DNA of 64,000 bases, taken from positions 6,269 through 70,268 of the forward strand of contig JAJDHH010000003.1 in the NCBI GenBank assembly GCA_030266105.1. Direction: 5' to 3'. A model generated the notes under the pieces. It was not told where the DNA came from. It saw nothing but the letters and a program-made list of their open reading frames with translations, and did not search any database. Shown piece after piece: positions 1-64,000 of this stretch (within the stretch, counting starts at the first letter, position 1; each line of letters opens with the position of its first letter). Source of the stretch: Eubacteriales bacterium OttesenSCG-928-K08 (GTDB lineage Bacteria > Bacillota > Clostridia > Christensenellales > CAG-138). The translations under genes were made by a program, and so were the position numbers.

Positions 1-2
1 AG

Positions 3-512
3 CAGGCTAACGCCGAGAGCAAATACTACGATGTGCTCGAAGAAATTCCCGCCGTTCGTAAGGACTTTGGCTATCCGCCGCTAGTTACGCCCACAAGCCA
101 GATCGTTGGCTCACAGGCAGTTATGAACGTGCTTGCTGGCAGCCGCTACAAAATGTTCACCAAGGAGTCAAAGGCGCTGCTTCATGGCGAGTATGGCCGC
201 TTGCCGGGCGAGGTGAATGAAGAGGTAAGGCGCATGGCGATTGGCGATGAAGAGGTCATCACCTGCAGGCCTGCGGATCTTCTAAAGCCCGAGCTTGCAA
301 CCTATAAGCAGGAGCTTATCGACAAGGGCCTCTATGAGCAGGAGGAGGATGTGCTAAGCTATGCGCTCTTCCCCCAGGTGGCCGTTAAGTTCTTCGAAAA
401 TCGCAAGAACCCGGCGCCCGCTGCTCCGGCTGCCGCGCCTGCTCAGGCCCCGGCTCAAGCGCCGGCGCAAAACGTGGTGAAAACTCTTTATGTAGAGGAT
501 TTGTCCAAATAA
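3..512 (+). CDS. C-terminal part of a pyruvate/oxaloacetate carboxyltransferase (OadA/PycB-like), 5'-truncated by the window edge
   Basis: GYPPLVTPTSQIVG and DVLSYALFPQVA motifs; ends in an Ala/Pro/Gln linker with no biotinyl domain. Confidence 0.85.
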   Translation, partial: QANAESKYYDVLEEIPAVRKDFGYPPLVTPTSQIVGSQAVMNVLAGSRYKMFTKESKALLHGEYGRLPGEVNEEVRRMAIGDEEVITCRPADLLKPELATYKQELIDKGLYEQEEDVLSYALFPQVAVKFFENRKNPAPAAPAAAPAQAPAQAPAQNVVKTLYVEDLSK

Positions 513-537
513 TGCATTAGGGCAACAATCAATATTT

Positions 538-572
538 GGCTGCTGCAAATGTGTTACGCTTTTGCAGCAGCC
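538..572 (+). terminator. Stem-loop after the carboxyltransferase gene
   Basis: GGCTGCTGCAAA...TTTGCAGCAGCC inverted repeat; weak U tract. Confidence 0.55.
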
Positions 573-646
573 TTGCAATTTGGCCATATTAGTTTTACAA
601 TGCAGGAGTATAATCGATAGATAATACGTGAAAGGGTATTAACTCT

Positions 647-1207
647 ATGAAGCATATCCCCAACATATTGTCCGCTTTGCGCCTGCTTATGGTGGGTGTT
701 TTTGTGTATTTCTTCAGGCAGGAGCAATACATTTGGGCGCTTGTTATATATGTTACGGCTATCCTCACCGACATTTTGGATGGATATCTCGCCCGGCGCA
801 ACAACTGGATTTCAAACATAGGCAAGGTGCTTGACCCGCTGGCGGACAAGCTGATGCTCATTGCGGCGCTTGTGTGTTTTTGCGTTAAAGGCTGGATTCC
901 CATTTGGCTGGTGGCCGTGGTTGCAGGCAAAGAGCTGGTGATGATTATCGGCGGAGCTTTCCTATATAAAAAAGACATCGTTGTGTATGCGGATTGGTTT
1001 GGAAAAACCGCCACTGGCTTTTTTAACGCCGGTGTGATCGCAACAATGTGCAAACCATTTTGGACATGGATTGGCATGTGGAATGTTGTGCTGCTTGTTG
1101 TTGCGATGGTGCTAGCGATAATCGCGCTGGTGCATTACGCCAAGAAAAACGTGTTCACCGGCAAAAAAACGGCTGCACAGCCCGATGCCGCACAGCCGGA
1201 GGAATAA
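647..1207 (+). CDS. pgsA: CDP-alcohol phosphatidyltransferase (PgsA-like)
   Basis: PNILS..R, D..DG..AR...S..G..LDP.ADK signature; hydrophobic helices. Confidence 0.85.
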   Translation: MKHIPNILSALRLLMVGVFVYFFRQEQYIWALVIYVTAILTDILDGYLARRNNWISNIGKVLDPLADKLMLIAALVCFCVKGWIPIWLVAVVAGKELVMIIGGAFLYKKDIVVYADWFGKTATGFFNAGVIATMCKPFWTWIGMWNVVLLVVAMVLAIIALVHYAKKNVFTGKKTAAQPDAAQPEE

Positions 1208-1219
1208 ATAGCGTAACTC

Positions 1220-1246
1220 AAAAATGCAGCTTTGGCTGCGTTTTTT
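1220..1246. terminator. Bidirectional intrinsic terminator between convergent genes
   Basis: AAAAATGCAGC-TTTG-GCTGCGTTTTT. Confidence 0.7.
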
Positions 1247-1688
1247 ATTTATCAAAAATTGGCTTGATAGGAAAAGTTTCTATCGGCCTGCTCATAATAA
1301 CATAAGATTCTGTTAGGCCAAGCGAATAAAGCTCATATGTCATGTGCAAAAAGCTTTCAGCATCCTTGCATGCGGTTTTGATGCAGTAACCAAAGCGTCC
1401 CGTAATTTCCATGCACTCCACTATGTTTGGGCTGTTGTTTATGTAATCCCGCATCTTTTGTTTATTTTCAATCGCAACAGAAATTAACACGATCGCACAA
1501 ATGGAGCGCCCGAGCTTGCCCGGGTCAACAACGGCGCGGTAGCCTAAAATGGCGCCGCTTTCTTCGAGCTTGCGCACACGCTCAATTGTTGAAGGCGAGC
1601 TCATGTTTATTTTTGAGGCCAGCTTTTGCATGGATATGCGGCCATCCTGCTGGAGAATTTCGAGAATCTTAACGTCTGTGTTGTCCAT
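1245..1688 (-). CDS. Lrp/AsnC family transcriptional regulator
   Basis: MDNTDVKILEILQQDGRIS..LA..N.S...ERVRKLEESG HTH plus AsnC C-domain; start set at the ATG after a G-rich RBS. Confidence 0.9.
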   Translation of the reverse strand: MDNTDVKILEILQQDGRISMQKLASKINMSSPSTIERVRKLEESGAILGYRAVVDPGKLGRSICAIVLISVAIENKQKMRDYINNSPNIVECMEITGRFGYCIKTACKDAESFLHMTYELYSLGLTESYVIMSRPIETFPIKPIFDK

Positions 1689-1856
1689 AGGAATTACCCC
1701 CTGCAAATAATATATCATATAACGCGCCGCCGCAAAAGTGCCTGTGCCAATTTATTAACGGAGTTGTGGTGAAATAAATTGCGCTGGTTGCACAAAAGTC
1801 TTTTTTGTTTTAATGCGCGCCTGCAATTTCTTTAAGCAAATACGTGCAAAAACGCG

Positions 1857-1885
1857 TTGACAAACACCCGCGGACTAGATAAAAT
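1857..1885 (+). promoter_or_regulatory. sigmaA promoter of yceD-rpmF
   Basis: TTGACA-17-TAAAAT. Confidence 0.75.
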
Positions 1886-1914
1886 AGACGATGGTTGACT
1901 TTGGAGGAACGTGT

Positions 1915-2424
1915 ATGGAACTTCAGGTTAGCGCGGCGCTAAAGCTGCCGGGCAAGGTTTTTGAAGGCTCGTTTGCAGAGCGCTTGCCCGACCAGGAGTT
2001 TGGCGGCAGGAAGCTCACGTTTGCTGAGCCGGTGCGTTTAGATATCACCTACTCTTACGATGGTGAAGCGCTGGCGCTTAGCGGAGAGCTTGCTGTGGTG
2101 CTTAGCTCATTGTGCGCAAGCTGCAACGAAACTTTTTGCGAGAAGCTCAACATTCCTGTGGATGAGCGCTTTGTAAAAGGTGAGCTGCCGCAGGATACGG
2201 AGGCCTATTCCTTTGATGCAGACCGCATCAACCTGGACACTATGGTGCTGGACAATATCTTTCTGAGCATTCCTATAAGGAGCCTATGCAAAGAGGATTG
2301 TGCCGGTTTGTGCCCGGCTTGCGGTTGCAACAAAAACATGGTGTCCTGTTCGTGCGATGTGTGGGAAGAAAAATCCCCGCTGGCAGCGCTTAGTCAACTT
2401 CTCAAAGATGATAAGGAGGTGTAA
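1915..2424 (+). CDS. YceD/DUF177 protein
   Basis: CxxC and [14 protein letters not shown] motifs; directly upstream of rpmF; GGAGG RBS. Confidence 0.9.
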
Positions 2425-2426
2425 TC

Positions 2427-2618
2427 ATGGCAGTTCCCAAGAGAAAAGTATCAAAGGCAAGGCGGGATTCCCGCAGATCCAGCCACTGGAAGCTCAGCCT
2501 TCCGGGTATCGTGGAATGCCCGCAATGCCATCAGCATAAATTGGCCCATAGGGTTTGCAAGCATTGTGGCTACTACAATGGTAAGCAGGTTGTGCAGATG
2601 GATGCGGATAAAAAATAA
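2427..2618 (+). CDS. rpmF: 50S ribosomal protein L32 (Zn-binding form)
   Basis: [18 protein letters not shown]...[10 protein letters not shown]. Confidence 0.97.
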
Positions 2619-2723
2619 TAAGCTTGCTTTGTTAAAGGGCTGTTTGAGCATGCGTTATGAAGAAGCGCTATAATGTATGTTCAAGCAGCTCCTTTTTGCG
2701 CATAAAAACAGGAGGGAAAAGCT

Positions 2724-3728
2724 ATGTATAATATCGCGATCGACGTTTTTGGCGGCGATAACGCACCCCAGGCAATTTTGGAAGGCTGCGAGCTTGCGCT
2801 TGGGCAGCTGCCGGATATTCGCCTGCTTTTGTTTGGTGATGAGGCGGTTATTGAAAACTTTGTGCGTGAGCGTGGTTTGGATAAAAGCAGGGTGGAGATA
2901 GTGCACGCGCCTGAAATCATCGGCATGGCGGAAAAAGCCACGGCCGCAATCAAACAAAAGCAAAACTCATCGCTGGTGCGCGCGCTTAAGTCCGTGGCCG
3001 AACGTGAGGCAGTGTGTTTGGTTTCCGCCGGAAGCACGGGCGCCGTGCTTGCGGGCGCGACATTGATCGTGCGCCGGATTAAGGGCGTTAAACGTCCTGC
3101 GCTTGCGCCGTTTTTGCCTACGCGCACAGGTTATGCTTTGCTTTTGGACTGTGGAGCGAATACGGATTGCAAGCCTGCATATTTGCAGCAGTTTGCTGTT
3201 ATGGGCTCAGCATACATTAAACTTGCAAAAGGAATTAAAAATCCGCGCGTGGGCCTTTTGAACAATGGCGCGGAGGCTGAAAAGGGCAATGAACTCACAA
3301 AGGCGGCCTACCCGCTGCTGGAGCAGGCGCCCATAAATTTTGTTGGCAATTGCGAGGCGCGCGATGTGCTTTCAGGCGAGTTTGATGTGATTGTCGCCGA
3401 TGGTTTTGCGGGAAATGTCGTGCTCAAAAGCACTGAGGGCGTGGCGGGCTTCCTTATGGCAACACTTAAGGACGAGCTGATGTCGAGCGCACGCTCAAAG
3501 GTTGGCGCTGCGCTTGCAAAGCCCGCTTTTTCAAGGCTGAAAAAGCGCATGGATTACACTGAGTATGGCGGGGCGTTGCTGATTGGCGCAAATGGCGGCA
3601 TTGTTAAGGCGCACGGCAGCTCCAACGCAAAGGCGTTTGCAGCAGCGATACGCCAGGCGCACGAGTATGCGCGCGCTGATGTGACACAGCAAGTGGAGCA
3701 GGCAATTTTAGAACTCGAACAGGTTTAA
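2724..3728 (+). CDS. plsX: Phosphate acyltransferase PlsX
   Basis: IAIDVFGGDNAP, SAGSTGA, RPALA, DCGAN, KAHGSS. Confidence 0.96.
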   Translation: MYNIAIDVFGGDNAPQAILEGCELALGQLPDIRLLLFGDEAVIENFVRERGLDKSRVEIVHAPEIIGMAEKATAAIKQKQNSSLVRALKSVAEREAVCLVSAGSTGAVLAGATLIVRRIKGVKRPALAPFLPTRTGYALLLDCGANTDCKPAYLQQFAVMGSAYIKLAKGIKNPRVGLLNNGAEAEKGNELTKAAYPLLEQAPINFVGNCEARDVLSGEFDVIVADGFAGNVVLKSTEGVAGFLMATLKDELMSSARSKVGAALAKPAFSRLKKRMDYTEYGGALLIGANGGIVKAHGSSNAKAFAAAIRQAHEYARADVTQQVEQAILELEQV

Positions 3729-3819
3729 TTGTCTGTTTGGGTATGCTTAAATTGGATGATTGGTTCATATAATATAAAATATCTGTAGAGCGGGCGCCGG
3801 AATTTTGCGAGGATTTTCA

Positions 3820-3848
3820 TTGACATCCAGGTGCAACTGCCCTAAACT
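3820..3848 (+). promoter_or_regulatory. sigmaA promoter of acpP
   Basis: TTGACA-17-TAAACT. Confidence 0.7.
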
Positions 3849-3898
3849 GTTATGTGGACTGTATTTATTTTTTCAATGGCTGAGAGGAGTTTGCGGCA

Positions 3899-4123
3899 AT
3901 GAAGCTAGACAAGGTTCGCGAGATAATCGCCAAACAGTTGGATGTGGATGCGGACAGCATCACTTTGGAATCCAGATTGGTGGATGATCTCAAAGCGGAT
4001 TCGTTGGATGTCGTGGAACTGATAATGGATCTTGAACAAGAGTTTGATATCGAGATTCCCGACGAAGAGCTGCCTAAGGTTCGCACGGTGGGCGATATCG
4101 TGGCATATCTCGAAAAACACTGA
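3899..4123 (+). CDS. acpP: Acyl carrier protein
   Basis: [14 protein letters not shown] phosphopantetheine site. Confidence 0.97.
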
Positions 4124-4139
4124 TCCAACAGGGTACCGT

Positions 4140-4170
4140 TTGCCCGCATCAGTTTTGGTGCGGGCATTTG
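4140..4170 (+). terminator. Hairpin between acpP and rnc
   Basis: TGCCCGCATCA-GTTT-TGGTGCGGGCA followed by TTTG. Confidence 0.55.
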
Positions 4171-4208
4171 TGTGAACCAGGCAATCGTTGATTATCTTGG
4201 AGGAAATT

Positions 4209-4952
4209 ATGTCACAGCGCTCAACACAATTGGATACGCTGCAGCAGGCGCTGGGATATCGTTTTAAAAACATCGAGTTTTTAGAAACTGCGCTTACGCA
4301 TACCTCCTATTCAAAGGGTGATGGCAAGGGCAGCACACACAATGAGCGGCTTGAGTTTTTGGGCGATGCTGTGCTTGAGCTTTGTGTAAGCGAGCAGATT
4401 TTTACCCGGTTTGATAATTTGAGCGAGGGTGAAATGACTCGTGCGCGTGCGCGCATAGTTTGCGAAGCCTCGCTTAACAAAATCGCTCGTGAGCATTTTT
4501 TGCTGCAGGAATACCTGCTGCTTGGCCACGGTGAGGATGTTTCGGGCGGGAGGGACAAGCCCTCCATTGTGTCGGATGCGTTTGAAGCGGTGCTTGGCGC
4601 TGTTTATCTGGATGGTGGGATTGAAGCTGCCCGTGCGCTCGTGCTGCTTTTTGCTGATGAGCTTTTGGGCACTGTTGGCGGCAGCCTTTATAAAAAAGAT
4701 CATAAATCGCGCTTGCAGGAGTATGTGCAAAAAAGGCGCCTTGGGATGCTTCAATATCGATTGGTTGGCGAAACAGGCCCGGATCACTGCAAGGTGTTCC
4801 AAATGCAGGTTCTGCTGGATGAAGAAATGATTGGCCTGGGTGAGGGTAATTCCAAGCAGGAGGCAGGCCAGCAGGCCGCAAAAGCGGCGCTATCAAAGCT
4901 AAGCACGTTAAAACTGCAAAGGAAAACCAGAAAAAAAGAAAAACAGAGGTGA
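4209..4952 (+). CDS. rnc: Ribonuclease III
   Basis: NERLEFLGDAVL signature, SDAFEAVLGAVYLD, C-terminal dsRBD. Confidence 0.97.
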   Translation: MSQRSTQLDTLQQALGYRFKNIEFLETALTHTSYSKGDGKGSTHNERLEFLGDAVLELCVSEQIFTRFDNLSEGEMTRARARIVCEASLNKIAREHFLLQEYLLLGHGEDVSGGRDKPSIVSDAFEAVLGAVYLDGGIEAARALVLLFADELLGTVGGSLYKKDHKSRLQEYVQKRRLGMLQYRLVGETGPDHCKVFQMQVLLDEEMIGLGEGNSKQEAGQQAAKAALSKLSTLKLQRKTRKKEKQR

Positions 4953-4956
4953 ACCA

Positions 4957-7900
4957 TTGAGACTCACAAAACTTGAGCTAAACGGCTTTAAGTCATTTGC
5001 GAGAAAAACTGAATTAACCTTTGGCGAAGGTATCACGGCTGTCATCGGCCCTAACGGAAGCGGCAAAAGCAACATTGCGGATGCTGTGCGTTGGGTGCTG
5101 GGCGAGCAGAGCGCCAAGGCGCTTCGTGGTGCAAAAATGGAGGATGTTATATTTAACGGCACGCAGGAGCGTCGCCCGCAGGCGTTTTGCGAGGTTATGC
5201 TTACGTTTGACAATTCCGACGGCGCACTTCCGATTGAATTTATGGAGGTTATGATTACGCGCCGTGTATATCGCTCGGGTGAGAGCGAATATCAGATTAA
5301 CAATAACAACTGCCGCTTGAAGGATATTCACGAGCTGTTCCGGGATACCGGAATTGGCAAGGAAGGGTACTCAATAATAGGGCAGGGGCGTGTTGAGGAG
5401 ATACTCTCCAATAAATCGGGGGATAGGCGCACGGCGCTTGAAGAAGCCGCGGGAGTGATGCGCTACCGCGCGCGCAAGGAAGAAGCCATGCGCAAGCTTG
5501 AGCACACAAAAAAGAACCTTGAGCGCCTAGAAGACATATTAAACGAGCTTGATGCACAGTGCGAGCCGCTGTATGAGCAGGCTGAAAAAGCGAAGGAATA
5601 CCTCACCTTGCGCGATGAGCTTAAGGATTTGGATATTAACGTATTTGTTCACCAGTATGAACGGATAAAAGAGCGGTTGGAAGGCGCATCCGCAGCTATT
5701 GTTGAGCTGCAAGCGCAAAGCGCTTCCGCGTTAGATACCGAGCAGGCGCTATCGCGTGATTGCTCAGCGCAGGAAGAGGAATTGCGTGCGATTGAGCAAA
5801 GCGCGTCCGAGCTGCAAACGATGCTGTTAAAAGAGCTTTCGTGCATGGAGGCGCATGCGGGCGAGGTCAGCGTGCTTAAGGAACGCCGTGAAAACCTGGC
5901 GCGCGAAAAGCAAAGGCTCACGGATGAACGTGCGCAAAACGAAGAATTATGTGCGCAATTACGCGAGGAGCTGGGGCGCCTTTCGGGCAGCGGGCAGGAT
6001 GAAAAAGACCTGCTTAAAAAGCTCGACGAGCAAATAGAAGAGGATGAACAAAAGACCCAGCGCCTGCAAAAGGAAATCCAAGCTCAGGACGAGCTTGTTG
6101 AAGAACAAAAAGCCGGGATAATTGAATCATTAAACCGGCTTTCCGATGCCAAGGCTCAGCTTTCGCGCACCGAGGCTATGGTGGCGGCGTTAAACCAGCG
6201 CATGGGGGTGCTTTCGGGCGAATTGCAAAGTGCAACAGCCGAGAGGGATGGGCTCTTGAATGAGCAGAACCAGGCGGTGCTAAGCTGGCAAAAACAGGCG
6301 AAGGATTATGAAAAGGCACAGCACGAAAAGCAGGCGGCGCAAGAGCGGGTGCTTGAAGCTAAGCGCATAAGCGAAAACACACAGGCGGAATTGCACACTG
6401 CTGAGCAAGCGCTGAGCACCATGCGCTCGCGCTCAAACGTGCTTGAGGAAATGGCACGCGCACACGAAGGTTACTATGCGAGCGTGCGTAATGTGCTGCG
6501 CGATTGCGGGCGCGATGTTGAGCTAAGGCGCTGTGTGCTGGGCGTTGTGGCGGAGCTTGTAAAAGTTCCGCGTCAGTACGAAACCGCGATTGAAATGTCG
6601 CTGGGTTCGGCGCTGCAAAACATCGTGACGCCTACGCCGGAGCACGCAAGCAGGGTTATCCGCTATCTTAGGGATAAACAATATGGCAGGGCAACATTGC
6701 TGCCGGTTTCGGCCATGCGCCCGCGTGTGCTTAACGCGCAGGAGCGTGAGTTTTTGCGCATGCCCGGCTGTGCGGGTTTGGCGAGCGAGCTTGTTGAGTT
6801 TGACCCTCAATACAAAAACGTGGTCGAAAACCTGCTGGGGCGCACGGTGATTGTGGATACGCTCGAAACAGGCGTTGAAATGAACAAACGCGCACACGCG
6901 GCATTTCGAATTGCGACAATAAAGGGCGATATCATTCATCCCGGCGGCTCGATGACGGGCGGCAGCATTCAAAAGCGCGAGTTTAGCCTTTTGGGCCGTG
7001 AGCGCGAGATTAACGAGTTGCGCTTGAGGATGGCTAAGGCGCAGGAAGATATGCTCAAAAAGCAGCGGGATATCGAAGCTGCGGCTAATAATGTGAAAAT
7101 TATGGAGCAGGTGCTCGAGGGTATTGATAAAAGCCTGCATGCGCAGGATATAGATAGCGCACGCCATAAAGAAAAGCTGGATTTGATCGAGCGCGATATT
7201 GAACAGAACGCGCAAAAAACAGGCCGGCTGGAGCTTGAGCGTGGGCAGATTGAGGATAATCTTGCAGACATTATCAAGGAGCGGCAGGGCATTGAAACGC
7301 TGCAAAGCGGAATTGAAAAGGGTAGCGCCGCCACGCAGGATGATGTGAGAATATCGCAGGCAAAGCTTGGCGAGCTGCGATTGCAAAGCGAAACGCTTAA
7401 CCAGGAGCTAACAAGCAAAAAGGTGCGCCGCATGGCGATGCAAAAGGAAGAGGATGCGCTCTTGCAGGAGCAAAAGCGCCTGCAGCGCGAGCTTGAGCAA
7501 AAACAACAATTAGCTCAGGATGCAGCCTCAAACATAAAACGCGCACAAGCGCAAAGCGATGAGCTTATAAAGTCGATTGAAACACTTGCAGCGCAGGTGG
7601 GAGACGAGCAGGCGCAGGTTGATACACACAAAGAGCAGCAGCAAGCGCTTGAGGAAGAACGCCAGCGCCGGGCGGCAACACTTAGCGAAACCCGCCAAAG
7701 GAAGGAAGAGCTAGGCACACAGCTTCGCAGCCTGGAAGAAAGAAGGCACAAGCAGGAGCTTGCCTTTAGCCGCGCAGAGCTTGAGTTTGCGGCCATGCAG
7801 GAGCGGATAAGCGAGGATTATGGCCTGACATATGCGGAAGCTTTGCCGCTTCGCAGGGTGCCTTTTGCAGTAACATCCGCGCATGTGCGAATAGATGAGC

Positions 7901-8523
7901 TTCGCACAGAAATTCGTGAGCTTGGGGATATTAACGTCAACGCGGTGGAGGATTATCGTGCGCTTAACGAGCGTTGCCAGATGATGCGCGCCCAATGCGG
8001 GGATTTGCACAAAGCGCAGGAGGATCTGTTAACACTCATTGATGAGCTGACAGGCCAGATGGAAAAGCAGTTTCTTTCGCAGTTTGAAATCATCCAGCAA
8101 AACTTTTCGGCTGTGTTTGAGCAGCTGTTTGAGGGCGGCCACGCTCAGCTGCGCCTGAGTGACCCCAAAAACCCGCTAAGCTGCGATATCGACATTATCG
8201 CCCAGCCGCCGGGTAAACGCCTTCAGCTTTTAACACTGCTTTCGGGCGGAGAACGCGCGCTTACGGCAATCGCCCTGTTGTTTGCGATGCTAAAGCTAAA
8301 ACCCACAGTCTTTTGCATACTCGATGAAATAGAATCATCGCTTGATGAAGTAAACGTTGCGCGCTTTGCAAATTATCTCAAGAATTATTCGGAGGAGACT
8401 CAGTTTATACTCATCACCCACCGCAAGGGCAGCATGGAGGTGTGCAATACGCTTTATGGCGTAGCGATGGAGGAAAAGGGTGTATCCCGGTTGGTCTCAG
8501 CTAGATTACAGGACGCTTCTTAG
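4957..8523 (+). CDS. smc: Chromosome segregation protein SMC
   Basis: GFKSF, GPNGSGKSN, hinge (GRATLLP, GGSMTGG), LSGGE, LDEIE, coiled coils; TTG start. Confidence 0.98.
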   Translation: MRLTKLELNGFKSFARKTELTFGEGITAVIGPNGSGKSNIADAVRWVLGEQSAKALRGAKMEDVIFNGTQERRPQAFCEVMLTFDNSDGALPIEFMEVMITRRVYRSGESEYQINNNNCRLKDIHELFRDTGIGKEGYSIIGQGRVEEILSNKSGDRRTALEEAAGVMRYRARKEEAMRKLEHTKKNLERLEDILNELDAQCEPLYEQAEKAKEYLTLRDELKDLDINVFVHQYERIKERLEGASAAIVELQAQSASALDTEQALSRDCSAQEEELRAIEQSASELQTMLLKELSCMEAHAGEVSVLKERRENLAREKQRLTDERAQNEELCAQLREELGRLSGSGQDEKDLLKKLDEQIEEDEQKTQRLQKEIQAQDELVEEQKAGIIESLNRLSDAKAQLSRTEAMVAALNQRMGVLSGELQSATAERDGLLNEQNQAVLSWQKQAKDYEKAQHEKQAAQERVLEAKRISENTQAELHTAEQALSTMRSRSNVLEEMARAHEGYYASVRNVLRDCGRDVELRRCVLGVVAELVKVPRQYETAIEMSLGSALQNIVTPTPEHASRVIRYLRDKQYGRATLLPVSAMRPRVLNAQEREFLRMPGCAGLASELVEFDPQYKNVVENLLGRTVIVDTLETGVEMNKRAHAAFRIATIKGDIIHPGGSMTGGSIQKREFSLLGREREINELRLRMAKAQEDMLKKQRDIEAAANNVKIMEQVLEGIDKSLHAQDIDSARHKEKLDLIERDIEQNAQKTGRLELERGQIEDNLADIIKERQGIETLQSGIEKGSAATQDDVRISQAKLGELRLQSETLNQELTSKKVRRMAMQKEEDALLQEQKRLQRELEQKQQLAQDAASNIKRAQAQSDELIKSIETLAAQVGDEQAQVDTHKEQQQALEEERQRRAATLSETRQRKEELGTQLRSLEERRHKQELAFSRAELEFAAMQERISEDYGLTYAEALPLRRVPFAVTSAHVRIDELRTEIRELGDINVNAVEDYRALNERCQMMRAQCGDLHKAQEDLLTLIDELTGQMEKQFLSQFEIIQQNFSAVFEQLFEGGHAQLRLSDPKNPLSCDIDIIAQPPGKRLQLLTLLSGGERALTAIALLFAMLKLKPTVFCILDEIESSLDEVNVARFANYLKNYSEETQFILITHRKGSMEVCNTLYGVAMEEKGVSRLVSARLQDAS

Positions 8524-8539
8524 AAGGTTGGAGTTAATT

Positions 8540-9445
8540 ATGGAAAAGCTAAACATATTTCAAAAAATGAAAAAGGGCCTCGAAAAAACAAGATCGGGCA
8601 TGTTGGCCTCTGTTTTTTCAGGGCGCGAAAGGATTGACGATGAGCTCTATGAGGAGCTGGAGGAAGCGCTCATAATTGCCGATGTTGGCATGGAGCTAAG
8701 CGAGCGCCTCATTGATGAGCTTCGCGCTAACGTTAAGGAGAATCGCCTGCGCGAGGCGGAGCAGGCGCGCACTGCTCTCATTGAAATCGTGGCGGCACAC
8801 ATGCAGCCCAAAGAAAGCTTTTTGCCGGATAGCGGCAATGTGGTGCTGCTTATCGTGGGTGTAAATGGCGTGGGAAAAACAACATCCATAGGTAAGCTTG
8901 CATCCTATTATAAGCTGCAGGGCAAAAAGCCAATGCTTGCGGCGGCGGATACATTCCGCGCGGCTGCTGCAGAGCAGCTTGAGGTGTGGGCAAATCGCGC
9001 CGATGTGCCAATCGTTAAGCATGGCGAGGGCGCGGACCCGGCAGCGGTTGTTTTTGATGCGATCGCCTCTGCAAAAGCCAAGGGCAATGATATGCTCATT
9101 TGTGATACCGCAGGGCGGCTGCACAACAAAAAGAACCTCATGAACGAACTGGAAAAAATCCGCCGTGTAATTGCGCGCGAAATGCCGGATGCAAGCTGTC
9201 GCGTGTTGCTTGTGCTGGATGCGACAACGGGCCAAAATGCAATTGTGCAAGCCAGAGAGTTTAGCAAAACAGCAGGGCTTACCGATATTGTGCTTACAAA
9301 GCTTGATGGAACAGCTAAAGGCGGCATGGTGCTTGCCGTGCAGGATACGCTGAACATTCCCGTGCGTTTTGTGGGTGTAGGGGAGGGGATTGACGATTTG
9401 CAGCTTTTTGACGCGCAGGTTTTTGCCTCAGCCTTATTTGAATGA
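8540..9445 (+). CDS. ftsY: SRP receptor FtsY
   Basis: GVNGVGKTT, DTFRAAA, DTAGRL, TKLDGTAKGG. Confidence 0.97.
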   Translation: MEKLNIFQKMKKGLEKTRSGMLASVFSGRERIDDELYEELEEALIIADVGMELSERLIDELRANVKENRLREAEQARTALIEIVAAHMQPKESFLPDSGNVVLLIVGVNGVGKTTSIGKLASYYKLQGKKPMLAAADTFRAAAAEQLEVWANRADVPIVKHGEGADPAAVVFDAIASAKAKGNDMLICDTAGRLHNKKNLMNELEKIRRVIAREMPDASCRVLLVLDATTGQNAIVQAREFSKTAGLTDIVLTKLDGTAKGGMVLAVQDTLNIPVRFVGVGEGIDDLQLFDAQVFASALFE

Positions 9446-9572
9446 TGCAATTAGTTGAGCGGGCGCAAAAATCTTAATTTGCCAGATGTCAAAAACCATT
9501 GGAGTAGTACTTGAGTTGTGATATACTAATCTGGAGTTGAGGAAATGTTTAGGTAGAAAGGAAATTAGAGCG

Positions 9573-9926
9573 ATGAGCGAGTTAGGGCAGCAGGAACGCG
9601 GCCAATATATGGATGTTGGGGGTGCGCTCGCACGCGTGCGCAACAATGTTAAGCTTTATAACCGCATGCTGCAGATGTTTCAGCAAAGCGCTGAATTTGA
9701 TGCGTTTGATCAGGCAATCGCGGCGGAGGATTACGCGCGCGCAGCCGATGTTATTCACGGCATTAAAGGGATGACGGGAAATCTTTCGCTTACGCTTGTA
9801 TATGAGCTGAGCAGCGCATTGATGAACCAGCTGCGCAATGGCGCCTACGAACCCGAAACGCTGGAGCAATACCGGGATGCGCTTGAAAAAACCCGCGCCT
9901 ATGTGGAAGAATATTTAGCTGAATAA
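9573..9926 (+). CDS. Stand-alone Hpt (histidine phosphotransfer) domain protein
   Basis: All-helical; HGIKGMTGNLS matches the Hpt H-x-x-K-G-x-x-x-x-L/G motif. Confidence 0.8.
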   Translation: MSELGQQERGQYMDVGGALARVRNNVKLYNRMLQMFQQSAEFDAFDQAIAAEDYARAADVIHGIKGMTGNLSLTLVYELSSALMNQLRNGAYEPETLEQYRDALEKTRAYVEEYLAE

Positions 9927-9944
9927 ATAATAAACGGTTTTAGT

Positions 9945-9967
9945 GTGCCCTCTCCAGAGGGCATTTT
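9945..9967 (+). terminator. Intrinsic terminator
   Basis: GTGCCCTCT-CC-AGAGGGCAT-TTT. Confidence 0.65.
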
Positions 9968-10050
9968 ACATTTTCCGCTTTATAATGTAACCATTTCTAA
10001 TTCGATGGGAAAATCAATATATAAAAAATAGTGAGAAGGGGCGGGGTTGT

Positions 10051-11691
10051 ATGTGGGCATTACAAAAGGCATGGTACCGTACATTTCAGTTCGTTTTTAA
10101 TTATGGCGCACGTTGCCTTAACTGGCGTAAACCGCAGCGAGTGGAGGGCGCGGGCAGCATCCTGAAAATCCCGGAAATATGCGCAAAAGAAAATGTAAAA
10201 AAGCCAATGATCGTCACCGACCCGGGGCTTATGAAAGCGGGCGTTGCTCTAAAAGTCATGGCTGTGCTGCAGGACAATAAAATCCCTTTTGCGCTGTATG
10301 ATACTGTTGAGCCCAACCCATCAGTTGATACGGTTAACGCCATTCAAGCGCTTTACTTCAAAGAGGGCTGCGATGGTTTTATCGCCATTGGCGGCGGCTC
10401 TGCGATGGATGCCGCCAAGGCCGCAGGCGCGCGTGTGGTTTTCCCAAACCGCACGGTTAATCAAATGGGCGGGCTGCTGCGCGTGTGGAAAAAAATACCC
10501 ATGTTTATTGCCGTTCCAACAACCGCGGGCACAGGCTCGGAAACAACGATTGCCGCGCTTATCACCGACACAAAAACACACCATAAGTACGCGATTATGG
10601 ATTTGCACCTTATTCCGCGCTATGCCGTGCTCGATGCGCAGCTGACAATCGGCCTGCCACCGCACATAACCTCCACAACGGGCATGGATGCGCTTACGCA
10701 CGCAATCGAGGGTTTTCTTTGCTGGACTTATAGCACAAAAGAAAGCACGCGCTTTGCGATGGAGGCCACAAAGCTGATATTCGAAAACCTTGAGCTTGTT
10801 TATAAGGATGGCTCGAATGTCGAAGCCAGGCAGCAAATGCAAATTGCATCCTTTAAAGCAGGCTTTGCCTTTACACGTGCGGGTGTGGGGAACGTGCATG
10901 CAATCGCACACACGCTTGGCGGGCTATATGGCACGCCGCATGGCCTTGCCAATGCGGTTATTTTGCCTATCGTGCTGGAGGATTATGGCCCGGCGGTTTA
11001 CGAAAAGCTTGCGCAGTTAAGCGAGCTTACGGGCATTAAAACCGATGGCAGCGAGGAAGAAAAGGCCAAGGCGTTAATTAGGGAAATTTATGATATGAAC
11101 GCACGCATGGGCATACCCACAGGCTTTGACTTTATCCAGGATGAGGATGTCGAGCAGATGATCACCTGGGCGCTAAAGGAATGCAACCCGCTTTACCCCG
11201 TGCCTGTGCTCTATAATCGCGAACGCTACCGGCGGGTGATCAAAAAAATACGCACACAAAAGAAAATGACGATAGGCGCTTCCTGCACAGGCTGCACCGC
11301 TTGCGCGCGCCTGTGCCCGGTGAGCGCGATTTCGGGTGAGCGTGGAAGCCGCCATGTGATAAACGCGTGCAGATGCGTGGAGTGCGGCGTGTGCGGCCGC
11401 GCCTGCCCGCAGGGCTGCATTACGGATGGAAAAGGAAAAGAGATTGCAAAACTCGCGCGCACAATGTGGCCCAAGCCCCAAATCGATAAGGATGTTTGCA
11501 GCGCATGCGGCATTTGTGTGGATATCTGCACGGCGGGAGCGCTAAAGCTGTCGTTGCCTAAGTATCAGGGGGATATCGATGTGTCGGTTGAGCTTGATGA
11601 GCCCAAAAGCTGTATCGGCTGCTCAATGTGTGCGGATAATTGCCCAATCGGCGCAATTGTGATGGAAAAGGAAGAGGTGCAGGCTCTATGA
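10051..11691 (+). CDS. Iron-containing alcohol dehydrogenase fused to a C-terminal 4x[4Fe-4S] polyferredoxin
   Basis: GGGSAMD, PTTAGTGSE, GMDALTHA, NVHAIAH, HGLANA; then four CxxCxxCxxxC motifs. Confidence 0.9.
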   Translation: MWALQKAWYRTFQFVFNYGARCLNWRKPQRVEGAGSILKIPEICAKENVKKPMIVTDPGLMKAGVALKVMAVLQDNKIPFALYDTVEPNPSVDTVNAIQALYFKEGCDGFIAIGGGSAMDAAKAAGARVVFPNRTVNQMGGLLRVWKKIPMFIAVPTTAGTGSETTIAALITDTKTHHKYAIMDLHLIPRYAVLDAQLTIGLPPHITSTTGMDALTHAIEGFLCWTYSTKESTRFAMEATKLIFENLELVYKDGSNVEARQQMQIASFKAGFAFTRAGVGNVHAIAHTLGGLYGTPHGLANAVILPIVLEDYGPAVYEKLAQLSELTGIKTDGSEEEKAKALIREIYDMNARMGIPTGFDFIQDEDVEQMITWALKECNPLYPVPVLYNRERYRRVIKKIRTQKKMTIGASCTGCTACARLCPVSAISGERGSRHVINACRCVECGVCGRACPQGCITDGKGKEIAKLARTMWPKPQIDKDVCSACGICVDICTAGALKLSLPKYQGDIDVSVELDEPKSCIGCSMCADNCPIGAIVMEKEEVQAL

Positions 11692-13577
11692 TGCAAAACC
11701 CGCTGTATGTGCACTTGGATTTGGGCACAGGCATTGTTCGCCAAATTCCTATATCGGATGAATATTTCAAGAAATATATTGGCGGGAAAACGCTTGCGGC
11801 CCGCTTGCTTTTGGACATGACGCGCCCGGGCATAGATTCGCTCGACCCTGAATCGATGATTATTATTAACACAGGCCCGTTAAACGGCACCGGCGCGCCA
11901 TCCTCAAGCCGGTTTAACATTACATTCAAAAATGTGCTTAGCGGGGGGATCGCTTCATCCAACTGCGGCGGTCAGTTTGGCGTTATGCTGCGCCGTGCGG
12001 GTTATGAGGGCCTCATTTTGACAGGCAAGGCGCAAAACCCCAGCGTTGTTCAGGTTATCGATGGTGAGGTGACATTGGTCGATGCCGGCGAGCTTTGGGG
12101 TTTGGACATGGAAGAAACTCAGGAGAAGCTCCCGCATGCGTATGGCAAGCTGGTGATTGGCCCCGCGGGAGAAAACCTTGTGCGCTTTGCTTCAGCCGGT
12201 TCGGGTGAGCGTATGGCGGGGCGCTGCGGTTGTGGCGCGGTGCTCGGCAGCAAAAATGTTAAGGCAATCGTCGCCTATGGAACAAAGCGTCCCGAGGTGC
12301 ACGACCCGGTTAAGTTCAATAAATTTGTGCGCAAATGGGTAAAGTTTATTAAAAATCACCCGATGACAGGCGAGGCGCTGCCGCGCTATGGAAGCGCGGG
12401 GCTTGTGAGCAAAGCAAATGCCACACACGCGCTGCCTACGCGCAATTTTAAATACGGCCAATTCGAAAATGCGGATAAGGTGAGCGGTGAAATGCTAACC
12501 GAAACAAAGCTTACGCGCAACGGCAACTGCATCAGCTGCCCCATACGCTGCGAGCGCCGCGTGATGGTGAGGGGCAAGGAGGTTAAAGGCCCCGAATACG
12601 AGACTATGGGGTTTTTTGGCCCCAATATCGATTCGGATGATCTTGACGCAATCCTGGAGCTTAACTATGTTTGTGATACGTTGGGGATGGATACCATCTC
12701 CGCCGCTTCAACAATCGCGTTCGCGATGGAGCTTAAGGAAAACGGCATAGCCGACTTTGGCGTCGAGTTTGGCAAAACGGATAATCTTGCTGAAGTTTTG
12801 CACAAAATTGCTTTTCGCGAGGGTGAGTGCGCAGAGCTTGCAAACGGCTCGAAATGGTTAAGTGAAAAATATGGCGGCAAGGAGTATGCAATCCACGCAA
12901 AAGGCTTGGAGCTTGCATCCTATGAGCCGCGCCGCTCGGTGGGCATGGGCTTAGGCTACGCAACCGCAAACCGTGGCGGCTGCCACCTTAATGGCGGCTA
13001 TCTTGCGCTGCTCGAATCGGTCGGCGTGCTGTCGATGGATGCGCAGACCCCTAAAGGCAAGGCGGAGTTTACCGTGTTTATGCAGGATGCGCTGGAGGCT
13101 GTTTCTTCGGCGGGCTTCTGCCTGTTTTCAGCGCAAACATTCGTAACGGCGATATTCTTCAAGCTTGGGCCAGCGCATTGGTTCACACGCTTTGTCGGCA
13201 GGGCCGCCACAAGGGTTGGCGGCGCAGTAAGGCTGATGCTGCGCTCAACATCGCTGCTGCGCTTTAACTCTTTCTATTTGCTGCCCCATGCGGAGGCCAT
13301 AAGGCTTGCGACGGGATTTAAAATGTATACCGGGCAGTTTATTGATCTTGGCGAGCGCGCATTTAATCTTGAGCGGATGTATAATTTGCGCGAAGGATTA
13401 ACCAGCGCCGACGACACATTACCATCCCGCCTCACTAAAGATCCGCAGGATAAAAACAGGCCGGATACAGTTGTGTCGCTGGATGCTATGCTGCCGCGCT
13501 ATTATAAAACCCGGGGCTGGGATGAGCAGGGCAGGCCGACCGCAAAGCGGCTTAACCAGCTTAAGATCGAGGTGTGA
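11688..13577 (+). CDS. aor: Aldehyde:ferredoxin oxidoreductase (AOR/WOR family tungstopterin enzyme)
   Basis: YIGGKTLA, SNCGG, GRCGCGAVLGSK, CISCPIRC, GPEYET, DTIS, NRGGCH, YYKTRGWD. Confidence 0.92.
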   Translation: MMQNPLYVHLDLGTGIVRQIPISDEYFKKYIGGKTLAARLLLDMTRPGIDSLDPESMIIINTGPLNGTGAPSSSRFNITFKNVLSGGIASSNCGGQFGVMLRRAGYEGLILTGKAQNPSVVQVIDGEVTLVDAGELWGLDMEETQEKLPHAYGKLVIGPAGENLVRFASAGSGERMAGRCGCGAVLGSKNVKAIVAYGTKRPEVHDPVKFNKFVRKWVKFIKNHPMTGEALPRYGSAGLVSKANATHALPTRNFKYGQFENADKVSGEMLTETKLTRNGNCISCPIRCERRVMVRGKEVKGPEYETMGFFGPNIDSDDLDAILELNYVCDTLGMDTISAASTIAFAMELKENGIADFGVEFGKTDNLAEVLHKIAFREGECAELANGSKWLSEKYGGKEYAIHAKGLELASYEPRRSVGMGLGYATANRGGCHLNGGYLALLESVGVLSMDAQTPKGKAEFTVFMQDALEAVSSAGFCLFSAQTFVTAIFFKLGPAHWFTRFVGRAATRVGGAVRLMLRSTSLLRFNSFYLLPHAEAIRLATGFKMYTGQFIDLGERAFNLERMYNLREGLTSADDTLPSRLTKDPQDKNRPDTVVSLDAMLPRYYKTRGWDEQGRPTAKRLNQLKIEV

Positions 13578-13578
13578 C

Positions 13579-13827
13579 ATGGTTTTTGTTAAATATCGCG
13601 CCACTTTGGCAGAGTTAACCGGCAAACGCGAGGAGCGGATTGAGGCGCAAAGTATTAAGGATGTTTTGCGTTATATAAATGCGCAATATGGAAAGCAAAC
13701 CGAAAAGGAAGCAAAACGTATGCTTATAACCGTGGATAGCGAAAGCATTCTTTTGCGCGATGGTTTTAAAACTAGGCTGAACGAAGACTCCGTAGTGGGG
13801 TTTTTTCCGATAAGCGGCGGCGGATGA
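13579..13827 (+). CDS. MoaD/ThiS family sulfur carrier
   Basis: 82 aa beta-grasp ending FPISGGG; follows aor. Confidence 0.85.
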   Translation: MVFVKYRATLAELTGKREERIEAQSIKDVLRYINAQYGKQTEKEAKRMLITVDSESILLRDGFKTRLNEDSVVGFFPISGGG

Positions 13828-13846
13828 AATTTTGCCGGGCATTTAG

Positions 13847-14599
13847 CTAAAGCGGCGCAAGGCCCAGCTTCCACGTGCGCTTCATGAGCAAAAGCCCGAT
13901 AATTCCCGCGCCAAGCACAATGGCAAAAAAGAGCAGCGTGTGTATTGTTGGCGGAAAAACCTTATCAATAAGCATTGCGCGCGAGCATTCGGCAACATAA
14001 TAAAGCGGGTTCAGGCGCATTAAAAAAAGCAGCATTGATGAGCTGCTCGTAAAGGGCCAGGCTATAGGTGCCGTCCAAAAAATAAAGGGCAGAGCTATGC
14101 GCAGGCCGTTTTGCGTGGAATTTCCGGCTATTGGCAAAAACGCGCAAATGAAAAGCCCCTGGCCAGCTGCGCTTAATATGTTGCACAAAATAATATAGGG
14201 CAAAAATTTAAGCCCCTGCATGGGCATGCTGTAAAAAAGCGAAGCCACCAAACAAACGCACATCCAAACAAGCAGCGTGGGCAGTGCGCTTATAGCAAGG
14301 CCCGGCGCAAGCGAGATGGGGCTGTTGCGGTTAAGATACGCGCGGAATGCGCCCGGCTGGCCGGGCAGCTTGTGGAGTATTTCACTAAAATAAAACCACG
14401 GCGCTATCCCATAAAGCAAAAATAAGGGATATGGAAAGTAACCCGTGTCCACCCGCCCGTTAAGCGCAAAAATCAGCGCCGCACAAAAAATAGCCTGCTC
14501 AAGCAGCTGCTCAAGTCGCTCGCTTATGGAGGCGTTCCACCACATATAATATGCAAACGTAAGCATGCGGGGCATGCGAAATCTCCTTTCAAGCTTCAT
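13847..14599 (-). CDS. ABC-2 type permease (TagG/Wzm-like), no ATPase partner nearby
   Basis: YPLFLLYGIAPWFYFSE, FWTAPIAWP, LNPLYY..E..R motifs; about 6 TM segments. Confidence 0.65.
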   Translation of the reverse strand: MKLERRFRMPRMLTFAYYMWWNASISERLEQLLEQAIFCAALIFALNGRVDTGYFPYPLFLLYGIAPWFYFSEILHKLPGQPGAFRAYLNRNSPISLAPGLAISALPTLLVWMCVCLVASLFYSMPMQGLKFLPYIILCNILSAAGQGLFICAFLPIAGNSTQNGLRIALPFIFWTAPIAWPFTSSSSMLLFLMRLNPLYYVAECSRAMLIDKVFPPTIHTLLFFAIVLGAGIIGLLLMKRTWKLGLAPL

Positions 14600-14607
14600 T
14601 AAAAATA

Positions 14608-14648
14608 AAAAAACCTCCCGCCTAGCTTGTGCTTTGAGCGGGAAGTTA
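14608..14648 (-). terminator. Intrinsic terminator of xpt
   Basis: Minus strand TCCCGC...GCGGGAGG followed by a T tract. Confidence 0.6.
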
Positions 14649-14682
14649 TGCTTACAAAAGTTATGTTAAACAAAAGAAATGG

Positions 14683-15261
14683 TTATTCTTCATCCCTGAA
14701 ACGAATATGCTCGGGCGTTGCTTCCTCAACGATAGCAAGCGATTTCAGGTTTACGCCCTGCTCTCTAAGCTTTGCGCCGCCCTGCTGGAAACCTTTTTCC
14801 ACTGCGACGCCAACGCCCGCGAGGCTTGCGCCAGATTGAGTGACAATTTCAATGAGCCCGCGCAACGCCTCGCCATTCGCGAGAAAATCATCCACAATAA
14901 GCACATTGTCATTTTCGCAGAGCCACTGCTTGCTTAGCAATAAAGTCACTTTTTTCTTGTATGTGTAGGAATAAATGTCGCTTTTGAAAAGCCCGCCTTC
15001 GATATTATCACTTTTTGCTTTTTTGGCGAAAACAAGCGGCACATTAAACTCAAGCGCCGTAATTGCGCCAAGCGCTATGCCCGAGGCCTCAACAGTTAAA
15101 ATTTTTGTTATGTCCTCCTGCGGGAAAAGGCGGCGGAACTCCCTGGCGATCTCCCTCATGAGTGAAATATCAACCTGATGGTTCAAAAAGCCGTCGATTT
15201 TGATTATGTTGCCCGGAAGCACTTTGCCTTCCTTGCGAATTCGTTCCTGTAGCAGCCGCAT
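14683..15261 (-). CDS. xpt: Xanthine phosphoribosyltransferase
   Basis: KIDGFLNHQVD, LTVEASGI, IVDDFLANG, VEKGFQ. Confidence 0.95.
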   Translation of the reverse strand: MRLLQERIRKEGKVLPGNIIKIDGFLNHQVDISLMREIAREFRRLFPQEDITKILTVEASGIALGAITALEFNVPLVFAKKAKSDNIEGGLFKSDIYSYTYKKKVTLLLSKQWLCENDNVLIVDDFLANGEALRGLIEIVTQSGASLAGVGVAVEKGFQQGGAKLREQGVNLKSLAIVEEATPEHIRFRDEE

Positions 15262-15352
15262 GAAAATACCTCATATATAATTGTAATAGATACATTATGG
15301 AACAACTTTACGCATAAAGCAACATTTTTGAGCTCAATCATTTGCTGGGGGC

Positions 15353-15381
15353 TTGAAGGCGAGGGCAATGTTTCTTATAAT
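15353..15381 (+). promoter_or_regulatory. sigmaA promoter of rex
   Basis: TTGAAG-17-TATAAT. Confidence 0.7.
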
Positions 15382-15419
15382 ATACATTAAGAGGGGAATT
15401 AAGTTGGGAGGAAATTAGA

Positions 15420-16052
15420 TTGATGAATGGTCGTAAGGTATCAGAGGCAGTTGTAAGGCGACTTCCGCGTTACTATAGGCGTTTGGAGCTGCTCAAGCGA
15501 AAGGGTGTGGAGCGCATCTCCTCAAGCGAGCTTGCGCAGCAAATGAACCTTAACCCTTCGCAGGTGCGGCAGGATTTGAACTGTTTTGGCGGTTTTGGTC
15601 AGCAGGGTTATGGCTATCATGTCAGCACGCTTTTTGATGAGATTGCCAATATACTTGGCCTCACTCAGCAATACAAGCTTGTGATTGTCGGCGCGGGGAA
15701 TATTGGCCAGGCGCTTGTGCAGTACGAGGGTTTCAGGCAGCAGGGCTTTATGGTTGTGGCGCTGTTTGATGTTAATGAAAAAATTGTTGGCAGCGAAATT
15801 GCGGGCCTGCCCGTGCTGCATGTGGATGAGCTAAAGCAATTTATCGAAGAGAACAATGTCGATATTGGCATCATTGCCGCGCGCAGGTCCGCCGCACAAG
15901 ATATTGCGGACACAATGGCGGATGCGGGAATACGAGGCATATGGAATTTTGTGCCGACGGATGTTACCGCAGACGTACCGCTTGAAAATGTGCATTTGAG
16001 CGACAGCATGCTGGTATTATCCTATCGCCTTAACGAGCAGGGCGAAAAATAG
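15420..16052 (+). CDS. rex: Redox-sensing repressor Rex
   Basis: RRLPRYYR, QVRQDLNCFGGFGQQGYGY, GAGNIG, IWNFVP. Confidence 0.96.
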   Translation: MMNGRKVSEAVVRRLPRYYRRLELLKRKGVERISSSELAQQMNLNPSQVRQDLNCFGGFGQQGYGYHVSTLFDEIANILGLTQQYKLVIVGAGNIGQALVQYEGFRQQGFMVVALFDVNEKIVGSEIAGLPVLHVDELKQFIEENNVDIGIIAARRSAAQDIADTMADAGIRGIWNFVPTDVTADVPLENVHLSDSMLVLSYRLNEQGEK

Positions 16053-16120
16053 TTTATTCGTGCAACAAAAGTGCGAGTTTAGAGTTGCGCGGGCAAGCGT
16101 AAAACCGTATACTGTTTTTA

Positions 16121-16238
16121 GCAGAGTAAGCTGCATGCGTAAGCCATTTTAATGGCTTGGGCCGCACGGGGATGGGAAGTTGCCCCGGCGGGAAGAGGCA
16201 AGTGTCTTTTGCCCACGATGTGCTGCTGCGTCCGCTGC
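16121..16238 (+). ncRNA. THF (tetrahydrofolate) riboswitch
   Basis: GCAGAGTAAG...GCGT, CGGGGATGGGAAGTTGCCCCG, ...CGTCCGCTGC match the THF aptamer; followed by a terminator-like GGGCGTTATTTTTTT; upstream of folT. Confidence 0.88.
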
Positions 16239-16347
16239 GCAATACGCCCTTGGCTGATTATGGTGCACTTTTAAAGTGCATGGCTTTAGGCATTTGCGCC
16301 CAACAATTCCCGGGCGTTATTTTTTTGCCGCCCGGATGGGAGGCGAC

Positions 16348-16890
16348 ATGATGCGTGTTCAATTTCAAACAAAACGGATTGTAGTTTGCGGCCTGCTGTG
16401 CGCAATTGGTGTTGTGCTTGGCGGGCTGCTTAGCGTTCCGGCATTTCCGCTTGGAGTGTATTCAGTAAAAATCAGCCTTGCTAACCTGCCGGTTATTCTT
16501 TCGGGCGTGCTGTTTGGGCCTTTATATGGTGCGATCGTTGGGGGGCTGACGGACTTTTTGCAGGCGCTTTTGTTCCCAAAAGGTGCGTTTGTGCCGTGGT
16601 TTACGCTTGTCAGCACATTATTTGGGCTTATCCCGGGTCTGTTTTTTCGTCATGGCGAAAAGGTTACATTCCCGCGCCTGGCGGCAGCCGTTGTAAGTGG
16701 GCAGGTGGTAGGCTCGCTTTTGCTCAACACACTTTTGATGGTTTGGCTTTATGGCCTTCCTTTTTGGTCGCTTTTACCCACAAGGCTTATCAACCAATCC
16801 ATCATGATTCCGTTGTTTGTGGTGATAATTTACCTTCTTGTGCCGTTATTGGAACGGCATGGCGTTCGTTTTCCAAGGCAGGAACATTAA
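16348..16890 (+). CDS. folT: Folate ECF transporter S component
   Basis: S-component pattern (LFGPLYGAIVGGLTD, GAFVPWFTL, LLNTLLM..LYG); THF riboswitch upstream. Confidence 0.88.
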   Translation: MMRVQFQTKRIVVCGLLCAIGVVLGGLLSVPAFPLGVYSVKISLANLPVILSGVLFGPLYGAIVGGLTDFLQALLFPKGAFVPWFTLVSTLFGLIPGLFFRHGEKVTFPRLAAAVVSGQVVGSLLLNTLLMVWLYGLPFWSLLPTRLINQSIMIPLFVVIIYLLVPLLERHGVRFPRQEH

Positions 16891-16909
16891 AAAGGGCAGC
16901 GAGCTTTGC

Positions 16910-16939
16910 TTGACGCACATTGCTTTGCAACAGTATACT
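16910..16939 (+). promoter_or_regulatory. sigmaA promoter of the FtsA-like/cheW/mnmE unit
   Basis: TTGACG-18-TATACT. Confidence 0.6.
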
Positions 16940-17075
16940 ACATATAGATCGTTAAGTGGTTTCACCACTGTTTTTGAAGTTAACCACATGAAAAAGCAAG
17001 GGGCTTGTGATCCCTTGATAATCCATAAAGAAAAGCCGCCTAAAGTATGCGTGGCTTGGCTGTTTGGAGCACGGG

Positions 17076-19199
17076 ATGGAGCAGGGCAAACAAAATAAAA
17101 ATGTATCGGTGAGCCAGGAAAACCGGCCGCCGCAAGAAAACATGCCTGCGCGGGCTATGCAAACGCAGGATATTGTATTTGCCCTGGATATTGGCACACG
17201 TACCGTTGTTGGTGTGGTTGGCAAGTGGGAGCAGCAGCGCTTCCGCGTAATTGCTTTTGAGCAGATGGAGCATCTTGGCCGTGCCATGGTGGATGGCCAG
17301 GTGGAGGACATAAAGCAGGTTGGTTCGCTCATACTTGCCGTTAAGCAAGCGCTTGAGGATCGGCTGAATATCAAGCTTACCCGTGTGGCAGTTGCCGCAG
17401 CGGGAAGAATGTTAAAAACCGTGCGCGCACGCGCCGAGCGTTTGATCGAACCACGCGCTGTTGCCAACCGCGAGCTTGTGGTGGGGCTTGAGGGCGAAGC
17501 TATTGAGCGCGCGCAGGCCATTATTTTGGAGGAGAACAAAAACGCGATGCTGTCGGGCGGGTTTTATTGCGCCGGATACAGCATCGTTCGCTATGAGCTC
17601 GATGGTCGGCCGATCTCAAATGTATTGGGTCATTTTTGTTCACAGGCGGCAGTGGAGTTAATAGCGGCGTTTTTGCCAAACAGTGTTGTTGAAGGTTTAT
17701 ATGCCGCGGTGGATGCCGCGCAGCTGGAAATTGTCAGCTTAACGCTTGAACCAATTGCCGCCATGAATGTGTTAATCCCGCAGGAGCTGCGCCTTTTGAA
17801 TTTGGCGCTTGTGGATATTGGCGCTGGAACATCGGATATTGCAGTGTGCCGCGAGGGTTCCGTCTATTCCTATGAAATGGCGACTATCGCGGGCGATGAA
17901 CTGACCGAGGCTATTATTCAAAAACTTCTTGTGGATTTTGAAACGGCCGAGCGGATTAAACGCACGCTAAACGAAAACAGTCAAGAGGATATCTCCTACA
18001 CTAACATACTGGGCCTGGAGCTTAACGTGCCGCGCGTGGAGGTTATGGAGGTTGTGCGCCCGGCTATGGAAAGGCTTGCGGACACAGTTTCTGAAAAAAT
18101 TCGCGCTTGCAATGGCGAGCCGCCCGCTGCCGTGTTTTTGATTGGCGGCGGCAGCCAAATTCCGGGTCTTGCGGAGCTGCTGGCCGAGCGTTTGCCGCTT
18201 GATTTAGCTAAAATTGCTGTGGGCGCGCGCCGCAGCCTCAAGAATGTCGATTTTGAAAAGTTTGAGCGGCTTAGCGGGCCGGAGTTTGTAACACCCTTAG
18301 GCATCGCGGTCACCGCACTTACTCAGGCGAGCTATCACTTTTTTGGCGTGAAGGTGAACGGCAAAAGCGTGCGCCTTCTTAGCACAAGCGTGATGCGCTG
18401 CATCGATGTGCTGATTATGGCAGGCTATCGCACCACGCAAGTGATCGGCCAATCCGGTCGCAACCTGATTTTCAACTATAATGGAAAACGTATGCTTGTA
18501 AAAGGCGGCCTACCAAAGCACGCTGAGCTTCGCTGCAATGGAAAACCGGCAAATATAGATACGGGCGTGCGCCCGGGCGATATGATCGAAATCAGTCCCG
18601 CGCAAAATGGCGCGCCTGCTCACGCAACGATACGCAGCGCGGCGATGCAGGCGGGGGATTGGAAGGAAGCCCAAAATGGGAGCGTAAAATTCCAGGGTGA
18701 AAAATATGCGCTTGGTTTAAACGCAAAAGCGAATGGAAAAAGCGTAAATGCGGATTATATTATTGGGCAGCAGGATGATATTGAGGTTGATTTTTTGCTG
18801 ACTGGAGGCGATATTTGCCGTGCGTATGGCCTGCCCCGTCAGGGTAAACAACTGTTGGCATCGCTTGCAGGTGGGGAGGCAAGGCCAATTAGCTTCATAA
18901 CGCCATTACAAAACGGCATGGAACTTTTTATGGTTGATGAAGATGATGCTCAAAATCAGCAAGCCAGCTTTGAAAAAAAAGCGGACAAACCCGGCGTTGA
19001 GGTGCTGCTTAACGGAAAACCCTGCAAGGTTGCGCAAGGGGAAGAAGGCGCGCAGGTTATGCATGTGCTTGAGCATGCGGGCATCGATCTAGAGGCGCCG
19101 CAGGGGATCATACAAATACTGGTCAACGGTGAAGAAAGCGGCTTTATGCGCGAGCTTCACGAGGGTGATGTTGTTAATGTTGGCTGGAAGCCGCGTTAG
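17076..19199 (+). CDS. FtsA/PilM-like actin-fold ATPase with C-terminal beta-grasp (ThiS/ubiquitin-like) repeats
   Basis: ALDIGTRTV, LEPIAA, DIGAGTSD, AERIK, GGGSQ, TPLGIA; about 290 aa tail with repeated V/LNG...GD.I.I units; start uncertain. Confidence 0.8.
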   Translation: MEQGKQNKNVSVSQENRPPQENMPARAMQTQDIVFALDIGTRTVVGVVGKWEQQRFRVIAFEQMEHLGRAMVDGQVEDIKQVGSLILAVKQALEDRLNIKLTRVAVAAAGRMLKTVRARAERLIEPRAVANRELVVGLEGEAIERAQAIILEENKNAMLSGGFYCAGYSIVRYELDGRPISNVLGHFCSQAAVELIAAFLPNSVVEGLYAAVDAAQLEIVSLTLEPIAAMNVLIPQELRLLNLALVDIGAGTSDIAVCREGSVYSYEMATIAGDELTEAIIQKLLVDFETAERIKRTLNENSQEDISYTNILGLELNVPRVEVMEVVRPAMERLADTVSEKIRACNGEPPAAVFLIGGGSQIPGLAELLAERLPLDLAKIAVGARRSLKNVDFEKFERLSGPEFVTPLGIAVTALTQASYHFFGVKVNGKSVRLLSTSVMRCIDVLIMAGYRTTQVIGQSGRNLIFNYNGKRMLVKGGLPKHAELRCNGKPANIDTGVRPGDMIEISPAQNGAPAHATIRSAAMQAGDWKEAQNGSVKFQGEKYALGLNAKANGKSVNADYIIGQQDDIEVDFLLTGGDICRAYGLPRQGKQLLASLAGGEARPISFITPLQNGMELFMVDEDDAQNQQASFEKKADKPGVEVLLNGKPCKVAQGEEGAQVMHVLEHAGIDLEAPQGIIQILVNGEESGFMRELHEGDVVNVGWKPR

Positions 19200-19212
19200 G
19201 AGGATGGATTGC

Positions 19213-19668
19213 ATGGAGGAACAGCAAAACGAAACATACCTGAGCGTTTGGTTAAACGGGCAGCTTTATTGCCTTGCTGCGCAGTATGTTGTGCAGATTA
19301 TGGCTGTGCCTGAAATTGTGCCTGTGCCCGAGTTTCCGCCCTATGCTTATGGTGTGGCGAACATTCGAAATGAGATTGTGCCCGTGTTGAGCACCAGAAA
19401 GCTTCTGGGTATGCCTCACGGAGAATTTGATGGGCGAACATGCGTGATTTTTGCATCAGTCCAAGGCAGGCAGGTGGGTTTTGTCGTCGATTCAGTTTAT
19501 GAAGTCTGCACGATCGATAACTCGCAGATGCTTCCTGTTCCGGCTGTAGGTGGTGTGCAATACCGTTTTGTGGATGGCATGTGCAAGCAAAAGGATACTA
19601 TTTTGCTGCGCCTGGCGGTGGATAGCATGCTCTCCCCTGATGAGCTTGCGCAGTTGGACTTAAAATGA
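19213..19668 (+). CDS. cheW: CheW adaptor protein
   Basis: VPEFPPYAYGVANIRNEIVPV, VGFVVDSV. Confidence 0.88.
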   Translation: MEEQQNETYLSVWLNGQLYCLAAQYVVQIMAVPEIVPVPEFPPYAYGVANIRNEIVPVLSTRKLLGMPHGEFDGRTCVIFASVQGRQVGFVVDSVYEVCTIDNSQMLPVPAVGGVQYRFVDGMCKQKDTILLRLAVDSMLSPDELAQLDLK

Positions 19669-20984
19669 TGCAGGATAGTATTTATGCGCTATCCACCCCG
19701 GCGGGTGGGGCGATTGCGCTAATCCGCGCCAGTGGCCCGTTATGTGCCGATGCTGTTAGGGGGCTTACAGGGCGGGCGCTGATGAATAACCCAAGGTATA
19801 TGACACGCGCAGTATTGACTTGGGAAGGCAGTGTTATTGATGAGGCGATGGTCGTGTGCTTTTGTGCGCCCAAGAGCTACACCGGCGAGGATATGCTGGA
19901 GCTGCACTGCCACGGCTCCAAGGCTGTCATAAAAAAGGTTTTTGCGGCGCTTGAGCAATGCGGGCTGCGCCCGGCGGAGCCGGGCGAATTTACACGGCGA
20001 GCCTTTTTAAACGGCAAGCTTGATCTTTCGCAGGCAGAGGCCGTGATGGATATTATTCAGGCCGAGGCGGATCAATCCGCACGGGCGGCGCTCGATCAGC
20101 TTCAAGGTAGGCTTAGCCATGAAATCCAGGCAATCGAGCAGATGCTTTATGAAGCGTTAAGCGGCATAAGCGCGGCGATCGACTATCCGGATGAAATGGA
20201 TGAGGATGTGTTTTTTAGCCTGCCGGGTACACTAACTACTGCAAGGGATAGGCTTAGCGAGCTGATTGAGCAGGGCATGCAAGGCCGCGTGCTTAGGGAA
20301 GGTTTTCGTGTGGTGCTGCTTGGGGCGCCCAACGTGGGCAAAAGTAGCCTCCTAAATGCACTTTTAGGTTATGACAGAGCGATTGTAACCGCGCAGGCAG
20401 GCACAACGCGCGACACATTGGAGGAAACGCTGCTGCTGGATGGATATCCGTTTTTGCTAACGGATACGGCAGGGCTCAGGCAAAGCGAAGATGATGCGGA
20501 GCGGGAAGGAATAGCCCGAACAGAACGCGCGCTTGATGGCGCGGATGCGGCGCTGCTGCTGCTGGATGGTTCTGTGCCCTTGCAGGAGGATTTAGAAGAG
20601 CTTCTTGTAAGAACGGAAGGGATAAAGAGCCTGCTGCTGCGAACTAAGATAGATATTCCCTCACAATGGGATTGGAACGAGCTTTTAAAAGGGCGCAAGT
20701 GCTTGGATATCAGCGCAAAAACGGGCGAGGGCCTGCAGGCGCTAAGGGAAGCGCTGGTTTTAATGGCGGGGCCTTTAGCCGACGCATATGTCACTAACAG
20801 GCGGCATATTAAGGCGCTCAAACAGGCACAGCTTTCTGTGGAGCAGGCGCTTATTGCGCAGGATGCGGATTGCGCCTCAACGGATATCAGGGATGCGCTT
20901 GTGAGCTTGGGTGAAATAACGGGAAGCACGGTGGACGATCAGGTGATCGAACAAATATTTGCAAGGTTTTGTGTAGGAAAGTAA
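19665..20984 (+). CDS. mnmE: tRNA modification GTPase MnmE
   Basis: SYTGED..E.HCHG, PGEFTRRAFLNGK, GAPNVGKSS, GTTRD, DTAG, IFARFCVGK. Confidence 0.97.
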   Translation: MMQDSIYALSTPAGGAIALIRASGPLCADAVRGLTGRALMNNPRYMTRAVLTWEGSVIDEAMVVCFCAPKSYTGEDMLELHCHGSKAVIKKVFAALEQCGLRPAEPGEFTRRAFLNGKLDLSQAEAVMDIIQAEADQSARAALDQLQGRLSHEIQAIEQMLYEALSGISAAIDYPDEMDEDVFFSLPGTLTTARDRLSELIEQGMQGRVLREGFRVVLLGAPNVGKSSLLNALLGYDRAIVTAQAGTTRDTLEETLLLDGYPFLLTDTAGLRQSEDDAEREGIARTERALDGADAALLLLDGSVPLQEDLEELLVRTEGIKSLLLRTKIDIPSQWDWNELLKGRKCLDISAKTGEGLQALREALVLMAGPLADAYVTNRRHIKALKQAQLSVEQALIAQDADCASTDIRDALVSLGEITGSTVDDQVIEQIFARFCVGK

Positions 20985-21000
20985 CGGGGGGATTTTTATC

Positions 21001-21399
21001 GTGATGATGCTTGAGGAAATGCAAAAAAAGTTTACTATGTTTCCGGGTGACAAGTACATCCATGAAATACGCACGCTTTTGGGTGAAGAGATTGCCTCAC
21101 ACCCGGAGGATGGCTGCACGGATGAGCTTCGTTTTTTGTGCTATTTGCTTTTTTACATCGGCAAGGTAGAGGATTGCGAGATTATCTGGAAAGCAAAAAG
21201 CATAAGCATGGATACGAGCATTATGATTGACGTTGGTCTGCTTTTTGGCGCCGGTTATGAGGCAACAATGGAGTATATCGAAGATAAGCCGCACATGGCG
21301 GGCATGCGATATTATATGGAGGAATACAACGCAACGGTTGATGAGCCGATCGTTCGCGATGAAACCTTACATCTGTTCCTGATTTACTTTGGAATGTAA
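21001..21399 (+). CDS. Hypothetical acidic protein
   Basis: Open frame with G-rich RBS directly after mnmE; no motif I can name. Confidence 0.7.
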   Translation: MMMLEEMQKKFTMFPGDKYIHEIRTLLGEEIASHPEDGCTDELRFLCYLLFYIGKVEDCEIIWKAKSISMDTSIMIDVGLLFGAGYEATMEYIEDKPHMAGMRYYMEEYNATVDEPIVRDETLHLFLIYFGM

Positions 21400-21612
21400 G
21401 CGTTAAGCCGCTTTATTTGCTGAGCGCCGATAAAAACAGTTAAGCCGCCGGATGCGTTATATATTATGTATTCTCGGCGAGTATCTATCATTCACAAAAC
21501 AATCAAGCTATACTGAATATGCAGGATTCACAGCGCATACCTGCATAGTTTGTTTTCCTTTTTTGTTGCGCTGTGTGCGCGGATTTGTATGATATAAAGG
21601 AGGTCGGTTCAT

Positions 21613-23340
21613 TTGAAACAGCTGATGTTAGGCAACGAGGCGATTGCCCGTGGCGTATACGAAGCGGGCGTTAAGGTCGCTTCTGCGTACCCAGGCACGC
21701 CAAGTACCGAAATCAACGAGAACGTTGCAAACTATCCGGAGGTGTACTCCGAGTGGGCGCCAAACGAAAAGGTGGCCGTGGAAGTCGCGCTGGGCGCGGC
21801 AATCGCTGGCGGGCGAAGCATGGCTTGCATGAAGCACGTGGGCCTGAATGTTGCGGCTGATCCGTTCTTTACCGCGACTTACACCGGCATAAACGCCGGC
21901 ATGGTTGTTGTCGTTGCGGATGATCCGGGGATGCACTCATCACAAAACGAGCAGGATACCCGCATGCTGGCAGCTGCCTCACATGCGCCGGTGCTTGATC
22001 CTTCCAACTCTCAGGAGTGCAAGGATTTTATGAAGGTAGCGTATGAAATCAGCGAAAAATACGATACTCCCGTTATCGTGCGCCTGACAACACGCATCGC
22101 GCACGCGCGCACGGTGGTCGAACTGGGCGAGCGCGAGGAGCGCGAGCTGGTCGATTACAAAAAGGATCCCCGCAAGTATGTTTCCATGCCGGGCAATATG
22201 ATCGGCCGCCACGTTGTGGTGGAAGCACGCGAAAAGCAGATGATTGCCGACGCGAGCGAGATGGAAATCAACCGCATCGAATGGGGGGATAAAAAGCTGG
22301 GCGTTATAACGAGCGGCGCCGCTTATAACTACGTGAAAGAAGCTTTGCCGCAGGCCTCGGTTTTGAAGCTGGGCATGGCTTATCCGTTGCCTGAGAAGCT
22401 AATTCGCGATTTTGCATTTGAAGTTGAAGAGCTTGTTATCATCGAAGATATGGAGCCATTCTACGAGAATGCCATTAAGGCGATGGGCCTTGAGTGCTAT
22501 GGCAAGGAGCTTACCGGCGTGCAGGGCGAGCTTTTTGCAAGGAAGGTCGCCGCAAAGTTTGCAGGCGCCCCCGAGCCCGGCCCGATGACCACACAAAACA
22601 TCCCCGTGCGCCCGCCGGTGCTTTGCCCCGGCTGCCCGCACCGCGGTTTGTTCTACATTCTTAACAAGCTTAAGCTGACGGTCGCATCCGACATCGGTTG
22701 CTACACGCTGGGCGCGCTTGCGCCGCTGGCGGCTGTTGACACCTGCATCTGCATGGGCGCTTCAATAAGCATGGCGCACGGCTTTGAAAAAGCGCGTGGC
22801 CGCGAGCAGGCAAGAAAGACCGTTGGCGTGCTGGGCGACAGCACATTCTGCCACAGCGGCATGACTGGGCTGCTCAACATGATGTACAATAGATCCGTCG
22901 GCACGATTATTGTTGCGGACAACTCCATCACCGGCATGACCGGCCACCAAAACAATCCGCTTAACGGCCTGGATATCCACGGAAATCCCGCGCCGCAGCT
23001 GGATTTGGAAATGCTCTGCAAAGCGATGGGCATTAACCATGTAGTGGTTGTTGATCCGTTCGACACGAAAGAGCTTGAGCGGGTTGTTAAGGAAGAAACC
23101 AACCGCGATGAGCTATCCGTCATCATTTCACGCCGCCCATGTGCGCTTATCATTAAGCCCACAGGCGCGCTTATGAAGTGTAATGAGGAAAAATGCAAAA
23201 ACTGTGGCATGTGCATGAAGATTGGCTGCCCGGCAATCCGCAAAACGGAAACGGGCGTGTATGTCGATCAAACCCAGTGCGTAGGCTGCGGCCTGTGCAG
23301 CCGCGTGTGCCCGTTTGGCGCCATGCAGCTGTCCAACTGA
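21613..23340 (+). CDS. iorA: Indolepyruvate:ferredoxin oxidoreductase alpha subunit
   Basis: LGNEAIARG, YPGTPSTE, MKHVGLNVAAD, RPPVLCPGCPHR, DIGCY, GDSTF.HSG, C-terminal ferredoxin. Confidence 0.95.
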   Translation: MKQLMLGNEAIARGVYEAGVKVASAYPGTPSTEINENVANYPEVYSEWAPNEKVAVEVALGAAIAGGRSMACMKHVGLNVAADPFFTATYTGINAGMVVVVADDPGMHSSQNEQDTRMLAAASHAPVLDPSNSQECKDFMKVAYEISEKYDTPVIVRLTTRIAHARTVVELGEREERELVDYKKDPRKYVSMPGNMIGRHVVVEAREKQMIADASEMEINRIEWGDKKLGVITSGAAYNYVKEALPQASVLKLGMAYPLPEKLIRDFAFEVEELVIIEDMEPFYENAIKAMGLECYGKELTGVQGELFARKVAAKFAGAPEPGPMTTQNIPVRPPVLCPGCPHRGLFYILNKLKLTVASDIGCYTLGALAPLAAVDTCICMGASISMAHGFEKARGREQARKTVGVLGDSTFCHSGMTGLLNMMYNRSVGTIIVADNSITGMTGHQNNPLNGLDIHGNPAPQLDLEMLCKAMGINHVVVVDPFDTKELERVVKEETNRDELSVIISRRPCALIIKPTGALMKCNEEKCKNCGMCMKIGCPAIRKTETGVYVDQTQCVGCGLCSRVCPFGAMQLSN

Positions 23341-23359
23341 GAAAGGAGCGTGTAAGTAT

Positions 23360-23935
23360 ATGATTGGTATCGTAATTGTTGGCGTAGGCGGCCAGGGCAC
23401 GCTTCTGGCCAGTAAAATATTAGGTACGCTGGCGCTGGAGAATAATTATGACGTGCGCGTAAGCGAAGTGCATGGCATGAGCCAGCGTGGCGGAAGTGTT
23501 GTAACCTATGTGCGCATGAGCGCGGATGAAAAGGTATATTCCACAATCGTTGAGCAGGAGCAGGCGGATGTTGTGCTGGCGTTTGAAAAGCTGGAGGCGC
23601 TGCGTGCGCTCCCCTATGTAAAACCCGAGGGCACAATGATCGTTAACACACAGGAGCTTATGCCCATGCCGGTAATAATCGGCGCGGCGGAGTATCCGGC
23701 GGACTGCATGGAGCGCATAGCTGCGGGCGCGAAAAATGTGATTGGGCTTGATGCAACAGGCATCGCGCAGGAGTGCGGCACATACCGTGCGGCCAATGTT
23801 GTGCTGCTGGGCGTGCTCGCAAAGCTTTTACCCTTCACATATGATGATTGGATGCGTGCTGTTGAAAAGAACGTAAAACCCAAGTTCATCGACATCAACA
23901 AAGAAGCGTTCAAGCGCGGCTACGAATTCAAATAA
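23360..23935 (+). CDS. iorB: Indolepyruvate:ferredoxin oxidoreductase beta subunit
   Basis: GVGGQG, SEVHGMSQRGGSV, NVVLLG. Confidence 0.95.
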   Translation: MIGIVIVGVGGQGTLLASKILGTLALENNYDVRVSEVHGMSQRGGSVVTYVRMSADEKVYSTIVEQEQADVVLAFEKLEALRALPYVKPEGTMIVNTQELMPMPVIIGAAEYPADCMERIAAGAKNVIGLDATGIAQECGTYRAANVVLLGVLAKLLPFTYDDWMRAVEKNVKPKFIDINKEAFKRGYEFK

Positions 23936-23950
23936 GAGAATATTTTCTTA

Positions 23951-23990
23951 AACAAACGACCCGGGATTTTATATCCCGGGCCGTTTGCTT
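23951..23990 (+). terminator. Intrinsic terminator of iorAB
   Basis: CAAACG.CCCGGGAT...ATCCCGGG.CGTTTG. Confidence 0.65.
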
Positions 23991-24230
23991 GTGACAATGA
24001 ACCCAAACAAAAATGCGTTTATATTTTGAAATCGCATGAAAACAACAAAATCAAAATCAAACAGCTTAAGCTATTCGATTTGGTGAGAGCAACCATAAGA
24101 AAAACGAAATACAGCGCATTTTGCATAGCAAACTGCATAAAAAATGAAGGCTGGCAAGAGCGCTTGCAGGAAGGTAGACGAGTTTTTTCAGTTTGATCTT
24201 ATTTTGCCATAATAATGCCATATATAAAAG

Positions 24231-24304
24231 TTATCAACATTATGCACAGAGTTATGCACCGATCCAGAAAACATTGAGCTTGTCTGTGCACAGAGTTATG
24301 CACC
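24231..24304 (+). repeat. Cluster of DnaA-box-like 9-mers including an 18-bp direct repeat
   Basis: TTATCAACA 24231, TTATGCACA 24240, TTATGCACC 24252 and 24296, CTGTGCACA 24284; TGCACAGAGTTATGCACC at 24243 and 24287. Confidence 0.65.
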
Positions 24305-24559
24305 ACCATTTTAAGCCGATCTTATTTTGAGAAAAAATGATTTTGACGCATTCAAATTCGCAAGGTATCCTGCAAAATGTTTTTTAAAGAAAAAATCATT
24401 GTATGCAAAACTTCATTAAAAAAACGACTTGACATAGAAAAATCTTATGTGAAATTGACTACGCATAAGATTTGCTTATTTGACATTATTGGATTTATTA
24501 GCTAAGCGTTACGCTTGTATCAAGAGCATATGTTTGTGCCTTACAACATGTGAAACATC

Positions 24560-24590
24560 GATTATATAAAACAAATATATGGCAATACTA
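24560..24590 (+). promoter_or_regulatory. Putative sigmaF-type forespore promoter
   Basis: GGCAATACTA at 24581-24590 fits the sigmaF -10; only an approximate -35 (GATTA); precedes a spoIIQ-like gene. Confidence 0.45.
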
Positions 24591-24642
24591 GATTCTGCAA
24601 CCATTCCGGTGCAGAATCGTTTATAATGAAGGAGGAACTATT

Positions 24643-25398
24643 GTGGATTATAATAATCCGTCAAAATTTGGGGCCTTTAAGGAACGCGCGGCAGGCTTCC
24701 TGAAGAAACACGGTTTTTATGTTGTGCTGGGTTTATGCGCTCTTTGTGCGGGTATAGCAGCGCTGGCGCATTACCTTCCCGGGTCGGGGCAAACACAGGC
24801 GCCCACACCCACCCAACAATTAGCGCAGCAGGTTGGGCAAAGTGATGATGAGCGGCTAAAGGATGTTGTTGAGCTTGCTACCCCAACGCCGACAATAACA
24901 CAAAGCCCTCAAAGCACACCTGATGAGCCTCCAGCAGCAACACCAAAGCAGCCCGAAAAAGCGGTTTCGGCAGCAAAAGCGCCCAATAAGGCGGCAGCGC
25001 CTGTGGAGGGTAAGGTTATTTGGGGTTACGCTGTGGACACGCTGCTGTATTCAAAAACGCTCGATCAGTGGACGACTCATGAAGGCGTTGATATCGCTGC
25101 AAAACTGGGCGCAGCGGTAAAGGCTGTTCGTGGCGGGACGATACAAAAGGTATATGAGGATAATTCGCTTGGCATAACCGTTACGGTCTTGCACGATGAT
25201 GGTGTTTTGAGTCTCTACGCTAACCTTGCAAAGGATCCGCCGGTCAAAGCGGGGCAGCTTGTAAACGCAGGCGATACGCTTGGTGAAGTGGGGGAGAGCG
25301 CAGTAAGTGAATGCGGGCTTGAGCCACACCTGCATTTTGCGCTTTACAAAAAAGAAACACCTTTAGACCCTTATGAGCATGTTCTGTTAGGCAAATAG
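24643..25398 (+). CDS. Membrane-anchored M23 peptidase, clostridial SpoIIQ-like
   Basis: K.GFYVVL..C TM anchor, Pro/Thr linker, YSKTLDQWTTHEGVD (HxxxD), PHLHF. Confidence 0.8.
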   Translation: MDYNNPSKFGAFKERAAGFLKKHGFYVVLGLCALCAGIAALAHYLPGSGQTQAPTPTQQLAQQVGQSDDERLKDVVELATPTPTITQSPQSTPDEPPAATPKQPEKAVSAAKAPNKAAAPVEGKVIWGYAVDTLLYSKTLDQWTTHEGVDIAAKLGAAVKAVRGGTIQKVYEDNSLGITVTVLHDDGVLSLYANLAKDPPVKAGQLVNAGDTLGEVGESAVSECGLEPHLHFALYKKETPLDPYEHVLLGK

Positions 25399-25457
25399 TC
25401 GCTTGGAATAAAACGGCCGGGCCTTGTTGGCGGCAAACAAAAAAGGAGGAATAGAAT

Positions 25458-26879
25458 ATGAAGCGGTTAAGGTATGTTTTGGCTCTGATTTTACTGTTGT
25501 GTATTGCACTTTCGTTGGCGCCTGTGGCATTAGCACAGGGAACAGCAGGTTATGTCAAAGCAACAAGCAGCACGCAAATTCGTGAATCTGCGAATGGCGA
25601 AAGCATTGGAACGTTCCCTAAGGGTGAAATTGCGCAGGCGCTAAGCTCATCCGGTTCGTGGACTATGATTAATTACAATGGAACGATGGGTTATGTCCTG
25701 ACTTCTAAGGTAAGCGTTTATACCGGAGCCGTTTCAGACAATGTGGTATCCTCAGTGAATGTAACATCCTCCAGCAATAAAAACACAGCCGTTGCAACGG
25801 CAACTGTGAACATACGCAAAGGCCCCGGCACCAACTATTCAAAGCTGGGCCAGCTTAAAAAAGGCGATACTGTCAGCGTTGTTGGTGAGGTTTCGGGCTG
25901 GACGATTATCGATTGGAAGGATGGCGTTGCATATGTCAGCTCCAAATATTTAAAGTCGGGCGGCACAGGCAGCGCATCCACCACTGTGATTTATGTAGAA
26001 GCCTTGCAAAAAGCAACAATTCACTCAGGGCCAAGCTCGGCAAACCGGGTTGTGGAAACCATGGAAAAAAACGAGCAGGCGGAGTATATTTCCACTTACG
26101 GCAGCTATTATAAGGTTTCGTTTAATGGTAGCACGGGTTATGTAAACGCGGGTAATGTTACGATTGTTGGCGGTGTGCCGGAAGCTACGCAAGGCAGAAG
26201 CTGCTTTGCCATTAAGACTGCCCGTGTGTTTAACGGCACCGGAACAAATGCAAAGGCATATACCTACATGCTTGCGGGTGACGGCGCACAGCTTGTAAGC
26301 TCAAACGATACATGGACATGTGTGTATTACAAGGGAAAAACAGGATATGTCTATTCGGATAATGTCGTCAAGGTAACGGGCACAGGAACATATTCCGTTT
26401 CGGATATCGGCAAATGGTATTATGCTAACGCCAGCAAAACAATGGCGTACTCCATTCCTTTGGAGAGCAGCAAATATAGAACGGGCTACCTCGATTATAA
26501 CGAGGAGGTGTGGGCGTTTAGCGGCAACAGCTATTGGACAAAGGTATACATAAACGGCAAGCAGATGTTTGTGCCCACAGCTAACCTTAGCAGCCGCCCG
26601 CTTTCCGGCAGCGGAATAAGCGCCGGCAAATATTTTGCGGGTGAGGTTTTGAGAATCAAGGCGTGGGGCGGTGCGAGTGTGTACACAAGCACGCTTGGCC
26701 ACCTTTATGTGCCGGAGGGAGAAAACACCGCTTACGGAGAGATTTTGCGCGGCACGCGCGTAACAGTAATGCGCACGCACGGCAATTACATTATGGTGTG
26801 CTGGGTTGAGGATCGCGATGAGCCCGCAAACAAATACCGCATGCACGTAGGGTTTATTCTTGAAGAAACTGTAGAATAG
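25458..26879 (+). CDS. Secreted protein made of about 6 SH3b-like domains
   Basis: Signal peptide (ALA); repeated VNIRKGPGT...L.KG..V......W..I...G..GYV units. Confidence 0.85.
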   Translation: MKRLRYVLALILLLCIALSLAPVALAQGTAGYVKATSSTQIRESANGESIGTFPKGEIAQALSSSGSWTMINYNGTMGYVLTSKVSVYTGAVSDNVVSSVNVTSSSNKNTAVATATVNIRKGPGTNYSKLGQLKKGDTVSVVGEVSGWTIIDWKDGVAYVSSKYLKSGGTGSASTTVIYVEALQKATIHSGPSSANRVVETMEKNEQAEYISTYGSYYKVSFNGSTGYVNAGNVTIVGGVPEATQGRSCFAIKTARVFNGTGTNAKAYTYMLAGDGAQLVSSNDTWTCVYYKGKTGYVYSDNVVKVTGTGTYSVSDIGKWYYANASKTMAYSIPLESSKYRTGYLDYNEEVWAFSGNSYWTKVYINGKQMFVPTANLSSRPLSGSGISAGKYFAGEVLRIKAWGGASVYTSTLGHLYVPEGENTAYGEILRGTRVTVMRTHGNYIMVCWVEDRDEPANKYRMHVGFILEETVE

Positions 26880-27066
26880 CCAGGGGAATGGGCAACAATT
26901 CCAGATTTCCCTTTTGACACATGAATATTGTATGAACTTTGTGCCGTTTGGTTTTTTTGATGGTGCGGAAGCTGTATAATAGAATTGGTCAAAGGTGATG
27001 CTATATGCAAAACCATTGAATGGATGGTTAAGGGATAATGTCAAAACGCAAAGGAGGCATTTCAAC

Positions 27067-28809
27067 ATGAAAAACAACAAACTGCGCCGGAGTTTGGCGC
27101 TTGCGCTTTTGTTTGCGCTGGTGCTTGCGGTTGCCGCGCCAGCGCTTGCGGCAAGCTATGTAACGGCAACGCAATCTTGCATGGTTAGAAGCGCGGCCAA
27201 CTCCTCGGCAAGCATTTTAGGTACATTAAAAAAAGGCTCCACAGTCGAGAAGCTGGGAACCTCGGGTAATTGGACCAAGGTCGTTTTTAATGGCAAAACA
27301 GGCTATGTTTTAACGTCGTATGTGTCGTCCAGCGGCGATTCGAGCAGCTCCGACAGTTCGAGCAGCTCCGGCAGCGCAACAAACGTTAAGGGAAGCACGG
27401 TTTATGCAACATCAACCGTGAATGTCAGGAGCGGGCCAAGCACCAGCTACAAAATCCTTGGCGAATTATACAAGGGCGAAGCTGCAAGCAAGCTGGGTGA
27501 GGTTTCCGGCTGGACGATTATCGATTGGAACGGGGGCACGGCATATGTCAGCTCCAGTTATCTTTCAAGCTCATCATCAGGAAACTCAGGCGATTCCGGC
27601 AGCTCCTCAAAAGTTTGGGTAGAGGCCACTACCGGCGTTAACGTGCGCAGCGGCCCCGGCACAAGCTATTCAATCATCGGCGGCCTTGAGCGTGGGGATA
27701 CCGTGCAGAAGCTGGGAACATCCGGCAACTGGACAAAGGTATACTATTACGGCAAAACCGCGTATGTCAGCAGCTCGTATCTACGCTCTGTTTCATCCGG
27801 CAACGGCTCAGATCAGGGCTCAACGAACACACACAACCGCATATACGCCTATGAAGATGACACGGCCATACGCTCAGGCCCCGGCACGGGTTACCGTGTG
27901 ATCGGCTATATGGACGCGGGAGATTATCTCACATACACAAGCACGAGCGGTTCCTGGTATAAGGTAAGCTACGGCGGTTATTCCTCAGCGTATGTGCGCA
28001 TGTCCGATGTGTATCTGTATGGTTCGAGCTCCGGCTCAGGCGGCGGCTCAGTTTCAAGCGGCAGTGTTGTGTTTGCAACAAGCAACTCAAGGGTTTACTC
28101 TCGTGCTTCGACAAGCGCAAGCTCGCTTGGTTACCTTTATCAGGGCGATAGCGCCAGGGTGATTAGCTCCAGCGGCAGCTGGTGCACAATAAGTTTTGAT
28201 GGGCAAACAGGTTATGTGCAGACCAGCCGTGTCGAGGTTGTGAGCGGCACAGGCGCCTACACCTATAGCAGATATAACAGATTCCTTTACGCGCAGTACA
28301 GCAGAGTCTATTGCTATAGTGTGCCGCAGGCGTTGACGACTTATCGTGTAGGTTACCTTGACAGAAACGAAAGCGTATACGTGCTTGAGCAAAACGGCTA
28401 CTGGGCAAAGATTGATATTGATGGCGAAGTAATGTTCGTTTACTGGAGCGATTTAGGCAGCTACCGTTCAGGTGGCAGCTCAGGTTCCGGCAGCTCAGGT
28501 AGTTCCGGCAGCTCGGGCTCGAGCAGTGCAAACACATATTATGTTGGCAGAACTGTGTATATCGCCAATTATGTGGATGCGCCAACGTACGCCAACCACT
28601 ATAATAACGATGCTTTTAAGTATAAAAAATACAACAGCAATGTTGAAGAAGTGTATGGCAATTTAAAATATCAGTCTGCCGTTGTGGTTTCCAAAACACC
28701 GGTTGGCAGCCGCGTTGAGGTTAGATGGTACGACAGCAACGCACGCGGAAACCTGTTTGCGTATGTAGATATTGATGATATTTCAACGACAAGGCCGACA
28801 AGAAAATAA
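27067..28809 (+). CDS. Secreted protein made of about 7 SH3b-like domains with Ser/Gly linkers
   Basis: Signal peptide (PALA); repeated VNVRSGPGTSY units; paralogous to the upstream gene. Confidence 0.88.
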   Translation: MKNNKLRRSLALALLFALVLAVAAPALAASYVTATQSCMVRSAANSSASILGTLKKGSTVEKLGTSGNWTKVVFNGKTGYVLTSYVSSSGDSSSSDSSSSSGSATNVKGSTVYATSTVNVRSGPSTSYKILGELYKGEAASKLGEVSGWTIIDWNGGTAYVSSSYLSSSSSGNSGDSGSSSKVWVEATTGVNVRSGPGTSYSIIGGLERGDTVQKLGTSGNWTKVYYYGKTAYVSSSYLRSVSSGNGSDQGSTNTHNRIYAYEDDTAIRSGPGTGYRVIGYMDAGDYLTYTSTSGSWYKVSYGGYSSAYVRMSDVYLYGSSSGSGGGSVSSGSVVFATSNSRVYSRASTSASSLGYLYQGDSARVISSSGSWCTISFDGQTGYVQTSRVEVVSGTGAYTYSRYNRFLYAQYSRVYCYSVPQALTTYRVGYLDRNESVYVLEQNGYWAKIDIDGEVMFVYWSDLGSYRSGGSSGSGSSGSSGSSGSSSANTYYVGRTVYIANYVDAPTYANHYNNDAFKYKKYNSNVEEVYGNLKYQSAVVVSKTPVGSRVEVRWYDSNARGNLFAYVDIDDISTTRPTRK

Positions 28810-28836
28810 CGCACATAAGCAAAGCAACTAAAAAGC

Positions 28837-28866
28837 AAAAAGCCGCCCTCTTAGGGCGGCTTTTTG
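28837..28866 (+). terminator. Intrinsic terminator
   Basis: AAAAAGCCGCCCT-CTT-AGGGCGGCTTTTT. Confidence 0.8.
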
Positions 28867-28964
28867 TTGCGGATCAGCATTATAAGCCGATAATCATATG
28901 CTTTGGTTGACAGGGACGAGCGAAAATGCTAGCATCAAATAGAAAAAACAAGGAGGGTATTCTA

Positions 28965-29348
28965 ATGTCAAAAACAATTATAGCAGCAAGCAACGCGCCC
29001 GCGGCTTTGGGCCCCTACAACCACGCGATTGAAGCAAACGGCTTTGTGTTTACATCCGGTCAGCTGGGTGTTGATCCTGCAACAGGGGCGCTCGCCGATT
29101 CTGCGGAGGATCAGGCACGCCTGGCGTTCAAAAACATCGTAAACATATTGGAAGCTGCTGGCTGCACGCTTAAAGATGTGGTCAAATGCACTGTTTTTTT
29201 GACAGATTTGAATGATTTTGCAGCGGTCAACGCAATTTATGCTGAAGCCTTTGGTTCGGATTTCCCTGCACGCTCCTGCTTCGAGGTTTCAAAGCTGCCC
29301 GCCGGCGCAAAGGTAGAAATTGAGAGCATTGCCGCAAAACCCCAATAA
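28965..29348 (+). CDS. ridA: RidA family enamine/imine deaminase
   Basis: APAALGPY, SGQL, VKCTVFL, FPARS, LP.GAKVEIE. Confidence 0.93.
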   Translation: MSKTIIAASNAPAALGPYNHAIEANGFVFTSGQLGVDPATGALADSAEDQARLAFKNIVNILEAAGCTLKDVVKCTVFLTDLNDFAAVNAIYAEAFGSDFPARSCFEVSKLPAGAKVEIESIAAKPQ

Positions 29349-29483
29349 AAGAGCGCCGGAAGATTTTTATTGCAAATTTAAGAAAAATTCACGAAATAAT
29401 GTCTGAATGATGCTATAATGTGTATAGATTATTCGCATTAACAGCAATGCCGCAAATACCGATAAAGGATTTTTGCTTTATTT

Positions 29484-31337
29484 ATGGTTCAAAAGAAAAA
29501 AGGTCGCGATGTCAAAACTCATATCGTTAAGCGCAATGTGGAAGAAAAAACACAAAAGCGCTCTTCACGCAGCCGCGTGTTTTCACGGGCTGCAAAGGTA
29601 AAGTCACGCGCGTTTTTTTCGAGGTTGGGCCGCAAAATACGTGCGCTTATGGCACGAATACGCAAGTTCCTTAGCATGTTTTTAGCGCAGCTGAAAAAAG
29701 GCTCGGCGTCAGCGATTGTGGCGCTTGCGGTGGTTGTTATCTTAGTGGTCGGTGTTCCTTTAACGATTGTCCTGTCCTCAGCTCAAAAGGAAAAACAAAA
29801 TACTGCCCCAGTCGTGATTGCGGCGCAGGGTGGCGTGGAGTTGGATGCGCCGTTGCTTGTGGGCTTGCCGGTTTCGGATACGGGGGTTGGCGCGGAAATT
29901 ACACCTACGCCATTGCCCACCCCAACGCCTGAACCGCACCCCAACAAGGGGGATGTGCTCTCCCGCGGAATAAGCGCGGAGGTTGTTGCTGAAATTCAAG
30001 AACGATTGATGGATCTGGGATACATGGATCCTGATGAACCGACCACCTATTTTGGGCCGATCACAAAGGATTCGGTAATGCTGTTCCAACGCAAAAACGG
30101 CCTTAAGGAAGACGGTTACGTTGGGCAGGCAACCTACGAGCTTTTGATGTCGGACGAAGCGAAGGTTTATGTTGTTTCATCGGGAGATAGCGGCTCGGAT
30201 GTTGAGAGCCTGCAGGTGCGCTTGCGCGAGCTTGGTTATATCGATAAAGCAACCGGCAACTTTGGCGATGAAACCGAAGCGGCAGTCAAACAGTTCCAAG
30301 AGCGTAACGGCCTTTATGCCGATGGCAAAGTGGGCGAGATGACCCGTGAAATGCTCTATAGCGAGGATGCTAAGGCTCAATACTTTGAAAAAGGCGTTGA
30401 AAACGAGAAGATACGCTCCTACCAAAAGCGCTTAACAAAGCTCGGTTATTATGCTGGCGATGCGGATGGCAAGTTTGGCAAGGGAACTGAAGAAGCGGTC
30501 AAGCTTTTTCAGGATAGCCACGGTTTGATTGCAGATGGTTACATTGGCCCGCAGACAGTTTCGCTGCTGATGTCTAACGATGCTCAGGCGTACGCAATTC
30601 AGTTTGGCATGAGCGGCAAAAACGTTGAAGCCGTGCAGCAACGCCTTAAAGAGCTTGGTTACCTTAGCGGAAGCAGTTCTGTTGATGGCCGCTTTATGAG
30701 CGGCACTGAAGCGGCTGTGCGCGCCTTCCAGGAGCGCAACAGCATGACTGTGGATGGTAAGGTTGGCAAAAATACACTTGCCGCACTTAACTCTTCCAGC
30801 GCGAAAAAGGCAAGCTCAGGCAGCAGCTCGTCGGGTAGCTCAGGCAGTTCATCGGGTAACTCGGGCAGCTCAGGCAGTTCCGGTAGCTCGGGCAGTTCAG
30901 GCAGCTCTGGAAGTTCGTCAGGCTCCGGCAGCTCATCAGGTTCAGGCGGTTCATCCGTCAGCAGCGGAGCAAGCCTGGAAGCCTTCATCTCGGTGGCAAA
31001 ATCCAAGCTGGGCAGCAAATACGTTAAAGCAGGCAAGGGTCCCAACACATTCGATTGTTCTGGCTTTGTGTATTGGTGCCTCAATCAGGCGGGGGTAAAG
31101 CAGGCATACATGACCTCCAGCGCATGGCAAAAAACCACAAAGTATCAGCGCATATCCAGCATGAACAGCTTGCAGCGCGGGGATGTGGTGAGCTTCAAGG
31201 GCCACGTGGGAATATACCTTGGCGGCGGTCAAATGATCGATGCTTCCTCAGGTGAAGGAAAGGTTCGCATTTGCAGCAACATCCAAGGCAGCTCCTATTG
31301 GAAAAAGCACTTTGTTTGCGGATACAGGATATTCTAG
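29484..31337 (+). CDS. Membrane-anchored cell-wall endopeptidase: 4 PG-binding_1 domains, Ser/Gly linker and NlpC/P60 domain
   Basis: Basic N-tail plus TM; four Q.RL..LGY...AV..FQ..NGL..DG.VG units; FDCSGFV, GHVGIY. Confidence 0.92.
   Translation: MVQKKKGRDVKTHIVKRNVEEKTQKRSSRSRVFSRAAKVKSRAFFSRLGRKIRALMARIRKFLSMFLAQLKKGSASAIVALAVVVILVVGVPLTIVLSSAQKEKQNTAPVVIAAQGGVELDAPLLVGLPVSDTGVGAEITPTPLPTPTPEPHPNKGDVLSRGISAEVVAEIQERLMDLGYMDPDEPTTYFGPITKDSVMLFQRKNGLKEDGYVGQATYELLMSDEAKVYVVSSGDSGSDVESLQVRLRELGYIDKATGNFGDETEAAVKQFQERNGLYADGKVGEMTREMLYSEDAKAQYFEKGVENEKIRSYQKRLTKLGYYAGDADGKFGKGTEEAVKLFQDSHGLIADGYIGPQTVSLLMSNDAQAYAIQFGMSGKNVEAVQQRLKELGYLSGSSSVDGRFMSGTEAAVRAFQERNSMTVDGKVGKNTLAALNSSSAKKASSGSSSSGSSGSSSGNSGSSGSSGSSGSSGSSGSSSGSGSSSGSGGSSVSSGASLEAFISVAKSKLGSKYVKAGKGPNTFDCSGFVYWCLNQAGVKQAYMTSSAWQKTTKYQRISSMNSLQRGDVVSFKGHVGIYLGGGQMIDASSGEGKVRICSNIQGSSYWKKHFVCGYRIF
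30813..30962 (+). repeat. Degenerate 9-bp coding tandem repeat (SGS)n
   Basis: Variants of TCAGGCAGC/TCGGGCAGC/TCCGGTAGC in tandem. Confidence 0.75.
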
Positions 31338-31361
31338 TAAACAATTATGGGATTACACAAA

Positions 31362-31397
31362 ACAGCGCCGCTTGCGTTTATAACGCAAGCGGCGCTT
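31362..31397. terminator. Hairpin between convergent genes
   Basis: AGCGCCGCTTGCGTT-TAT-AACGCAAGCGGCGCT. Confidence 0.7.
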
Positions 31398-31422
31398 TGC
31401 AGTTAATCGGTGGTTCGTTTTT

Positions 31423-31911
31423 TTACGCTTCAGGCGCGGTTTCAAAAAAACCGGGGTTGATTACAAATCCATATAACAGGAAGGCGGCCATCAACACAAC
31501 CAGCGTTATGATCATTGCGATCCTCAGTTTGGGCATCTTTCTCGCGAACTGCCGCTCGGCCGTGTTAGGTATGATGAGCGCAATCACGACGGCTATAATA
31601 AGCCCCATTGATGAGCCTGAGCTTTTGTTGAGCAATGTCAGGCTAAGCCCTGCGAGCAGCCCCAACAGCGCGCCAGCGGCAATTTGCAGCTGCAGCCATT
31701 TTTTTTCAGGGATTTCCGCGATCTTTTTTTGCAGCGGCGTTGGTTCCGGTTCGGGTTCTTCTTCCGCCGGCTCCTCGGCTTCTTGTTTTTGCGTTATGAC
31801 TTCATCAGGGAATTTCCCATAATAATCGCCAATATCATCCAGGCTGGGGAACTTTTCAAGTTGATCATCCGATTGAATTTCGTTCATGCTTTCCTTATCG
31901 TTCTTTTTCAA
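31423..31911 (-). CDS. Hypothetical membrane protein (acidic N-terminus, 3 TM)
   Basis: GGAGG RBS; Glu/Pro-rich N-terminus followed by hydrophobic helices. Confidence 0.75.
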   Translation of the reverse strand: MKKNDKESMNEIQSDDQLEKFPSLDDIGDYYGKFPDEVITQKQEAEEPAEEEPEPEPTPLQKKIAEIPEKKWLQLQIAAGALLGLLAGLSLTLLNKSSGSSMGLIIAVVIALIIPNTAERQFARKMPKLRIAMIITLVVLMAAFLLYGFVINPGFFETAPEA

Positions 31912-32089
31912 AGGATTTATCCTCCATTGTGTCTATTCATTTTCGCCGTTGGCCCTGTGGCCGCGGATTATGTTTGATTATCGCATACCTAAACAAACGC
32001 TGCAAACAAAAGTTTTGCCACTTTAGTTCGAGCTTCCCCATATTGCCCTGCTTTTGCTCCTTTTCCCACAGTTGTGCCTGTTAAAACGG

Positions 32090-32118
32090 TTTACAAAGCG
32101 CAGCTTCGCTGATACAAT
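32090..32118 (+). promoter_or_regulatory. sigmaA promoter of the EF-G-like gene
   Basis: TTTACA-17-TACAAT with TG extension. Confidence 0.65.
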
Positions 32119-32236
32119 AGTATAGAAAATGGACGCGCATACACGCTGGGGCCGCATTCATGCTGCTTCACGCTTCATGGGCTACTTTGCGGATGTGCGT
32201 TTTTTGCCGCAAATTAATCAGGAGGAAACAGCACGA

Positions 32237-34309
32237 ATGAAAGAATATACCGCGGACAAAATTCGGAATATCGGCATTTTTGGGCATGGTGGCGAGGGTA
32301 AAACGACACTTACCGAAGCAATGCTTTATAACGCCGGGTTGCTGGATCGAATGGGCAAGGTGGAGGACGGCAGCACAACCACCGACTACGACCCCGAAGA
32401 AAACAAGCGCATGATTTCTATTGGCGCTGCGATTGCCCCATTTGAGTGGAACGGCACGAAGGTAAACATAATCGATGCACCTGGGTTTTTCGATTTTTAT
32501 GGCGAAGTTGTCGAAGCGATGACGCTTGCTGATTCCGCTTTGATTGTTGTTGGCGCCGTTTCCGGCCCCGTTGTTGGCGTGGAAAAGGCCATGAACATGT
32601 GCAAAAGCACATCAAAGCCCCGCATGATGGTAATTAACCAGATGGATCGTGAGAACGCCAATTTTATGAAAACTTACGATGCCATTAAGGATAAGTTTGG
32701 CGCAAATTGTGTGGCGATACAGCTGCCAATAATCGAAGGTGGCGCATTTAAGGGTTATGTTGATATTCTTTCCATGAAAGCCAAGCTTTTTGATGGCAAG
32801 GGCGTAAAGGATGCGGATATCCCGGGCGCGCTGCAGGCAGATGCTGAGGCACTTCGTGAAGCGCTCATAGAAGCTGCGGCCGAAAGCGACGAAGCGCTCA
32901 TGGAAAAATACTTTGAGGGTGAAGAGCTTACGCAGGAAGAGGTCATCAACGGCCTTCGCACAAGTGTGTTCGAAGGTGGTGCGACACCTGTGGCCTGCTG
33001 TGCGGCTCAGCCAAACATTGGCGTGATTACACTGGTGGATACACTCTTGCACTTTATGCCCACTGCGGATCAGGCTGCGGCACGTAAGGCAACAGATGCC
33101 AAGAGCGGCAAAGAAGCTGAAGTTAAGCGGGATGGTAAGTTTGCAGCGCAGGTTATTAAAACCGTTGCCGACCCCTTCGTTGGAAAGATTTCTATTCTTA
33201 AAGTTTATTCGGGCGTTTTGAATTCAGAATTCTCTTGCTACAATCCAAATTCGGAAAAATCAGAAAAACCGGGCACGATATACATCATGCGCGGCAAAAA
33301 GCTCATCAATGTGGATAAGCTGCACGCTGGCGATATTGGCGCAATGGCGAAGCTTCAGTTTACTGGCACGGGCGATACGCTTTGTGATTCCTCCGCACCA
33401 GTAATATTCGAGCCGATCGAATTCCCGCAGCCGTGCATCAGCCTTGCGGTAACAGCAAAAAAACAGGGTGAAGAGGATAAGGTCATCGCGGGCTTGAACC
33501 GCCTGCGTGAGGAAGACCCCACCATGTCGCTGGAAAAGAACGCGGAAACAGGAGATGTGCTCATAAGCGGCCTTGGCGAAATGCACCTGGATGTTATGTG
33601 CGCCAAGCTTAAAAACAAATTTAATGTTGAAGCGCAGCTTGTCGAGCCACGCGTACCTTACCGCGAAACCATTCGTGCGACTGCCGAGGCTGAAGGTAAG
33701 CATAAAAAGCAAACGGGCGGCAGCGGCCAGTTTGGCGTGGTGCAGATGCGATTCGAGCCTCTTGCAGAGGGCGATTTTGAGTTTGTGAACGCCATAGTGG
33801 GCGGCGTTGTGCCCAAAGAATACATTCCTGCGGTTGAAAAAGGCACACGTGAAGCACTGGTTCGTGGCGTGCTTGCAGGATATCCGATGGTTGGCGTAAA
33901 AGCAACCCTGTTTGATGGAAAGTATCACCCTGTGGATTCTAAGGAAGTTGCCTTTAAGTCGGCGGCGCGCCTTGCTTACAAGGCGGCCTGCGCAAAGGCC
34001 AGCCCTGCGTTGATCGAACCAATCTATCGCGTTGAGGTGCTTGTGCCCGATGAATACATGGGTGATGTTATTGGCGATATGAACCGCCGCCGTGGCCGCG
34101 TAATCGGCATGAACCCGGCGGAGGGTGGCCAGGAGGTTGTGGCTGAAGCGCCGCTTGCCGAAGTGTTTAAGTATGCTACCGACCTTCGCGCAATGACTCA
34201 GGCGCGTGGCTCCTTCAAAATGGAGTTTGTTCGTTACGAGGATGTGCCGCAAAACATCGCACAGAAGGTAATCGAGCAGGCCAAGCGCGAAGAGGAAGAG
34301 GACGAATAA
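32237..34309 (+). CDS. Elongation factor G paralogue (EF-G2/FusA2 type)
   Basis: Full EF-G domain order (GEMHL, YRETI, HPVDS, YATDLRAMTQARG), divergent G motifs GHGGEGKTT/DAPGF/NQMD; not in the str operon. Confidence 0.9.
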   Translation: MKEYTADKIRNIGIFGHGGEGKTTLTEAMLYNAGLLDRMGKVEDGSTTTDYDPEENKRMISIGAAIAPFEWNGTKVNIIDAPGFFDFYGEVVEAMTLADSALIVVGAVSGPVVGVEKAMNMCKSTSKPRMMVINQMDRENANFMKTYDAIKDKFGANCVAIQLPIIEGGAFKGYVDILSMKAKLFDGKGVKDADIPGALQADAEALREALIEAAAESDEALMEKYFEGEELTQEEVINGLRTSVFEGGATPVACCAAQPNIGVITLVDTLLHFMPTADQAAARKATDAKSGKEAEVKRDGKFAAQVIKTVADPFVGKISILKVYSGVLNSEFSCYNPNSEKSEKPGTIYIMRGKKLINVDKLHAGDIGAMAKLQFTGTGDTLCDSSAPVIFEPIEFPQPCISLAVTAKKQGEEDKVIAGLNRLREEDPTMSLEKNAETGDVLISGLGEMHLDVMCAKLKNKFNVEAQLVEPRVPYRETIRATAEAEGKHKKQTGGSGQFGVVQMRFEPLAEGDFEFVNAIVGGVVPKEYIPAVEKGTREALVRGVLAGYPMVGVKATLFDGKYHPVDSKEVAFKSAARLAYKAACAKASPALIEPIYRVEVLVPDEYMGDVIGDMNRRRGRVIGMNPAEGGQEVVAEAPLAEVFKYATDLRAMTQARGSFKMEFVRYEDVPQNIAQKVIEQAKREEEEDE

Positions 34310-34336
34310 GCCCCAACACAAAACTTGCACAAAACG

Positions 34337-34366
34337 AAAACCGGCGGAATGTTCCGCCGGTTTTGC
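34337..34366. terminator. Bidirectional terminator
   Basis: AAAACCGGCGGAA-TG-TTCCGCCGGTTTT. Confidence 0.8.
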
Positions 34367-34374
34367 TATGGTTT

Positions 34375-35232
34375 TTATTTTTTCTTCACAGGAATCCAAA
34401 TCTCACTGTAATAGTTCTTATCCTGCACGCCATTGGCGAACTTAGCAGGGTCATCGTACATTTCGATGCAGTAACCCGCAGCAATTTCATAATCCTTGCT
34501 GTTTGGCAGCCATTCGGAGTAAATTTTCTTGTTAACATCCTGCATCACCTGCGGCATTTCGCCCTTGCAGGAAAACACCGCCCATGTGAACTTGGGGATT
34601 TGCTTTGTGACAAAACCAAGGGGTATGTCCATCGCTGCGTTGTAGTTGTCGGCTATGAGATACTCAAATTCGTTGCCCTGCATGGACTCATCAGAGTTGA
34701 TGCCGTACATCGGGCAAATAGAGCCCCTTTCCGGCATTTGCTGAAACTCACTCCACAGCATAGGCACTTGTTGCGCGGCATTTTCATACTTAAATGTTCT
34801 CTGCAAGCCGATGACGGTAAAAGCATCTTTTTCTACAATCCTGTAATCCATTGAATAACCACCTTCTAAAATGAATTTGACGGAAAGCGGAGCAAAGGAT
34901 TTAATGCCTGCCCCATCCTTCCTGACAGCAGTTGGCGTGCAGCCGTGAAAACGGGTGAATGCTTTTGTGAAGCTATCCGGCGAATCATAACCATATTTGA
35001 GGGCGATGTCGATGATTTTTTCATCCGATGCTGCAAGCTCGCTTCCGGCAAGTGCCAGCCTGCGGCAGCGGATATAATCACTTACAGTAAAATCACACAG
35101 CAATGCAAAACCTTTCTGAAAATAGAAAGGTGAAATATGCACCTGCCTTGCAATATCTTCGATGGTAAGCTCCTGTGCGATATTTTCCTCGATATAGCTT
35201 ATAGCGTCACTGATACATTCCGTCCACCTCAC
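34375..35232 (-). CDS. AraC family regulator with C-terminal GyrI-like effector domain
   Basis: YIEEN, SPFYFQKGF, YIRCRRL, IALKYGYDSPDSFTKAF; IYSEWLP...SEIWIPV; GTG start after AGGAGG. Confidence 0.92.
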   Translation of the reverse strand: MRWTECISDAISYIEENIAQELTIEDIARQVHISPFYFQKGFALLCDFTVSDYIRCRRLALAGSELAASDEKIIDIALKYGYDSPDSFTKAFTRFHGCTPTAVRKDGAGIKSFAPLSVKFILEGGYSMDYRIVEKDAFTVIGLQRTFKYENAAQQVPMLWSEFQQMPERGSICPMYGINSDESMQGNEFEYLIADNYNAAMDIPLGFVTKQIPKFTWAVFSCKGEMPQVMQDVNKKIYSEWLPNSKDYEIAAGYCIEMYDDPAKFANGVQDKNYYSEIWIPVKKK

Positions 35233-35351
35233 GTTTGCCACCTCCTTACTATGTGGTTTGATTGTAGTGGGTTTGAAGCATTTTTCCCCGATTTTTTATG
35301 CAAAGATTTGTCCGCCCTGTTATTATTGCTCTTTAATAAACTCCCGCAAAA

Positions 35352-36002
35352 TCATTTTTTGTCTATGTTCTGTGCTTGTTTAATCGGATGCCGAAGCACC
35401 GTTTTGAGCTTATCCGGCGCGGTCTTTCGAGCATCGCTCAGGTAAATTTCATGATGGAGTCGTTTATCGTTGATGTCCAGCTCATAGCCCATGGCGCTCA
35501 TGTGCTCGTGCATCAGCGCAACAGTCGCAGGCTCGTCATCATAAGCGCCTATGTGCATACATTGAACGCAAAGGCCCTCATGGTAAGTGAAAAACTCAAC
35601 AGCGGAGAAGTCCGTTTTCTTTTTCCTTGTGGCCTCGGCGGCTGCCCATTCAAAATCGGCCTTTGTTACAAAATCCGGCAGGCGGATGACCGAAATAAAC
35701 TGAAAATCCTCCTTGCGGGTATAGTCAACGCCACGAATGCCATCCTGCCACCAAAAGCCCTCAAGAGGCGGCACGACATAGTCAAAATAACCGTCAATCT
35801 GGTGGTCGCCCTTTTTGCTCATTTTGATGGTAAAAGCAATGCCATAGAGCAAGCCGATAGCTGGCTTGTATTCGCCGCCGTCGTCATTAGGGTCGCCCTT
35901 GCCGCGAACTGCAATATAGTTCATGGACGGCACATCCACAATGCCCGGTTTACTTTTAGGCAAATAGAACTCCTTGTATTCTTTTTTATAATCGAATGCC
36001 AT
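35352..36002 (-). CDS. Stand-alone GyrI-like protein of the lin2189/cyclopropane-hydrolase type
   Basis: DYKKEYKEFY.PK, GKGDPN, DYVVPPLEGFWW, EGLCVQCMHIG.YDDE, HHEIYLSD.RK. Confidence 0.85.
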   Translation of the reverse strand: MAFDYKKEYKEFYLPKSKPGIVDVPSMNYIAVRGKGDPNDDGGEYKPAIGLLYGIAFTIKMSKKGDHQIDGYFDYVVPPLEGFWWQDGIRGVDYTRKEDFQFISVIRLPDFVTKADFEWAAAEATRKKKTDFSAVEFFTYHEGLCVQCMHIGAYDDEPATVALMHEHMSAMGYELDINDKRLHHEIYLSDARKTAPDKLKTVLRHPIKQAQNIDKK

Positions 36003-36011
36003 ATTTACCTC

Positions 36012-36551
36012 TCAACTTAATGCTTTTATTTGCCGCTTTAGCTTTTTCATCGCCCAATCATAATGGCTGGAAGTTGCGCTAACGCAGTAGCTGCCAACAT
36101 TTGTTGTGCCACTCCATTTGAAGTGCTCCTTTTCGAACAGTTCGTCATTTGTGTAGCCTTCGATTATTGCGAGCGCATCCTTATGGCTTTGCAGCAACAT
36201 TTCCATTGCAGATTCCAGGCTTGTTTGCTGGGCTTTTTCCCAAAAGCCAATGTTCATGGCGCCATAGCTTTTCCAAGTGTAGGGAGCGGGCAGAAACGGA
36301 GTGGCCTCGTCACCGTTTTTATTGGCAGCGATCCAATTTATCAGTAGCTGGTGCCACTCGTAAAGATGAATGAGCACATCGCGCAGATTTTTGTCCCGCT
36401 TCCAGTGCGCTTCCTTATCCTTTTGAGTGATGGGAAAGCAAAAAGTGGCGTTTTGCTCCTCGGCGCTCATGCCGTCAATCATGTTGAGCAGCTTGTCGAA
36501 TTGCTCGTTTGCGGTAATTATCAGGTCGTTTTTTGTTTGGGGTCTTGGCAT
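36012..36551 (-). CDS. DUF1706 (ClbS/DfsB, DinB-like four-helix bundle) protein
   Basis: MPRPQTK, RDKNLRDVLIHLYEWH, Y.W..YG, SSHYDWA.KK. Confidence 0.85.
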   Translation of the reverse strand: MPRPQTKNDLIITANEQFDKLLNMIDGMSAEEQNATFCFPITQKDKEAHWKRDKNLRDVLIHLYEWHQLLINWIAANKNGDEATPFLPAPYTWKSYGAMNIGFWEKAQQTSLESAMEMLLQSHKDALAIIEGYTNDELFEKEHFKWSGTTNVGSYCVSATSSHYDWAMKKLKRQIKALS

Positions 36552-36561
36552 ATAGTCTACC

Positions 36562-36990
36562 TCATTTCTCTATTTTGCGTCGTATTTGAATTAGCCGTTT
36601 TACATCGTTGAGCGTTTGCTCATCCTTGACATTGATCATTAACCAGCGTGCGCCTGCAATGCCTCCGGAGGATCTCATTAAATCTTGAACCTGCCCGGTA
36701 AACGTGGGCATCATAAGCTCCGCTTCCGTTTGCTCCTTTGCGCCAACAACAACCAACGCAATAAAGAAGCCCTCCATTGGATAGAGTGTGCAGAGCGACT
36801 TGCCTGCTTTTTGGTATTTTACATTCCAGCCAGGCTGCCCGCTGCAAGCGCTGTAACAGTATTTTGGCTCGATACCATAGTTATCGCCAAGAAAAGAATT
36901 TATTTTTGACCATAGGGGGTTGGCAATAAAATCGGCTATTTGTTCCTTGGTTGGTTGCATATCGGCAGAGTATTTATCGGTCCAATTCAT
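36562..36990 (-). CDS. DUF3788 family protein
   Basis: YS.CS.QPGWNVKY.K.GKSLCTLYP.EG.F, RWLMI.V. Confidence 0.75.
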   Translation of the reverse strand: MNWTDKYSADMQPTKEQIADFIANPLWSKINSFLGDNYGIEPKYCYSACSGQPGWNVKYQKAGKSLCTLYPMEGFFIALVVVGAKEQTEAELMMPTFTGQVQDLMRSSGGIAGARWLMINVKDEQTLNDVKRLIQIRRKIEK

Positions 36991-37852
36991 CCAGCTTCCT
37001 CCTTAAATCCTTCGGTGAAATAACGCTCACATTATCGCCAAATGTCAGCAGATAGCGGCAAAGCCATTCGTCCACCGGCATGGCGGCAGAGACACACAGG
37101 CGACCATCATCGCCTTTTTCAATACAGCCCTCGTCAAACTCATCGTAAACCCGATATGCCACATGGGGCGCAAACTCCAGCATAATAGGCTCAAAAGAGG
37201 GCGGCGGGGCAGAAGGATTGATCGGCGGCGGAATGTAATCGCCCGCAAACTGCTTGCCGGTGTCACAAACCTCAAGCATACGGTTGGTTTTGAAGGTGCG
37301 GTAATCTGATCTTTCTGTGCAAAAGCCCTGCAAATACCACGCGCGGGATTTGAACACCAGCTTGAGCGGGTAAACGCTGCGATTGGTTTCCTCGCTATAG
37401 GAGCTGACATAGCGGAATGTAATTCTTTTTCTGCCGAGAATTGCGTTCTTGAGTATTTCAAATTTTTTCTTATCATGCGCGCTTGTTCCCCAGCGGGAAA
37501 AATCAACCTCTATCCACGCGGTATCCGGCTTTTTAAACAAGCTTTGCAGCTTGGAAAGCACCTGCGTGCCATCGGCATTTTGCGTGGCGGATTGACTTTG
37601 CAGGGCGAAAATAATCTGATTTTGTTCGGATTCTGTAAGCACGGTTTTATTCAGGATAAAACCGTCCATAATCGCAACGCCACCGCCCTTACCCTGCATC
37701 GTGTAAAGCGGAATGCCAGCGGCCGCCAGCGTGTCGACATCACGCAGGATGGTGCGCTTTGATACTTCGAAATGCGCGGCAAGCTCAGCGGCGGTCATCT
37801 TCTGCTTGTCCATAAGCAGATATATGATCCCAAACAGGCGATCTATTTGCAT
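36974..37852 (-). CDS. WYL domain (YafY-type) transcriptional regulator
   Basis: HTH_11 (TAAELAAHFEVSKRTILRD), WYL (R.VYP.KL......WYLQGFC..R.DYRTFK..R), WCX. Confidence 0.93.
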   Translation of the reverse strand: MQIDRLFGIIYLLMDKQKMTAAELAAHFEVSKRTILRDVDTLAAAGIPLYTMQGKGGGVAIMDGFILNKTVLTESEQNQIIFALQSQSATQNADGTQVLSKLQSLFKKPDTAWIEVDFSRWGTSAHDKKKFEILKNAILGRKRITFRYVSSYSEETNRSVYPLKLVFKSRAWYLQGFCTERSDYRTFKTNRMLEVCDTGKQFAGDYIPPPINPSAPPPSFEPIMLEFAPHVAYRVYDEFDEGCIEKGDDGRLCVSAAMPVDEWLCRYLLTFGDNVSVISPKDLRRKLDELDR

Positions 37853-37871
37853 CGGGCACCTCCGTGGCTTT

Positions 37872-37910
37872 AGTATAGCACATAAACATGACATCTGTAC
37901 GTCATGTTTA
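37872..37910 (-). promoter_or_regulatory. Extended -10 promoter with a perfect palindromic operator
   Basis: Minus strand TAAACATGAC-N8-GTCATGTTTA then TGcTATACT. Confidence 0.7.
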
Positions 37911-38000
37911 ATTTTTGTGTTTTAACACATGCTCGGATTATAAACAACTACCGGCGGCTGTGGTATAATGATGCTATTAAAACCCACAGAGGAGGCTTAC

Positions 38001-38933
38001 ATGGGGATCGTAAAAGCAATCTGTTTCAGTGAAAAAAAGGGCACGGAAAAAAAGGAAATAACATCAGCGACATTTGTGGCGGATCACGGCATGCAGTCGG
38101 ATGCGCATAGCGGCAACTGGCATCGCCAGGTGAGCCTTTTAAGCGATGAAAAAGTTCAGGCGTTTCGTGCGCGGGGTGCGGATGTAGCGTACGGAGCCTT
38201 TGGCGAAAACATTGTGGTGGAGGGCATCGATTTTCGTTCACTGCCCGTTGGAACGAGATTGCAATGTGCGGATGTGCTCCTGGAAATGACCCAAATCGGA
38301 AAAGAATGCCATACGCATTGTGCCATATATAATAAAATGGGGGATTGTATCATGCCGCGCGAGGGTGTGTTTGCAAAGGTACTCAAGGGCGGCGTCATTA
38401 CGGTTGGTGAAGAAATGATCGTTGCTCCATACCCCGGCAAGCGGCCCTATCAGGCGGCTGTAATCACGCTGTCGGATAAAGGCGCAAGGGGGGAGAGGGA
38501 GGATGTCAGCGGGCCGGTCATCGCGCGGCGGCTGGGTGAGGCGGGTTATGAGGTTGTGGAAACGCTGCTCATTTCAGATGAACGTGCGGGGCTGGAAGCG
38601 CAGCTGATACGCCTGTGTGATCAGCGGCAGCTGGATTTGATAATCACTACGGGCGGCACGGGTTTTGCGCCCAGGGATATGACGCCTGAGGCTACCCTCG
38701 CTGTGGCTGATCGTTTGGCGCCCGGCATTGCAGAGGCCATACGCGCACATTCCATGAAGATTACACCCAGAGGAATGCTTTCGCGGGGTGTTAGCGCGCT
38801 GCGGGGAAAAACGCTCATTGTCAACCTGCCGGGCAGCCCCAAGGCAGTGGCGGAAAGCATGGATTGCTTTTTGGATACGCTCCCGCATGCTCTGGATTTG
38901 CTGCGTGGATCGTCAGGGGAGTGTGCGCGCTAA
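38001..38933 (+). CDS. MOSC domain fused to MogA/MoaB (molybdopterin adenylyltransferase)
   Basis: DAH.GNWHRQVSLL, GAFGEN, TQIGKECH, CIMPREG; ITLSD, TTGGTG, RD.TPEAT, NLPGSP. Confidence 0.9.
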   Translation: MGIVKAICFSEKKGTEKKEITSATFVADHGMQSDAHSGNWHRQVSLLSDEKVQAFRARGADVAYGAFGENIVVEGIDFRSLPVGTRLQCADVLLEMTQIGKECHTHCAIYNKMGDCIMPREGVFAKVLKGGVITVGEEMIVAPYPGKRPYQAAVITLSDKGARGEREDVSGPVIARRLGEAGYEVVETLLISDERAGLEAQLIRLCDQRQLDLIITTGGTGFAPRDMTPEATLAVADRLAPGIAEAIRAHSMKITPRGMLSRGVSALRGKTLIVNLPGSPKAVAESMDCFLDTLPHALDLLRGSSGECAR

Positions 38934-38947
38934 AAGCGCGCACAAAT

Positions 38948-39907
38948 TCACCCGCCTATTCTGCTCATTGTTTTATCCGGTGTGAAGCCTTCCTGGTGGA
39001 ATGCGTGCCCGGAAGGTTTTTCATAAACTGCGGTGCGGATGGTTTCAAGCAGCGTGGTGTCATCCACATCGGCAAGTGCATTTAAGAGCGAAAGCTCGCT
39101 GTTTTTTCCAAGGCAGGGGCGAAGCATGCCATCGCTCATTATGCGTATGCGGTTGCATTCCCCGCAGAATTGATGCGAAATCGGGCTGATAAAACCCACC
39201 CTGCCGACAAATCCTTCGGCACCATAGTCTGCCGAGGGCTGGCCGGGATGCCGCGGCGGCAGCGGCTTTAGCCACGGCCTTGCAGCGAGTATTTCGTCGG
39301 TAGGTATGCGCTTTTTTATATCCGAATTGTCACCCATTGGCATGAGCTCAATAAAGCGCACATCCAAAGGATGCTGTTTTGCCAAATTTATAAAATCATC
39401 TATTTCGTCGTCGTTTACGCCGCGCATCAGCACGGCGTTTAGCTTTAGTGGCAGTAACCCGCAGGCGAGCGAATCCGCTATCCCTGCAAGCACGCAGGCA
39501 AGATCGCCTCCGCCTGTCATTTGAGCATAGCGCGCGGGCTGGAGAGAGTCCAGGCTGATGTTGAGCCTGGCAAGCCCCGCCTCCTTTAGCGCCCTTGCCC
39601 TGCCGGGAAGATGGATGGCATTGGTAGTCATTGCGATTTCCGAAATACCGTCAATCGCTGCAAGGCGCGAAATGATTTCTTCCACATCATGCCGCAAGAG
39701 CGGCTCCCCGCCTGTAATGCGTATTTTATTCATACCAAGCGCTGCGCAGGCGCGCCCTATGCGGACAAAATCATCCGCGCTTAGCTCCGCCCGCTTGGGG
39801 CAAGCGCCCTCATCAGAGCGGCAGTATGTGCATTTGAGCGTGCAGCGCTCCGTTATGGATAGGCGCAGGTATTCAATGCGCCGGCCTGTTTTATCAAGCA
39901 TGTGCAC
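38948..39907 (-). CDS. moaA: GTP 3',8-cyclase
   Basis: LRLSITERCTLKCTYC, TGGEP, FCGECNRIR...PCL, C-terminal IGG. Confidence 0.96.
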   Translation of the reverse strand: MHMLDKTGRRIEYLRLSITERCTLKCTYCRSDEGACPKRAELSADDFVRIGRACAALGMNKIRITGGEPLLRHDVEEIISRLAAIDGISEIAMTTNAIHLPGRARALKEAGLARLNISLDSLQPARYAQMTGGGDLACVLAGIADSLACGLLPLKLNAVLMRGVNDDEIDDFINLAKQHPLDVRFIELMPMGDNSDIKKRIPTDEILAARPWLKPLPPRHPGQPSADYGAEGFVGRVGFISPISHQFCGECNRIRIMSDGMLRPCLGKNSELSLLNALADVDDTTLLETIRTAVYEKPSGHAFHQEGFTPDKTMSRIGG

Positions 39908-39916
39908 TAGCCTCCC

Positions 39917-40393
39917 TTATTCCTTCGTTGCAGTAAAAGTGCCGGATTTTCCGCCGCTCTTTTTTAGCAGGCGGATTTGTTCAATGCACATACCCCTATC
40001 GACTGCCTTGCACATATCGTATATTGTCAGCGCAGCGGTGGAGGCCGCTGTGAGCGCTTCCATTTCGGCGCCTGTTTTGCCGCTTGTGTAAATGCTGGAG
40101 GTGATCAACAGGCTGTCATCGCCTGATTGTGCGATTTCGACATCTACGCCTTCCAACAGAATTTGATGGCACAGCGGAATGAGCGCTGGTGTGTTTTTTG
40201 CCGCCATTATGCCTGCTATTCTGGCGGTTGCAAGCACATCCCCCTTTGGCAGAGCGCCTGCAAGTATGAGCGATAGCGTTTCCGGCTGCATATGTATGAG
40301 CGCCTGCGCAACTGCTTCTCTTTGTGTGATGCTTTTTTCACCAACATTGACCATGTGGGCCTCGCCTTTTGTGTTCAAATGTGTTAATTCCAT
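39917..40393 (-). CDS. moaC: Cyclic pyranopterin monophosphate synthase
   Basis: LTH...MVNV, LIPLCH, GAEMEAL, YDMCKA, KSGGKSG. Confidence 0.96.
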
Positions 40394-40479
40394 AATTGCT
40401 TCCTCAATAATGTTCTAAATAATCAATGGTTAAACGATAGCAGGCAAACCTGCGAAAAGTTATTTTTTTAAGCAAACGG

Positions 40480-42378
40480 TCACCTGAAGCTTCCGGGGTT
40501 GGCCGCTTCATAACCGCCCATCTCGCGGATGCGCTGTGAGAAGGCCTCGCTCTTGAGCGTTTCGAGCATACGCTGCACAGCGGGCAGTTTAAGCGCGTCA
40601 TCCGAAACAAGAAAATCGTATTGCTCCATGCAAACTGGTATAAAATCCAGCCCGTAAATCTGCGCGGCGGAGTAAATGCCAAGGCCTGCATCTGCGCTGG
40701 ATGCTTTAATCAGCGTGGCAACTGCGTTGTGGGTGAGCTCCTCGCGATCATAGCCGTATATGGTGCTCGTATCGATATTGTCCCGCTTGCATAAATAATC
40801 GCAGAGTATGCGTGTCCCCGAGCCTTTTTGGCGGTTCACATATCGCATGCCGGGCTGCGCGAGATCCGCAAGTTTTTTAATGCCGTGTGGGTTTCCCTTT
40901 TGCACGATCAATCCCTGCTGCCGCTGCACGCATGAAATGAGAGTGACGCCACCATCAGGAAAATACTTTTGAATGTAAGCTTCATTGTAGCCGCCCGTTT
41001 CCTCATCCAGCAAATGCACGCCCGCAACATGCGCTTCGCCCCGCTTGATGGCGAATATGCCACCCATGCTGCCCACATGGCTGGATGCTACGGCCGCTTC
41101 CGGCCAGCTGCGCCGCATGAGCTCGGCAATTTCATCGATTAGCGGATCGTGGCTGCCGGTGATCACCAGCGCATTTTCAATTTCTTCGATTGTGCGAAGC
41201 AACCGCACCCGCACAGTGCTGCCCGCCGGGTAACCTTCAACATTTTGTGGCACTTCCATAATTCCATCCGCCTTGGCAAAGGAGGATACAACACCCGCGC
41301 CACGTTGCAAAGGCGATGCAATTAACCTGCCCTGCACGCGACCCATACGAACGCGAACGAATTCACTGTATTTTAGCGATGAATTGAAGTTGCGCGATAG
41401 CGAAGCCTCAACATGTGTTGCCTTTGGCATTGGGCGTGCGCACATGCGGTTGAGTATTGGCTGCAGCAGATATTCAAGCACCAGTATCGCGGAGACAGGA
41501 TATCCCGGCACGCCCAGTATGGGCTTGCTGTTGACATAACCAAGTATGGCGGGTTTTCCCGGGCGAATGGCTATGCCGTGGTAGAGCACCTGCCCAACAT
41601 TGCGTATGGCCTGTGCGGCAAAATCTCCACGCCCGGCGGAGGAACCCGCGTTGAGCACAACAGCGTCGCATTCCTCCAACGCTTTGAGCACCGCGGCCTC
41701 GATTAAACTTAGCTCATCCTTGACAATCGGGTATACTTTAGCTTGAACGCCCCATTCTTCAAGCATGCCAGTAAATATAGTGGAATTAAATTCAATGATT
41801 TCACCGCTTTTCGGCTCATCTGTGGGCAGCACGATTTCATCCCCGGTGGGTATTATGCCAACAACGGGCTTTTTGACGACCTCCACGGATAATATGCCGC
41901 TTGCGAGCATTGCGCCGGTGGCGGCGGGGGAGATAACTGTAAAGCTTGGAAGTATCATCTCTCCTGCACAAATATCCTCGCCGATTTGCCGCACATGCTG
42001 CCAGGGTGTGGCGGGCGCGTGCAGCAGCACGCCACCTTCCGTTTGCACAACATCTTCGATCATAACGACAGCGTCGCATTCATCCGGCAGCGGGTCGCCA
42101 GTGTCAATGGGAACAAACTGCGCATCAGTCAGCAGCACGGGCGTGGTTTCCGTGGCGCCAAATGTCACGGCGGCATATAGCGCTATCCCATCCATAGCGC
42201 AGGCATGATAATGCGGCGCGCAGATGTTTGCATAAACCGGTGCGGCAGTAATCCGGCCGGCAGAAAGCGGAACGGGAACATGCTCGCTCTGGTGGGTTAG
42301 ACCATTTTTCTCCAACACATTGAGATAGTCCTCCACCGCTTGCTCCAATGGAACATTTGTTAGATATTGAAATGCCAT
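40480..42378 (-). CDS. moeA: MoeA fused to a C-terminal PBP/LysR-type substrate-binding domain
   Basis: AMDG, IPTGDE, RPGKP, PGYP; then GSHD, GSMGG, NRQKGSGTR. Confidence 0.92.
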   Translation of the reverse strand: MAFQYLTNVPLEQAVEDYLNVLEKNGLTHQSEHVPVPLSAGRITAAPVYANICAPHYHACAMDGIALYAAVTFGATETTPVLLTDAQFVPIDTGDPLPDECDAVVMIEDVVQTEGGVLLHAPATPWQHVRQIGEDICAGEMILPSFTVISPAATGAMLASGILSVEVVKKPVVGIIPTGDEIVLPTDEPKSGEIIEFNSTIFTGMLEEWGVQAKVYPIVKDELSLIEAAVLKALEECDAVVLNAGSSAGRGDFAAQAIRNVGQVLYHGIAIRPGKPAILGYVNSKPILGVPGYPVSAILVLEYLLQPILNRMCARPMPKATHVEASLSRNFNSSLKYSEFVRVRMGRVQGRLIASPLQRGAGVVSSFAKADGIMEVPQNVEGYPAGSTVRVRLLRTIEEIENALVITGSHDPLIDEIAELMRRSWPEAAVASSHVGSMGGIFAIKRGEAHVAGVHLLDEETGGYNEAYIQKYFPDGGVTLISCVQRQQGLIVQKGNPHGIKKLADLAQPGMRYVNRQKGSGTRILCDYLCKRDNIDTSTIYGYDREELTHNAVATLIKASSADAGLGIYSAAQIYGLDFIPVCMEQYDFLVSDDALKLPAVQRMLETLKSEAFSQRIREMGGYEAANPGSFR

Positions 42379-42409
42379 AAAAAACCTCCTGTTTAGGCAA
42401 CGCCCGCAA

Positions 42410-43636
42410 TTAGGAATTTGTGAATGGTATGATTTCGACTTGTGCGCCCTTTGGGAGTCCTTCCTGGTTTCGGGGGACGCGCAAGTAACCATCCGCCTGG
42501 GATAATAAAGTGATCAGGCCGGATTTTCCCATTATTGGCGTTGCGATAAGGCCATCCTCGCTTTGCTTAAGCTGCACCGCGACACATTCCTCGCGCCCGT
42601 GGTTGGAGGGAATAGCCTGATTAAGCATTGCCTTAAATGTAGGCTCCGGACGCTCCTTGATGCCCATAAGGCTGTCGATCAGCGGCGCGACAAATATGCG
42701 GAATATAAAATACGCTGCTGCGGGGTGCCCAGGCATGCCAAATATCGGTTTGCCGGATATTTCGCCCAATATGGTGGGTTTGCCGGGTTTGATGGCGATG
42801 CCGTGCATATGCAGCTTGCCAAGCTCCTCTATAACGCGTGGCGTTGCATCCTTTGCGCCTACGGATGTTCCACCCGAAAGCAGCACAATGTCGCACTCAT
42901 CCGCCATTTTTTTGAGGGTATCAGTCAGCCTTTTGGGATCATCCGGGCAAATGCCATAAAAAGCCGCTTTGCCGCCCGCCTGCTGCGCGGATGCGCAGAG
43001 CAAAGGGCCGTTAACATCGCGGATTTGTCCGGCAGTGGGGGTTTGATCAGGCGTGATTACCTCATCGCCTGTGGAAAGCACGCCCACCAAGGGTTGCTTT
43101 GCGACCATAACATTCGGTATGCCCATTGCGGCCAGCGCACCAATATCATGCGCGCGCAAACGGCAGCCCGCCTCCAGCACAAGCTGGCCCGCCTGCACAT
43201 CGTCACCCCGGAATATGCAATGCGCACCGGGCGCTGTGGGCTTGAGCATGCCAATTGTGCCTGCATCATACGCCTCGGTGTGCTCAATCATAACCATGGC
43301 GTCGGAGCCCACCGGCAGCTCGCCGCCGGTGGGGACATAGGCGCATTGCCCCGCCTGTATTGAAAATGGCGCGGGCGCTCCCATTTCAACCTCGCCAATC
43401 AGATTAAGAAGCGCGGGAATGGAATCCGAGCAGCCAAATGTATCCTTCGCCTGCACGGCATAACCATCCACGGATGAACGCGTAAAGCCGGGCACATCCT
43501 CCGTGGCATAAATATCGCGGCGCAACACATGCCCCAGCGCCTGTGATGCGGGGATTTCTATCTCGGGCGTCCGGGCATGCCCAAACACATCCTTAAGCAG
43601 CTGCTCCGCCTGTGCACTGGACGCTACATGCAACAT
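42410..43636 (-). CDS. moeA: Molybdopterin molybdo/tungstotransferase MoeA
   Basis: PGFTRSSVDGYA, PTGG, STGDE, SGGTS, KPGKP, PGHP. Confidence 0.94.
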   Translation of the reverse strand: MLHVASSAQAEQLLKDVFGHARTPEIEIPASQALGHVLRRDIYATEDVPGFTRSSVDGYAVQAKDTFGCSDSIPALLNLIGEVEMGAPAPFSIQAGQCAYVPTGGELPVGSDAMVMIEHTEAYDAGTIGMLKPTAPGAHCIFRGDDVQAGQLVLEAGCRLRAHDIGALAAMGIPNVMVAKQPLVGVLSTGDEVITPDQTPTAGQIRDVNGPLLCASAQQAGGKAAFYGICPDDPKRLTDTLKKMADECDIVLLSGGTSVGAKDATPRVIEELGKLHMHGIAIKPGKPTILGEISGKPIFGMPGHPAAAYFIFRIFVAPLIDSLMGIKERPEPTFKAMLNQAIPSNHGREECVAVQLKQSEDGLIATPIMGKSGLITLLSQADGYLRVPRNQEGLPKGAQVEIIPFTNS

Positions 43637-43663
43637 AGTCAGTCCTCCGTTTTATTATTATTG

Positions 43664-44365
43664 TTAGTTGCTGGTTATAGGTTTTTCCAGCTGCCAAAAA
43701 TTTAAAAATGCGCGCGCCTGTTCATTTTCCGATTGATAGAGAACCTCCGCTGTGGGGCCAAACTCAAGTATGCGCCCATGATCCAGCAATATAATTTCAT
43801 CCGCCAGCCGTTCGGCCTGCGCAAGCGCATGCGTTGCGAAAAGCAGCGTGCAGCCGGTTTTTTTATAGTAGCGCAACAGCGCCTCTTCAACAAGTTGTGT
43901 TCCTGCAATATCGGTCGCTGAGGTAGGCTCATCCAGCAGCAGCAGGGATCGTTCCTGCACGAGCATCCGCGCAAATGCCATGCGCTGCGCTTCGCCGCCG
44001 GAAAGTGTGCCGCCACGCGCGTGTAAAAGGCTGGCCATGCCCACCTCGTCGAGCGCGCGTTTTGCGCGCTCATCCGCTGAGCTTTGATTTTTTGAGAGCG
44101 CAATACATACGTTTTTTAGCACACTAAAACCATATGCGTAGGGCTTTTGCGGCAGATAACCAACGGATTGCCTACACACATCGGGTATGTGAATGCTGCC
44201 CTCATCCGGCAGCAATGTGCCCGCCAGCAGCCGCAAAAGAGTGCTTTTGCCGGAGCCGTTGGGGCCGATCAATGCGTATCGCCTGCCGGGGGTCAACTGC
44301 AATTGCGGGATATCCAGCACGCAACGGGAGGCATAGTTTTTTTTGACATTTTCAAGCCTTACCAT
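43664..44365 (-). CDS. tupC: Tungstate ABC transporter ATPase
   Basis: GPNGSGKS, LSGGEAQR, LLDEPT; follows tupB. Confidence 0.85.
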   Translation of the reverse strand: MVRLENVKKNYASRCVLDIPQLQLTPGRRYALIGPNGSGKSTLLRLLAGTLLPDEGSIHIPDVCRQSVGYLPQKPYAYGFSVLKNVCIALSKNQSSADERAKRALDEVGMASLLHARGGTLSGGEAQRMAFARMLVQERSLLLLDEPTSATDIAGTQLVEEALLRYYKKTGCTLLFATHALAQAERLADEIILLDHGRILEFGPTAEVLYQSENEQARAFLNFWQLEKPITSN

Positions 44366-45041
44366 ATAGCCCCTCCTGCAAGCGCTGTGCCACGGAGGTG
44401 ACCACAAATGCGATGATTAGCAATATCACACCCAAAGCAACAGCCAGGCCAAAATTGCCCTTATTGGTCTCCAGCACAATTGCGGTGGTCATCACGCGGG
44501 TTTTGTATTGCACATTGCCGCCCACAAGCTGCGCTGCGCCCACCTCGGAGATTGCACGCCCAAACCCCGTGAACAATACGGAAAAGAGCTGGCGCCTGCA
44601 TTCGTAGAGCGTATATAAAAGCTGCCTGCCTTTTGAAAGGCCCATGCCCAGCGCTGTTTCGCGCATCAATGGCGCCTGCGCGCTGACGATTGAGCTTGAA
44701 AGGCCAACAGCAATGGGCGTGATTAAGAGCACCTGCGCCACCACCATAGCGGTTACGCTGTATAGCAACCTGTATTGCCCTAACGGGCCTGAACGTGAGA
44801 GCAGAAAAAACACAAGCAGACCCGCAACCACAGGCGGCAGGCCCATCAATGTGTGCGTAAAGCGCAAAATGAGGCGTTTCCCGCGAAATTGGCGCATGCC
44901 TATGAATACCCCCAGCGGAATGCCTATGCAGGTTGAAATGATTGTGCTCGTAAAGCTCATCTGCAAAGTTACGCCAATTATCTGGCGCAGCTCGCCATTT
45001 TCACCAAACAGCAGCAAAAAAGCTTCGCGAATGACTTCCAT
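44352..45041 (-). CDS. tupB: Tungstate ABC transporter permease
   Basis: MGLPPVVAGL, SRSGPLG, FGRAISEVGA, VGGN...TRVMTTAI. Confidence 0.92.
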   Translation of the reverse strand: MEVIREAFLLLFGENGELRQIIGVTLQMSFTSTIISTCIGIPLGVFIGMRQFRGKRLILRFTHTLMGLPPVVAGLLVFFLLSRSGPLGQYRLLYSVTAMVVAQVLLITPIAVGLSSSIVSAQAPLMRETALGMGLSKGRQLLYTLYECRRQLFSVLFTGFGRAISEVGAAQLVGGNVQYKTRVMTTAIVLETNKGNFGLAVALGVILLIIAFVVTSVAQRLQEGLYGKA

Positions 45042-45049
45042 AACGCCTC

Positions 45050-45850
45050 CTACAGGCTTTTTGAATGTGCGCCTGTTCGTTTATTTACTAGCTGCAAAAT
45101 TTCCGCCATTATTGAAATGGCGATTTCCCCGGGCGTTTCCCCGCCAAGGTCAAGCCCTGCGGGTGTGTATACTTCGTTGAGCTGAGATTGTGATATGCCG
45201 CGCTCAAGCAGCTTTTTGAAAAGAGCTTCACGCTTTTTAACGCTACCTACCATGCCGATATATGCTGCTTGCTTTTGGAGCGCGGCATATAAGCATTCGC
45301 CATCATGCGCGTGGCCATATGTCGAAATCAGAAAGCAGGCGCCGGGCGCGATCATCAACTCGAAAATACCCTGCTCAAATTCATCCACGCGCACAAAACG
45401 ATCCGCAAGCCGCACCGCCTCGGGAATGTGCTCTGGTGAACGCGTATCCACAAGCGTTACGGCATAGCCCGCAGCCTGCGCCAGCGGGATAAGCGCCGTG
45501 CCAACATGGCCGCCACCACACAAATATAGCGCGGGGCGTGCATTGAATGTTTCTATGAATACCTGCATGCTGCCGCTGCATGCAGTATCTTCTCCGGCGC
45601 ATTCATCCACATTCTTGTAATGAAAGCAACCGTTTTTAGTTTCGTTAATGCAATGAATGGCATCCGATATGGCAGCGCGTTCAATCACCCCGCCGCCGAT
45701 CGTGCCTGAGGTTGTTTTATCCGCATATATGAGCATTTTTCCATGCCTGCGGGAAACGGAGCCCTCCGTATCGATAATTGTTGCCATGGCGCAGGCCTTG
45801 TTCTGCTGCAGCGCCAACAGCAATTTTTCCAGCAACTGCATTTTGCTCAT
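45050..45850 (-). CDS. XdhC/CoxI family cofactor-insertion chaperone
   Basis: GS..R..KM, GTIGGG, C.G, GGGHVG, YIGMVGS, P.GLDLGGETP.EIA.SI.AEI. Confidence 0.9.
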   Translation of the reverse strand: MSKMQLLEKLLLALQQNKACAMATIIDTEGSVSRRHGKMLIYADKTTSGTIGGGVIERAAISDAIHCINETKNGCFHYKNVDECAGEDTACSGSMQVFIETFNARPALYLCGGGHVGTALIPLAQAAGYAVTLVDTRSPEHIPEAVRLADRFVRVDEFEQGIFELMIAPGACFLISTYGHAHDGECLYAALQKQAAYIGMVGSVKKREALFKKLLERGISQSQLNEVYTPAGLDLGGETPGEIAISIMAEILQLVNKRTGAHSKSL

Positions 45851-47190
45851 GCTATTATTTCCTCCTTGATTGGTTTAGGGTGCAACTTTCGCCACAGCCG
45901 TATTCCGGTAAACAAGGCTGCGGCAAGGTTGCCCAGGAAAAAAGCCCCCCATACGCCAGCGGCGCCCAGATTGCAGGCGATTGCGAGCGCTGCGCCGGGC
46001 AGCGTCACACCCCAGGCGCGCAATATGGTGGACCACAGCATGGGCGTGCTTGTGCCCATGCCGCTTAATATGGATGCAAAGGCCATATCCGCCGCAATTA
46101 GCGGGTAGGATGCGCCGAATATTCGAAAATACAACACGCCTGCCTGTTGCAATGCAACATCCGGCGTTAAAATCGCCCAAAGTCGGGGCGCAAAAACGGC
46201 CGCAGGCAAAAACAGCGCCACAGTGGGCAGCACTGCCCACAGCACAAGCCGGCCTGATAAACGCCGGATAAAAGCGGGATCGCTGCTCGCTTTTAAGCGG
46301 CTAATGAGTGTAAGTGCAACGGGGGATATTCCCACAGCGCTGATGTAGAAAAACATTTCCATGCGCCCCCCAAGCCCCTTCGCGGAAACAGCAGCTGCGC
46401 CCAGCGACAATAAAAGCCCGTTTAAAACCAGCTGAGCGACGGGGTTGACCGCCTTGCTCAGCGATGCCGGTATGCACAGGCGCATGATCTCTTTGAGCAG
46501 GCCCTTTTCGCGGGCAGTGTTTTTTTGAACGCCGAACGATTTTAACGCCCGAACATATAGCACAATGCCAAGCCCGCAGCCTGCGGCCTTTGCAAGCAAC
46601 ATGCCAAGCCCCAGCCCGATAAGGCCAATTTGATTATACAGCACATAGCTCAATGTTAGCTGCAAAGGTACGTTTACCAATGTCATCCACATGCCCGCCT
46701 TAGTGTGACCCATGCCGCGTATGCCCGCGACTATTGCGCCATACAGAAGAAATACTGGGCTGCCAAGCAGCGTGGGCAACAGGTAGGATACCGCAGCGGG
46801 ATATAAGCCGGAGGCTTCCGGCGACTGAAACGAAACCGGAAGCAGCAAATATATGATGCAGGACATCAGCGCGCCACAGGCAAAAATAAGCATTAGCATC
46901 ATATTTGTGGCAGCCCGCCCGGTGCGTGGCCATTCGTTTTTTCCAACAAGTGCGCCAATAGTCGCGTTGATGCCGATCGAAAGCCCATAACCCACCGTCA
47001 CAATAAGCGAGCTATAAGGCGAGCAAAGGCTGACGATAAGAAGCTCAGAGGAGCTGTTGACGCTGACGAGCACACCCTCGTACATGCCCGCAATCCGTTC
47101 GATGACGGAAAGCAGCAGCACCGGCCATATTAACTTCCATATGGCGCGGTTGGCGTTTTCACCATCGATTTTAAGCACGGCGCTGCTCAT
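45847..47190 (-). CDS. MATE family transporter (divergent)
   Basis: About 12 TM; IWKLIWP, RGMGHTK..M, LGAAGVW; ATGA overlaps at both ends. Confidence 0.75.
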   Translation of the reverse strand: MSSAVLKIDGENANRAIWKLIWPVLLLSVIERIAGMYEGVLVSVNSSSELLIVSLCSPYSSLIVTVGYGLSIGINATIGALVGKNEWPRTGRAATNMMLMLIFACGALMSCIIYLLLPVSFQSPEASGLYPAAVSYLLPTLLGSPVFLLYGAIVAGIRGMGHTKAGMWMTLVNVPLQLTLSYVLYNQIGLIGLGLGMLLAKAAGCGLGIVLYVRALKSFGVQKNTAREKGLLKEIMRLCIPASLSKAVNPVAQLVLNGLLLSLGAAAVSAKGLGGRMEMFFYISAVGISPVALTLISRLKASSDPAFIRRLSGRLVLWAVLPTVALFLPAAVFAPRLWAILTPDVALQQAGVLYFRIFGASYPLIAADMAFASILSGMGTSTPMLWSTILRAWGVTLPGAALAIACNLGAAGVWGAFFLGNLAAALFTGIRLWRKLHPKPIKEEIIA

Positions 47191-47963
47191 ATTCTGGGCG
47201 GAATGCACACATCCCTATCCACCTCAGGGATGTTGCACACATGCAGTTCAACGCCATAAAGCCCACGCAAAAACCCTTTGTTTAATATGGCGTTTGTTTT
47301 GCTATAATGAAAATCGCAGTTTTTGCCCATAACAGCAACAGCCGCATCAAGCGAAAGCGCATGATCCGGGTTATGAGTAGTAAACACAACACCATAACCG
47401 TTTTGCGCCATTGACTGTATGATCTGCAATACGCGAATCTGATTGCCATAATCAAGGTGAGCGGTGGGTTCATCCATCAATATTATAGCGGGCTGCTGCG
47501 CAATCGCGCGCGCAATGCTGGCCTGCTGGCGCTCCCCGCCGCTGATTTCGTTGTAATACTTTTGGGCAAGGTGCGAGATGCCTATGAGTTCAAGCGCGTT
47601 TGCGGCAATTTCATAATGCTCCTGCTTGGGGCGCTGAAACATTCCAAGCCGCGGTGCACAGCCGGTCACGACATAATCAATCACGGAGTAGGCAAACGTG
47701 GGCACTATTAGCTGCGGCACAAATCCAATGGCCTGCGCCACCTCTTTTGGGGGGATTTGCCGCATATCTTTTTTATCGATACAAACGCGTCCCGAGGTTG
47801 GGAGCTGTAAATTTGCGATGCAGTTTAGCAAAGTGGTTTTTCCCGCGCCGTTTGGCCCCAATATGGCGATCACATGCCCCGGTTCGATGGAAAAGGAAAT
47901 ATCCCGGCATATCATTGGGCCGCCCAGGTAGGAAAAGCTCAGGTTTTCAATCGTAATTTTCAT
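47187..47963 (-). CDS. Type-II ABC importer ATPase (FecE/BtuD/MolC-like)
   Basis: GPNGAGKT, ISGGERQ, DEPTAHLDYGNQ, TTHNPDHA. Confidence 0.9.
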   Translation of the reverse strand: MKITIENLSFSYLGGPMICRDISFSIEPGHVIAILGPNGAGKTTLLNCIANLQLPTSGRVCIDKKDMRQIPPKEVAQAIGFVPQLIVPTFAYSVIDYVVTGCAPRLGMFQRPKQEHYEIAANALELIGISHLAQKYYNEISGGERQQASIARAIAQQPAIILMDEPTAHLDYGNQIRVLQIIQSMAQNGYGVVFTTHNPDHALSLDAAVAVMGKNCDFHYSKTNAILNKGFLRGLYGVELHVCNIPEVDRDVCIPPRI

Positions 47964-47967
47964 GGCG

Positions 47968-48984
47968 TTACCTCACACTCGCCTTTTGCCGAAATAGCAT
48001 CCATGCAAAAAACGGTGCGCCGAGCAATCCGGTCAAAATAGAAAGCGGTATTTCCAGCGAGGTTGCCGCGCGTGCGGCTGTATCCACCACCAGCATAAAC
48101 AGTGCGCCAAGCAGTGCCGTCACCGGCAGCATTTTTGTGTGATCGGAGCCTGCGAGCATGCGCCCAAGGTGCGGCATTATAAGGCCTATCCAGCCGATGG
48201 TGCCGCTGATGCTGACTGCGCTTGCCGTTAACAGGCTTGCGATAACGATAAGCCCGCCGCGAAAAATGGGCACATTCATTCCCAGTGAACGTGCTTCCAC
48301 CTCGCCAAATGAGAGTATGTTGATGCGCCACGAGAGGCACAGCAAAAGAACAACACCTATAAGGAAAATGGGGGATATGGCTACGATATCGGTGCCTTTG
48401 ATGGAGGCGATGCTGCCCATTTGCCAGAAGACTATGGCGCTCATTTCAACCGTACCCTCTGCAATAAATTTCATAACGCCAAGCACGGAATCCATAAAGC
48501 CACGCACGATCATGCCCGCCAGCACCAGCATGAGGTTGCTTGTGTTGCGCATGACGCGTGGTATCATCACTGTGAGGCAGACCGCGCCGATGCCAAAAAA
48601 GAACGCAAAAAGCTGCCGCTGCAGCACGCCAAGCCCAAGCAATATTGCAAGCGCCGCACCTACACATGCTCCCGATGTAACGCCTAAAAACTCGGGTGAA
48701 ACAAGAGGGTTTCGAAATACGCCCTGATAAACAGCGCCGGAAACTGAAAGCATGGCGCCCACCATCATGGCAGCAAATACGCGCGGAATGCGGATGACAA
48801 ACAGCACGGTTTCCATTGTTTCATCCGTTGAAGTGTTTAAGCCAAGGCGGCTGCCTATTGCCCGCAGCACATCGAATGGGTTCATGCTGTAACGCCCTAC
48901 GCACAAGGCAAGCATTGCCCCGCCAACAAGCAGCGCAGCCAGTAATATAATTAACCTGATAAAGGAGGTTTTGTTTTTCATCAT
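47968..48984 (-). CDS. Type-II ABC importer permease (FecCD/BtuC/MolB-like)
   Basis: RIPRV, QGVFRNPLVSP..LGV.SGA, G.IGWIGL..PH, EIP..I.T...GAPFF. Confidence 0.92.
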   Translation of the reverse strand: MMKNKTSFIRLIILLAALLVGGAMLALCVGRYSMNPFDVLRAIGSRLGLNTSTDETMETVLFVIRIPRVFAAMMVGAMLSVSGAVYQGVFRNPLVSPEFLGVTSGACVGAALAILLGLGVLQRQLFAFFFGIGAVCLTVMIPRVMRNTSNLMLVLAGMIVRGFMDSVLGVMKFIAEGTVEMSAIVFWQMGSIASIKGTDIVAISPIFLIGVVLLLCLSWRINILSFGEVEARSLGMNVPIFRGGLIVIASLLTASAVSISGTIGWIGLIMPHLGRMLAGSDHTKMLPVTALLGALFMLVVDTAARAATSLEIPLSILTGLLGAPFFAWMLFRQKASVR

Positions 48985-48992
48985 AAATACCA

Positions 48993-49028
48993 CACGAAAT
49001 GCAAAAGCGTGCGCTTTTGCATTTCGTG
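48993..49028. repeat. Perfect intercistronic inverted repeat
   Basis: CACGAAATGCAAAAGCG-TG-CGCTTTTGCATTTCGTG. Confidence 0.8.
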
Positions 49029-49045
49029 CATTTCATAACAATCGT

Positions 49046-50890
49046 TTATTTTATGCCAAGCTCTTCTGCCGTAAAGGTGCGGCCATATACGAGAGTATAA
49101 TATGCGTCCACATCCGCCATAAGCTCGTCTTTGGTGTATAGCTCCGGGTGCAGGTTGTTCGTTGCCCAGCAGACGCCCAGGCAGCATGATGCTGTCGGAT
49201 AATCCCATGGCTCCAGCGCAGAGGGGAATTGATACACCGCTTTGTTTTTGACGGCATTTGTTGCAGTCCAGCCCGCATCGTTGAGTATATCGTCCACTGT
49301 GTAGTCGGCGTATGCGGGAATCCAGATTACATCCGGGTTCCAAACGATGATCTGCTCGAGATTGACCTCGGCAAACTCACCCTTTACATCAATGCCGGTA
49401 ACGGCGTTTTTGCCGCCTGCGGCTTCAATGATGTAGCTTTGAATCATCGCTTCGGGCGCAACGGTCAGCATGGAGCTGCCGCCAAGGAACATTACGCTTG
49501 GTTGCCTGCTCGCCTTTGAGGAGACTTCCTTGGCTTTTGTCACCTGATTATCGAAGAATTCACAGATTTCAGCCGCGCGCGCTTCCTCGCCCAACGCCTT
49601 CGCAACCAGTGTCAGCGAGTTTTTGATGGTGTCGAAGCTTTCCGTATTGGGCAGCGCAACAATGGCGGGCACACCCACTGCCTCGTATTGCTCCGCCTGA
49701 TCGGTGAAACGCTCGGGCAGTATCGCAAGGTCGGCGCCAATTGAGGCCACCGTTTCAAAGTTGATGTTTTTGCCCTTGCCAATGGAGGTCAGGCTATCAA
49801 AATTTTCGATGACATACTGGTATAGGCCATCCGCCATTTCCTTGTTGCCAAAGCCTGCAAGGTACTTCCCGCCTCCGCCAAGCACGATGGCGGTGTTCAT
49901 GGATGGGTTGTGTGTGCCAACCACCTTTGTGGCAGCACCGGGCAGCGTTACCGTGCGGCCAACAACGTCAGTCAGCGCAATTTCACCCGCCATGGTGAAG
50001 AAAAGCTGCTCGCCGTATTCAGCAACGCCATATGAGTCTATCAATTGCGTGGCTTTTTCGCCCTGCATCCATTCGATGAAGGCGTTTGCGCCATCGATGT
50101 TGGTGTCCGCCCATTTGTCGGGGGAGATTGCCAGCATGGAGTATGTGTTTTTCATCTCATCAGAACGCTCCAACAGCAGATTAAGCTGTGGGCGCATTTC
50201 ATGCGCGAGATAGGTGGCCTTGTCGCTAAGCACATATGCCTGCTCTTCGGCGGCCATTGTAATGCACGCGCCCATGCCCTGCCCGGCGGAAACATACCAG
50301 CTATCCTTTTCGGGGTTGGGTTCGATTTGCGCGGCAGCCCATATTTTGTTCTCCGCGTTGTGCGTGCCGCTGCTGTCGCCGCGGGAGATGAATGTAAACC
50401 CGCCTTCGGCAATGGCTTTAAACGCCTCGGTGGCGTTTGCAGCGCTTCCAACGCCTGCCGGATCGTCCGCCGGGCCAAGTATCACAAAATAGTTGTACAT
50501 GAAGGGAATACGCTCAGCCGCAAAGCCTTCCGATATGAATGTTTCCTCTGCGGATTTTGAGTGCACGAGCAGCGCGTCGGCATCGCCTGTGCGGCCTTTT
50601 TCAATCGCTGCGCCTGTGCCTGCGGATGTGATTTCAAGTTTGTATCCGGTGTCCGCCTCAAATTCCGGCTGCAGGTAGGGCAACAGGCCGGAGTCATTAA
50701 CGGATGTTGTTGTTGAAAGCCTTATGATTGGGTTGGCGGGCCCTTCGTCAGCCGGTTCAGGGCTGGGCGCCACATCAACAACGGGCGCTTCGGGTGTTGG
50801 ATCTGCTGATGGTTGTGTTGCAGGCGTGCATGCAACCATGCCAAGCACAAGCAACAACGCAAGAATAATAGTGAGTGGTCTGTTCTTCAT
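49046..50890 (-). CDS. tupA: Lipoprotein: TupA tungstate-binding domain fused to a helical-backbone (Peripla_BP_2) binding domain
   Basis: Lipobox MVAC; RLSTTTSVNDSGLL, GTG.A, SRGDSSGTH, GQGMG; from about aa 300 TDVVGRTVTLP, NFETV, NLEQIIVWNPDVI, AVKNK.VY. Confidence 0.88.
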   Translation of the reverse strand: MKNRPLTIILALLLVLGMVACTPATQPSADPTPEAPVVDVAPSPEPADEGPANPIIRLSTTTSVNDSGLLPYLQPEFEADTGYKLEITSAGTGAAIEKGRTGDADALLVHSKSAEETFISEGFAAERIPFMYNYFVILGPADDPAGVGSAANATEAFKAIAEGGFTFISRGDSSGTHNAENKIWAAAQIEPNPEKDSWYVSAGQGMGACITMAAEEQAYVLSDKATYLAHEMRPQLNLLLERSDEMKNTYSMLAISPDKWADTNIDGANAFIEWMQGEKATQLIDSYGVAEYGEQLFFTMAGEIALTDVVGRTVTLPGAATKVVGTHNPSMNTAIVLGGGGKYLAGFGNKEMADGLYQYVIENFDSLTSIGKGKNINFETVASIGADLAILPERFTDQAEQYEAVGVPAIVALPNTESFDTIKNSLTLVAKALGEEARAAEICEFFDNQVTKAKEVSSKASRQPSVMFLGGSSMLTVAPEAMIQSYIIEAAGGKNAVTGIDVKGEFAEVNLEQIIVWNPDVIWIPAYADYTVDDILNDAGWTATNAVKNKAVYQFPSALEPWDYPTASCCLGVCWATNNLHPELYTKDELMADVDAYYTLVYGRTFTAEELGIK

Positions 50891-50895
50891 TTGAG

Positions 50896-50996
50896 TTCTC
50901 TCCTTTTCAAATTGGGAGGCATTGCCGTTTCCAGCAATACCCTATCGTGGAAAATCCATGGCGCTAACGCTTTAGGATTGAACCATCGGAGTAGAA
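50896..50996 (-). ncRNA. Moco/Wco riboswitch, translational type
   Basis: Minus strand CTCCGA...CCTAA...CATGG...GGTATTGCTG-GAAA-CGGCAATGCC-TCCC...AAAGGAG; the P1 3' strand is the tupA RBS. Confidence 0.88.
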
Positions 50997-51178
50997 TTTG
51001 GATGCATCCTGTACAATGTTATAGCATTTTTTCAATATAATCAAGCTTCACATCACATTTTATAGACAACAAACTACAACATTTTTGTACTATACATAAT
51101 ATATGAAAAAATTGACCTAAAGCAAAAAAATGGTCATTTTGAGTGCGAATATAGCCGGTTTAGATAACAAACGGCAAA

Positions 51179-51210
51179 ATCATACCCGCCCTTTTAAGGC
51201 GGGTATGAAA
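51179..51210 (-). terminator. Terminator of the aor/bifurcating operon
   Basis: CATACCCGCC-CTTTTAA-GGCGGGTATG with T-rich tail on the minus strand. Confidence 0.7.
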
Positions 51211-51303
51211 GATACATATTTTAGTGTGACAATAACATGGCTAAATCATTGTTAAAGGGGTTTGATACACTAACAAATGTTTAACCACAGTATGCCCGCT
51301 AAT

Positions 51304-52044
51304 TTATGTAGCGGAGTAAACATCGGCCATAACAAGCGCAAGCTGTTTTTTGCGGCAGGCATCACAAAGTGTGCTGGGCTCGGTGCCAGCTTTTTCTGCT
51401 GCAAAGTTGAGCTCCTCTTGCGTGCCCATTTGTGCGCCGCAGCTTGCGCAGTGAACAAGTGTGAACGTTTTTTCCCACACAGTGCGTGTGGTTTCATTCT
51501 CATGATATTCAATGGCCTTTGTGGGGCAAACACGTGCACAGCTGCCGCAGCCAATGCAGTCGGCAGGCGGTTCATTAAAAGGCGGAGCAATTTCTTTTGT
51601 GATGCCACGGTTTACCGTGGCGATTGCCCCTGCGCCCAATGTGCTGCATGCGCGCACGCATAAGCCGCAAATTATGCACTTACCATCTTTTTCATTTAGC
51701 TTGTCAAGTGCGGGGGCGCTATAGGCCTTGCATAGTGCCGCGATGATTTCGCTTTGTGGCGCGCGCTTTTGGAGCAGCCTGAGTATTATACCACGCTGCT
51801 GTTTGATTTTTTCATTGTTGGTGTGCACCTCGCATTCGTTCAAAACGGGATAAATGCACGACACCACGGTTTTGCTCCAACCACGCTCAACAACCTCCAC
51901 AATACACACACGGCAGCAGCCCTGGCCTAATAACCCTTCGTGGTTGCAGAGCGTGGGAATATATATGCCGTTGCGCCTGGCAACTTCCAATAAAAACTCA
52001 CCCGGTTCACATGTGCAGCTTTTTCCATCTATCACGATATTCAT
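51304..52044 (-). CDS. BfuA/HydA-like FeS subunit without catalytic H-cluster
   Basis: IPTLC...G.CRVCIVE...SC 2Fe-2S; KCIICGLCVRAC, CIGCGSCARVCP; C-terminal CxxC..CxxC. Confidence 0.85.
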   Translation of the reverse strand: MNIVIDGKSCTCEPGEFLLEVARRNGIYIPTLCNHEGLLGQGCCRVCIVEVVERGWSKTVVSCIYPVLNECEVHTNNEKIKQQRGIILRLLQKRAPQSEIIAALCKAYSAPALDKLNEKDGKCIICGLCVRACSTLGAGAIATVNRGITKEIAPPFNEPPADCIGCGSCARVCPTKAIEYHENETTRTVWEKTFTLVHCASCGAQMGTQEELNFAAEKAGTEPSTLCDACRKKQLALVMADVYSAT

Positions 52045-53843
52045 TTTTGAGCCCTCCCCTGTGCCAGAATGGCCTCAAAGCGGCAGGCTTGCCGGCAGCT
52101 TCCGCACGCTATGCAGCTGCGTTGGTCAATTTCATAAGCTTGCCCTTTTTCGCCGCGAATGGCATTAACCGGGCAATTTTTCTTGCATAAGCCGCAGCTT
52201 TTGCATTTGTTTTTTTCAATAACAAATGTGGTGAGCTTTGAGCAAACACCCGCAGGGCAGTATTTGTTATGTATGTGTGCCTCATATTCATCGCGGAAGT
52301 ATTTTAGCGTGGTTAACACAGGATTTGGCGCGGATTTACCAAGCGCGCATAGCGAGCTTTCCGCAATTGTTTGGCAGAGCTGCTCCAGCAGCTCCAAATC
52401 GCCATCTTGGCCACGGCCTTCGCATATTCCGGTCAAAATATCCAGCATGTGCCTAAGCCCTTCGCGGCAGGGTGTGCATTTCCCGCAGCTTTCCTCTGTG
52501 AGGAATTTTACATAATAGCGCGCTACTTCAACCATGCAATCCCTGTCGTCCATCACGATCATGCCGCCAGAACCCATCATCGCGCCATATTGTGTCAAGG
52601 TGTCAAAGTCAACAGGTAAATCGAGCATGGCGCTGGGGATGCAGCCGCCGGAAGGCCCACCAGTTTGCACGGCTTTAAAGGGCCGGTCATCTATTATTCC
52701 GCCGCCAATGTCAAAAATCAGGTGGCGGAGGGTGGCGCCCATTTGCACTTCGACAAGTCCTGTGCGTTTAACCTTGCCAACCAGCGCAAACACCTTTGTT
52801 CCGCTGCTTGTTTTTGTGCCAAGCGTTGCATACAAAGGGCCGCCATCGCGTATGATGACGGGAATGTTGGCGAAAGTTTCAACATTGTTTAGCACTGTGG
52901 GGCAATCCCACAGGCCGCGCTGAACTGAACGGATATATTTTGCGCGGGGTTCGCCCACACGCCCTTCAATCGAGGCCATTAGTGCGGTGCTTTCGCCGCA
53001 AACAAATGCGCCGCCCCCGCGAACAACCGAGAGATTTAAAGCCTTGCCGCTGCCCATGATGTTTTTGCCCAGGAAACCAAGCTCAAGCGCGGACGCTAAC
53101 GCAGCATTTACATTTTTGAGTGCGAGGCCATATTCATCCCGAATGTAGAGGAAACCTTCGGTCGCGCCTATTGCCAGCGCACAGATTGCCATGCCCTCAA
53201 TCACGCTATGCGGGTCGCCTTCCAGTATGGATCGATCCATAAACGCACCGGGGTCGCCTTCGTCGCCATTGCACACAACATATTTGGGGAACACATCGTA
53301 TCCGGCGGCGGTTCTCCATTTGCGGCCTGTGGGAAAGCCCGCGCCGCCCCGGCCGCGAAGGCCGGAAAGCTCAACCTGCTCTATAATTTCACTGCCTGAC
53401 ATGTTGAGCGCTTTTGTAAGCGCTTCATATCCGCCCCTGGAAATGTAATCCTCAATGTTTCCAGGATCAATTTCGCCAATGTTGCGCAGCGCAATCTTAT
53501 ATTGTGGCTTGTAGAATGGGTTTTCTAGCTTGCTTTTTATGCGTTCGCCATTTTCGTTTTTGTAGAGCAGGCGCTCAACAACTTTGTTTTCCTGCAGCGC
53601 GCTTAATATATCCTGCGCATCATGAGGCTTGACTTTATAGTAAGAAATATCGTCCGGCAATATTTGAACGATTGGGCCATTCTCGCAAAATCCGTTGCAG
53701 CCCGTGCGCTTAATGTGCGCCTTAACCTCAATTTGCCCCATTACGCCCATCTTGTTTATGGCATTTTCAAGCGCCTGAACAACCTGTTCACTTCCGTTTG
53801 CCAGGCAGCCGGTTCCGCAGCATACTAATAGGGTGCGCTTCAT
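52041..53843 (-). CDS. BfuB/HydB (NuoF-like) FMN/NAD subunit
   Basis: N-terminal thioredoxin-like 2Fe-2S, GRGGAGFPTG, NGDEGDPGAFMD, GGPSGG, ESCGKCTPCREG, H....CPAGVC, 2x[4Fe-4S]. Confidence 0.93.
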   Translation of the reverse strand: MKRTLLVCCGTGCLANGSEQVVQALENAINKMGVMGQIEVKAHIKRTGCNGFCENGPIVQILPDDISYYKVKPHDAQDILSALQENKVVERLLYKNENGERIKSKLENPFYKPQYKIALRNIGEIDPGNIEDYISRGGYEALTKALNMSGSEIIEQVELSGLRGRGGAGFPTGRKWRTAAGYDVFPKYVVCNGDEGDPGAFMDRSILEGDPHSVIEGMAICALAIGATEGFLYIRDEYGLALKNVNAALASALELGFLGKNIMGSGKALNLSVVRGGGAFVCGESTALMASIEGRVGEPRAKYIRSVQRGLWDCPTVLNNVETFANIPVIIRDGGPLYATLGTKTSSGTKVFALVGKVKRTGLVEVQMGATLRHLIFDIGGGIIDDRPFKAVQTGGPSGGCIPSAMLDLPVDFDTLTQYGAMMGSGGMIVMDDRDCMVEVARYYVKFLTEESCGKCTPCREGLRHMLDILTGICEGRGQDGDLELLEQLCQTIAESSLCALGKSAPNPVLTTLKYFRDEYEAHIHNKYCPAGVCSKLTTFVIEKNKCKSCGLCKKNCPVNAIRGEKGQAYEIDQRSCIACGSCRQACRFEAILAQGRAQK

Positions 53844-54301
53844 GGTGTCACCTCCCTGTATGCGTCAATGATCTCTGGCAGCTTTTCAAGTGTGACCTTG
53901 CTGTAATAGGTTTCATCCACAACCATCACAGGCGCAATCGCACATGAACCCAGGCAGTTAACAAGCTCCAACGAAAAAAGGCCATCCTGGCTTGTTTCGC
54001 CCGGAGCTATGCCAAGCAGGCGTTCAATTCCGTCAATAAGCTGGTTTGCGCCCCGTATGTGGCAGGCCGTACCATCACAAAGCTTAATTATGTGCTTACC
54101 CTTTGCATCCAGGCTAAGCGCCTTATAGAAGGTTGCCATGGAGTAAAGTTGAGCGGTTTTGCAACCGATATGCTGGGCTAGCAGCTCAATCCCCTCGCGT
54201 GGCACATGCTTAAACTGGCGCTGCATGTCCTGCATGGCAGCAAGCGCATAACGCAGCTCTTTTGGGTATTTTGTAATGAGGGAAAGAATTTCTTCTGTCA
54301 A
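53840..54301 (-). CDS. BfuC/HydC (NuoE-like) 2Fe-2S subunit
   Basis: ATFY, CDGTACH, NCLGSCAIAP; TTG start. Confidence 0.92.
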   Translation of the reverse strand: MTEEILSLITKYPKELRYALAAMQDMQRQFKHVPREGIELLAQHIGCKTAQLYSMATFYKALSLDAKGKHIIKLCDGTACHIRGANQLIDGIERLLGIAPGETSQDGLFSLELVNCLGSCAIAPVMVVDETYYSKVTLEKLPEIIDAYREVTP

Positions 54302-54336
54302 TCTGATTCCACCCTTCGTTTGCGTTTAAAGTTTGT

Positions 54337-54609
54337 TTATCCTCCAGCAACCAGCGGGAATACAGCAACGACATTTTGCTCACTGAGCGTAGTTGCCACT
54401 CCATTAAGGTGCACAATATGGCGCCCATTAACAAGCACGATTGCGTCAGGCCCCAGCGCTTGCCTGTCCTGCGTGAGCAGTTTTTCGTAAAACGCGGGGA
54501 ATTTTTCGCAAAGCTCAATTAAAAGCGCCAACACATCCTTTGGGGGAGCTATGTTCATCTGCGCGCATTTTGTGATTTCCCGGTAGGTTGCAAAAAACTT
54601 CACAGTCAT
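54337..54609 (-). CDS. MoaD/ThiS family sulfur carrier
   Basis: VKFFAT.R, VLVNGR, FPLVAGG. Confidence 0.9.
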   Translation of the reverse strand: MTVKFFATYREITKCAQMNIAPPKDVLALLIELCEKFPAFYEKLLTQDRQALGPDAIVLVNGRHIVHLNGVATTLSEQNVVAVFPLVAGG

Positions 54610-54666
54610 ATCAACATGTTAAACTGCCGCCACGCACAGCAGGCGCTATGCGTGGCGGTCTTTCTC

Positions 54667-56463
54667 CTATATGCTTAATTGTTCGAGCTTATCGGCGGTG
54701 GGTACGCCTTCCTTATCCCAGCCGCGCAAAGTGTAGTATTCCTCCAGCATTTCGTAAAGCTCCGCAACCTTGCCCTTTGCAGGGCCGCTTGGCAGCTTTT
54801 CACGCAGCAGGCGCGGCGGCAAAGTATCCTTCTCAACACCGGCGGCAATGTTAAAGCGCTTCTCCAGGTTCCAGCAGCGCTCGCCTTTGAGGAGAATTTC
54901 TTCATCCGTCTCATCTGAGCCTATCGCCTCGCGGTATTGCGCAGAAAGCTCAGGCAATCCAATGCCAAATGTTGTAAAAAGGCAAAGGCCCAAGCTATCC
55001 ACAAGCGCCGTCAGGTCTTGGAACAGCTTTAACAGGGCGGGCTTTCCTTCTGTTTCAAGCGGGTCGGTCTTGAGCGGAACGCCGAGAATTTCTGGCGATG
55101 TCAGGTAACCGCGCACGTGGCAGCCGCCACGGTTGCTTGTTGCATACTCAAGCGCCATGCCCTGGATGGCCCGGCCATCATAGGCGGGCATTTCCTGCTT
55201 TTTGACTGACATTGAAAGCTCGGGGTGCCCATATTTTTCTGCCAGACGGTAGGAACCCAAAGCGAGTATTTCACCAAAACCTTCGCCCTTGCCAACGGCC
55301 TCGGTGAGGTTTACGACTGCGTGCGCATCGCCAAACCGCAATGGGAAGCCGATATCTTCCTCAGGGATGGCGCCCATTTCAAAAAGCTCCATCGCACAGG
55401 CGATTGTTGCGCCAAGCGTAATGGGGTCCATGCCGTATTCATTGCACAGGAAGTTCGCCTTGCAGATTGCCGCAAGATCGTTCACGCCACAATCCGCCCC
55501 AAAGGACCAGCCTGCTTCATATTCAGGGCCTTCGCCAAAGGAGGCAAACGGGCCATCCGGCACGCGGGTCACACGGCCGCAGGCAATTGAGCAGCCAAAG
55601 CAGCCTTTGTTTTTAACGAGGTAAGTATCCGCGAGCCGTTCGCCGGAGGTATCGTCCGCCTTATCAAAAACTGCGCCGTCGCGCCAGTTGCGAAGCGGGA
55701 GCGCACCACTTTCGTTGATAACGTTGACCAGCACCTCCGTGCCAAGCGCAGCAAGGCCTGCGCCCGAAACCGGGTGAGCCTTGAGTTTAGCGCGCGCATC
55801 GGCCATCGCATCCATAAAGGGCTCGGGGCGCACAACGGTTACGGAGCCTGTGCCGCGCACAACGACTGCCTTGAGCTTTTTGCTGCCCATCACAGCGCCC
55901 AGGCCGCCACGGCCTGCAGCACGGTGCTTGTCGTTCATGACTCCGCTGTAAAGGCAGCCGCGCTCACCGGTTGGGCCAATGCAGGCCACACGGAAGGATG
56001 CGCCGCAGGTTTCGTTGAGCATATCGGTGGTTTCATAAACGGTTTTGCCCCAAAGCTCTTCGGCATCCCTAAGCTCCACAATATCGTTATGGATAAACAG
56101 ATAGACGGGTTTTTCGCTCTGGTTTTCGAATATGATTCCATCGTAGCCGGCATATTTTAGCTCGGGGCCAAAGTGCCCGCCGGAGTTTGCTGCGCCAATT
56201 GTGCCTGTTAGCGGCGCTTTGGCGACAACCTCGTAGCGCCCTGAGCAGGATGCGGCAGTGGCGGTCAGCGGCCCTGTCATAAATATTAATTTATTGTCGG
56301 GGCCAAGCGGATCCACATTGGGGTCAACTTCATCGCAAAAATATTTTGTGCCCAGTCCGCGTGCGCCTACATAATCGTTAGCCGCTTTCATGTTTAAGGG
56401 TTCTTTTTTAATTTCGCCCGTTGCCAGGTTTACACGAAGTAATTTTCCAATCCAGCCGCCCAT
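54667..56463 (-). CDS. aor: Aldehyde:ferredoxin oxidoreductase (true-AOR-like tungstoenzyme)
   Basis: [67 protein letters not shown]. Confidence 0.95.
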
Positions 56464-56465
56464 GA

Positions 56466-56939
56466 TTACGCCCCCTCTCCAAATACTTCTTTGAAGCTCT
56501 CGGCCACAGCTTTTTTCCTGTCCAAATCCTCCTGCGGCTCCACATATTCAATGGCTCCCCAGGGGCAGAATTTTGCGCACTTGGGGTCGCCATCGCACAA
56601 GTCGCACTTAAACACCTTGCGCGTAATAGGGGAGTAGCTGATGTTCCCAAGCGGGCAGGCATTTTGGCACATTTTGCAGACTATGCACTTTTGCGCATTC
56701 ATCACAACCGCGCCGTTTTCGTTCCTTGAGATCGCCCCCACAGGGCAAACCTTCAGGCAGGGCGCTTCATCGCATTGAAGGCACATGATGGGGATGGAAA
56801 CCGCGGCCTGCTCATAGTCCATCACAGTAACGGCGGAAAGACATGGGTTGAACTGTTCCGTGTGGCCAAACGAGCACACAAGCTCGCAGGTACGGCACCC
56901 TACGCATTTTTCTGGTTTGATGATCAGTTGCTTGCTCAT
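56466..56939 (-). CDS. 4x[4Fe-4S] small subunit (WorS/AorA, DmsB-like)
   Basis: [15 protein letters not shown]...PC..VCP, CIVCKMC...CP, KCDLC...P.C...CP. Confidence 0.9.
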
Positions 56940-57011
56940 TGTTCCTTTTCCCGCGAAAAACAACGCGGGAATCCACCTCCTTTTCTAAAATATGGCATTG
57001 GAAGGTTGAGG

Positions 57012-57051
57012 AAACGAAAACCCGCAGGAAGAAAAGACTTCTTCCTGCGGG
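57012..57051 (-). terminator. Leader terminator (riboswitch expression platform)
   Basis: Minus strand CCCGCAGGAAGAA-GTCTT-TTCTTCCTGCGGG-TTTTCGTTT. Confidence 0.85.
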
Positions 57052-57148
57052 CTCCTTTGCAAGAATGGCAGGCTGCAGAGTTTCCCCCGCAACCCATTGG
57101 TCGCAATGGCCGCCTGGGTCGATTGCGACTCGGAACGCTCCTCGCAGA
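57051..57148 (-). ncRNA. Wco/Tuco-type (P3-less Moco motif) riboswitch
   Basis: Minus strand TTCCGA-GTCGCAAT...ATTGCGAC-CAAT-GGGTTGCGGG-GGAAA-CTCTGCAGCC-TGCC...AAAGGAG; no P3 stem; upstream of a W-enzyme operon. Confidence 0.8.
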
Positions 57149-57426
57149 CTATAGTAAATAGTATACACTAAAGCTAAAAAAATGAAAGCTTTTCTTTCCA
57201 AAAATACGGTATATACTGCATAAAGAATCCCATTAAATCCGTGAGTGATCTGTACATTTTACGTGAATATAGTTAAAACTAAAGCCCAATATTATGAAAA
57301 GTCGTCCTCAAAAAAATCGCATTTTTCAAAATTGATGGGTGTGCGCCTCACCTTTTGAAGGCGATACATGCTATAATGACTTCGTATTGATTTGTAGTTA
57401 TCGTTATGTTTGGTGGGGTGCTCTAT

Positions 57427-58329
57427 ATGGAAAATAAATTTGATAAAAAAAGTTTTCTGCTGATATTGGGCGGGTATGTCTTTTGGGGCCTCCAGCCGCT
57501 TTACTGGAAGACAATTGGCGCAACTTCAGCGATGTTTAACCTTTCTTGCAGGATAATCTGGGCAATGATTTTTACTGTGGGCCTGCTTGCGGCAACAAAA
57601 CGTTTGCCTGAAATAAAGGCTCTGTTTAAAAACAAAGAAAAAATGAAATTTATTGTCCCCGCGGCGATACTTTTGCTGCTTGATTGGGGAGTGTTTATTT
57701 ATGCCGTGCAGGCCGGGCATGTGCTTGACACAAGCCTTGGCTATTACATGGGGCCGTTTGTGGTTTTTGCGCTTGGAATGCTTGTGTTTAAAGAAAAACC
57801 CGCGCCGCTAACGCTGGTGGCAATGGGTTTGGCTGTTGTTGGCGTTGCGGCAAGCGTGATTTATTATGGGCAATTCCCAATATTGGCGGTGGCTTTGGCG
57901 TTTTTGTTCAGCGTGTATGGTGCGCTTAAAAAGTTTGCGCAGGTCGATTCGCTTTTGAGCATTGCCGTTGAAACGATCATTATGGTTCCCTTTGCGCTTG
58001 CGTATCTAATTTTTGTGGGCACAGGCGAGCCGGGCGGCATGGGCGAGCTAAGCGTGGGATACCATTTGCTGCTCGTAGGCTCCGGCATTGTTACAGCGCT
58101 GCCGATGGTGCTTTATAGCCTAGGCGTACTCAAGCTTCCGTTTGTGATGCTGGGCTTTATGCAATACATCAGCCCTACGCTTAGCATGATATGCGGTTTG
58201 TTTTTGGGTGAGCAGATCACACCGGATAAATTGGTTACTTTTATTTTTATATGGGCAGGCCTCATTTTATATTCAATAACTGTTGTGAGGGAAGAAAAGA
58301 AAAAACGCCTGATGGCAAAAAACGAATGA
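57427..58329 (+). CDS. rarD: EamA/DMT transporter RarD
   Basis: YVFWG..PLYWK, SLGYY..P, YGALKK, LGFMQYISPT. Confidence 0.88.
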   Translation: MENKFDKKSFLLILGGYVFWGLQPLYWKTIGATSAMFNLSCRIIWAMIFTVGLLAATKRLPEIKALFKNKEKMKFIVPAAILLLLDWGVFIYAVQAGHVLDTSLGYYMGPFVVFALGMLVFKEKPAPLTLVAMGLAVVGVAASVIYYGQFPILAVALAFLFSVYGALKKFAQVDSLLSIAVETIIMVPFALAYLIFVGTGEPGGMGELSVGYHLLLVGSGIVTALPMVLYSLGVLKLPFVMLGFMQYISPTLSMICGLFLGEQITPDKLVTFIFIWAGLILYSITVVREEKKKRLMAKNE

Positions 58330-58503
58330 ACAAAACCTCATGGCATCTACTATGACGAGAATGTGAAAACAATGTATGTTCGTTAGCTTATAGCTTTATT
58401 TTGGCAGTCTTTCGTGTTAATATAAGGGCAACAAAACATGGTATTGTGTGCGGGGGCGTGCGCAATACCTTGCTTTTATATTTTGAGCAATGAGGGTAAT
58501 TTC

Positions 58504-61443
58504 GTGAAAATCGGATTGGACGTTGGCTCCACCACAATCAAAGCGGCGGTCTTGTCGGATGATAATCGCCTGCTGTTTTCAAAATATGAGCGCCATTTTA
58601 GCCAGATCAACACTAAAGCGGCGCAGTTGCTTGCCGAAATTCAGGCGCAGTTTTATGGTGCGCAGAATTTTCAGCTTTGCGTAAGCGGAAGCGCAGGCAT
58701 GGGGCTGGCGGAGCTTTGCGAAATCCCATTTGAGCAGGAAGTGTTTGCAACGCGCGTTTGCGCCAAACAATTTGCGCCGCAGGCTGATGTAATAATCGAA
58801 CTGGGTGGGGAGGACGCTAAGATACTCTTTTTAAGCGGACTTTCCGATGCACGCATGAATGGAAGCTGCGCGGGCGGCACGGGCGCATTCATTGACCAAA
58901 TGGCAACCCTTTTGAAGCTCACGCCTGAGCAGTTAAACGAAAAAGCAAAGGAACACGAAAAGATATACTCAATCGCCAGCAGGTGCGGCGTGTTTGCAAA
59001 GAGCGATATTCAGCCGCTGCTTAATCAGGGGGCGCGTGTGGAGGATATCTGCGCCTCTATATTGTATTGCGTGGTGAACCAAACGGTCGCCGGGCTTGCG
59101 CAGGGGAGACCCATTGAGGGCAATGTGATGTATTTGGGCGGGCCGCTCACGTTCATGAGCGAGCTGCGCCTGGCATTTGATAATGTGCTGCATAACACAG
59201 GCATTCTCCCGCAAAACAGCCTATATTTTGTTGCGTTGGGCGCAGCGCTGCAGGCGCGGGGCTACCATTCCCTTTCTGATATTCAGCTTCGCCTAACTAC
59301 CCGCCAAAAGAAATCTTCTTTTGCGCACACAAAGCCGTTCTTCGAAAGCCAACAGGCATATGAGCAGTTTGCTGCCCGCCACGCAGGCGCGCAGGTTTTA
59401 GAAAAATCGCTAAAGGATAGTTCAGGTAAAGCGCATTTAGGGATTGATGCAGGCTCCACAACGCTAAAGGCTGTTTTGATTGATGAGCAAGGCGATATTT
59501 TGTTTTCGTCCTATCGCTCTAACAGCGCAAACCCTGTGCCGCTAGTGAAAGAGATTTTGGAGCATATTTATGAAGAATGCCCGGATATTTTATTGTGCAG
59601 CGTAACGACAACCGGTTATGGCGAGCAACTGTGCCGCGAGGCTTTTAATGCGGATTACGGCGTGGTGGAAACGATGGCACATTTTGCCGCTGCCAAGCGT
59701 TTTCAACCGGATGTGGATTTTATAATCGATATTGGCGGGCAGGACATGAAGTGCTTTCAGGTGGAGGATGGCGCGATCAGCAATATATTCTTAAACGAAG
59801 CATGCTCATCCGGCTGCGGCAGCTTTTTGCAGACATTTGCTTCCGCGCTGGGGCAGGATATCGATAGCTTCGCAAAGCTTGGCCTGTTTGCCGATGCGCC
59901 TGTTGAGCTTGGCAGCCGCTGCACGGTTTTTATGAACAGCAGCGTTAAGCAGGCGCAAAAGGATGGAGCATCTATTGAGAACATTTCGGCGGGCCTTTCG
60001 TTAAGTGTTGTTAAAAACGCGCTTTATAAGGTGATCAGAGCTTCGGACCCATCGGAGCTTGGGCAAAATGTGGTTGTGCAGGGCGGCACTTTTTATAATG
60101 ATGCGGTTTTGCGCGCTTTTGAAAACGAAATGGGCATTGAGGTAACGCGGCCTTCCATTGCGGGCCTTATGGGCGCTTATGGCGCGGCGCTTTATGGCCG
60201 GGAACAATCATCAAAAGAGCACAGAAGTTCAGTGCTTAGTAAAGCTGAGCTCCACGATTTTTCGCATCGTGTGCAAACAACAAGGTGCAAACTGTGCACC
60301 AACCATTGTGAGCTTACTGTCAACCATTTTTCGGGCGGGCGAAGGTTTATCAGCGGCAACCGCTGCGATAGGCCGACAACTAACCGTAAAGCGGAGCAGA
60401 CACTTAACATTTATGAATATAAACTCCAACTGCTCGATCAATATAAGCCTGTTCCAGGGCCGAGGGGTAAGGTGGGCATTCCGCTGGGGCTTAACATGCT
60501 TGAGTTGCTTCCATTCTGGCACACTTTGCTAACCAGGCTTGGTTTTGAGATGCACATGAGCCCCAAATCCTCACGCGAACTGTACTTTGACGGCCAGCAA
60601 ACCATACCAAGCGATACCGTGTGTTACCCTGCCAAGCTTATGCATGGGCATATTCACGCGCTTTGCAGTATGGAAGGTATTGATACGATTTTTTACCCCT
60701 GCATGACCTACAATGTTGATGAAAAGCTGGGCGATAATCATTTTAACTGCCCCGTTGTTGCCTATTACCCCGAGGTGATCGATGCAAACTGCACGGCGCA
60801 GCTTGAGGGCAAAAAGTTCATTTATGATTATGTTGGCATACACCGCCCAAATGATTTTGTTGCGAACTTTACAACCGCGCTAACAAAATATTTTACGGGC
60901 ATAACCACCTCGGCGGTTGGGCGGGCAACGATTGCGGCCTACCGTGAGTATAGGGCGTACCTGAGGCGGGTGCGAAAAAGAGGCGAGCAGATTATCCAAA
61001 CCGCCCGTGAAAAAAAGAAACCTATAATAGTGCTTGCAGGAAGGCCCTACCATGTGGATAACGAAATCAACCATGGTATCGATCAGTTAATTGTTAGCCA
61101 GGGCGCGGCGGTAATCAGCGAGGATTGTGTAAGCCACCTTATGAATAAGGAAAATGTGCGCGTGTTGAACCAGTGGACATACCATGCACGCTTGTATGCC
61201 GCTGCGCGCTACATAATAAACGAGCCGGATATGAACCTTGTGCAGCTTGTTAGCTTTGGCTGCGGCCTTGACGCTGTGACGGCGGATGAGGTGCGTGAAA
61301 TATTGCAGCGAGGCAACAAGCTTTACACTCAGATTAAAATAGACGAAATTGCGAACCTTGGTGCGGTTAATATCCGGCTGAGGAGTCTTTTTGCGGCACT
61401 GGACGCGCAGGCAAAAAATAGCGCAAAAAAGGAGGCCATATGA
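58504..61443 (+). CDS. Double ASKHA CoA-enzyme activator (HgdC/BadFG-like) fused to DUF2229
   Basis: GLDVGSTT..ELGGEDAK..MN..CAGGTG..RCGVF; GIDAGSTT..DIGGQDMK..CSSGCG..RCTVF; C..C.NHC; TVCYPAK, SFGCGLD. Confidence 0.88.
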   Translation: MKIGLDVGSTTIKAAVLSDDNRLLFSKYERHFSQINTKAAQLLAEIQAQFYGAQNFQLCVSGSAGMGLAELCEIPFEQEVFATRVCAKQFAPQADVIIELGGEDAKILFLSGLSDARMNGSCAGGTGAFIDQMATLLKLTPEQLNEKAKEHEKIYSIASRCGVFAKSDIQPLLNQGARVEDICASILYCVVNQTVAGLAQGRPIEGNVMYLGGPLTFMSELRLAFDNVLHNTGILPQNSLYFVALGAALQARGYHSLSDIQLRLTTRQKKSSFAHTKPFFESQQAYEQFAARHAGAQVLEKSLKDSSGKAHLGIDAGSTTLKAVLIDEQGDILFSSYRSNSANPVPLVKEILEHIYEECPDILLCSVTTTGYGEQLCREAFNADYGVVETMAHFAAAKRFQPDVDFIIDIGGQDMKCFQVEDGAISNIFLNEACSSGCGSFLQTFASALGQDIDSFAKLGLFADAPVELGSRCTVFMNSSVKQAQKDGASIENISAGLSLSVVKNALYKVIRASDPSELGQNVVVQGGTFYNDAVLRAFENEMGIEVTRPSIAGLMGAYGAALYGREQSSKEHRSSVLSKAELHDFSHRVQTTRCKLCTNHCELTVNHFSGGRRFISGNRCDRPTTNRKAEQTLNIYEYKLQLLDQYKPVPGPRGKVGIPLGLNMLELLPFWHTLLTRLGFEMHMSPKSSRELYFDGQQTIPSDTVCYPAKLMHGHIHALCSMEGIDTIFYPCMTYNVDEKLGDNHFNCPVVAYYPEVIDANCTAQLEGKKFIYDYVGIHRPNDFVANFTTALTKYFTGITTSAVGRATIAAYREYRAYLRRVRKRGEQIIQTAREKKKPIIVLAGRPYHVDNEINHGIDQLIVSQGAAVISEDCVSHLMNKENVRVLNQWTYHARLYAAARYIINEPDMNLVQLVSFGCGLDAVTADEVREILQRGNKLYTQIKIDEIANLGAVNIRLRSLFAALDAQAKNSAKKEAI

Positions 61444-62822
61444 AAAAGCAAAATTATAATGAAACAGGCTTGATAACAGCGGATTATCCTGTATTTACAA
61501 AAGAAATGAAGGCGACACATAAGCTGTTAATTCCACAGATGGCACCCATCCATTTTCGGCTGATTGTTGAGGTGTTCAGGCAGGATGGTTACGATGTGGA
61601 GGTGCTTAAAAACGATGGGCCATCCGTTGTGCGCGAAGGGCAGCAATATGTGCACAACGATGCGTGCTACCCTGCGATACTGGTTATTGGCCAGTTTATT
61701 GATGCGCTAAAAAGTGGCGCATACGATCTTGATAAAACCGCGCTCATAATCACACAAACGGGTGGCGGATGCAGGGCATCCAACTATATTCACCTATTAA
61801 GAAAGGCGCTTGTTAAGGCGGGTTTTCCGCAGATACCTGTGGCGAGCCTCAATTTTTCGGGCTTGGAGCGAAATTCAGGCTTCAGGTTGTCATTGCCGAT
61901 GATCGGCAAGGCCCTTGCGGCCTGTTTATATGGCGATGAGCTGATGGCGCTTTACAACCAAATTAAACCTTATGAGCTTAGAAAAGGGGAGACCGACCTG
62001 CTTTTGAATGTGTGGCAGCAGAGGATAATTTCCTGCTTTGCGGAGGGGAAGGGCCTTAAAAGGCGCGAAATGCAAGACATATTTGAATGCATGGCGGAGG
62101 ATTTTTCTAAAATTGCAGTTAAACGGACGCAAAAAACGAAAGTGGGAATCGTTGGTGAAATCTATGTTAAATACTCGCCCTTGGGCAATAACCAGCTTGA
62201 GGAGTTTTTGCTGAAAGAGAATTGCGAAATCAACATGCCGGGCTTGACCGGATTTTTACAATACTGCATATCCAACGTATCCCAAACAATAAGCCTGTAT
62301 GGTGGCAGCGAGCTTGTAAAAAATGTTTGCAGGCGTGCGCTTGATTTTGTTGTTAGCCGCGAACAGTTAATGGTTGATGCGATCAAAAAGCATGATAACC
62401 TTCGCGCGCCCGGCCTTTTTAGCCGCACGCGTGAGCTTGCGCAAAAATTTATAAACCTTGGAGCCAAAATGGGGGAGGGCTGGCTGCTTACGGGTGAGAT
62501 GGCGGAGCTAATCGAAACGGGTTTCCACAACATCATATGCGCTCAGCCCTTTGGGTGCCTGCCAAATCATATTGTTGGCAAGGGGATGATTTCAAAGCTT
62601 CGTGCGTATTATCCTGAAGCGAACATCACACCTATTGATTATGACCCAAGCGCAACAAAGGTGAACCAGGAAAATCGCATTAAACTGATGATTGCCTCCG
62701 CCGCTGAATCGTTGCGCATTGCAAAGGAATCTGATCGCACATCCGGGCATGTCATTGGCGGCGCGGGTAAGGATGATTTTTTGATAAATATTAAAAAAGT
62801 GACAGGGAGCCTTTACCTTTAA
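61440..62822 (+). CDS. 2-hydroxyacyl-CoA dehydratase-related subunit
   Basis: HNDACYPA, QTGGGCRASNY, GIVGEIY, GEGWLL, QPFGCLPNH, NQENR. Confidence 0.8.
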   Translation: MKKQNYNETGLITADYPVFTKEMKATHKLLIPQMAPIHFRLIVEVFRQDGYDVEVLKNDGPSVVREGQQYVHNDACYPAILVIGQFIDALKSGAYDLDKTALIITQTGGGCRASNYIHLLRKALVKAGFPQIPVASLNFSGLERNSGFRLSLPMIGKALAACLYGDELMALYNQIKPYELRKGETDLLLNVWQQRIISCFAEGKGLKRREMQDIFECMAEDFSKIAVKRTQKTKVGIVGEIYVKYSPLGNNQLEEFLLKENCEINMPGLTGFLQYCISNVSQTISLYGGSELVKNVCRRALDFVVSREQLMVDAIKKHDNLRAPGLFSRTRELAQKFINLGAKMGEGWLLTGEMAELIETGFHNIICAQPFGCLPNHIVGKGMISKLRAYYPEANITPIDYDPSATKVNQENRIKLMIASAAESLRIAKESDRTSGHVIGGAGKDDFLINIKKVTGSLYL

Positions 62823-62876
62823 GCCTCACATGGTAAAATAGCACTGTAGGTAAAGTTTAACTCGCGAGGATACGCA

Positions 62877-63173
62877 ATGACAACGTATTTTTACCAATAC
62901 ATTCCAATATTCAAAGCTTTGGCTGATGAAACGCGCTTAAAAATCGTTCACATGCTAACATGCGAAAGCATGTGCGCAAACGATATTTTGGATTGTTTTA
63001 GCATGACGCAGCCTTCCTTAAGCTACCATATGAAGGTTTTAACGGATTGCGGCCTCGTGAATGCGAAGCGGCAAAAAGGCTTCACAATGTATAGTGTGGA
63101 TGGCGCGCGCTTAAAATCGGTGACCGCTTTGCTCGAAGAATTTTCCGATGGAATGGAAATAAACAAAAATTAG
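62877..63173 (+). CDS. ArsR/SmtB family regulator
   Basis: FKALADETRLKI, CANDI, QPSLSYHMKVL. Confidence 0.9.
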   Translation: MTTYFYQYIPIFKALADETRLKIVHMLTCESMCANDILDCFSMTQPSLSYHMKVLTDCGLVNAKRQKGFTMYSVDGARLKSVTALLEEFSDGMEINKN

Positions 63174-63199
63174 CCGGAAGCCAACAATAGCGCCGTGGG

Positions 63200-63607
63200 C
63201 TATTGTTGGCTTAACAAGTTGTGCGCAATCGTAAGTATTTCCTGCTCGCGGCTGCGGTTTATAAGGGCTTTTGATTGATCATACCCCAAGAGCCAGGAAT
63301 TGAGTATTTCACTATCCTGCAAAACGGGTAAACCATCGTATGGCGCCAAAAAGTACACAACCTCTTTTTCGTTGTTCTTACGGGTGGTGTAAGTATATGT
63401 TTCTCTAAAGCCGTCAAAAAAATCGCCGACAACGAGGCCGGTTTCTTCAAAAATTTCACGGCGTGCAGTTTCTTCCTCAGTTTCGCCAGGCTCTATATGC
63501 CCTTTAGGAAAGCTGATGTGCCCGGAGGTTGTTTGCACAAGCAGGTATTTTATCTCGCCATCGTTTAGCGTATAAAGCACCGCGCCACAGCTTTTTTCTT
63601 GCTTCAT
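63200..63607 (-). CDS. NUDIX hydrolase (Ap4A hydrolase-like)
   Basis: EKSCGAV, PKGHIEPGETEEETARREIFEETGL. Confidence 0.92.
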   Translation of the reverse strand: MKQEKSCGAVLYTLNDGEIKYLLVQTTSGHISFPKGHIEPGETEEETARREIFEETGLVVGDFFDGFRETYTYTTRKNNEKEVVYFLAPYDGLPVLQDSEILNSWLLGYDQSKALINRSREQEILTIAHNLLSQQ

Positions 63608-63788
63608 GAAAAATTCCGCCTTTCAAAAGAATCATGCGTTTACGCAATCTACATTATAGCTTGTTTTGCGCTGCAAATAAAGGTGAGTTATGGGTAAATT
63701 GGATTGATGCTGTAGCACCTGAAATTGAATTGTTTTTATTTGATACTTTTATGCATATTAAGTTGATAAATAAACATTTATTATGATA

Positions 63789-63829
63789 GAATAACTTCAA
63801 CTAACATAACATGTTAGTTGAAGTTATTC
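63789..63829. repeat. Perfect 19-bp inverted repeat
   Basis: GAATAACTTCAACTAACAT-AAC-ATGTTAGTTGAAGTTATTC. Confidence 0.85.
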
Positions 63830-63864
63830 GTTAGTTATAAAAAACAAAATGAAAGAGGTATGGT

Positions 63865-64000
63865 ATGCAATACGAAATCTTTGGCGGAAATTTACCTGCT
63901 GTGGAAATTAAGCTGGATGCTGGTGAAGCCATCTACACAGAATCCGGCGGAATGAGCTGGATGACGGAAAGCATCTCCATGGAAACCAACGCAAAAGGCG
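63865..64000 (+). CDS. AIM24/TIGR00266 family protein, 3'-truncated
   Basis: MQYEIFGGNLPAVEIKLDAGEAIYTESGGMSWM; GAGGT RBS. Confidence 0.8.
   Translation, partial: MQYEIFGGNLPAVEIKLDAGEAIYTESGGMSWMTESISMETNAKG

Follow-up and report, generated by a model that had tools for sequence, protein, structure and literature searches.

The window, by which we mean the whole 64,000-nucleotide stretch of DNA that was analysed, contains an operon in which an iron-type alcohol dehydrogenase (Fe-ADH) carries a four-motif polyferredoxin domain (hereafter Fd4) on the same polypeptide, followed by a large subunit of the aldehyde:ferredoxin oxidoreductase family (AOR/WorL) and by a MoaD/ThiS-like protein (WorX, a name taken from PMC13328260 and PMC11725836). 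We consider it likely that the three genes make up a single enzyme module, namely a Class II-like tungsten oxidoreductase (WOR) bearing an NAD-dependent ADH on its small subunit; the fusion probably brings together, in one complex, the enzymes by which alcohols, aldehydes and acids are interconverted. The author of an earlier note on this DNA knew of no characterised example of such an ADH-Fd4 fusion, and we likewise found no description of it in the literature, the 2026 WOR classification included.

Results

The first gene of the operon (10051-11691, + strand) encodes a 546-aa protein in which an intact Fe-type ADH is connected by a linker of ~6 residues to four CxxCxxCxxxC motifs. Its Fe-type (group III), NAD-dependent ADH domain comprises residues 1-400 (10051-11250, +), as delimited by Pfam, PDB relatives, conserved columns and the structure model; the junction residues R-T-Q-K-K (11251-11265, +), placed by alignment with relatives and by an independent contig, lead into Fd4 (11266-11691, +, TGA stop included), which is defined by Pfam, structure model, fold match and complex prediction. 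Direct reading of the sequence confirms the claimed ATGA overlap at 11688-11691, whereby the TGA of the fusion occupies 11689-11691 and the ATG of the AOR gene 11688-11690, with GGAAGAGG as the ribosome-binding site upstream of the latter. AOR/WorL (629 aa; 11688-13577, +) is recognized by its AFOR domains, solved relatives and alignment, and WorX, an 82-aa MoaD/ThiS-like beta-grasp protein (13579-13827, +), by its ThiS and moaD_arch matches. A domain search of the three genes detected no FAD or NAD(P)-oxidoreductase domain of the kind that marks Class III WORs (WorN/AorC), and the WorABC genes of Class IV (NuoE/F-like, HydA-like) are not in this operon; they lie ~40 kb away in the window with their own WorSL. 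Elsewhere in the window, the tungsten context comprises two Moco/Tuco riboswitches (RF01055) and one tungstate/molybdate-type binding protein, while the window scan placed no Moco/Tuco riboswitch ahead of the adh::fd4-aor-worX operon, unlike the WOR1 operon. A terminator-like hairpin (9945-9964, +; 8-pair stem and T-run, a consensus match only) ends the upstream Hpt-domain gene and delimits the adh::fd4-aor-worX unit on its 5' side.

Both Pfam families that constitute the two-domain Fe-ADH fold, PF00465 (residues 31-195, 5.5e-44) and ADH_Fe_C PF25137 (residues 208-381, 7.7e-41), score over their curated cut-offs, and the domain has 42 solved relatives, among them 8zrl (1.8e-65) and 3bfj (1.1e-59). 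Across 20 fusions, neither the GGGS dinucleotide-binding motif (G114-G115-G116-S117) nor D57 varies; D57, the Asp after beta-strand 2, is what we take to be a sign of NAD preference. In alignments with DhaT (3bfj) and Mdh (8zrl), the shared DALTH, VHAIAH and PHG motifs contain D213/H217, H283 and H297, respectively, and these residues presumably form the metal ligand tetrad, by correspondence with D198/H202/H267/H281 of DhaT. The domain further displays a subfamily-specific N-terminal helix (residues 2-22) and an NPLYPVP motif. The best NCBIfam match, at 301 bits, stays below its cut-off of 523 and does not identify the domain with any specific named enzyme, such as lactaldehyde reductase or ErcA; in domain searches it matches Fe-ADH families only, with no flavin or other one-electron/two-electron converter, and no Aldedh domain (PF00171) of the AdhE type was matched in the fusion.

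Several Fer4 dicluster families of Pfam match the fusion at residues ~400-540, where the four motifs (C412/415/418/422, C442/445/448/452, C483/486/489/493 and C521/524/527/531) contribute 16 cysteines, all invariant in 20 fusions of the C-terminal type. An Fe-ADH with intact NAD and metal motifs and four C-terminal cluster motifs, as first noticed from the sequence alone, is thus what domain families and conserved residues bear out, and the ADH plus Fer4 arrangement is a conserved multi-domain architecture and no chance pattern. Fd4 consists of two tandem 2x[4Fe-4S] ferredoxin units (model pLDDT 91.8) and begins with Met406, which would be the ancestral start. Among the matches listed, it is closest to FwdF/MvhB by sequence (2.1e-25), by profile (3.7e-39) and by Foldseek (3.7e-10), although the whole-length rmsd of 22-25 A means that only single domains superpose. 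AorA, WOR5-beta and Wor1S are neither among the best 60 of 212 nor among the best 60 of 186 PDB sequence matches of Fd4; the structural comparison with AorA (8c0z_F) yields Z 5.8 and rmsd 3.1 over 67 aligned residues, and the WorS of the window's own WOR1 is 30% identical over 110 aa and matches the Fer4_11 family, which has no match in Fd4. Fd4 is hence a tandem clostridial-type polyferredoxin, not clearly AorA-like, whose homology to the solved AorA/WorS subunits is not demonstrable. On the other hand, it presents the features by which WorS is defined in PMC13328260, i.e. four [4Fe-4S] motifs (16 Cys) beside WorL and a stop overlapping the worL start, and we infer that it serves the AOR encoded downstream as a small, WorS-like subunit for electron transfer. 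The earlier proposal that an FeS subunit had been fused to the ADH is supported by the position of Fd4 beside the AOR and by the predicted interface between them.

The AOR carries both AFOR domains (Pfam: AFOR_N 2.2e-62, AFOR_C 2.5e-117), and its best solved relatives are 9mqx_D (1.2e-122) and 1aor (6.9e-122), so that it is a putative tungstopterin aldehyde:ferredoxin oxidoreductase large subunit, the metal being W or Mo. C281, C284, C288, C478, E303 and H433 show no variation among 17 AORs; by comparison with P. furiosus AOR, we take the four cysteines (CxxCxxxC ... C) to be the [4Fe-4S] ligands and E303/H433 the catalytic Glu/His. There is also an insertion of ~45 aa at residues ~482-530. 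The MoaD said to follow the AOR was likewise recovered by family searches (PF02597, ThiS, 1.7e-08; TIGR01687, moaD_arch, 1.1e-11, its 45.1 bits being slightly below the cut-off of 49.5); it ends ...SGGG, thereby retaining the C-terminal Gly-Gly, and is thought to act in the processing of the pterin cofactor.

A complex of AOR and Fd4 is predicted with an ipSAE of 0.76 (runs 0.76, 0.78 and 0.73), whereas the best of three controls reached 0.00. In a benchmark the ipSAE mark was reached by 116/157 solved complexes and by 2/215 mismatched pairs, counts that apply only roughly here because the AOR-Fd4 prediction used its own alignments. At least 90% of the contacts agree between runs, partner pLDDT is at least 83, and the interface places AOR residues 277-287, the C281/C284 cluster loop, against the cluster motifs of Fd4. 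Since the AorAB, WOR5 and WOR1 complexes have already been solved, this pass may partly reflect complexes already known to the predictor; the prediction nevertheless supports a model in which Fd4 docks on WorL so that the clusters of both subunits form one line. The complex that the earlier note had asked for is thereby predicted in silico, and nature provides Fd4-AOR and ADH-AOR fusions as well.

An architecture search for Fe-ADH families combined with Fer4 domains returned 41 matches of 300-956 aa, truncated ones and the window's own protein included. The expected linkage of the fusions to aor holds throughout: aor adjoins the Fd4 end in 16/16 assessable ADH::Fd4 fusions, i.e. those with DNA on the Fd4 side (L110 was left out, as its contig ends there), in either domain order, be it ADH-Fd4 then aor (window, L083-L085, L089) or aor then Fd4-ADH (L010-L016, L109, L116, L118, L166). 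Unfused adh|fd4|aor loci (L004, L005, L006, L087, L088, L091, L164) exist alongside Fd4-AOR fusions (P0028, P0030 and L086, the last with adh directly upstream), direct ADH-AOR fusions of the same subfamilies (P0166, P0169; ADH 47-51% and AOR 43-47% identical to the window's) and ADH-ALDH fusions from the same ADH subfamily (P0188, P0189, P0220). ADH, Fd4 and AOR diverge together, with identities to the window of 66-71, 52-55 and 71%, respectively, in clade A (L004-L006) and of 48-52, 38-46 and 45-48% in clade B (L010, L012-L016; L011, with an AOR fragment only, was left out). Among species-representative genomes, 14/22 full-length Fd4 loci have an adjacent aor and 8/22 (L017-L024, 33-44% identity) have none in the fetched flanks; of the 19 unfused full-length loci of this ADH subfamily that are flanked on each side by at least 2.5 kb, 17 are also without aor.

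At the junction, a sense codon CAA (Q) occupies 11257-11259, whereas in relatives a stop codon lies in or near the junction stretch and the Fd4 start Met comes after it (window ...IRTQKKMTIG; L087 ...IENIML*GKKMAFNI; L005 ...IRK*ISGGLPMAYY). An independent assembly from another public run, ~93% identical, covers 10900-11900 in one contig with 70 substitutions and no indel; among the 40 of 66 rows listed, substitutions around the junction (~11215-11280) are silent or R to K, and none of those listed changes 11257-11259. The search for a stop between the two domains, which would have spoken against a true fusion, thus found the junction open in both assemblies.

Discussion

As regards the functional coupling of ADH and AOR, its direction, its substrate and the channelling of the aldehyde, we infer the following scheme. 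WorL would oxidize an aldehyde to the acid at the tungstopterin, or reduce the acid, with electrons passing from its [4Fe-4S] cluster through the four Fd4 clusters to soluble ferredoxin or flavodoxin, or in reverse; Fd4 would thereby take the part of WorS in a Class II tungsten oxidoreductase. The ADH, which has no flavin and hence stays outside this FeS chain, would perform the NAD-linked step from alcohol to aldehyde, the step from aldehyde to acid being ferredoxin-linked, and the net reaction would read alcohol + NAD+ + H2O + 2 Fd(ox) <-> acid + NADH + 2 Fd(red). With Fd4 bound to WorL, the ~6-residue linker would keep the ADH active site within a few nm of the AOR, so that a toxic and thermodynamically awkward aldehyde could be made and consumed within a single particle, while WorX may aid cofactor maturation. 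Solidesulfovibrio fructosivorans is established to use an ADH and an AOR together, and in either direction, as described in PMC10084766.

The fusion most likely arose when adh lost its stop codon within an adh|fd4|aor operon. A rival view is that Fd4 is the AOR small subunit to which the ADH became attached by accident; the ADH would then function like any other soluble ADH, its tether bringing no gain in coupling or channelling. The junction differs from that of unfused relatives essentially by a sense codon for a stop; adh and fd4 (L005, L006, L087, L088), or adh and Fd4-AOR (L086), are in-frame with one or two stops between them; and the C-terminal fusion is rare, since a survey of 401 genomes from the order found it in no genome but that of the window, and close relatives, members of the same family included, keep separate genes and get by with them, so that the fusion could be nearly neutral. 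Nonetheless, fusion persists throughout a diverged clade, which comprises 17 full-length cluster representatives of the C-terminal type (57-71% identity) together with metagenome loci; three other architectures recur (Fd4-ADH, Fd4-AOR and ADH-AOR), and in L008 and L094 a different Fe-ADH subfamily (34-37% identity) occupies the same position. Clade-wide retention, recurrent architectures and a second ADH subfamily argue for selection on the proximity of ADH and AOR, and we regard a neutral fusion as unlikely.

Less probable still is that the AOR is not the partner of Fd4, which would act e.g. as a built-in ferredoxin or redox sensor of the ADH, with aor adjacent only incidentally. The Fd4-family loci without aor would fit this idea, above all L018, in which Fd4 is followed by two Fe-ADH genes instead and aor is absent from the 5-kb contig, as would the generic nature of its nearest relatives by sequence and fold among the matches listed; yet in every assessable fusion Fd4 lies at the end of the ADH that faces aor, it is naturally fused to AOR and predicted to contact it, the stop/start overlap suggests translational coupling to aor, and hydride transfer to NAD, the chemistry of Fe-ADHs, needs no FeS cluster. 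We give even less credence to the possibility that Fd4 wires the tungsten site to the ADH/NAD site, yielding an NAD-linked AOR (akin to Class III AorABC, with the ADH replacing the FAD subunit) or an aldehyde dismutase: the AorA polyferredoxin joins AorB to the NAD-reducing AorC in the accounts of PMC12096430 and PMC10413684, but the ADH domain lacks any match to a flavin or converter domain, and direct ADH-AOR fusions without Fd4 point to a tether independent of an FeS wire. That an assembly or sequencing error deleted the stop between adh and fd4 is hardly credible despite a draft genome (59% complete, 111 contigs) and a sense codon one base from a stop, given the unbroken independent contig and the many independent fused homologues.

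An ADH-bearing Class II-like module offers a testable hypothesis for its group in gut and termite-gut type anaerobes: a recurrent covalent AOR-ADH link would allow alcohols to be oxidized to acids, or acids to be reduced to alcohols, while the reactive aldehyde stays in the complex. According to PMC13328260, only five of 92 WOR clades hold a member with a defined physiological role. More tentatively, the module may represent a further, hitherto undescribed WOR class, namely a metabolon for alcohol:acid oxidoreduction that includes the Fe-ADH as an integral subunit via the polyferredoxin or, in relatives, via direct fusion to WorL, the aldehyde being passed on without cytoplasmic equilibration, NADH and reduced ferredoxin being formed 1:1 as in confurcating hydrogenases, and fused and split states being toggled by single stop/sense substitutions. 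If so, AORs of gut Oscillospiraceae-type bacteria and Treponema without an assigned function would acquire a physiological role, and acid-to-alcohol biocatalysis, which already pairs AOR and ADH artificially (PMC12096430), a natural template; the natural tethered form and its split, Fd4-AOR and ADH-AOR variants would be a ready system in which to study channelling and how fusions evolve.

The closest known systems are the Class II WORs (P. furiosus WOR5/ASOR, 6X1O; C. bescii GOR; E. limosum Wor2SLX), which, as presented in PMC13328260 and PMC11725836, often include WorX and share with the window the order small FeS subunit, large subunit, ThiS-like WorX, a small subunit with four [4Fe-4S] clusters, the lack of FAD and Bfu subunits, and ferredoxin as the presumed carrier. 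They differ in that, in the window, an Fe-ADH carries the small subunit at its C-terminus and this subunit is a tandem clostridial-type ferredoxin; relative to WOR5, moreover, the window's AOR scores only 1.3e-42 and has the ~45-aa insertion. In the Class III AorABC of Aromatoleum aromaticum (8C0Z), whose large subunit is related to the window's AOR (1.1e-94), a four-cluster polyferredoxin similarly connects the W subunit with another protein that handles NAD, but this third component is an electronically wired FAD protein and the enzyme forms filaments, whereas the window's is a flavin-free Fe-ADH that would act on the organic product instead of the electrons. AdhE and the reversed ADH-ALDH fusions also join an Fe-ADH covalently to an aldehyde-making or aldehyde-consuming enzyme, such fusions being recurrent and convergent (PMC12454647); instead of a CoA-acylating NAD enzyme, the partner here is a putative tungstopterin AOR that would use ferredoxin and free acids, and the tether runs through the FeS subunit. 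The Adh and Aor of Solidesulfovibrio/Desulfovibrio (ethanol <-> acetate, with Hnd hydrogenase) belong to the same enzyme families and have the same proposed chemistry, with NADH and reduced ferredoxin (PMC10084766), yet in those bacteria they are separate proteins from unlinked genes, whereas the window has one operon and, by gene fusion and predicted interface, a physical tether. FwdF/MvhB of methanogens (5T5I, 9SW6) resemble Fd4 in their clostridial 2x[4Fe-4S] repeats and are electron wires in tungsten/molybdenum enzyme complexes, but hold 8 to 12 or more clusters and have other partners. The best solved relative of the window's AOR belongs to the bifurcating Class IV WOR1 (WorSLABC, 9MQX), and a WOR1 operon occurs in the same window (51304-56963, - strand), with the same putative cofactor type; it is separate from the present module, has its own WorS, NuoE/F-like WorC/B, WorA and Moco/Tuco riboswitch, and its AOR is 34% identical to the one described here.

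Gene organization

The adh::fd4 reading frame (10051-11691, + strand; 546 aa) had been described in an earlier note as an intact Fe-type alcohol dehydrogenase (ADH) carrying four C-terminal CxxCxxCxxxC motifs, and both Pfam and 20 aligned fusions of this type bear this out. Fe-ADH (residues 31-195) and ADH_Fe_C (residues 208-381) match far above their cut-offs, several Fer4 dicluster families cover residues ~400-540, and the four motifs fall within the C-terminal 140 residues (the polyferredoxin domain, Fd4), with 16 of 16 motif cysteines invariant across the alignment. The GGGS motif is conserved along with the Asp and His residues of the DALTH, VHAxAH and PHG motifs, which we take to be the metal ligands of the ADH, and these align with the solved Fe-ADHs 3bfj and 8zrl. 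The claimed overlap with a downstream AOR gene followed by a MoaD-like gene was confirmed by direct reading and domain matches: the fusion's TGA (11689-11691) overlaps the ATG (11688-11690) of a putative tungstopterin aldehyde:ferredoxin oxidoreductase (AOR) of 629 aa with AFOR_N and AFOR_C domains, whose start is preceded by the ribosome-binding site GGAAGAGG, and a ThiS/MoaD-like gene (worX; 82 aa, C-terminus GGG) begins at 13579, one base past the AOR stop. Since the preceding gene is bounded by a terminator-like hairpin (9945-9964) and the next downstream gene lies on the opposite strand, the unit comprises three genes.

That downstream gene (13847-14599, - strand), directly after worX, encodes a protein of 250 aa that matches no Pfam family and apparently spans the membrane several times. 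No Moco/Tuco riboswitch was found ahead of the adh::fd4 operon, the window's two RF01055 matches lying elsewhere, and none of the window's six loose matches to Rex boxes (3.2 expected) is near 10051; a Rex gene is present at 15420-16052.

Reality of the fusion junction

Unfused relatives show an ADH ending in "...IRK*" or "...IML*" and an Fd4 beginning a few codons on with "MAY.IT..C"; the window junction reads "...IRTQKKMTIGASC", so that a sense codon stands where relatives carry a stop. It is very unlikely that the fusion is an artefact of assembly or sequencing. A stop between the two domains, named beforehand as refuting the fusion, is absent at the junction of an independent, ~93% identical contig from a public DNA run, which covers 10900-11900 in one piece with 70 substitutions and no indel. 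Near the junction, the changes among the 40 of 66 substitution rows listed are silent or exchange R for K, and codons 11254-11265 carry none of the listed changes. This run was the one matching the window in the public-run search (share 0.09), and its contig belongs to a relative, other than the source sample. The ADH-Fd4 frame is also unbroken in four metagenome loci (L083, L084, L085 and L089), L083 being frameshifted inside its ADH part, and proteins of 300-956 aa that combine an Fe-ADH family with Fer4 gave 41 matches, truncated ones and the window's own included.

Where the genes are split, adh shares its frame with fd4 (or with an Fd4-AOR gene) at five of nine junctions (L005, L006, L086, L087, L088) and with aor at all four adh|aor junctions (L175-L178). 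Between such in-frame neighbours lie one or two stops plus a few codons, so that a single substitution separates the fused from the split state. As a sign of programmed readthrough the arrangement is weakened by the shortness of the spacers, by the start Met after each of them, and by the close kinship of two of the four adh|aor loci. The in-frame arrangement may reflect chance plus kinship.

Linkage to aor and architectures among relatives

The linkage of fusion homologues to aor, proposed as a check on the tethering, holds in 16 of 16 assessable ADH::Fd4 fusions, in each of which aor lies beside the Fd4 end: downstream where Fd4 is C-terminal (the window, L083, L084, L085, L089) and upstream where it is N-terminal (L010-L016, L109, L116, L118, L166). 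A further locus, L110, is cut and stands outside the 16. Unfused adh|fd4|aor trios also occur (L004, L005, L006, L087, L088, L091, L164), and a different Fe-ADH subfamily (34-37% identity) occupies the same place in L008 (Faecalicatena fissicatena) and L094. ADH, Fd4 and AOR diverge in step between two clades. Of the 401 genomes sampled across the phylum, 4 carry an adh and aor pair without Fd4.

Among full-length Fd4 loci of species-representative genomes, 8 of 22 have no aor in their flanks (L017-L024; Syntrophaceae, Desulfomonilaceae, Planctomycetota and others), and the ADH subfamily of the fusion, when it lacks Fd4, has no aor at 17 of the 19 loci flanked by 2.5 kb or more on each side. 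One of the aor-less loci, L018 of Syntrophaceae (245-3734), carries an Fd4 homologue (41% identity), a 176-aa ORF without Pfam family and then two Fe-ADH genes; aor is absent from this 5.3-kb contig, which extends only 244 nt upstream.

Across relatives the Fd4 module was found in five states. It occurs as a free protein of ~140-160 aa (the bulk of 109 matches below 300 aa), at the C-terminus of ADH as in the window, at the N-terminus of ADH (P0029-P0042) and at the N-terminus of AOR (P0028, P0030 and L086, the last with adh directly upstream). In the fifth state it is absent and ADH is fused straight to AOR, as in P0166 (1029 aa) and P0169 (1026 aa), both single representative sequences without DNA context. 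No triple ADH-Fd4-AOR fusion was found among proteins of 957-2730 aa, an absence that weighs little. Of 401 genomes from its order, the window's was the only one found to carry the exact C-terminal fusion; the window's taxonomic family holds all variants, adh|fd4|aor in G249, fd4|aor in G197 and aor|Fd4-ADH in G021. Among the source names are Oscillospiraceae, Acutalibacteraceae, Christensenellaceae, Bacillota and Treponema/Treponemataceae, and the module therefore crosses phyla.

The ADH subfamily (P0161-P0220) is marked by an N-terminal helix, CRxFQFVFNxGARxLxWRK (window residues 2-22; 10054-10116, + strand), and an NPLYPVP motif. Other fusion partners within the subfamily are ALDH, in reversed AdhE order (P0188, P0189, P0220), DUF2804 (P0198, P0219), YhhN membrane domains (P0178, P0181, P0186) and a PfkB-like region (P0172).

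Fd4 as the probable iron-sulfur partner of AOR

Structure prediction agrees with the proposal that Fd4 serves as the FeS partner of AOR: three runs of AOR with Fd4 gave ipSAE values of 0.76, 0.78 and 0.73, while the best of three controls stayed at 0.00; the runs shared at least 90% of contacts and had a partner pLDDT of at least 83. Among solved complexes 116 of 157 reach this mark, and among mismatched pairs 2 of 215, counts that hold only roughly here because the alignments (17 rows for AOR, 22 for Fd4) were made in this analysis; as complexes of the WorS-WorL type (small FeS and large subunit) are already solved, the predictor may in part be reproducing them. The predicted interface places AOR residues 277-287, including cluster cysteines 281 and 284, against the third and fourth cluster motifs of Fd4, with Cys 288 next in the cluster loop, a modelled geometry that is what an electron path would require.

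A hydrophobic AOR insertion of ~45 aa (residues ~482-530; 13131-13277, + strand) lies outside this interface. It is conserved in 16 of 16 aligned Fd4- or ADH-linked AORs, aligns through in the ADH-AOR fusions and is missing from the WorL of the window's own WOR1, a tungsten oxidoreductase of the bifurcating type; solved AORs match on both sides of it, in two stretches. Possibly ADH docks here.

Fd4 itself is confidently modelled (pLDDT 91.8) and, by sequence and fold, is a tandem of two clostridial 2x[4Fe-4S] ferredoxin units, its closest relatives among the matches listed being the FwdF/MvhB polyferredoxins. AorA, WOR5-beta and Wor1S are not among the best 60 of 212, nor the best 60 of 186, PDB sequence matches, and AorA (8c0z_F) superposes over 67 residues only (Z 5.8, rmsd 3.1). 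The window's WOR1 WorS, which matches Fer4_11, is 30% identical to Fd4 over 110 aa. The accessible part of PMC13328260 defines WorS operationally, by four clusters and a gene beside WorL, and by this definition Fd4 counts as a WorS, whether or not it shares ancestry with the solved small subunits.

Proposed function and classification

The ADH matches Fe-ADH families only, with no flavin, so that one-electron FeS chemistry could not be converted there to hydride transfer; together with the direct ADH-AOR fusions that lack Fd4, this argues that the tether serves the organic intermediate rather than electrons. Most likely, the ADH would interconvert alcohol and aldehyde with NAD and the AOR aldehyde and acid with ferredoxin, through Fd4, both conversions being coupled inside one particle. 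The same two-enzyme route is described in both directions for Solidesulfovibrio fructosivorans, according to the accessible part of PMC10084766; there ADH and AOR are separate proteins, whereas in the window ADH is fused to Fd4. In the full-length model (pLDDT 86.7, pTM 0.73) the last ADH helix (residues 390-400) runs almost directly into Fd4, and the tether is therefore short. The linkage in all 16 assessable fusions and the predicted complex support the earlier note's tethered ADH/AOR system, its channelling of the aldehyde apart, and we regard as probable a complex in which ADH, Fd4 and AOR are tethered to interconvert alcohol, aldehyde and acid.

We file the system as a Class II-like tungsten oxidoreductase (WOR) with an ADH-bearing small subunit, following the 2026 classification, which, in the part of PMC13328260 available, recognizes five classes (L; LS; LS with an FAD subunit; LS with ABC; membrane-bound LS). 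The WOR tree has 92 clades, and the same paper used Eubacterium limosum as a host for WOR expression. The accessible main text contains no 'alcohol dehydrogenase', 'ADH' or 'fusion', and neither an Fe-ADH InterPro id nor 'alcohol dehydrogenase' occurs in the accessible supplements; these may lack the large gene-context dataset, in which ADH-fused WorS could be listed. In full-text searches we found no published description of AOR, ADH and polyferredoxin fused or co-transcribed.

Other genes and riboswitches of the window

The window also encodes a complete, canonical Class IV operon of the bifurcating WOR1 type (51304-57147, - strand), making the ADH-linked system the organism's second, distinct WOR. 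This operon is preceded by a Moco/Tuco riboswitch (RF01055; 57034-57147, 42.4 bits) and contains, all on the - strand, worS (56466-56963), worL (54667-56463), NuoE-like (53840-54301) and NuoF-like (52041-53843) genes and a 2Fe-2S/4Fe-4S protein (51304-52044). No [FeFe]-hydrogenase was found with PF02906 in the window's genome, which is 59% complete.

A second RF01055 riboswitch (50884-51003, - strand; 61.1 bits) stands ahead of a 614-aa protein (region 49046-51003, - strand) that joins two solute-binding domains, PBP_like_2 and Peripla_BP_2, and may combine a tungstate/molybdate binding protein with a second binding module. Adjoining the WOR1 region, a 1001-aa protein (58438-61443, + strand) with BcrAD_BadFG ATPase and DUF2229 domains is of the kind that serves as activator of 2-hydroxyacyl-CoA dehydratase or benzoyl-CoA reductase. 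Elsewhere in the window (16120-16890, + strand), a THF riboswitch (RF01831; 37.2 bits, just over the gathering score) precedes a 204-aa membrane protein, which is probably a folate-family transporter component.

Follow-up and report, generated by a model that had tools for sequence, protein, structure and literature searches.

A predicted lipoprotein uniting a TupA-type and a class III binding domain heads an operon encoding type I and type II ABC importers in a Eubacteriales bacterium

Why would a single predicted lipoprotein carry two binding proteins of different structural classes, and which transporter does each of them serve? The question is raised by an operon of Eubacteriales bacterium OttesenSCG-928-K08, a gut-type anaerobe, in a window (the whole stretch of DNA that was analysed) of 64,000 nucleotides (GCA_030266105.1 JAJDHH010000003.1:6269-70268). 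A preliminary description had proposed that one 614-residue lipoprotein joins TupA, with its TTTS motif, to a class III binding domain almost without a linker, and that the same operon encodes both a type II permease and ATPase and the type I TupBC, with no other binding protein. It suggested that such a receptor might sort W from Mo, span two ranges of concentration, or salvage a chelated metal or a pterin cofactor, any of which may apply. In the literature searched, we found no description of a TupA-class III lipoprotein heading an operon with both matching ABC importers.

Results

Architecture of the fusion protein

We found that Pfam, NCBIfam and the structural model agree on the proposed architecture. 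On the predicted 614-residue product, Pfam places PBP_like_2 at residues 58-277 (7.4e-42) and Peripla_BP_2 at residues 363-557 (1.4e-28), and NCBIfam places TupA at residues 56-297 (2.1e-58) and class III families from residue 304 onward. Sequence and model concur on an N-terminus that comprises a hydrophobic helix (residues 4-19), followed by M-V-A-C21 and a disordered stretch rich in Pro and Ala. Cys21 is likely the lipobox cysteine of the protein, although Met is not what a lipobox most often has at position -3. In the AlphaFold2 model (mean pLDDT 91.6, pTM 0.71), which leaves the mutual orientation of the heads unfixed, the N-terminal head folds into two lobes in the class II-type manner of the solved TupA proteins, and the C-terminal domain has a 22-residue helix (436-457) that joins two lobes, the hallmark of class III. 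The target-normalised Foldseek TM-scores are 0.91 (5my5) and 0.90 (3lr1) for TupA, and 0.88 (4hn9), 0.81 (MolA, 3psa) and 0.80 (4ovk) for the class III head.

The junction reads L296-F-F-T-M300 / A301-G302 / E303-I-A-L-T-D-V, with the codon of M300 at 49991-49993, and the earlier placement near 49990 was thus correct. Because the stand-alone TupA of a related locus (L045) terminates exactly in LFFTM and the conserved domain of stand-alone class III homologues begins at EI..TDV, the linker amounts to about two residues, so short that the docking of one head may be hindered. The genome to which the window belongs was assembled from a metagenome into 111 contigs, and an assembly or gene-calling error could there unite two adjacent genes, a possibility that the preliminary description had itself raised. 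However, the identical in-frame junction recurs in proteins of four other clusters, drawn from different sources and 71-86% identical, namely one full-length fusion (P0002; 589 aa, 71% identical) and three contig-truncated fragments (P0003, P0006, P0007; 75-86% identical over the aligned part), as well as in a syntenic public genome contig (L035). Furthermore, an independently assembled Logan contig of 2198 bases spans 49600-50400 in one piece and differs from the window at 10 of 801 bases, with no indel, eight of the differences being synonymous and two conservative. An artefact is refuted as far as assemblies can show, and we consider it vanishingly improbable.

Conservation of the two heads

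Next, we examined the binding sites. Aligned to TupA of Desulfovibrio alaskensis G20 (5my5, 40% identity), the N-terminal head has TTTS60-63, H110, R170, T176 and D223, and so matches every residue named for the oxyanion site of Desulfovibrio TupA in the available part of PMC5517513. It scores 197.8 bits to the TupA equivalog NF041772 (cut-off 400), still the best-scoring family for residues 56-297, and the TupB-like permease (169.5 bits, cut-off 320) and TupC-like ATPase (114 bits, cut-off 400) are likewise under their NCBIfam equivalog cut-offs.

The class III head is 57-66% identical to many stand-alone proteins and keeps all 15 of the 15 columns that are invariant in a 24-sequence family alignment, of which it is itself the first row. 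Its closest solved relatives are 4hn9 of Eubacterium eligens (2.8e-44) and 4ovk of Veillonella parvula (4.5e-27), structural-genomics class III proteins deposited as iron or periplasmic binding proteins, which differ from it in being stand-alone and whose function is given by the deposit title alone. The closest functionally characterised solved relative is MolA (1.3e-19), aligned over its whole length at about 21% identity. The nearest solved relatives of the adjoining permease and ATPase are MolB (HI1471, followed by HmuU at 4e-49 and BtuC at 3e-42) and MolC (HI1470) of the same Haemophilus influenzae system, MolBC-A (HI1470-HI1472), which carries molybdate and tungstate according to the available part of PMC4031551. 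The analogy to MolABC drawn in the preliminary description therefore holds for the kinship of all three parts, but not for the binding site, in which one of the four MolA ligand residues is kept: in the HMMER alignment, Y301 corresponds to Y564 of the fusion, whereas Y114, K221 and R264 align to R394, M482 and Y527 (MolA numbering with an offset of 21 between paper and chain, derived from the spacing of the four residues).

The operon and its riboswitch

The fusion gene is the first of an 11-gene operon behind a Moco/Tuco riboswitch without a P3 stem, with the genes in the order of Table 1.

Table 1. Features of the operon, listed in the direction of transcription
Feature	Position	Strand	Evidence or remark
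Moco/Tuco riboswitch aptamer without P3 stem	50884..51003	-	Rfam RF01055
Predicted two-headed lipoprotein gene	49046..50890	-	614 aa
Fusion part: predicted signal peptide with Cys21, then disordered tether	tether, residues 22-55	-	
Fusion part: TupA domain	residues 56-300 (49991-50725)	-	
Fusion part: linker	A301-G302	-	
Fusion part: class III MolA-like domain	residues 303-614 (49049-49984)	-	
Hairpin, 18 pairs, weak T tail	48991..49030	-	between binding-protein and permease genes
Type II FecCD-family permease, MolB-like	47968..48993	-	Pfam FecCD 1.5e-78; 2nq2_A 8.6e-70
Type II importer ATPase, MolC-like	47187..47963	-	Pfam, NCBIfam; 2nq2_C 2.1e-43
MATE-family transporter	45847..47208	-	Pfam; overlaps both adjacent genes
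XdhC-family cofactor chaperone	45050..45850	-	best NCBIfam: aldehyde oxidoreductase maturation factor, under cut-off
TupB-like type I permease	44352..45041	-	NF038017 222 bits (cut-off 100)
TupC-like ATPase	43664..44407	-	Pfam, NCBIfam; true start probably internal Met15
Cofactor biosynthesis tail	38948..43636	-	MoeA, MoeA-PBP, MoaC, MoaA-like
MoeA	43636-42410	-	
MoeA fused to PBP_like domain	42492-40480	-	
MoaC	40393-39917	-	
MoaA-like radical SAM gene	39907-38948	-	named from sequence only

The Pfam and NCBIfam gene assignments bear out the co-occurrence of a type II permease and ATPase with the type I TupBC, and no second transport binding protein was found in the operon; the MoeA-PBP_like protein is presumably cytoplasmic, given its fusion to MoeA and no evident signal peptide. 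In the window's genome we found no PF01497 match other than the fusion and no further PF12849 or FecCD match over cut-off, and since this genome is 59% complete another binding protein could sit in the missing part. The hairpin behind the fusion gene may stabilise the transcript between the cistrons, or may terminate transcription in part and so tune how much binding protein is made per permease. The MATE gene has no match at E<=1e-10 in any of 80 related loci, the syntenic fusion locus L035 included, and therefore looks like a lineage-specific insertion.

The riboswitch, which the preliminary description had missed together with its regulon of class III homologues, scores 61.1 bits to RF01055 (gathering score 36, E 3.2e-12), with model positions of about 59-72, the P3 stem, deleted. 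The 3' strand of P1 overlies the Shine-Dalgarno sequence AAAGGAG and extends to the ATG of the fusion gene. Two classes of Moco RNAs correlate with cofactor type, those without P3 corresponding to the tungsten cofactor, according to the available part of PMC2408646.

Genomic context of stand-alone class III homologues

Anaerobes commonly encode stand-alone homologues of the class III head. With our own covariance model (R1), 35 of 80 related loci show a Moco motif immediately upstream and in the same orientation, six of the 35 having served as seeds of the model; when Chloroflexota and a distant Clostridium group are set aside, the count is 34 of 53 loci. Rfam's own model confirms the motif in 10 of the 20 loci submitted to it. 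The presence of the riboswitch at the start of the fusion gene, together with stand-alone class III homologues in its regulon, strengthens the case for a role connected with tungsten or molybdenum. When considering the 60 loci with at least 900 bases beyond the ATPase gene, the gene that follows the ATPase encodes DUF364/DUF4213 in 36, XdhC in 12 and neither in 12. DUF364 has been tied to molybdate and tungstate transport genes (PMC2954201 and bioRxiv 10.1101/2024.03.05.583561, in the parts available). The MolBC-A-like module with XdhC or DUF364 occurs in Bacillota, Chloroflexota, Atribacterota, Actinomycetota and Spirochaetota, and Moco/Tuco riboswitches control most of its occurrences outside Chloroflexota. 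Additionally, in one genome of 84% completeness (G023) tupB and tupC adjoin a class III gene that stands alone, and TupA was not found, which a strict picture of one head for one permease does not explain.

Origin of the fusion

In four same-family relatives (G012, G035, G005, G006) the operon opens with tupA-tupB-tupC, tupB directly following tupA, and the Moco motif precedes tupA in all four (model R1; E = 0.0085 for L033). In the three relatives whose contig continues, moeA and then moeA/PBP follow tupC, and the contig of the fourth (L033, of G005) ends inside tupC. The syntenic fusion locus L035 shows the order fusion-FecCD-ATPase-XdhC-tupB-tupC-moeA-moeA/PBP-moaC, and in L045 a stand-alone TupA gene is followed, after about 1.1 kb, by a class III gene whose product has a lipobox of its own. 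The arrangement riboswitch-tupABC-moeA-moeA/PBP in the relatives suggests that a Mol-like cassette of four genes entered later and split tupA from tupB. On this view the ancestral operon would have had the order of the relatives, the incoming cassette would have comprised binding protein, permease, ATPase and XdhC, and the binding protein that it brought would have lost its own signal peptide and tether upon fusing. In a quick tree, the three fusions whose class III head is whole form a single group (SH-aLRT 96), and fusions are rare, being found in five protein clusters of one lineage.

Discussion

The reading that we favour, at a probability of roughly 0.6, is that each head serves its own importer for the uptake of tungsten (or molybdate), the fusion having arisen by cassette insertion under riboswitch control. 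The protein would consist of two complete extracytoplasmic binding proteins, naturally fused and sharing a single lipid anchor: the TupA-type head would deliver tungstate to the type I TupBC, encoded six genes downstream, and the MolA-related head would feed the MolB/MolC-like type II importer, whose genes come directly after that of the fusion. The riboswitch would sequester the ribosome-binding site of the fusion gene and thereby shut off the 11-gene operon, so that when the tungsten cofactor is scarce two routes of tungstate (or molybdate) uptake and cofactor assembly would be switched on. The data establish the fused architecture and a genuine junction, two conserved heads, the riboswitch, and the context of the locus and its family; we infer, as parts of this explanation, the ligand of the class III head, the docking of each head to its permease and any advantage of the fusion.

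The rival readings differ from this in what the class III head carries, or in whether both heads work at all. It is possible, though on balance unlikely, that both heads are functional and that the class III and MolBC-like route imports complexed tungsten or molybdenum instead of the free oxyanion and hands its cargo to XdhC or DUF364. Such cargo could be a chelate, a cofactor or precursor bound to pterin, or, from sulfidic habitats, thiotungstate or thiomolybdate, and the lipoprotein would gather two chemically different metal sources. Most type II systems that use class III binding proteins import large chelates or cofactors (B12, haem, siderophore relatives), riboswitches for other coenzymes commonly govern salvage transporters, and XdhC proteins are cofactor chaperones; the XdhC or DUF364 gene right after the ATPase in 48 of 60 loci and the poor conservation of the MolA ligand residues point the same way. 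However, the nearest characterised system for all three parts is MolBC-A, described, in the part of its source available, as a molybdate and tungstate carrier, the full cofactor biosynthesis set is retained in the operon and its relatives, and XdhC may be there only to mature the neighbouring tungsten aldehyde oxidoreductase. A bolder version, which we hold to be doubtful, takes the class III head, the MolBC-like importer and XdhC/DUF364 as an undescribed riboswitch-switched route for complexed metal (pterin-bound cofactor or precursor, or thio- or chelated metal), with the fusion coupling the two importers. Type II importers keep a tight grip even on an empty binding protein (PMC4245157, in the part available), and so the fused lipoprotein could park on the type II importer with its TupA head beside TupBC, which would physically join both importers in one tungsten-harvesting assembly.

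Much less probable, in our estimate, is that one head alone is functional and the other is a relic serving as spacer or anchor, the TupA head for example having replaced the signal peptide and Pro/Ala-rich tether that the class III protein once had. That replacement, the two-residue linker and the rarity of the fusions would fit such a relic, but the TupA ligand residues and the family-invariant residues of the class III head are all kept, tupB and tupC are retained in both fusion genomes of known context (the window and L035), and a second TupA was not found in either genome, that of the window being 59% complete. Moreover, strain differences are mainly synonymous on either side of the junction, and the fusion persists through divergence to 71% identity.

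When compared with known systems, the locus resembles TupABC of Eubacterium acidaminophilum and Desulfovibrio alaskensis G20 in the fold and TTTS, His, Arg, Thr and Asp site of its N-terminal head, in its co-operonic TupB- and TupC-like genes, and in the classical tupABC order of its relatives behind the same riboswitch type. Unlike there, tupA lacks its own stop codon and runs straight on to encode a second binding domain, it is separated from tupB by four or five genes of the other importer, and the scores are under the equivalog cut-offs. The likeness to MolBC-A extends to the metals to which the Moco/Tuco riboswitch control points, whereas the fourth gene of the module and the fusion of the binding protein to TupA set the present system apart. 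Polypeptides with more than one binding domain have precedent: GlnPQ and OpuA reportedly have tandem binding domains fused to the permease, and TupA-TupA, TupA-ModA-like and TupA-TupB fusions are present in databases, tungsten and molybdenum binders being often duplicated or fused. These other fusions join domains of one structural class feeding one type I permease, in contrast to the present one, which joins class II-type and class III heads whose cognate permeases belong to two importer types that differ in mechanism. Type I importers require a loaded, closed binding protein, whereas type II importers hold the empty one tightly, and one natural polypeptide serving both would be a ready-made probe of docking freedom.

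Routes of tungsten and molybdenum uptake are counted as Mod, Wtp and Tup only in the available parts of PMC11980592 and PMC5517513. Should the module transport these metals, such counts overlook an uptake route of anaerobes in guts and digesters, and the physiologically puzzling Haemophilus MolBC-A would gain a large family whose regulation offers independent evidence on the substrate. The module is also present in Eubacterium limosum and E. callanderi (L038, L040), both of which are culturable.

Domain architecture and fold of the two-headed putative lipoprotein

We found that the open reading frame encodes a 614-residue putative lipoprotein in which a TupA domain is joined to a class III binding domain with almost no linker, as the preliminary description had claimed and as Pfam, NCBIfam and Foldseek bear out. 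Pfam places PBP_like_2 at residues 58-277 and Peripla_BP_2 at residues 363-557. In NCBIfam, residues 56-297 match the tungstate-binding protein TupA best (2.1e-58, 197.8 bits, under the 400-bit equivalog cut-off), and from residue 304 on the sole NCBIfam matches are class III binding-protein families. The solved structures nearest to the N-terminal half are of the TupA type (3muq, 3lr1 and 5my5, E 1e-55 to 1e-59), and those nearest to the C-terminal half are 4hn9 and 4ovk, followed by HI_1472, which is MolA of Haemophilus influenzae. The AlphaFold2 model (34-row alignment; mean pLDDT 91.6, pTM 0.71) consists of an N-terminal helix (residues 4-19), a disordered stretch (22-37 at pLDDT <50) and two compact domains, with a 22-residue helix (436-457) bridging the lobes of the second. 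Target-normalised TM-scores from Foldseek are 0.91 for TupA 5my5, 0.88 for 4hn9 and 0.81 for MolA 3psa.

The junction recurs in related sequences

The two heads meet in the residues L296-F-F-T-M300-A-G-E303-I-A-L-T-D-V. At L045, a locus of a class III relative, the stand-alone TupA (78% identical to the N-terminal head) terminates in LFFTM and a stop codon, and in stand-alone class III homologues the conserved part starts EI..TDV, behind a signal peptide, a lipobox and a Pro/Ala-rich tether. From these two boundaries, the fusion consists of two whole proteins joined via about two residues, the second having lost its export signal. A separate class III protein starting internally at M300 was rejected, as the 30 preceding bases contain no Shine-Dalgarno-like run and the product would have no signal peptide. 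Nor does the junction contain another lipobox or cleavage site, there being no Cys near residues 296-305.

When searching 5.8 billion proteins, we observed four further clusters with the identical junction, namely P0002, a full-length fusion 71% identical to that of the window, and P0003, P0006 and P0007, fusions truncated at contig ends, with 75-86% identity where they align. The gene of P0002 sits in L035, a locus on a contig of a named public genome, with the gene order of the window. Additionally, a contig assembled independently from a public run spans positions 49600-50400 unbroken, with 10 differences and 0 indels; 8 of the 10 are synonymous and the remaining two are S286A and V200I. 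The four clusters, the syntenic locus and the independent contig confirm the junction, which had been marked for checking, and contradict an assembly artefact as its origin, an explanation to which we give a negligible chance. Among the best 150 matches listed from a representative library, no other protein matched both heads. The 18 multi-domain or long matches, scanned with Pfam, were TupA-TupA, TupA-ModA-like, TupA-TupB or tandem class III proteins, or combined a binding domain with another domain (SLH, LysM, copper amine oxidase N-terminal, cytochrome c or GGDEF-HD).

Operon organization and riboswitches

Downstream of the fusion gene, on the same strand, lie genes for a FecCD-family permease, an ATPase, a MATE transporter, an XdhC-family protein, a TupB-like permease, a TupC-like ATPase, MoeA, a MoeA-PBP_like fusion and MoaC, followed by a MoaA-like gene, neighbouring genes either overlapping or lying no more than 86 bases apart; the gene after the operon is convergent. 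This gene list agrees with the earlier claim that one operon holds both a type II permease and ATPase and a type I TupBC. In the genome of the window (59% complete), we found no other Peripla_BP_2 domain, and no other TupA-like PBP_like_2 match or FecCD permease over the cut-off.

The 3' end of the Moco RNA motif (RF01055) ahead of the fusion gene includes AAAGGAG and the ATG of that gene. Representatives without P3 accompany tungsten-cofactor metabolism, according to Regulski et al. (2008, PMC2408646). The six-gene cluster behind the second copy encodes a 165-aa polyferredoxin-like protein, a 598-aa aldehyde ferredoxin oxidoreductase of the tungsten type, a 90-aa MoaD-like protein ending GG, NuoE-like and NuoF-like proteins and a 246-aa Fe-S protein. 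The cluster lies immediately upstream of the transport operon, and its gene content suggests a tungsten aldehyde oxidoreductase equipped with an NAD-linked module.

The MATE gene, of exporter type although in an uptake operon, is matched at E<=1e-10 by none of the 80 related loci, L035 included; the gene after XdhC in Eubacterium callanderi (L040) encodes an MFS transporter instead. The pair of MoeA and MoeA/PBP is kept in all four relatives with sequence that far (genomes G012, G035 and G006, and locus L035), and it may be a metal-selecting insertase pair.

Features of the window, with coordinates and strand
Feature	Coordinates	Strand	Remarks
Fusion gene	50890..49046	-	614-residue product
Moco RNA motif	51003-50884	-	Rfam, 61.1 bits (gathering score 36); P3 stem of the model deleted
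Second P3-less Moco/Tuco copy	57147-57034	-	ahead of the six-gene cluster
Second copy with six-gene cluster	51304-57147	-	
Hairpin, 18 pairs	48991-49030	-	between fusion and permease genes, overlapping the called GTG start of the permease
MATE transporter	45847-47208	-	between type II ATPase and XdhC, overlapping both
MoeA-PBP_like (PF12727) fusion	40480-42492	-	adjoins plain MoeA
THF riboswitch match	16120-16239	+	marginally above gathering score (37.2 vs 36 bits)

The class III module across genomes

We next consider the relatives of the class III head, for which one genome per species was scanned, giving 141 confirmed relatives, and the best 80 of the 141 loci were kept. Using tblastn with the proteins of the window, we observe that a permease gene adjoins the binding-protein gene in 79 of the 80 loci, the exception (L047) ending first, and that the ATPase gene comes next wherever the contig reaches that far. 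A covariance model was built from 8 Rfam-confirmed Moco motifs cut to Rfam coordinates, leaving out the long or weak motifs of L038 (Eubacterium limosum), L045 and L035, and it recovered these three although none was a seed. With this model, 35 of 80 loci (6 of them seeds) showed a same-strand Moco motif no more than ~600 bases ahead of the first gene, and Rfam's own model found it in 10 of the 20 loci tested. Chloroflexota account for 22 of the 45 loci with no motif and a distant Clostridium group (36% identity) for 4; at least 3 others start at or inside the gene.

Where at least 900 bases lie past the ATPase gene, the gene that follows is XdhC in 12, DUF364/DUF4213 in 36 and neither in 12 of 60 loci. 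Eubacterium limosum (L038) and E. callanderi (L040) each show the series of riboswitch, class III gene, MolB-like gene, MolC-like gene and XdhC. DUF364 has been tied to molybdate/tungstate transport genes by genome context (PMC2954201), and also via cofitness with nitrogenase genes in Methanococcus, with a caveat of polar effects by the authors (bioRxiv 10.1101/2024.03.05.583561). The module stands beside moeA and moaC in L062, and beside an aldehyde oxidoreductase cluster in L072. Since three independent kinds of context agree, namely the riboswitch, the fourth gene and the neighbours, we place the module, putatively, in tungsten or molybdenum metabolism.

In two loci, L042 (4590-8700) and L044 (1685-5803), a single Moco riboswitch precedes a permease gene that has a class III gene on each side; the two class III genes are paralogous, and their proteins are 54% and 61% identical to the head of the window. 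Such pairs are another route to two heads per type II importer. In Alkalibaculum sporogenes (L094, 12745-16850), DUF134 and a gene of the NifX/NafY-type 'dinitrogenase iron-molybdenum cofactor' family lie a few genes past DUF364.

Origin of the fusion

The fusion is absent from 60 relatives (one per genus). In four of these genomes, G012, G035, G005 and G006, the gene order starts with tupA-tupB-tupC, with a Moco motif before tupA in all four (E = 0.0085 for L033, the locus of G005); moeA and moeA/PBP come next in the three whose contig continues, with moaC added in G012, and L033 stops inside tupC. The window and L035 share this gene order, except that tupA and tupB are separated by the class III head, permease, ATPase and XdhC; the MATE gene is extra in the window alone. 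In L045, tupA and the class III gene stand side by side as separate genes. A quick tree of 79 class III domains, with SH-aLRT as the sole branch support, groups together the three fusions that have a complete class III domain (SH-aLRT 96). The most parsimonious account is that a Mol-like cassette was inserted once, behind tupA, and joined to it in frame.

In G023 (L030 / L041), tupB-tupC lie immediately before a stand-alone class III gene, permease and ATPase, and behind an fdh-mobA-fdhD-DUF1576 stretch. TupA was not found in this genome (84% complete); either it is encoded in the missing portion, or TupBC functions in its absence.

Binding sites, proposed mechanism and alternatives

The TupA head retains all residues named for the oxyanion site of Desulfovibrio TupA, with T60-S63 (TTTS), H110, R170, T176 and D223 as the equivalents of TTTS, His59, Arg118, Thr124 and Asp170. 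The class III head belongs to a tight family, in which stand-alone members from several phyla are 57-66% identical. Among solved structures, MolB HI1471 is the closest to the permease (8.6e-70, 239 bits), followed by HmuU (171 bits) and BtuC (148 bits), and MolC HI1470 is the closest to the ATPase (2.1e-43); therefore, the type II half of the operon is a relative of MolBC-A, the molybdate/tungstate importer of H. influenzae. The ligand residues of MolA are Y114, K221, R264 and Y301 (2026 preprint, 10.64898/2026.10.15.759412). In the HMMER alignment, with the offset between paper and chain numbering derived from the spacing of the four residues, they correspond to R394, M482, Y527 and Y564 of the fusion, of which only the last is identical. 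In comparison with MolA, the pocket of the class III head thus differs, with three of four named ligand residues changed.

The most likely mechanism (probability about 0.6) would be a two-headed protein that serves both importers under a tungsten-cofactor riboswitch. When the tungsten cofactor is low, the riboswitch would free the ribosome-binding site, and the cell would then express the lipid-anchored two-headed protein together with the two importers, the cofactor pathway and a chaperone for the cofactor. The TupA head is predicted to pass tungstate to TupBC and the MolA-like head to pass tungstate or molybdate to the MolBC-like importer, with the reach of the heads coming from a 35-residue disordered tether. 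The gain from the fusion might be a fixed stoichiometry, one anchor or the proximity of both systems.

Counted against this mechanism are the MolA pocket, which is not conserved, the Tup matches under equivalog cut-offs, the very short linker, the uncertain orientation of the heads, the incomplete genome, and G023, in which tupB-tupC and a stand-alone class III gene occur with no detected TupA. It is conceivable, if rather unlikely, that the class III route instead imports a complexed form of the metal, which would be handed to XdhC or DUF364; the changed pocket residues and the genes that follow the ATPase speak for this route, and a permease and ATPase closest to MolB and MolC speak against it. 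That one of the two heads is a relic seems quite improbable to us, and the intact oxyanion residues of the TupA head speak against it.

Type I importers with binding domains in tandem are already known. In a literature search that covered few subscription journals and no supplements, we found in print neither a TupA-type head joined to a class III head in an operon that encodes importers of both types, nor a riboswitch-controlled MolBC-like module with XdhC or DUF364; over the same literature, the earlier statement that no TupA-class III fusion had been described also stands. The supplements of PMC2408646 (Table S, Fig. S4) could conceivably mention such a fusion or module. Databases already contain TupA-TupA and TupA-ModA-like fusions between tungsten/molybdenum binders, as well as TupA-TupB fusions. 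Further TupA-domain fusions there (P0126, P0187, P0209, P0239, P0188, P0199) carry ModA-like, TupB permease, or cytoplasmic GGDEF-HD or PAS signalling domains, and P0159 combines a cytochrome c domain with a weak match to molybdopterin oxidoreductase.

Follow-up and report, generated by a model that had tools for sequence, protein, structure and literature searches.

The worSLXCBA operon

The window, which is the whole 64,000-nt stretch of Eubacteriales bacterium OttesenSCG-928-K08 DNA analysed here, carries a worS-worL-worX-worC-worB-worA operon on its reverse strand that spans 51304-56939 (Table 1). The original prediction of a six-gene FeS-rich operon downstream of the riboswitch is borne out by Pfam matches to Fer4, AFOR_N/C, ThiS, 2Fe-2S_thioredx, Complex1_51K and Fer2_4. 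The best solved relatives of WorL and WorA are 9mqx_D (4.7e-250) and 9mqx_A (2e-56), respectively. Judged by sequence, the operon is of the class IV bifurcating tungsten oxidoreductase WorABCSL type, and its gene order S-L-X-C-B-A is that described as 'type 1' of the bifurcating WORs (PMC13328260). The true start of worS is probably the ATG at 56939, which gives the N-terminus MSKQL as in homologues. It is preceded by AAGGAGGUG and an 8-bp hairpin, a layout common to this leader and the Eubacterium leaders. A leader peptide between AAGGAGGUG and the ATG was considered and rejected, as the reading frames differ between homologues.

Table 1. Positions of the riboswitch, terminator, outer helix and gene features within the window
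Feature	Position	Strand	Description
candidate -10 box TATACT	57165-57160	-	read from sequence
5' flank segment UCUGCGAGG	57148-57140	-	complementary to first 8 nt of terminator 5' arm
P0 5' strand GAGGAG	57143-57138	-	pairs with 57013-57008
P1	GUUCC 57136-57132 with GGAGC 57055-57051	-	P1-constrained fold
P2	57129-57122 with 57107-57100	-	P1-constrained fold
P4	57095-57085 with 57080-57070	-	GAAA loop; P1-constrained fold
P5	57069-57068 with 57060-57059	-	P1-constrained fold
UUCUUGC, P5 region	57065-57059	-	complementary to GCAGGAA 57048-57042 of terminator arm
terminator hairpin	57051-57021	-	13-bp stem 57051-57039 with 57033-57021
terminator 5' arm CCCGCAGGAAGAA	57051-57039	-	read from sequence
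terminator loop GUCUU	57038-57034	-	read from sequence
terminator 3' arm UUCUUCCUGCGGG	57033-57021	-	read from sequence
U-tract tail UUUUCGUUU	57020-57012	-	7/9 bases are U
P0 3' strand UUCCUC	57013-57008	-	pairs with 57143-57138
translation start region	56937-56982	-	AAGGAGGUG 56982-56974; 8-bp hairpin 56971-56964 with 56955-56948; ATG 56939
worS	56466-56939	-	4x[4Fe-4S] ferredoxin, Pfam Fer4
worL	54667-56463	-	AFOR_N/AFOR_C tungsten aldehyde oxidoreductase
worX	54337-54609	-	ThiS/MoaD-like
worC	53840-54301	-	NuoE-like, 2Fe-2S_thioredx
worB	52041-53843	-	NuoF-like, Complex1_51K
worA	51304-52044	-	NuoG-N-terminal-like, Fer2_4
sister Moco/Tuco riboswitch, P3-less	51003-50884	-	RF01055 61.1 bits; P3 columns are gaps

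The leader riboswitch and its terminator

The worSLXCBA leader contains a genuine P3-less Moco riboswitch of the tungsten-cofactor type, at 57147-57012. The aptamer at 57147-57034 matches the Moco/Tuco family RF01055 in cmscan with 42.4 bits (E 9.8e-07; gathering score 36). This alignment spans the full model (1-135), contains the core motifs CCGAG, GAAA loop, CCUGCC and AAAGGAG, and the match recurs in a whole-genome search, in which the sister switch at 51003-50884 is the only other copy in the assembly. The P3 columns of the alignment are gaps, hence this is the P3-less form, and the absence of the P3 stem defines the Tuco subtype (PMC2408646). P2, P4 and P5 are all reproduced when the aptamer is folded with P1 constrained. 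The ligand is presumably the tungsten cofactor. Even for the type example of the family, instability of the ligand has meant that no binding assay is reported (PMC2408646).

The aptamer ends in GCAAAGGAG, the GGAG of which occupies 57055-57052, and the terminator hairpin begins without any spacer, such that C57051 is both the last base of P1 and the first base of the terminator. The GC-rich 13-bp stem-loop with UUUUCGUUU directly 3' has the form of an intrinsic terminator, with an energy for the isolated hairpin of about -23 to -25 kcal/mol (-23.4 kcal/mol for the 13-bp stem). A simple terminator scan of the sequence did not list the 57051-57012 hairpin. The whole leader folds more stably than its shuffles with z = -5.0. 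The prediction that a P3-less Moco-motif aptamer runs straight into a 13-bp terminator thus describes the locus accurately, and the positions it gave for P1, TCTGCG (57148-57143) and CGCAGG (57049-57044) are all correct.

If TATACT is the -10 box, transcription would start near 57154-57152. This box is the only promoter cue, and TGTATACT is also found upstream of P1 at a similar distance in the homologous leader L016; a promoter scan gave no entry for the 57165-57160 region.

The sister switch

The second RF01055 copy differs in its layout, with the SD GGAG lying within the P1 3' strand, 4 nt before an ATG at 50890. In this it resembles the repressing E. coli moaA switch, where the SD is also inside P1 (PMC2408646). 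Pfam matches in the sister operon include a fused tungstate/periplasmic binding protein, permeases, ATPases, MatE, XdhC and MoeA. Both the position of the SD and the transport, XdhC and MoeA genes agree with the earlier proposal, so that this element is predicted to be an OFF switch on an uptake and biosynthesis operon.

The Moco riboswitch of E. coli moaA contains P3 and represses translation on sensing Moco (Regulski et al. 2008, PMC2408646). The worS leader belongs to the same aptamer family, with P1 closure as the regulatory event, but has no P3, is coupled to a terminator and lies before the genes of an enzyme that uses the cofactor. P3-less RNAs are described as accompanying tungsten-cofactor genes, some with terminators after them (PMC2408646). 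The relevant passages of Regulski et al. propose no ON switch and suggest repression where enzyme genes are discussed (PMC2408646).

Conserved layout of worS leaders

WorS-linked leaders were collected from a species genome collection (6) and from metagenome contigs (80, the best 80 of 136), giving 87 with this locus included. An aptamer core was found by pattern in 41 of these (37 plus 4 of Eubacterium type). The other 46 of the 87 have no core by regular expression, with some cut by contig ends. Removal of L039, which contains N, of L035, L105 and L106, in which the P1 5' strand could not be placed, and of two duplicates left 35 unique leaders. These are mutually related, and counts among them overstate their independence.

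The hairpin starts at the first (20 leaders) or second (13 leaders) base after GGAG in 33 of the 35 leaders, and 32 of the 35 have at least five U in the 9-nt tail; for both counts the metagenome part is the best 80 of 136. In most leaders a G:C, A:U or G:U pair joins the base that precedes P1 to the one that follows GGAG. In some leaders the base after GGAG is also the first base of the hairpin and can therefore pair either way. The general feature of these leaders is the abutment of the terminator on P1, rather than a helix between the 5' flank and the terminator arm.

A further helix, P0, is formed outside this unit. At the locus the P0 duplex has an energy of -8.4 kcal/mol and is present in the minimum free energy (MFE) fold of 57153-57000. 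Among the leaders, the 17 nt before P1 pair with the tail after the hairpin, U-tract included, better than permuted partners do (cognate -7.44, permuted -5.31 +/- 0.37, reached by 0 of 1000 permutations), and the complementary pairs of P0 differ in sequence between lineages. In these models the mature leader looks like a three-way junction of P0, P1 and the terminator, with the hairpin resembling an insert that interrupts a long closing stem on its 3' side. As the P0 3' strand lies at or beyond the termination point, P0 would be unable to influence whether termination occurs.

Comparison with other Moco/Tuco switches

The WOR-linked layout was compared with other members of the family using 80 pooled RF01055 hits, made up of 2 from the window, 16 from relatives, 5 from E. 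callanderi and 57 from a class-level sample of 150 genomes, 21 of them with a match. With WOR-linked defined as WorS or WorL within 1.6 kb, 12 hits are WOR-linked and 67 are not; the remaining hit has no locatable P1. An abutting hairpin with a U-tract is present in 11 of the 12 WOR-linked hits, 8 by rule and 3 by fold, and the exception, L017, precedes a distant single-subunit AOR. Among the 67 non-WOR hits, 46 have a terminator 7-74 nt downstream, 14 have a start codon at most 13 nt from P1 and 5 have neither. Only L010 and L139 have an abutting hairpin. The first of these shows complementarity of -12.2 between the arm and the P1 3' strand, which is a classical antiterminator, and the second is a doubtful AU-rich fold.

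Most of the spaced terminators of the non-WOR switches have some complementarity between the P1 3' strand and the terminator arm. In four OFF-type examples (the E. callanderi counterparts of fetABC1 and focA, L006 and L010) it amounts to -6.3 to -8.7, against an average of -4.0 in the worS-type leaders. The fetABC1 and focA switches of E. limosum and E. callanderi resemble the worS leader in having a P3-less aptamer and an intrinsic terminator. They differ in having the terminator 24-26 nt downstream, with complementarity between its 5' arm and the 3' strand of P1 (-7.3 to -8.7). Hence, in this sample, the abutting platform without an antiterminator is specific to WOR operons.

For ten of the non-WOR hits, the first genes encode, by Pfam, NAD-dependent aldehyde dehydrogenases (two), NuoE-like proteins (two) and single cases of a Mo-type aldehyde/xanthine oxidoreductase, an Fe-hydrogenase/NuoG-like protein, a binding protein, a C_GCAxxG protein and an ArsR regulator; the tenth gave no match. 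Among the switches before the aldehyde dehydrogenases and the Mo-type oxidoreductase, L136 and L111 have spaced terminators, and no terminator was found for L138. The occurrence of Tuco-type switches of this kind before alternative enzymes fits an opposite logic for those enzymes.

Pairings of the 5' flank

The 5' end of the transcript was predicted to be complementary to the terminator 5' arm through TCTGCG, and the complementarity is stronger than was described. The flank segment UCUGCGAGG, which contains TCTGCG and is the candidate antiterminator strand, forms an 8-bp duplex with the arm that consists of TCTGCG/CGCAGG plus GG 57141-57140 with CC 57051-57050, with A57142 bulged. Its energy is -11.6 kcal/mol, compared with -5.96 +/- 2.18 for shuffled flanks, and 1.8% of 2000 shuffles equal it. 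Shuffling the terminator arm at the locus instead of the flank gave a fraction of 0.11 and no significance. In the nascent RNA up to the terminator loop the flank-arm pairs have predicted probabilities of 0.41-0.93, with the five pairs between 57143-57147 and 57049-57045 at about 0.9. The nascent fold that combines the consensus aptamer with a 4-bp P1 and the 8-bp flank-arm helix has an energy of -43.1 kcal/mol, close to the MFE of -43.6 kcal/mol, compared with -36.2 kcal/mol for the aptamer alone.

The same pairing was proposed to extend P1, and as such an extension it is not conserved among the homologues. Over 31 leaders (metagenome part, best 80 of 136) the flank-arm pairing is no better for cognate than for permuted partners (-3.58 versus -3.45, fraction 0.31), and it was not found in L016, the closest genomic relative. 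Among the leaders examined, again with the best 80 of 136 as the metagenome part, only the metagenomic L042 shares the helix; its homologous flank UUGCGAGGG pairs with CCCGCAA, with one C:G to U:A change relative to this locus. When the arm was set against all upstream sequence in six leaders, arm shuffles performed as well (fractions 0.11-0.997). A contiguous extension of P1 by the adjoining 8-nt flank is worse than its own shuffles at the locus (0.94), and across leaders (cognate -4.34, shuffled -3.37, swapped -3.74, for the 8-nt flank) it supports no competition at the sequence level. The flank-arm pairing is therefore real in this lineage but no feature of the family.

The flank has another possible partner within the aptamer. 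In the ligand-free MFE fold it pairs with the P5 region (UUCUUGC, 57065-57059), and in the aptamer-only RNA this fold (-39.5 kcal/mol) is lower in energy than the aptamer fold (-36.2 kcal/mol) and leaves the terminator arm free. Pairing between flank and core is reached by 0 of 300 shuffles in the metagenome leader set (best 80 of 136) but is not above shuffles in 11 genomic WOR leaders (fraction 0.375) or in 67 non-WOR switches (0.935). As it is significant in the metagenome set only, this 'anti-aptamer' helix was rejected as a family feature.

Two other candidate elements were also rejected. As a possible antiterminator, the P4 5' strand UUGCGGG can pair with the arm (-12.6), but P4 is a stable local hairpin, and L103 alters the arm without altering P4. 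A protein operator in the conserved CCGCAG...CUGCGG stem has its match at the terminator alone, and one or more such matches also arise in 27 of 100 shuffled sequences. No similar pattern was seen by eye at the sister promoter.

Known regulation of wor operons

The link between the riboswitch family and WOR operons has already been published, but an ON wiring was not found in print. An RF01055 element was described upstream of wor1SLXABC in E. limosum (Putumbaka et al. 2025, PMC11725836), and the regulation of WorABCSL by a Moco/Tuco riboswitch was restated by Feng et al. 2025 (PMC12318220). Song et al. 2017 mapped a start site for a Moco RNA before a seven-gene 'hydrogenase complex' in E. limosum, which may be the wor operon (PMC5651825). 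Literature searches, including the review PMC10265488, found no activating Moco/Tuco switch.

The E. limosum operon is the only tested homologue of the locus described here. Its wor1 mRNA shows no change between 6 nM and 100 nM tungsten by RNA-seq and qRT-PCR, and rises ~8-fold on lactate regardless of tungsten limitation (PMC11725836). Aldehyde-oxidising activity nevertheless falls to <10% under tungsten limitation, and the authors conclude that control is translational and describe RBS-sequestor and antisequestor structures (PMC11725836). In the same cells fetABC1 and focA are upregulated under tungsten limitation, which makes them OFF switches (PMC11725836).

The leader described here is like that of E. 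limosum wor1 in having a P3-less RF01055 element that ends in GCAAAGGAG and is followed immediately by a CCCG...CGGG hairpin. It also shares with the Eubacterium wor loci worS as the first gene, with WorS 73-76% identical, and the same six-gene operon type. The U-tract is poorer in two of three Eubacterium leaders (CUUUGUG... in L021 and L022), compared with the clean UUUU tail found here, and the Eubacterium 5' flank has no pairing with the terminator arm, tail or core (weak for tail and core, -2 to -4), whereas the flank-arm helix is present at this locus. The E. limosum-type leader, with the weakest terminator tail and no flank pairings, may therefore not represent this locus.

Direction of the switch

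The reading favoured here is that the element at 57147-57012 acts as a transcriptional ON switch, a direction to which a probability of about 0.5 is assigned. In the absence of cofactor P1 would be weak, and at this locus the 5' flank could pair with the P5 region. The terminator would then complete, possibly lengthened by pairing of AAAGGAG with the U-tract, and transcription would stop. Upon cofactor binding P1 would be locked and the 5' flank freed, and at this locus the flank would occupy the first 8 nt of the terminator 5' arm. Closure at the terminator base would come too late, and RNA polymerase would continue into the operon. After read-through the RNA would be most stable as the three-way junction that P0 and the terminator hairpin form with the P1-closed aptamer.

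Several observations favour this direction. The hairpin abuts P1 both in the worS leaders and in the WOR-linked hits of the wider sample, and the flank-arm helix at the locus (-11.6 kcal/mol) has a shuffle fraction of 0.018. Folds show that GGAG can otherwise extend the hairpin by pairing with the U-tract. The ligand-stabilised fold would lock GGAG from this pairing, free the flank for the arm and place a rigid helix at the base of the hairpin. All three would oppose completion of the terminator, hence a kinetic ON switch is favoured, although the steric effect at the hairpin base and the role of AAAGGAG/U-tract pairing are conjectural. Conversely, an OFF switch would depend on some ligand-free fold to block the terminator, and none that is conserved was found among the 35 leaders, which also favours ON. 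The family-wide layout makes most sense if aptamer closure and the terminator exclude one another.

The proposed competition between aptamer closure and the terminator may hold in part. The zero-linker layout on which it depends is family-wide, but exclusivity in the strict sense is limited, as only C57051 is shared with the 5-bp P1 and the flank-arm helix is significant at this locus only. In the full leader a 5-bp P1 and a 12-bp terminator coexist at -57.8 kcal/mol, with an overall MFE of -68.0 kcal/mol, and the proposed ON folds are about 15-16 kcal/mol less stable than the coexisting state (-41.8 for the 6-bp version and -43.1 for the 8-bp version). Any ON effect would therefore have to be kinetic. 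In transcriptional ON riboswitches such as the pbuE adenine switch, the closing helix overlaps the terminator 5' arm. The proposed logic is of this kind, with a ligand-stabilised P1 that competes with terminator formation. The pbuE type shares several P1 bases with the terminator, whereas here the terminator takes in 0-1 base of the conserved P1, and any competition would have to come from the abutment, from AAAGGAG/U-tract pairing and from the lineage-specific flank helix.

The main evidence against an ON switch is the E. limosum wor1 result. It is the basis of the strongest alternative, that transcript level is not controlled by the riboswitch at all, with the hairpin as a leaky constitutive attenuator or structural element and cofactor control exerted on translation through the SD, hairpin and AUG. 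In E. limosum the wor1 mRNA stays flat under tungsten limitation where focA and fetABC1 respond (PMC11725836), P1 and the terminator are thermodynamically compatible, and the AAGGAGGUG-hairpin-AUG layout is common to the Eubacterium leaders. On the other hand, in 16 of the 35 leaders (metagenome part, best 80 of 136) an ordinary SD precedes the start codon by 5-9 nt, and there the terminator is the only visible platform; in the examples read, the gap from terminator to SD is only about 20-25 nt. The Eubacterium leaders also carry the weakest features and may not represent this locus. This explanation is thus considered unlikely for the locus, albeit the best placed of the alternatives.

A classical OFF switch is less probable again. 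Here UUCUUGC (57065-57059) would pair with GCAGGAA (57048-57042) in the absence of ligand, and the ligand would lock P5 and P1, free the arm and cause termination. The 7-bp hairpin of -6.8 kcal/mol that this requires covers 7 of the 13 arm bases and is the strongest among the 35 leaders, and every experimentally characterised Moco/Tuco switch represses (PMC2408646, PMC11725836). However, the P5-arm pairing is not conserved (median -1.8; cognate -2.39 versus permuted -2.21, 0.18), and at -37.7 the antiterminator state is no better than the aptamer alone (-36.2) and lies 20 kcal/mol above aptamer plus terminator. The layout is also systematically unlike that of OFF-type terminator switches in the same and related genomes, and there is no obvious rationale for repressing a tungsten enzyme when its cofactor is plentiful.

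The ON switch exactly as first proposed would have a plain 6-bp P1 extension (57148-57143 with 57049-57044) as the only competitor of the terminator, and one that suffices by itself. This version is very improbable. Its pairs do exist and are predicted to form in the nascent RNA, but they add only -5.6 kcal/mol, are separated from P1 by a 6x1 internal loop and are missing in 33 of 34 other leaders (metagenome part, best 80 of 136). They also leave 5 nt at the distal end of the arm unpaired and available to the 3' arm as a toehold.

The expression platform of the worS leaders is a distinct WOR-specific variant that is most simply read as ON. Its extension to the family is more tentative and falls somewhat short of an even chance: that the Tuco riboswitches of WOR operons are a distinct ON-type variant, in which the terminator hairpin sits within the 3' strand of a long closing helix and the cofactor antiterminates, while elsewhere this ligand switches off tungstate uptake, cofactor insertion and aldehyde dehydrogenases that do not need the cofactor.

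Implications

The element is a real member of a known family, and its tested homologue, E. limosum wor1, gives no support for a transcript-level effect. If the switch proves to be OFF, or to have no effect, it would add one further case to this family, in a genomic setting that is already published. Concrete targets for mutational tests are provided by the zero-linker layout and the covarying outer helix P0, and the ON reading would be a testable explanation for the riboswitches that precede the WOR operons of gut and anaerobic-digester bacteria.

An activating WOR-type platform would mean that a single genome uses one aptamer class for both ON and OFF control. With the sister switch acting as an OFF switch on the transport/MoeA operon, enzyme synthesis would then follow cofactor supply, with apo-enzyme synthesis matched to the available cofactor without a protein regulator. 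This would constitute a protein-free supply-and-demand circuit for a metal cofactor.

Architecture of the wor leader and its neighbourhood

Beyond the aptamer and the terminator that abuts it, the leader contains an outer helix, P0, which closes a three-way junction with both elements inside. Across the window and 31 related leaders, the mean P0 pairing energy is -7.44 kcal/mol for cognate flanks vs. -5.31 for permuted pairs.

Features of the window (positions in nt)
Feature	Position	Strand	Remarks
Outer helix P0	57138-57143 with 57008-57013	-	5' flank pairs with the U-rich tail 3' of the terminator
Split SD-hairpin-AUG layout	56937-56982	-	Perfect SD, AAGGAGGUG
Hairpin ATACCCGCC / GGCGGGTAT, then GATTTTG	51175-51206	-	~100 nt past the worA stop codon
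First gene behind the sister switch	49046-50890	-	614-aa fusion protein
EamA-family transporter	57406-58329	+	Divergent from the riboswitch promoter region
BcrAD_BadFG/DUF2229 'CoA enzyme activase', 1001 aa	58438-61443	+	Divergent from the riboswitch promoter region
THF riboswitch match	16120-16239	+	37.2 bits, barely above the threshold of 36

Translation start of worS

In the window leader and its relatives the perfect SD lies 26-53 nt upstream of the worS start codon, separated from it by a stable hairpin of variable sequence that in most such leaders leaves 11-15 nt of the interval unpaired. This split layout occurs in 16 of the 35 unique leaders, with L016, L020-L024, L030, L034, L037, L042, L043, L059, and L069 named besides the window. 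In the remaining 19, either the distance between SD and start codon is 5-14 nt or no GGAGG is seen.

Tandem aptamers and the sister switch

Two class-sample genomes (L161 and L162) carry two P3-less aptamers in tandem upstream of worS, and both aptamers are directly followed by a separate hairpin with a U-tract. These pairs resemble the triple arrangement described in S. wolfei (Regulski 2008, PMC2408646).

The hairpin past worA likely ends the wor operon, and the sister switch, the second P3-less riboswitch of the window, would therefore have its own promoter. The protein encoded first behind it fuses PBP_like_2, a tungstate/molybdate-type binding domain, to an iron-siderophore/cobalamin-type Peripla_BP_2 binding domain, and a FecCD permease gene comes next.

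Riboswitches preceding other enzymes

Moco/Tuco riboswitches also occur upstream of NAD-dependent aldehyde dehydrogenases (L136, L138) and of a Mo-type aldehyde/xanthine oxidoreductase (L111). Spaced terminators are present in L136 and L111; a search of the L138 leader for a terminator found none. The enzymes behind these three riboswitches may be alternative enzymes that are shut off by the cofactor.
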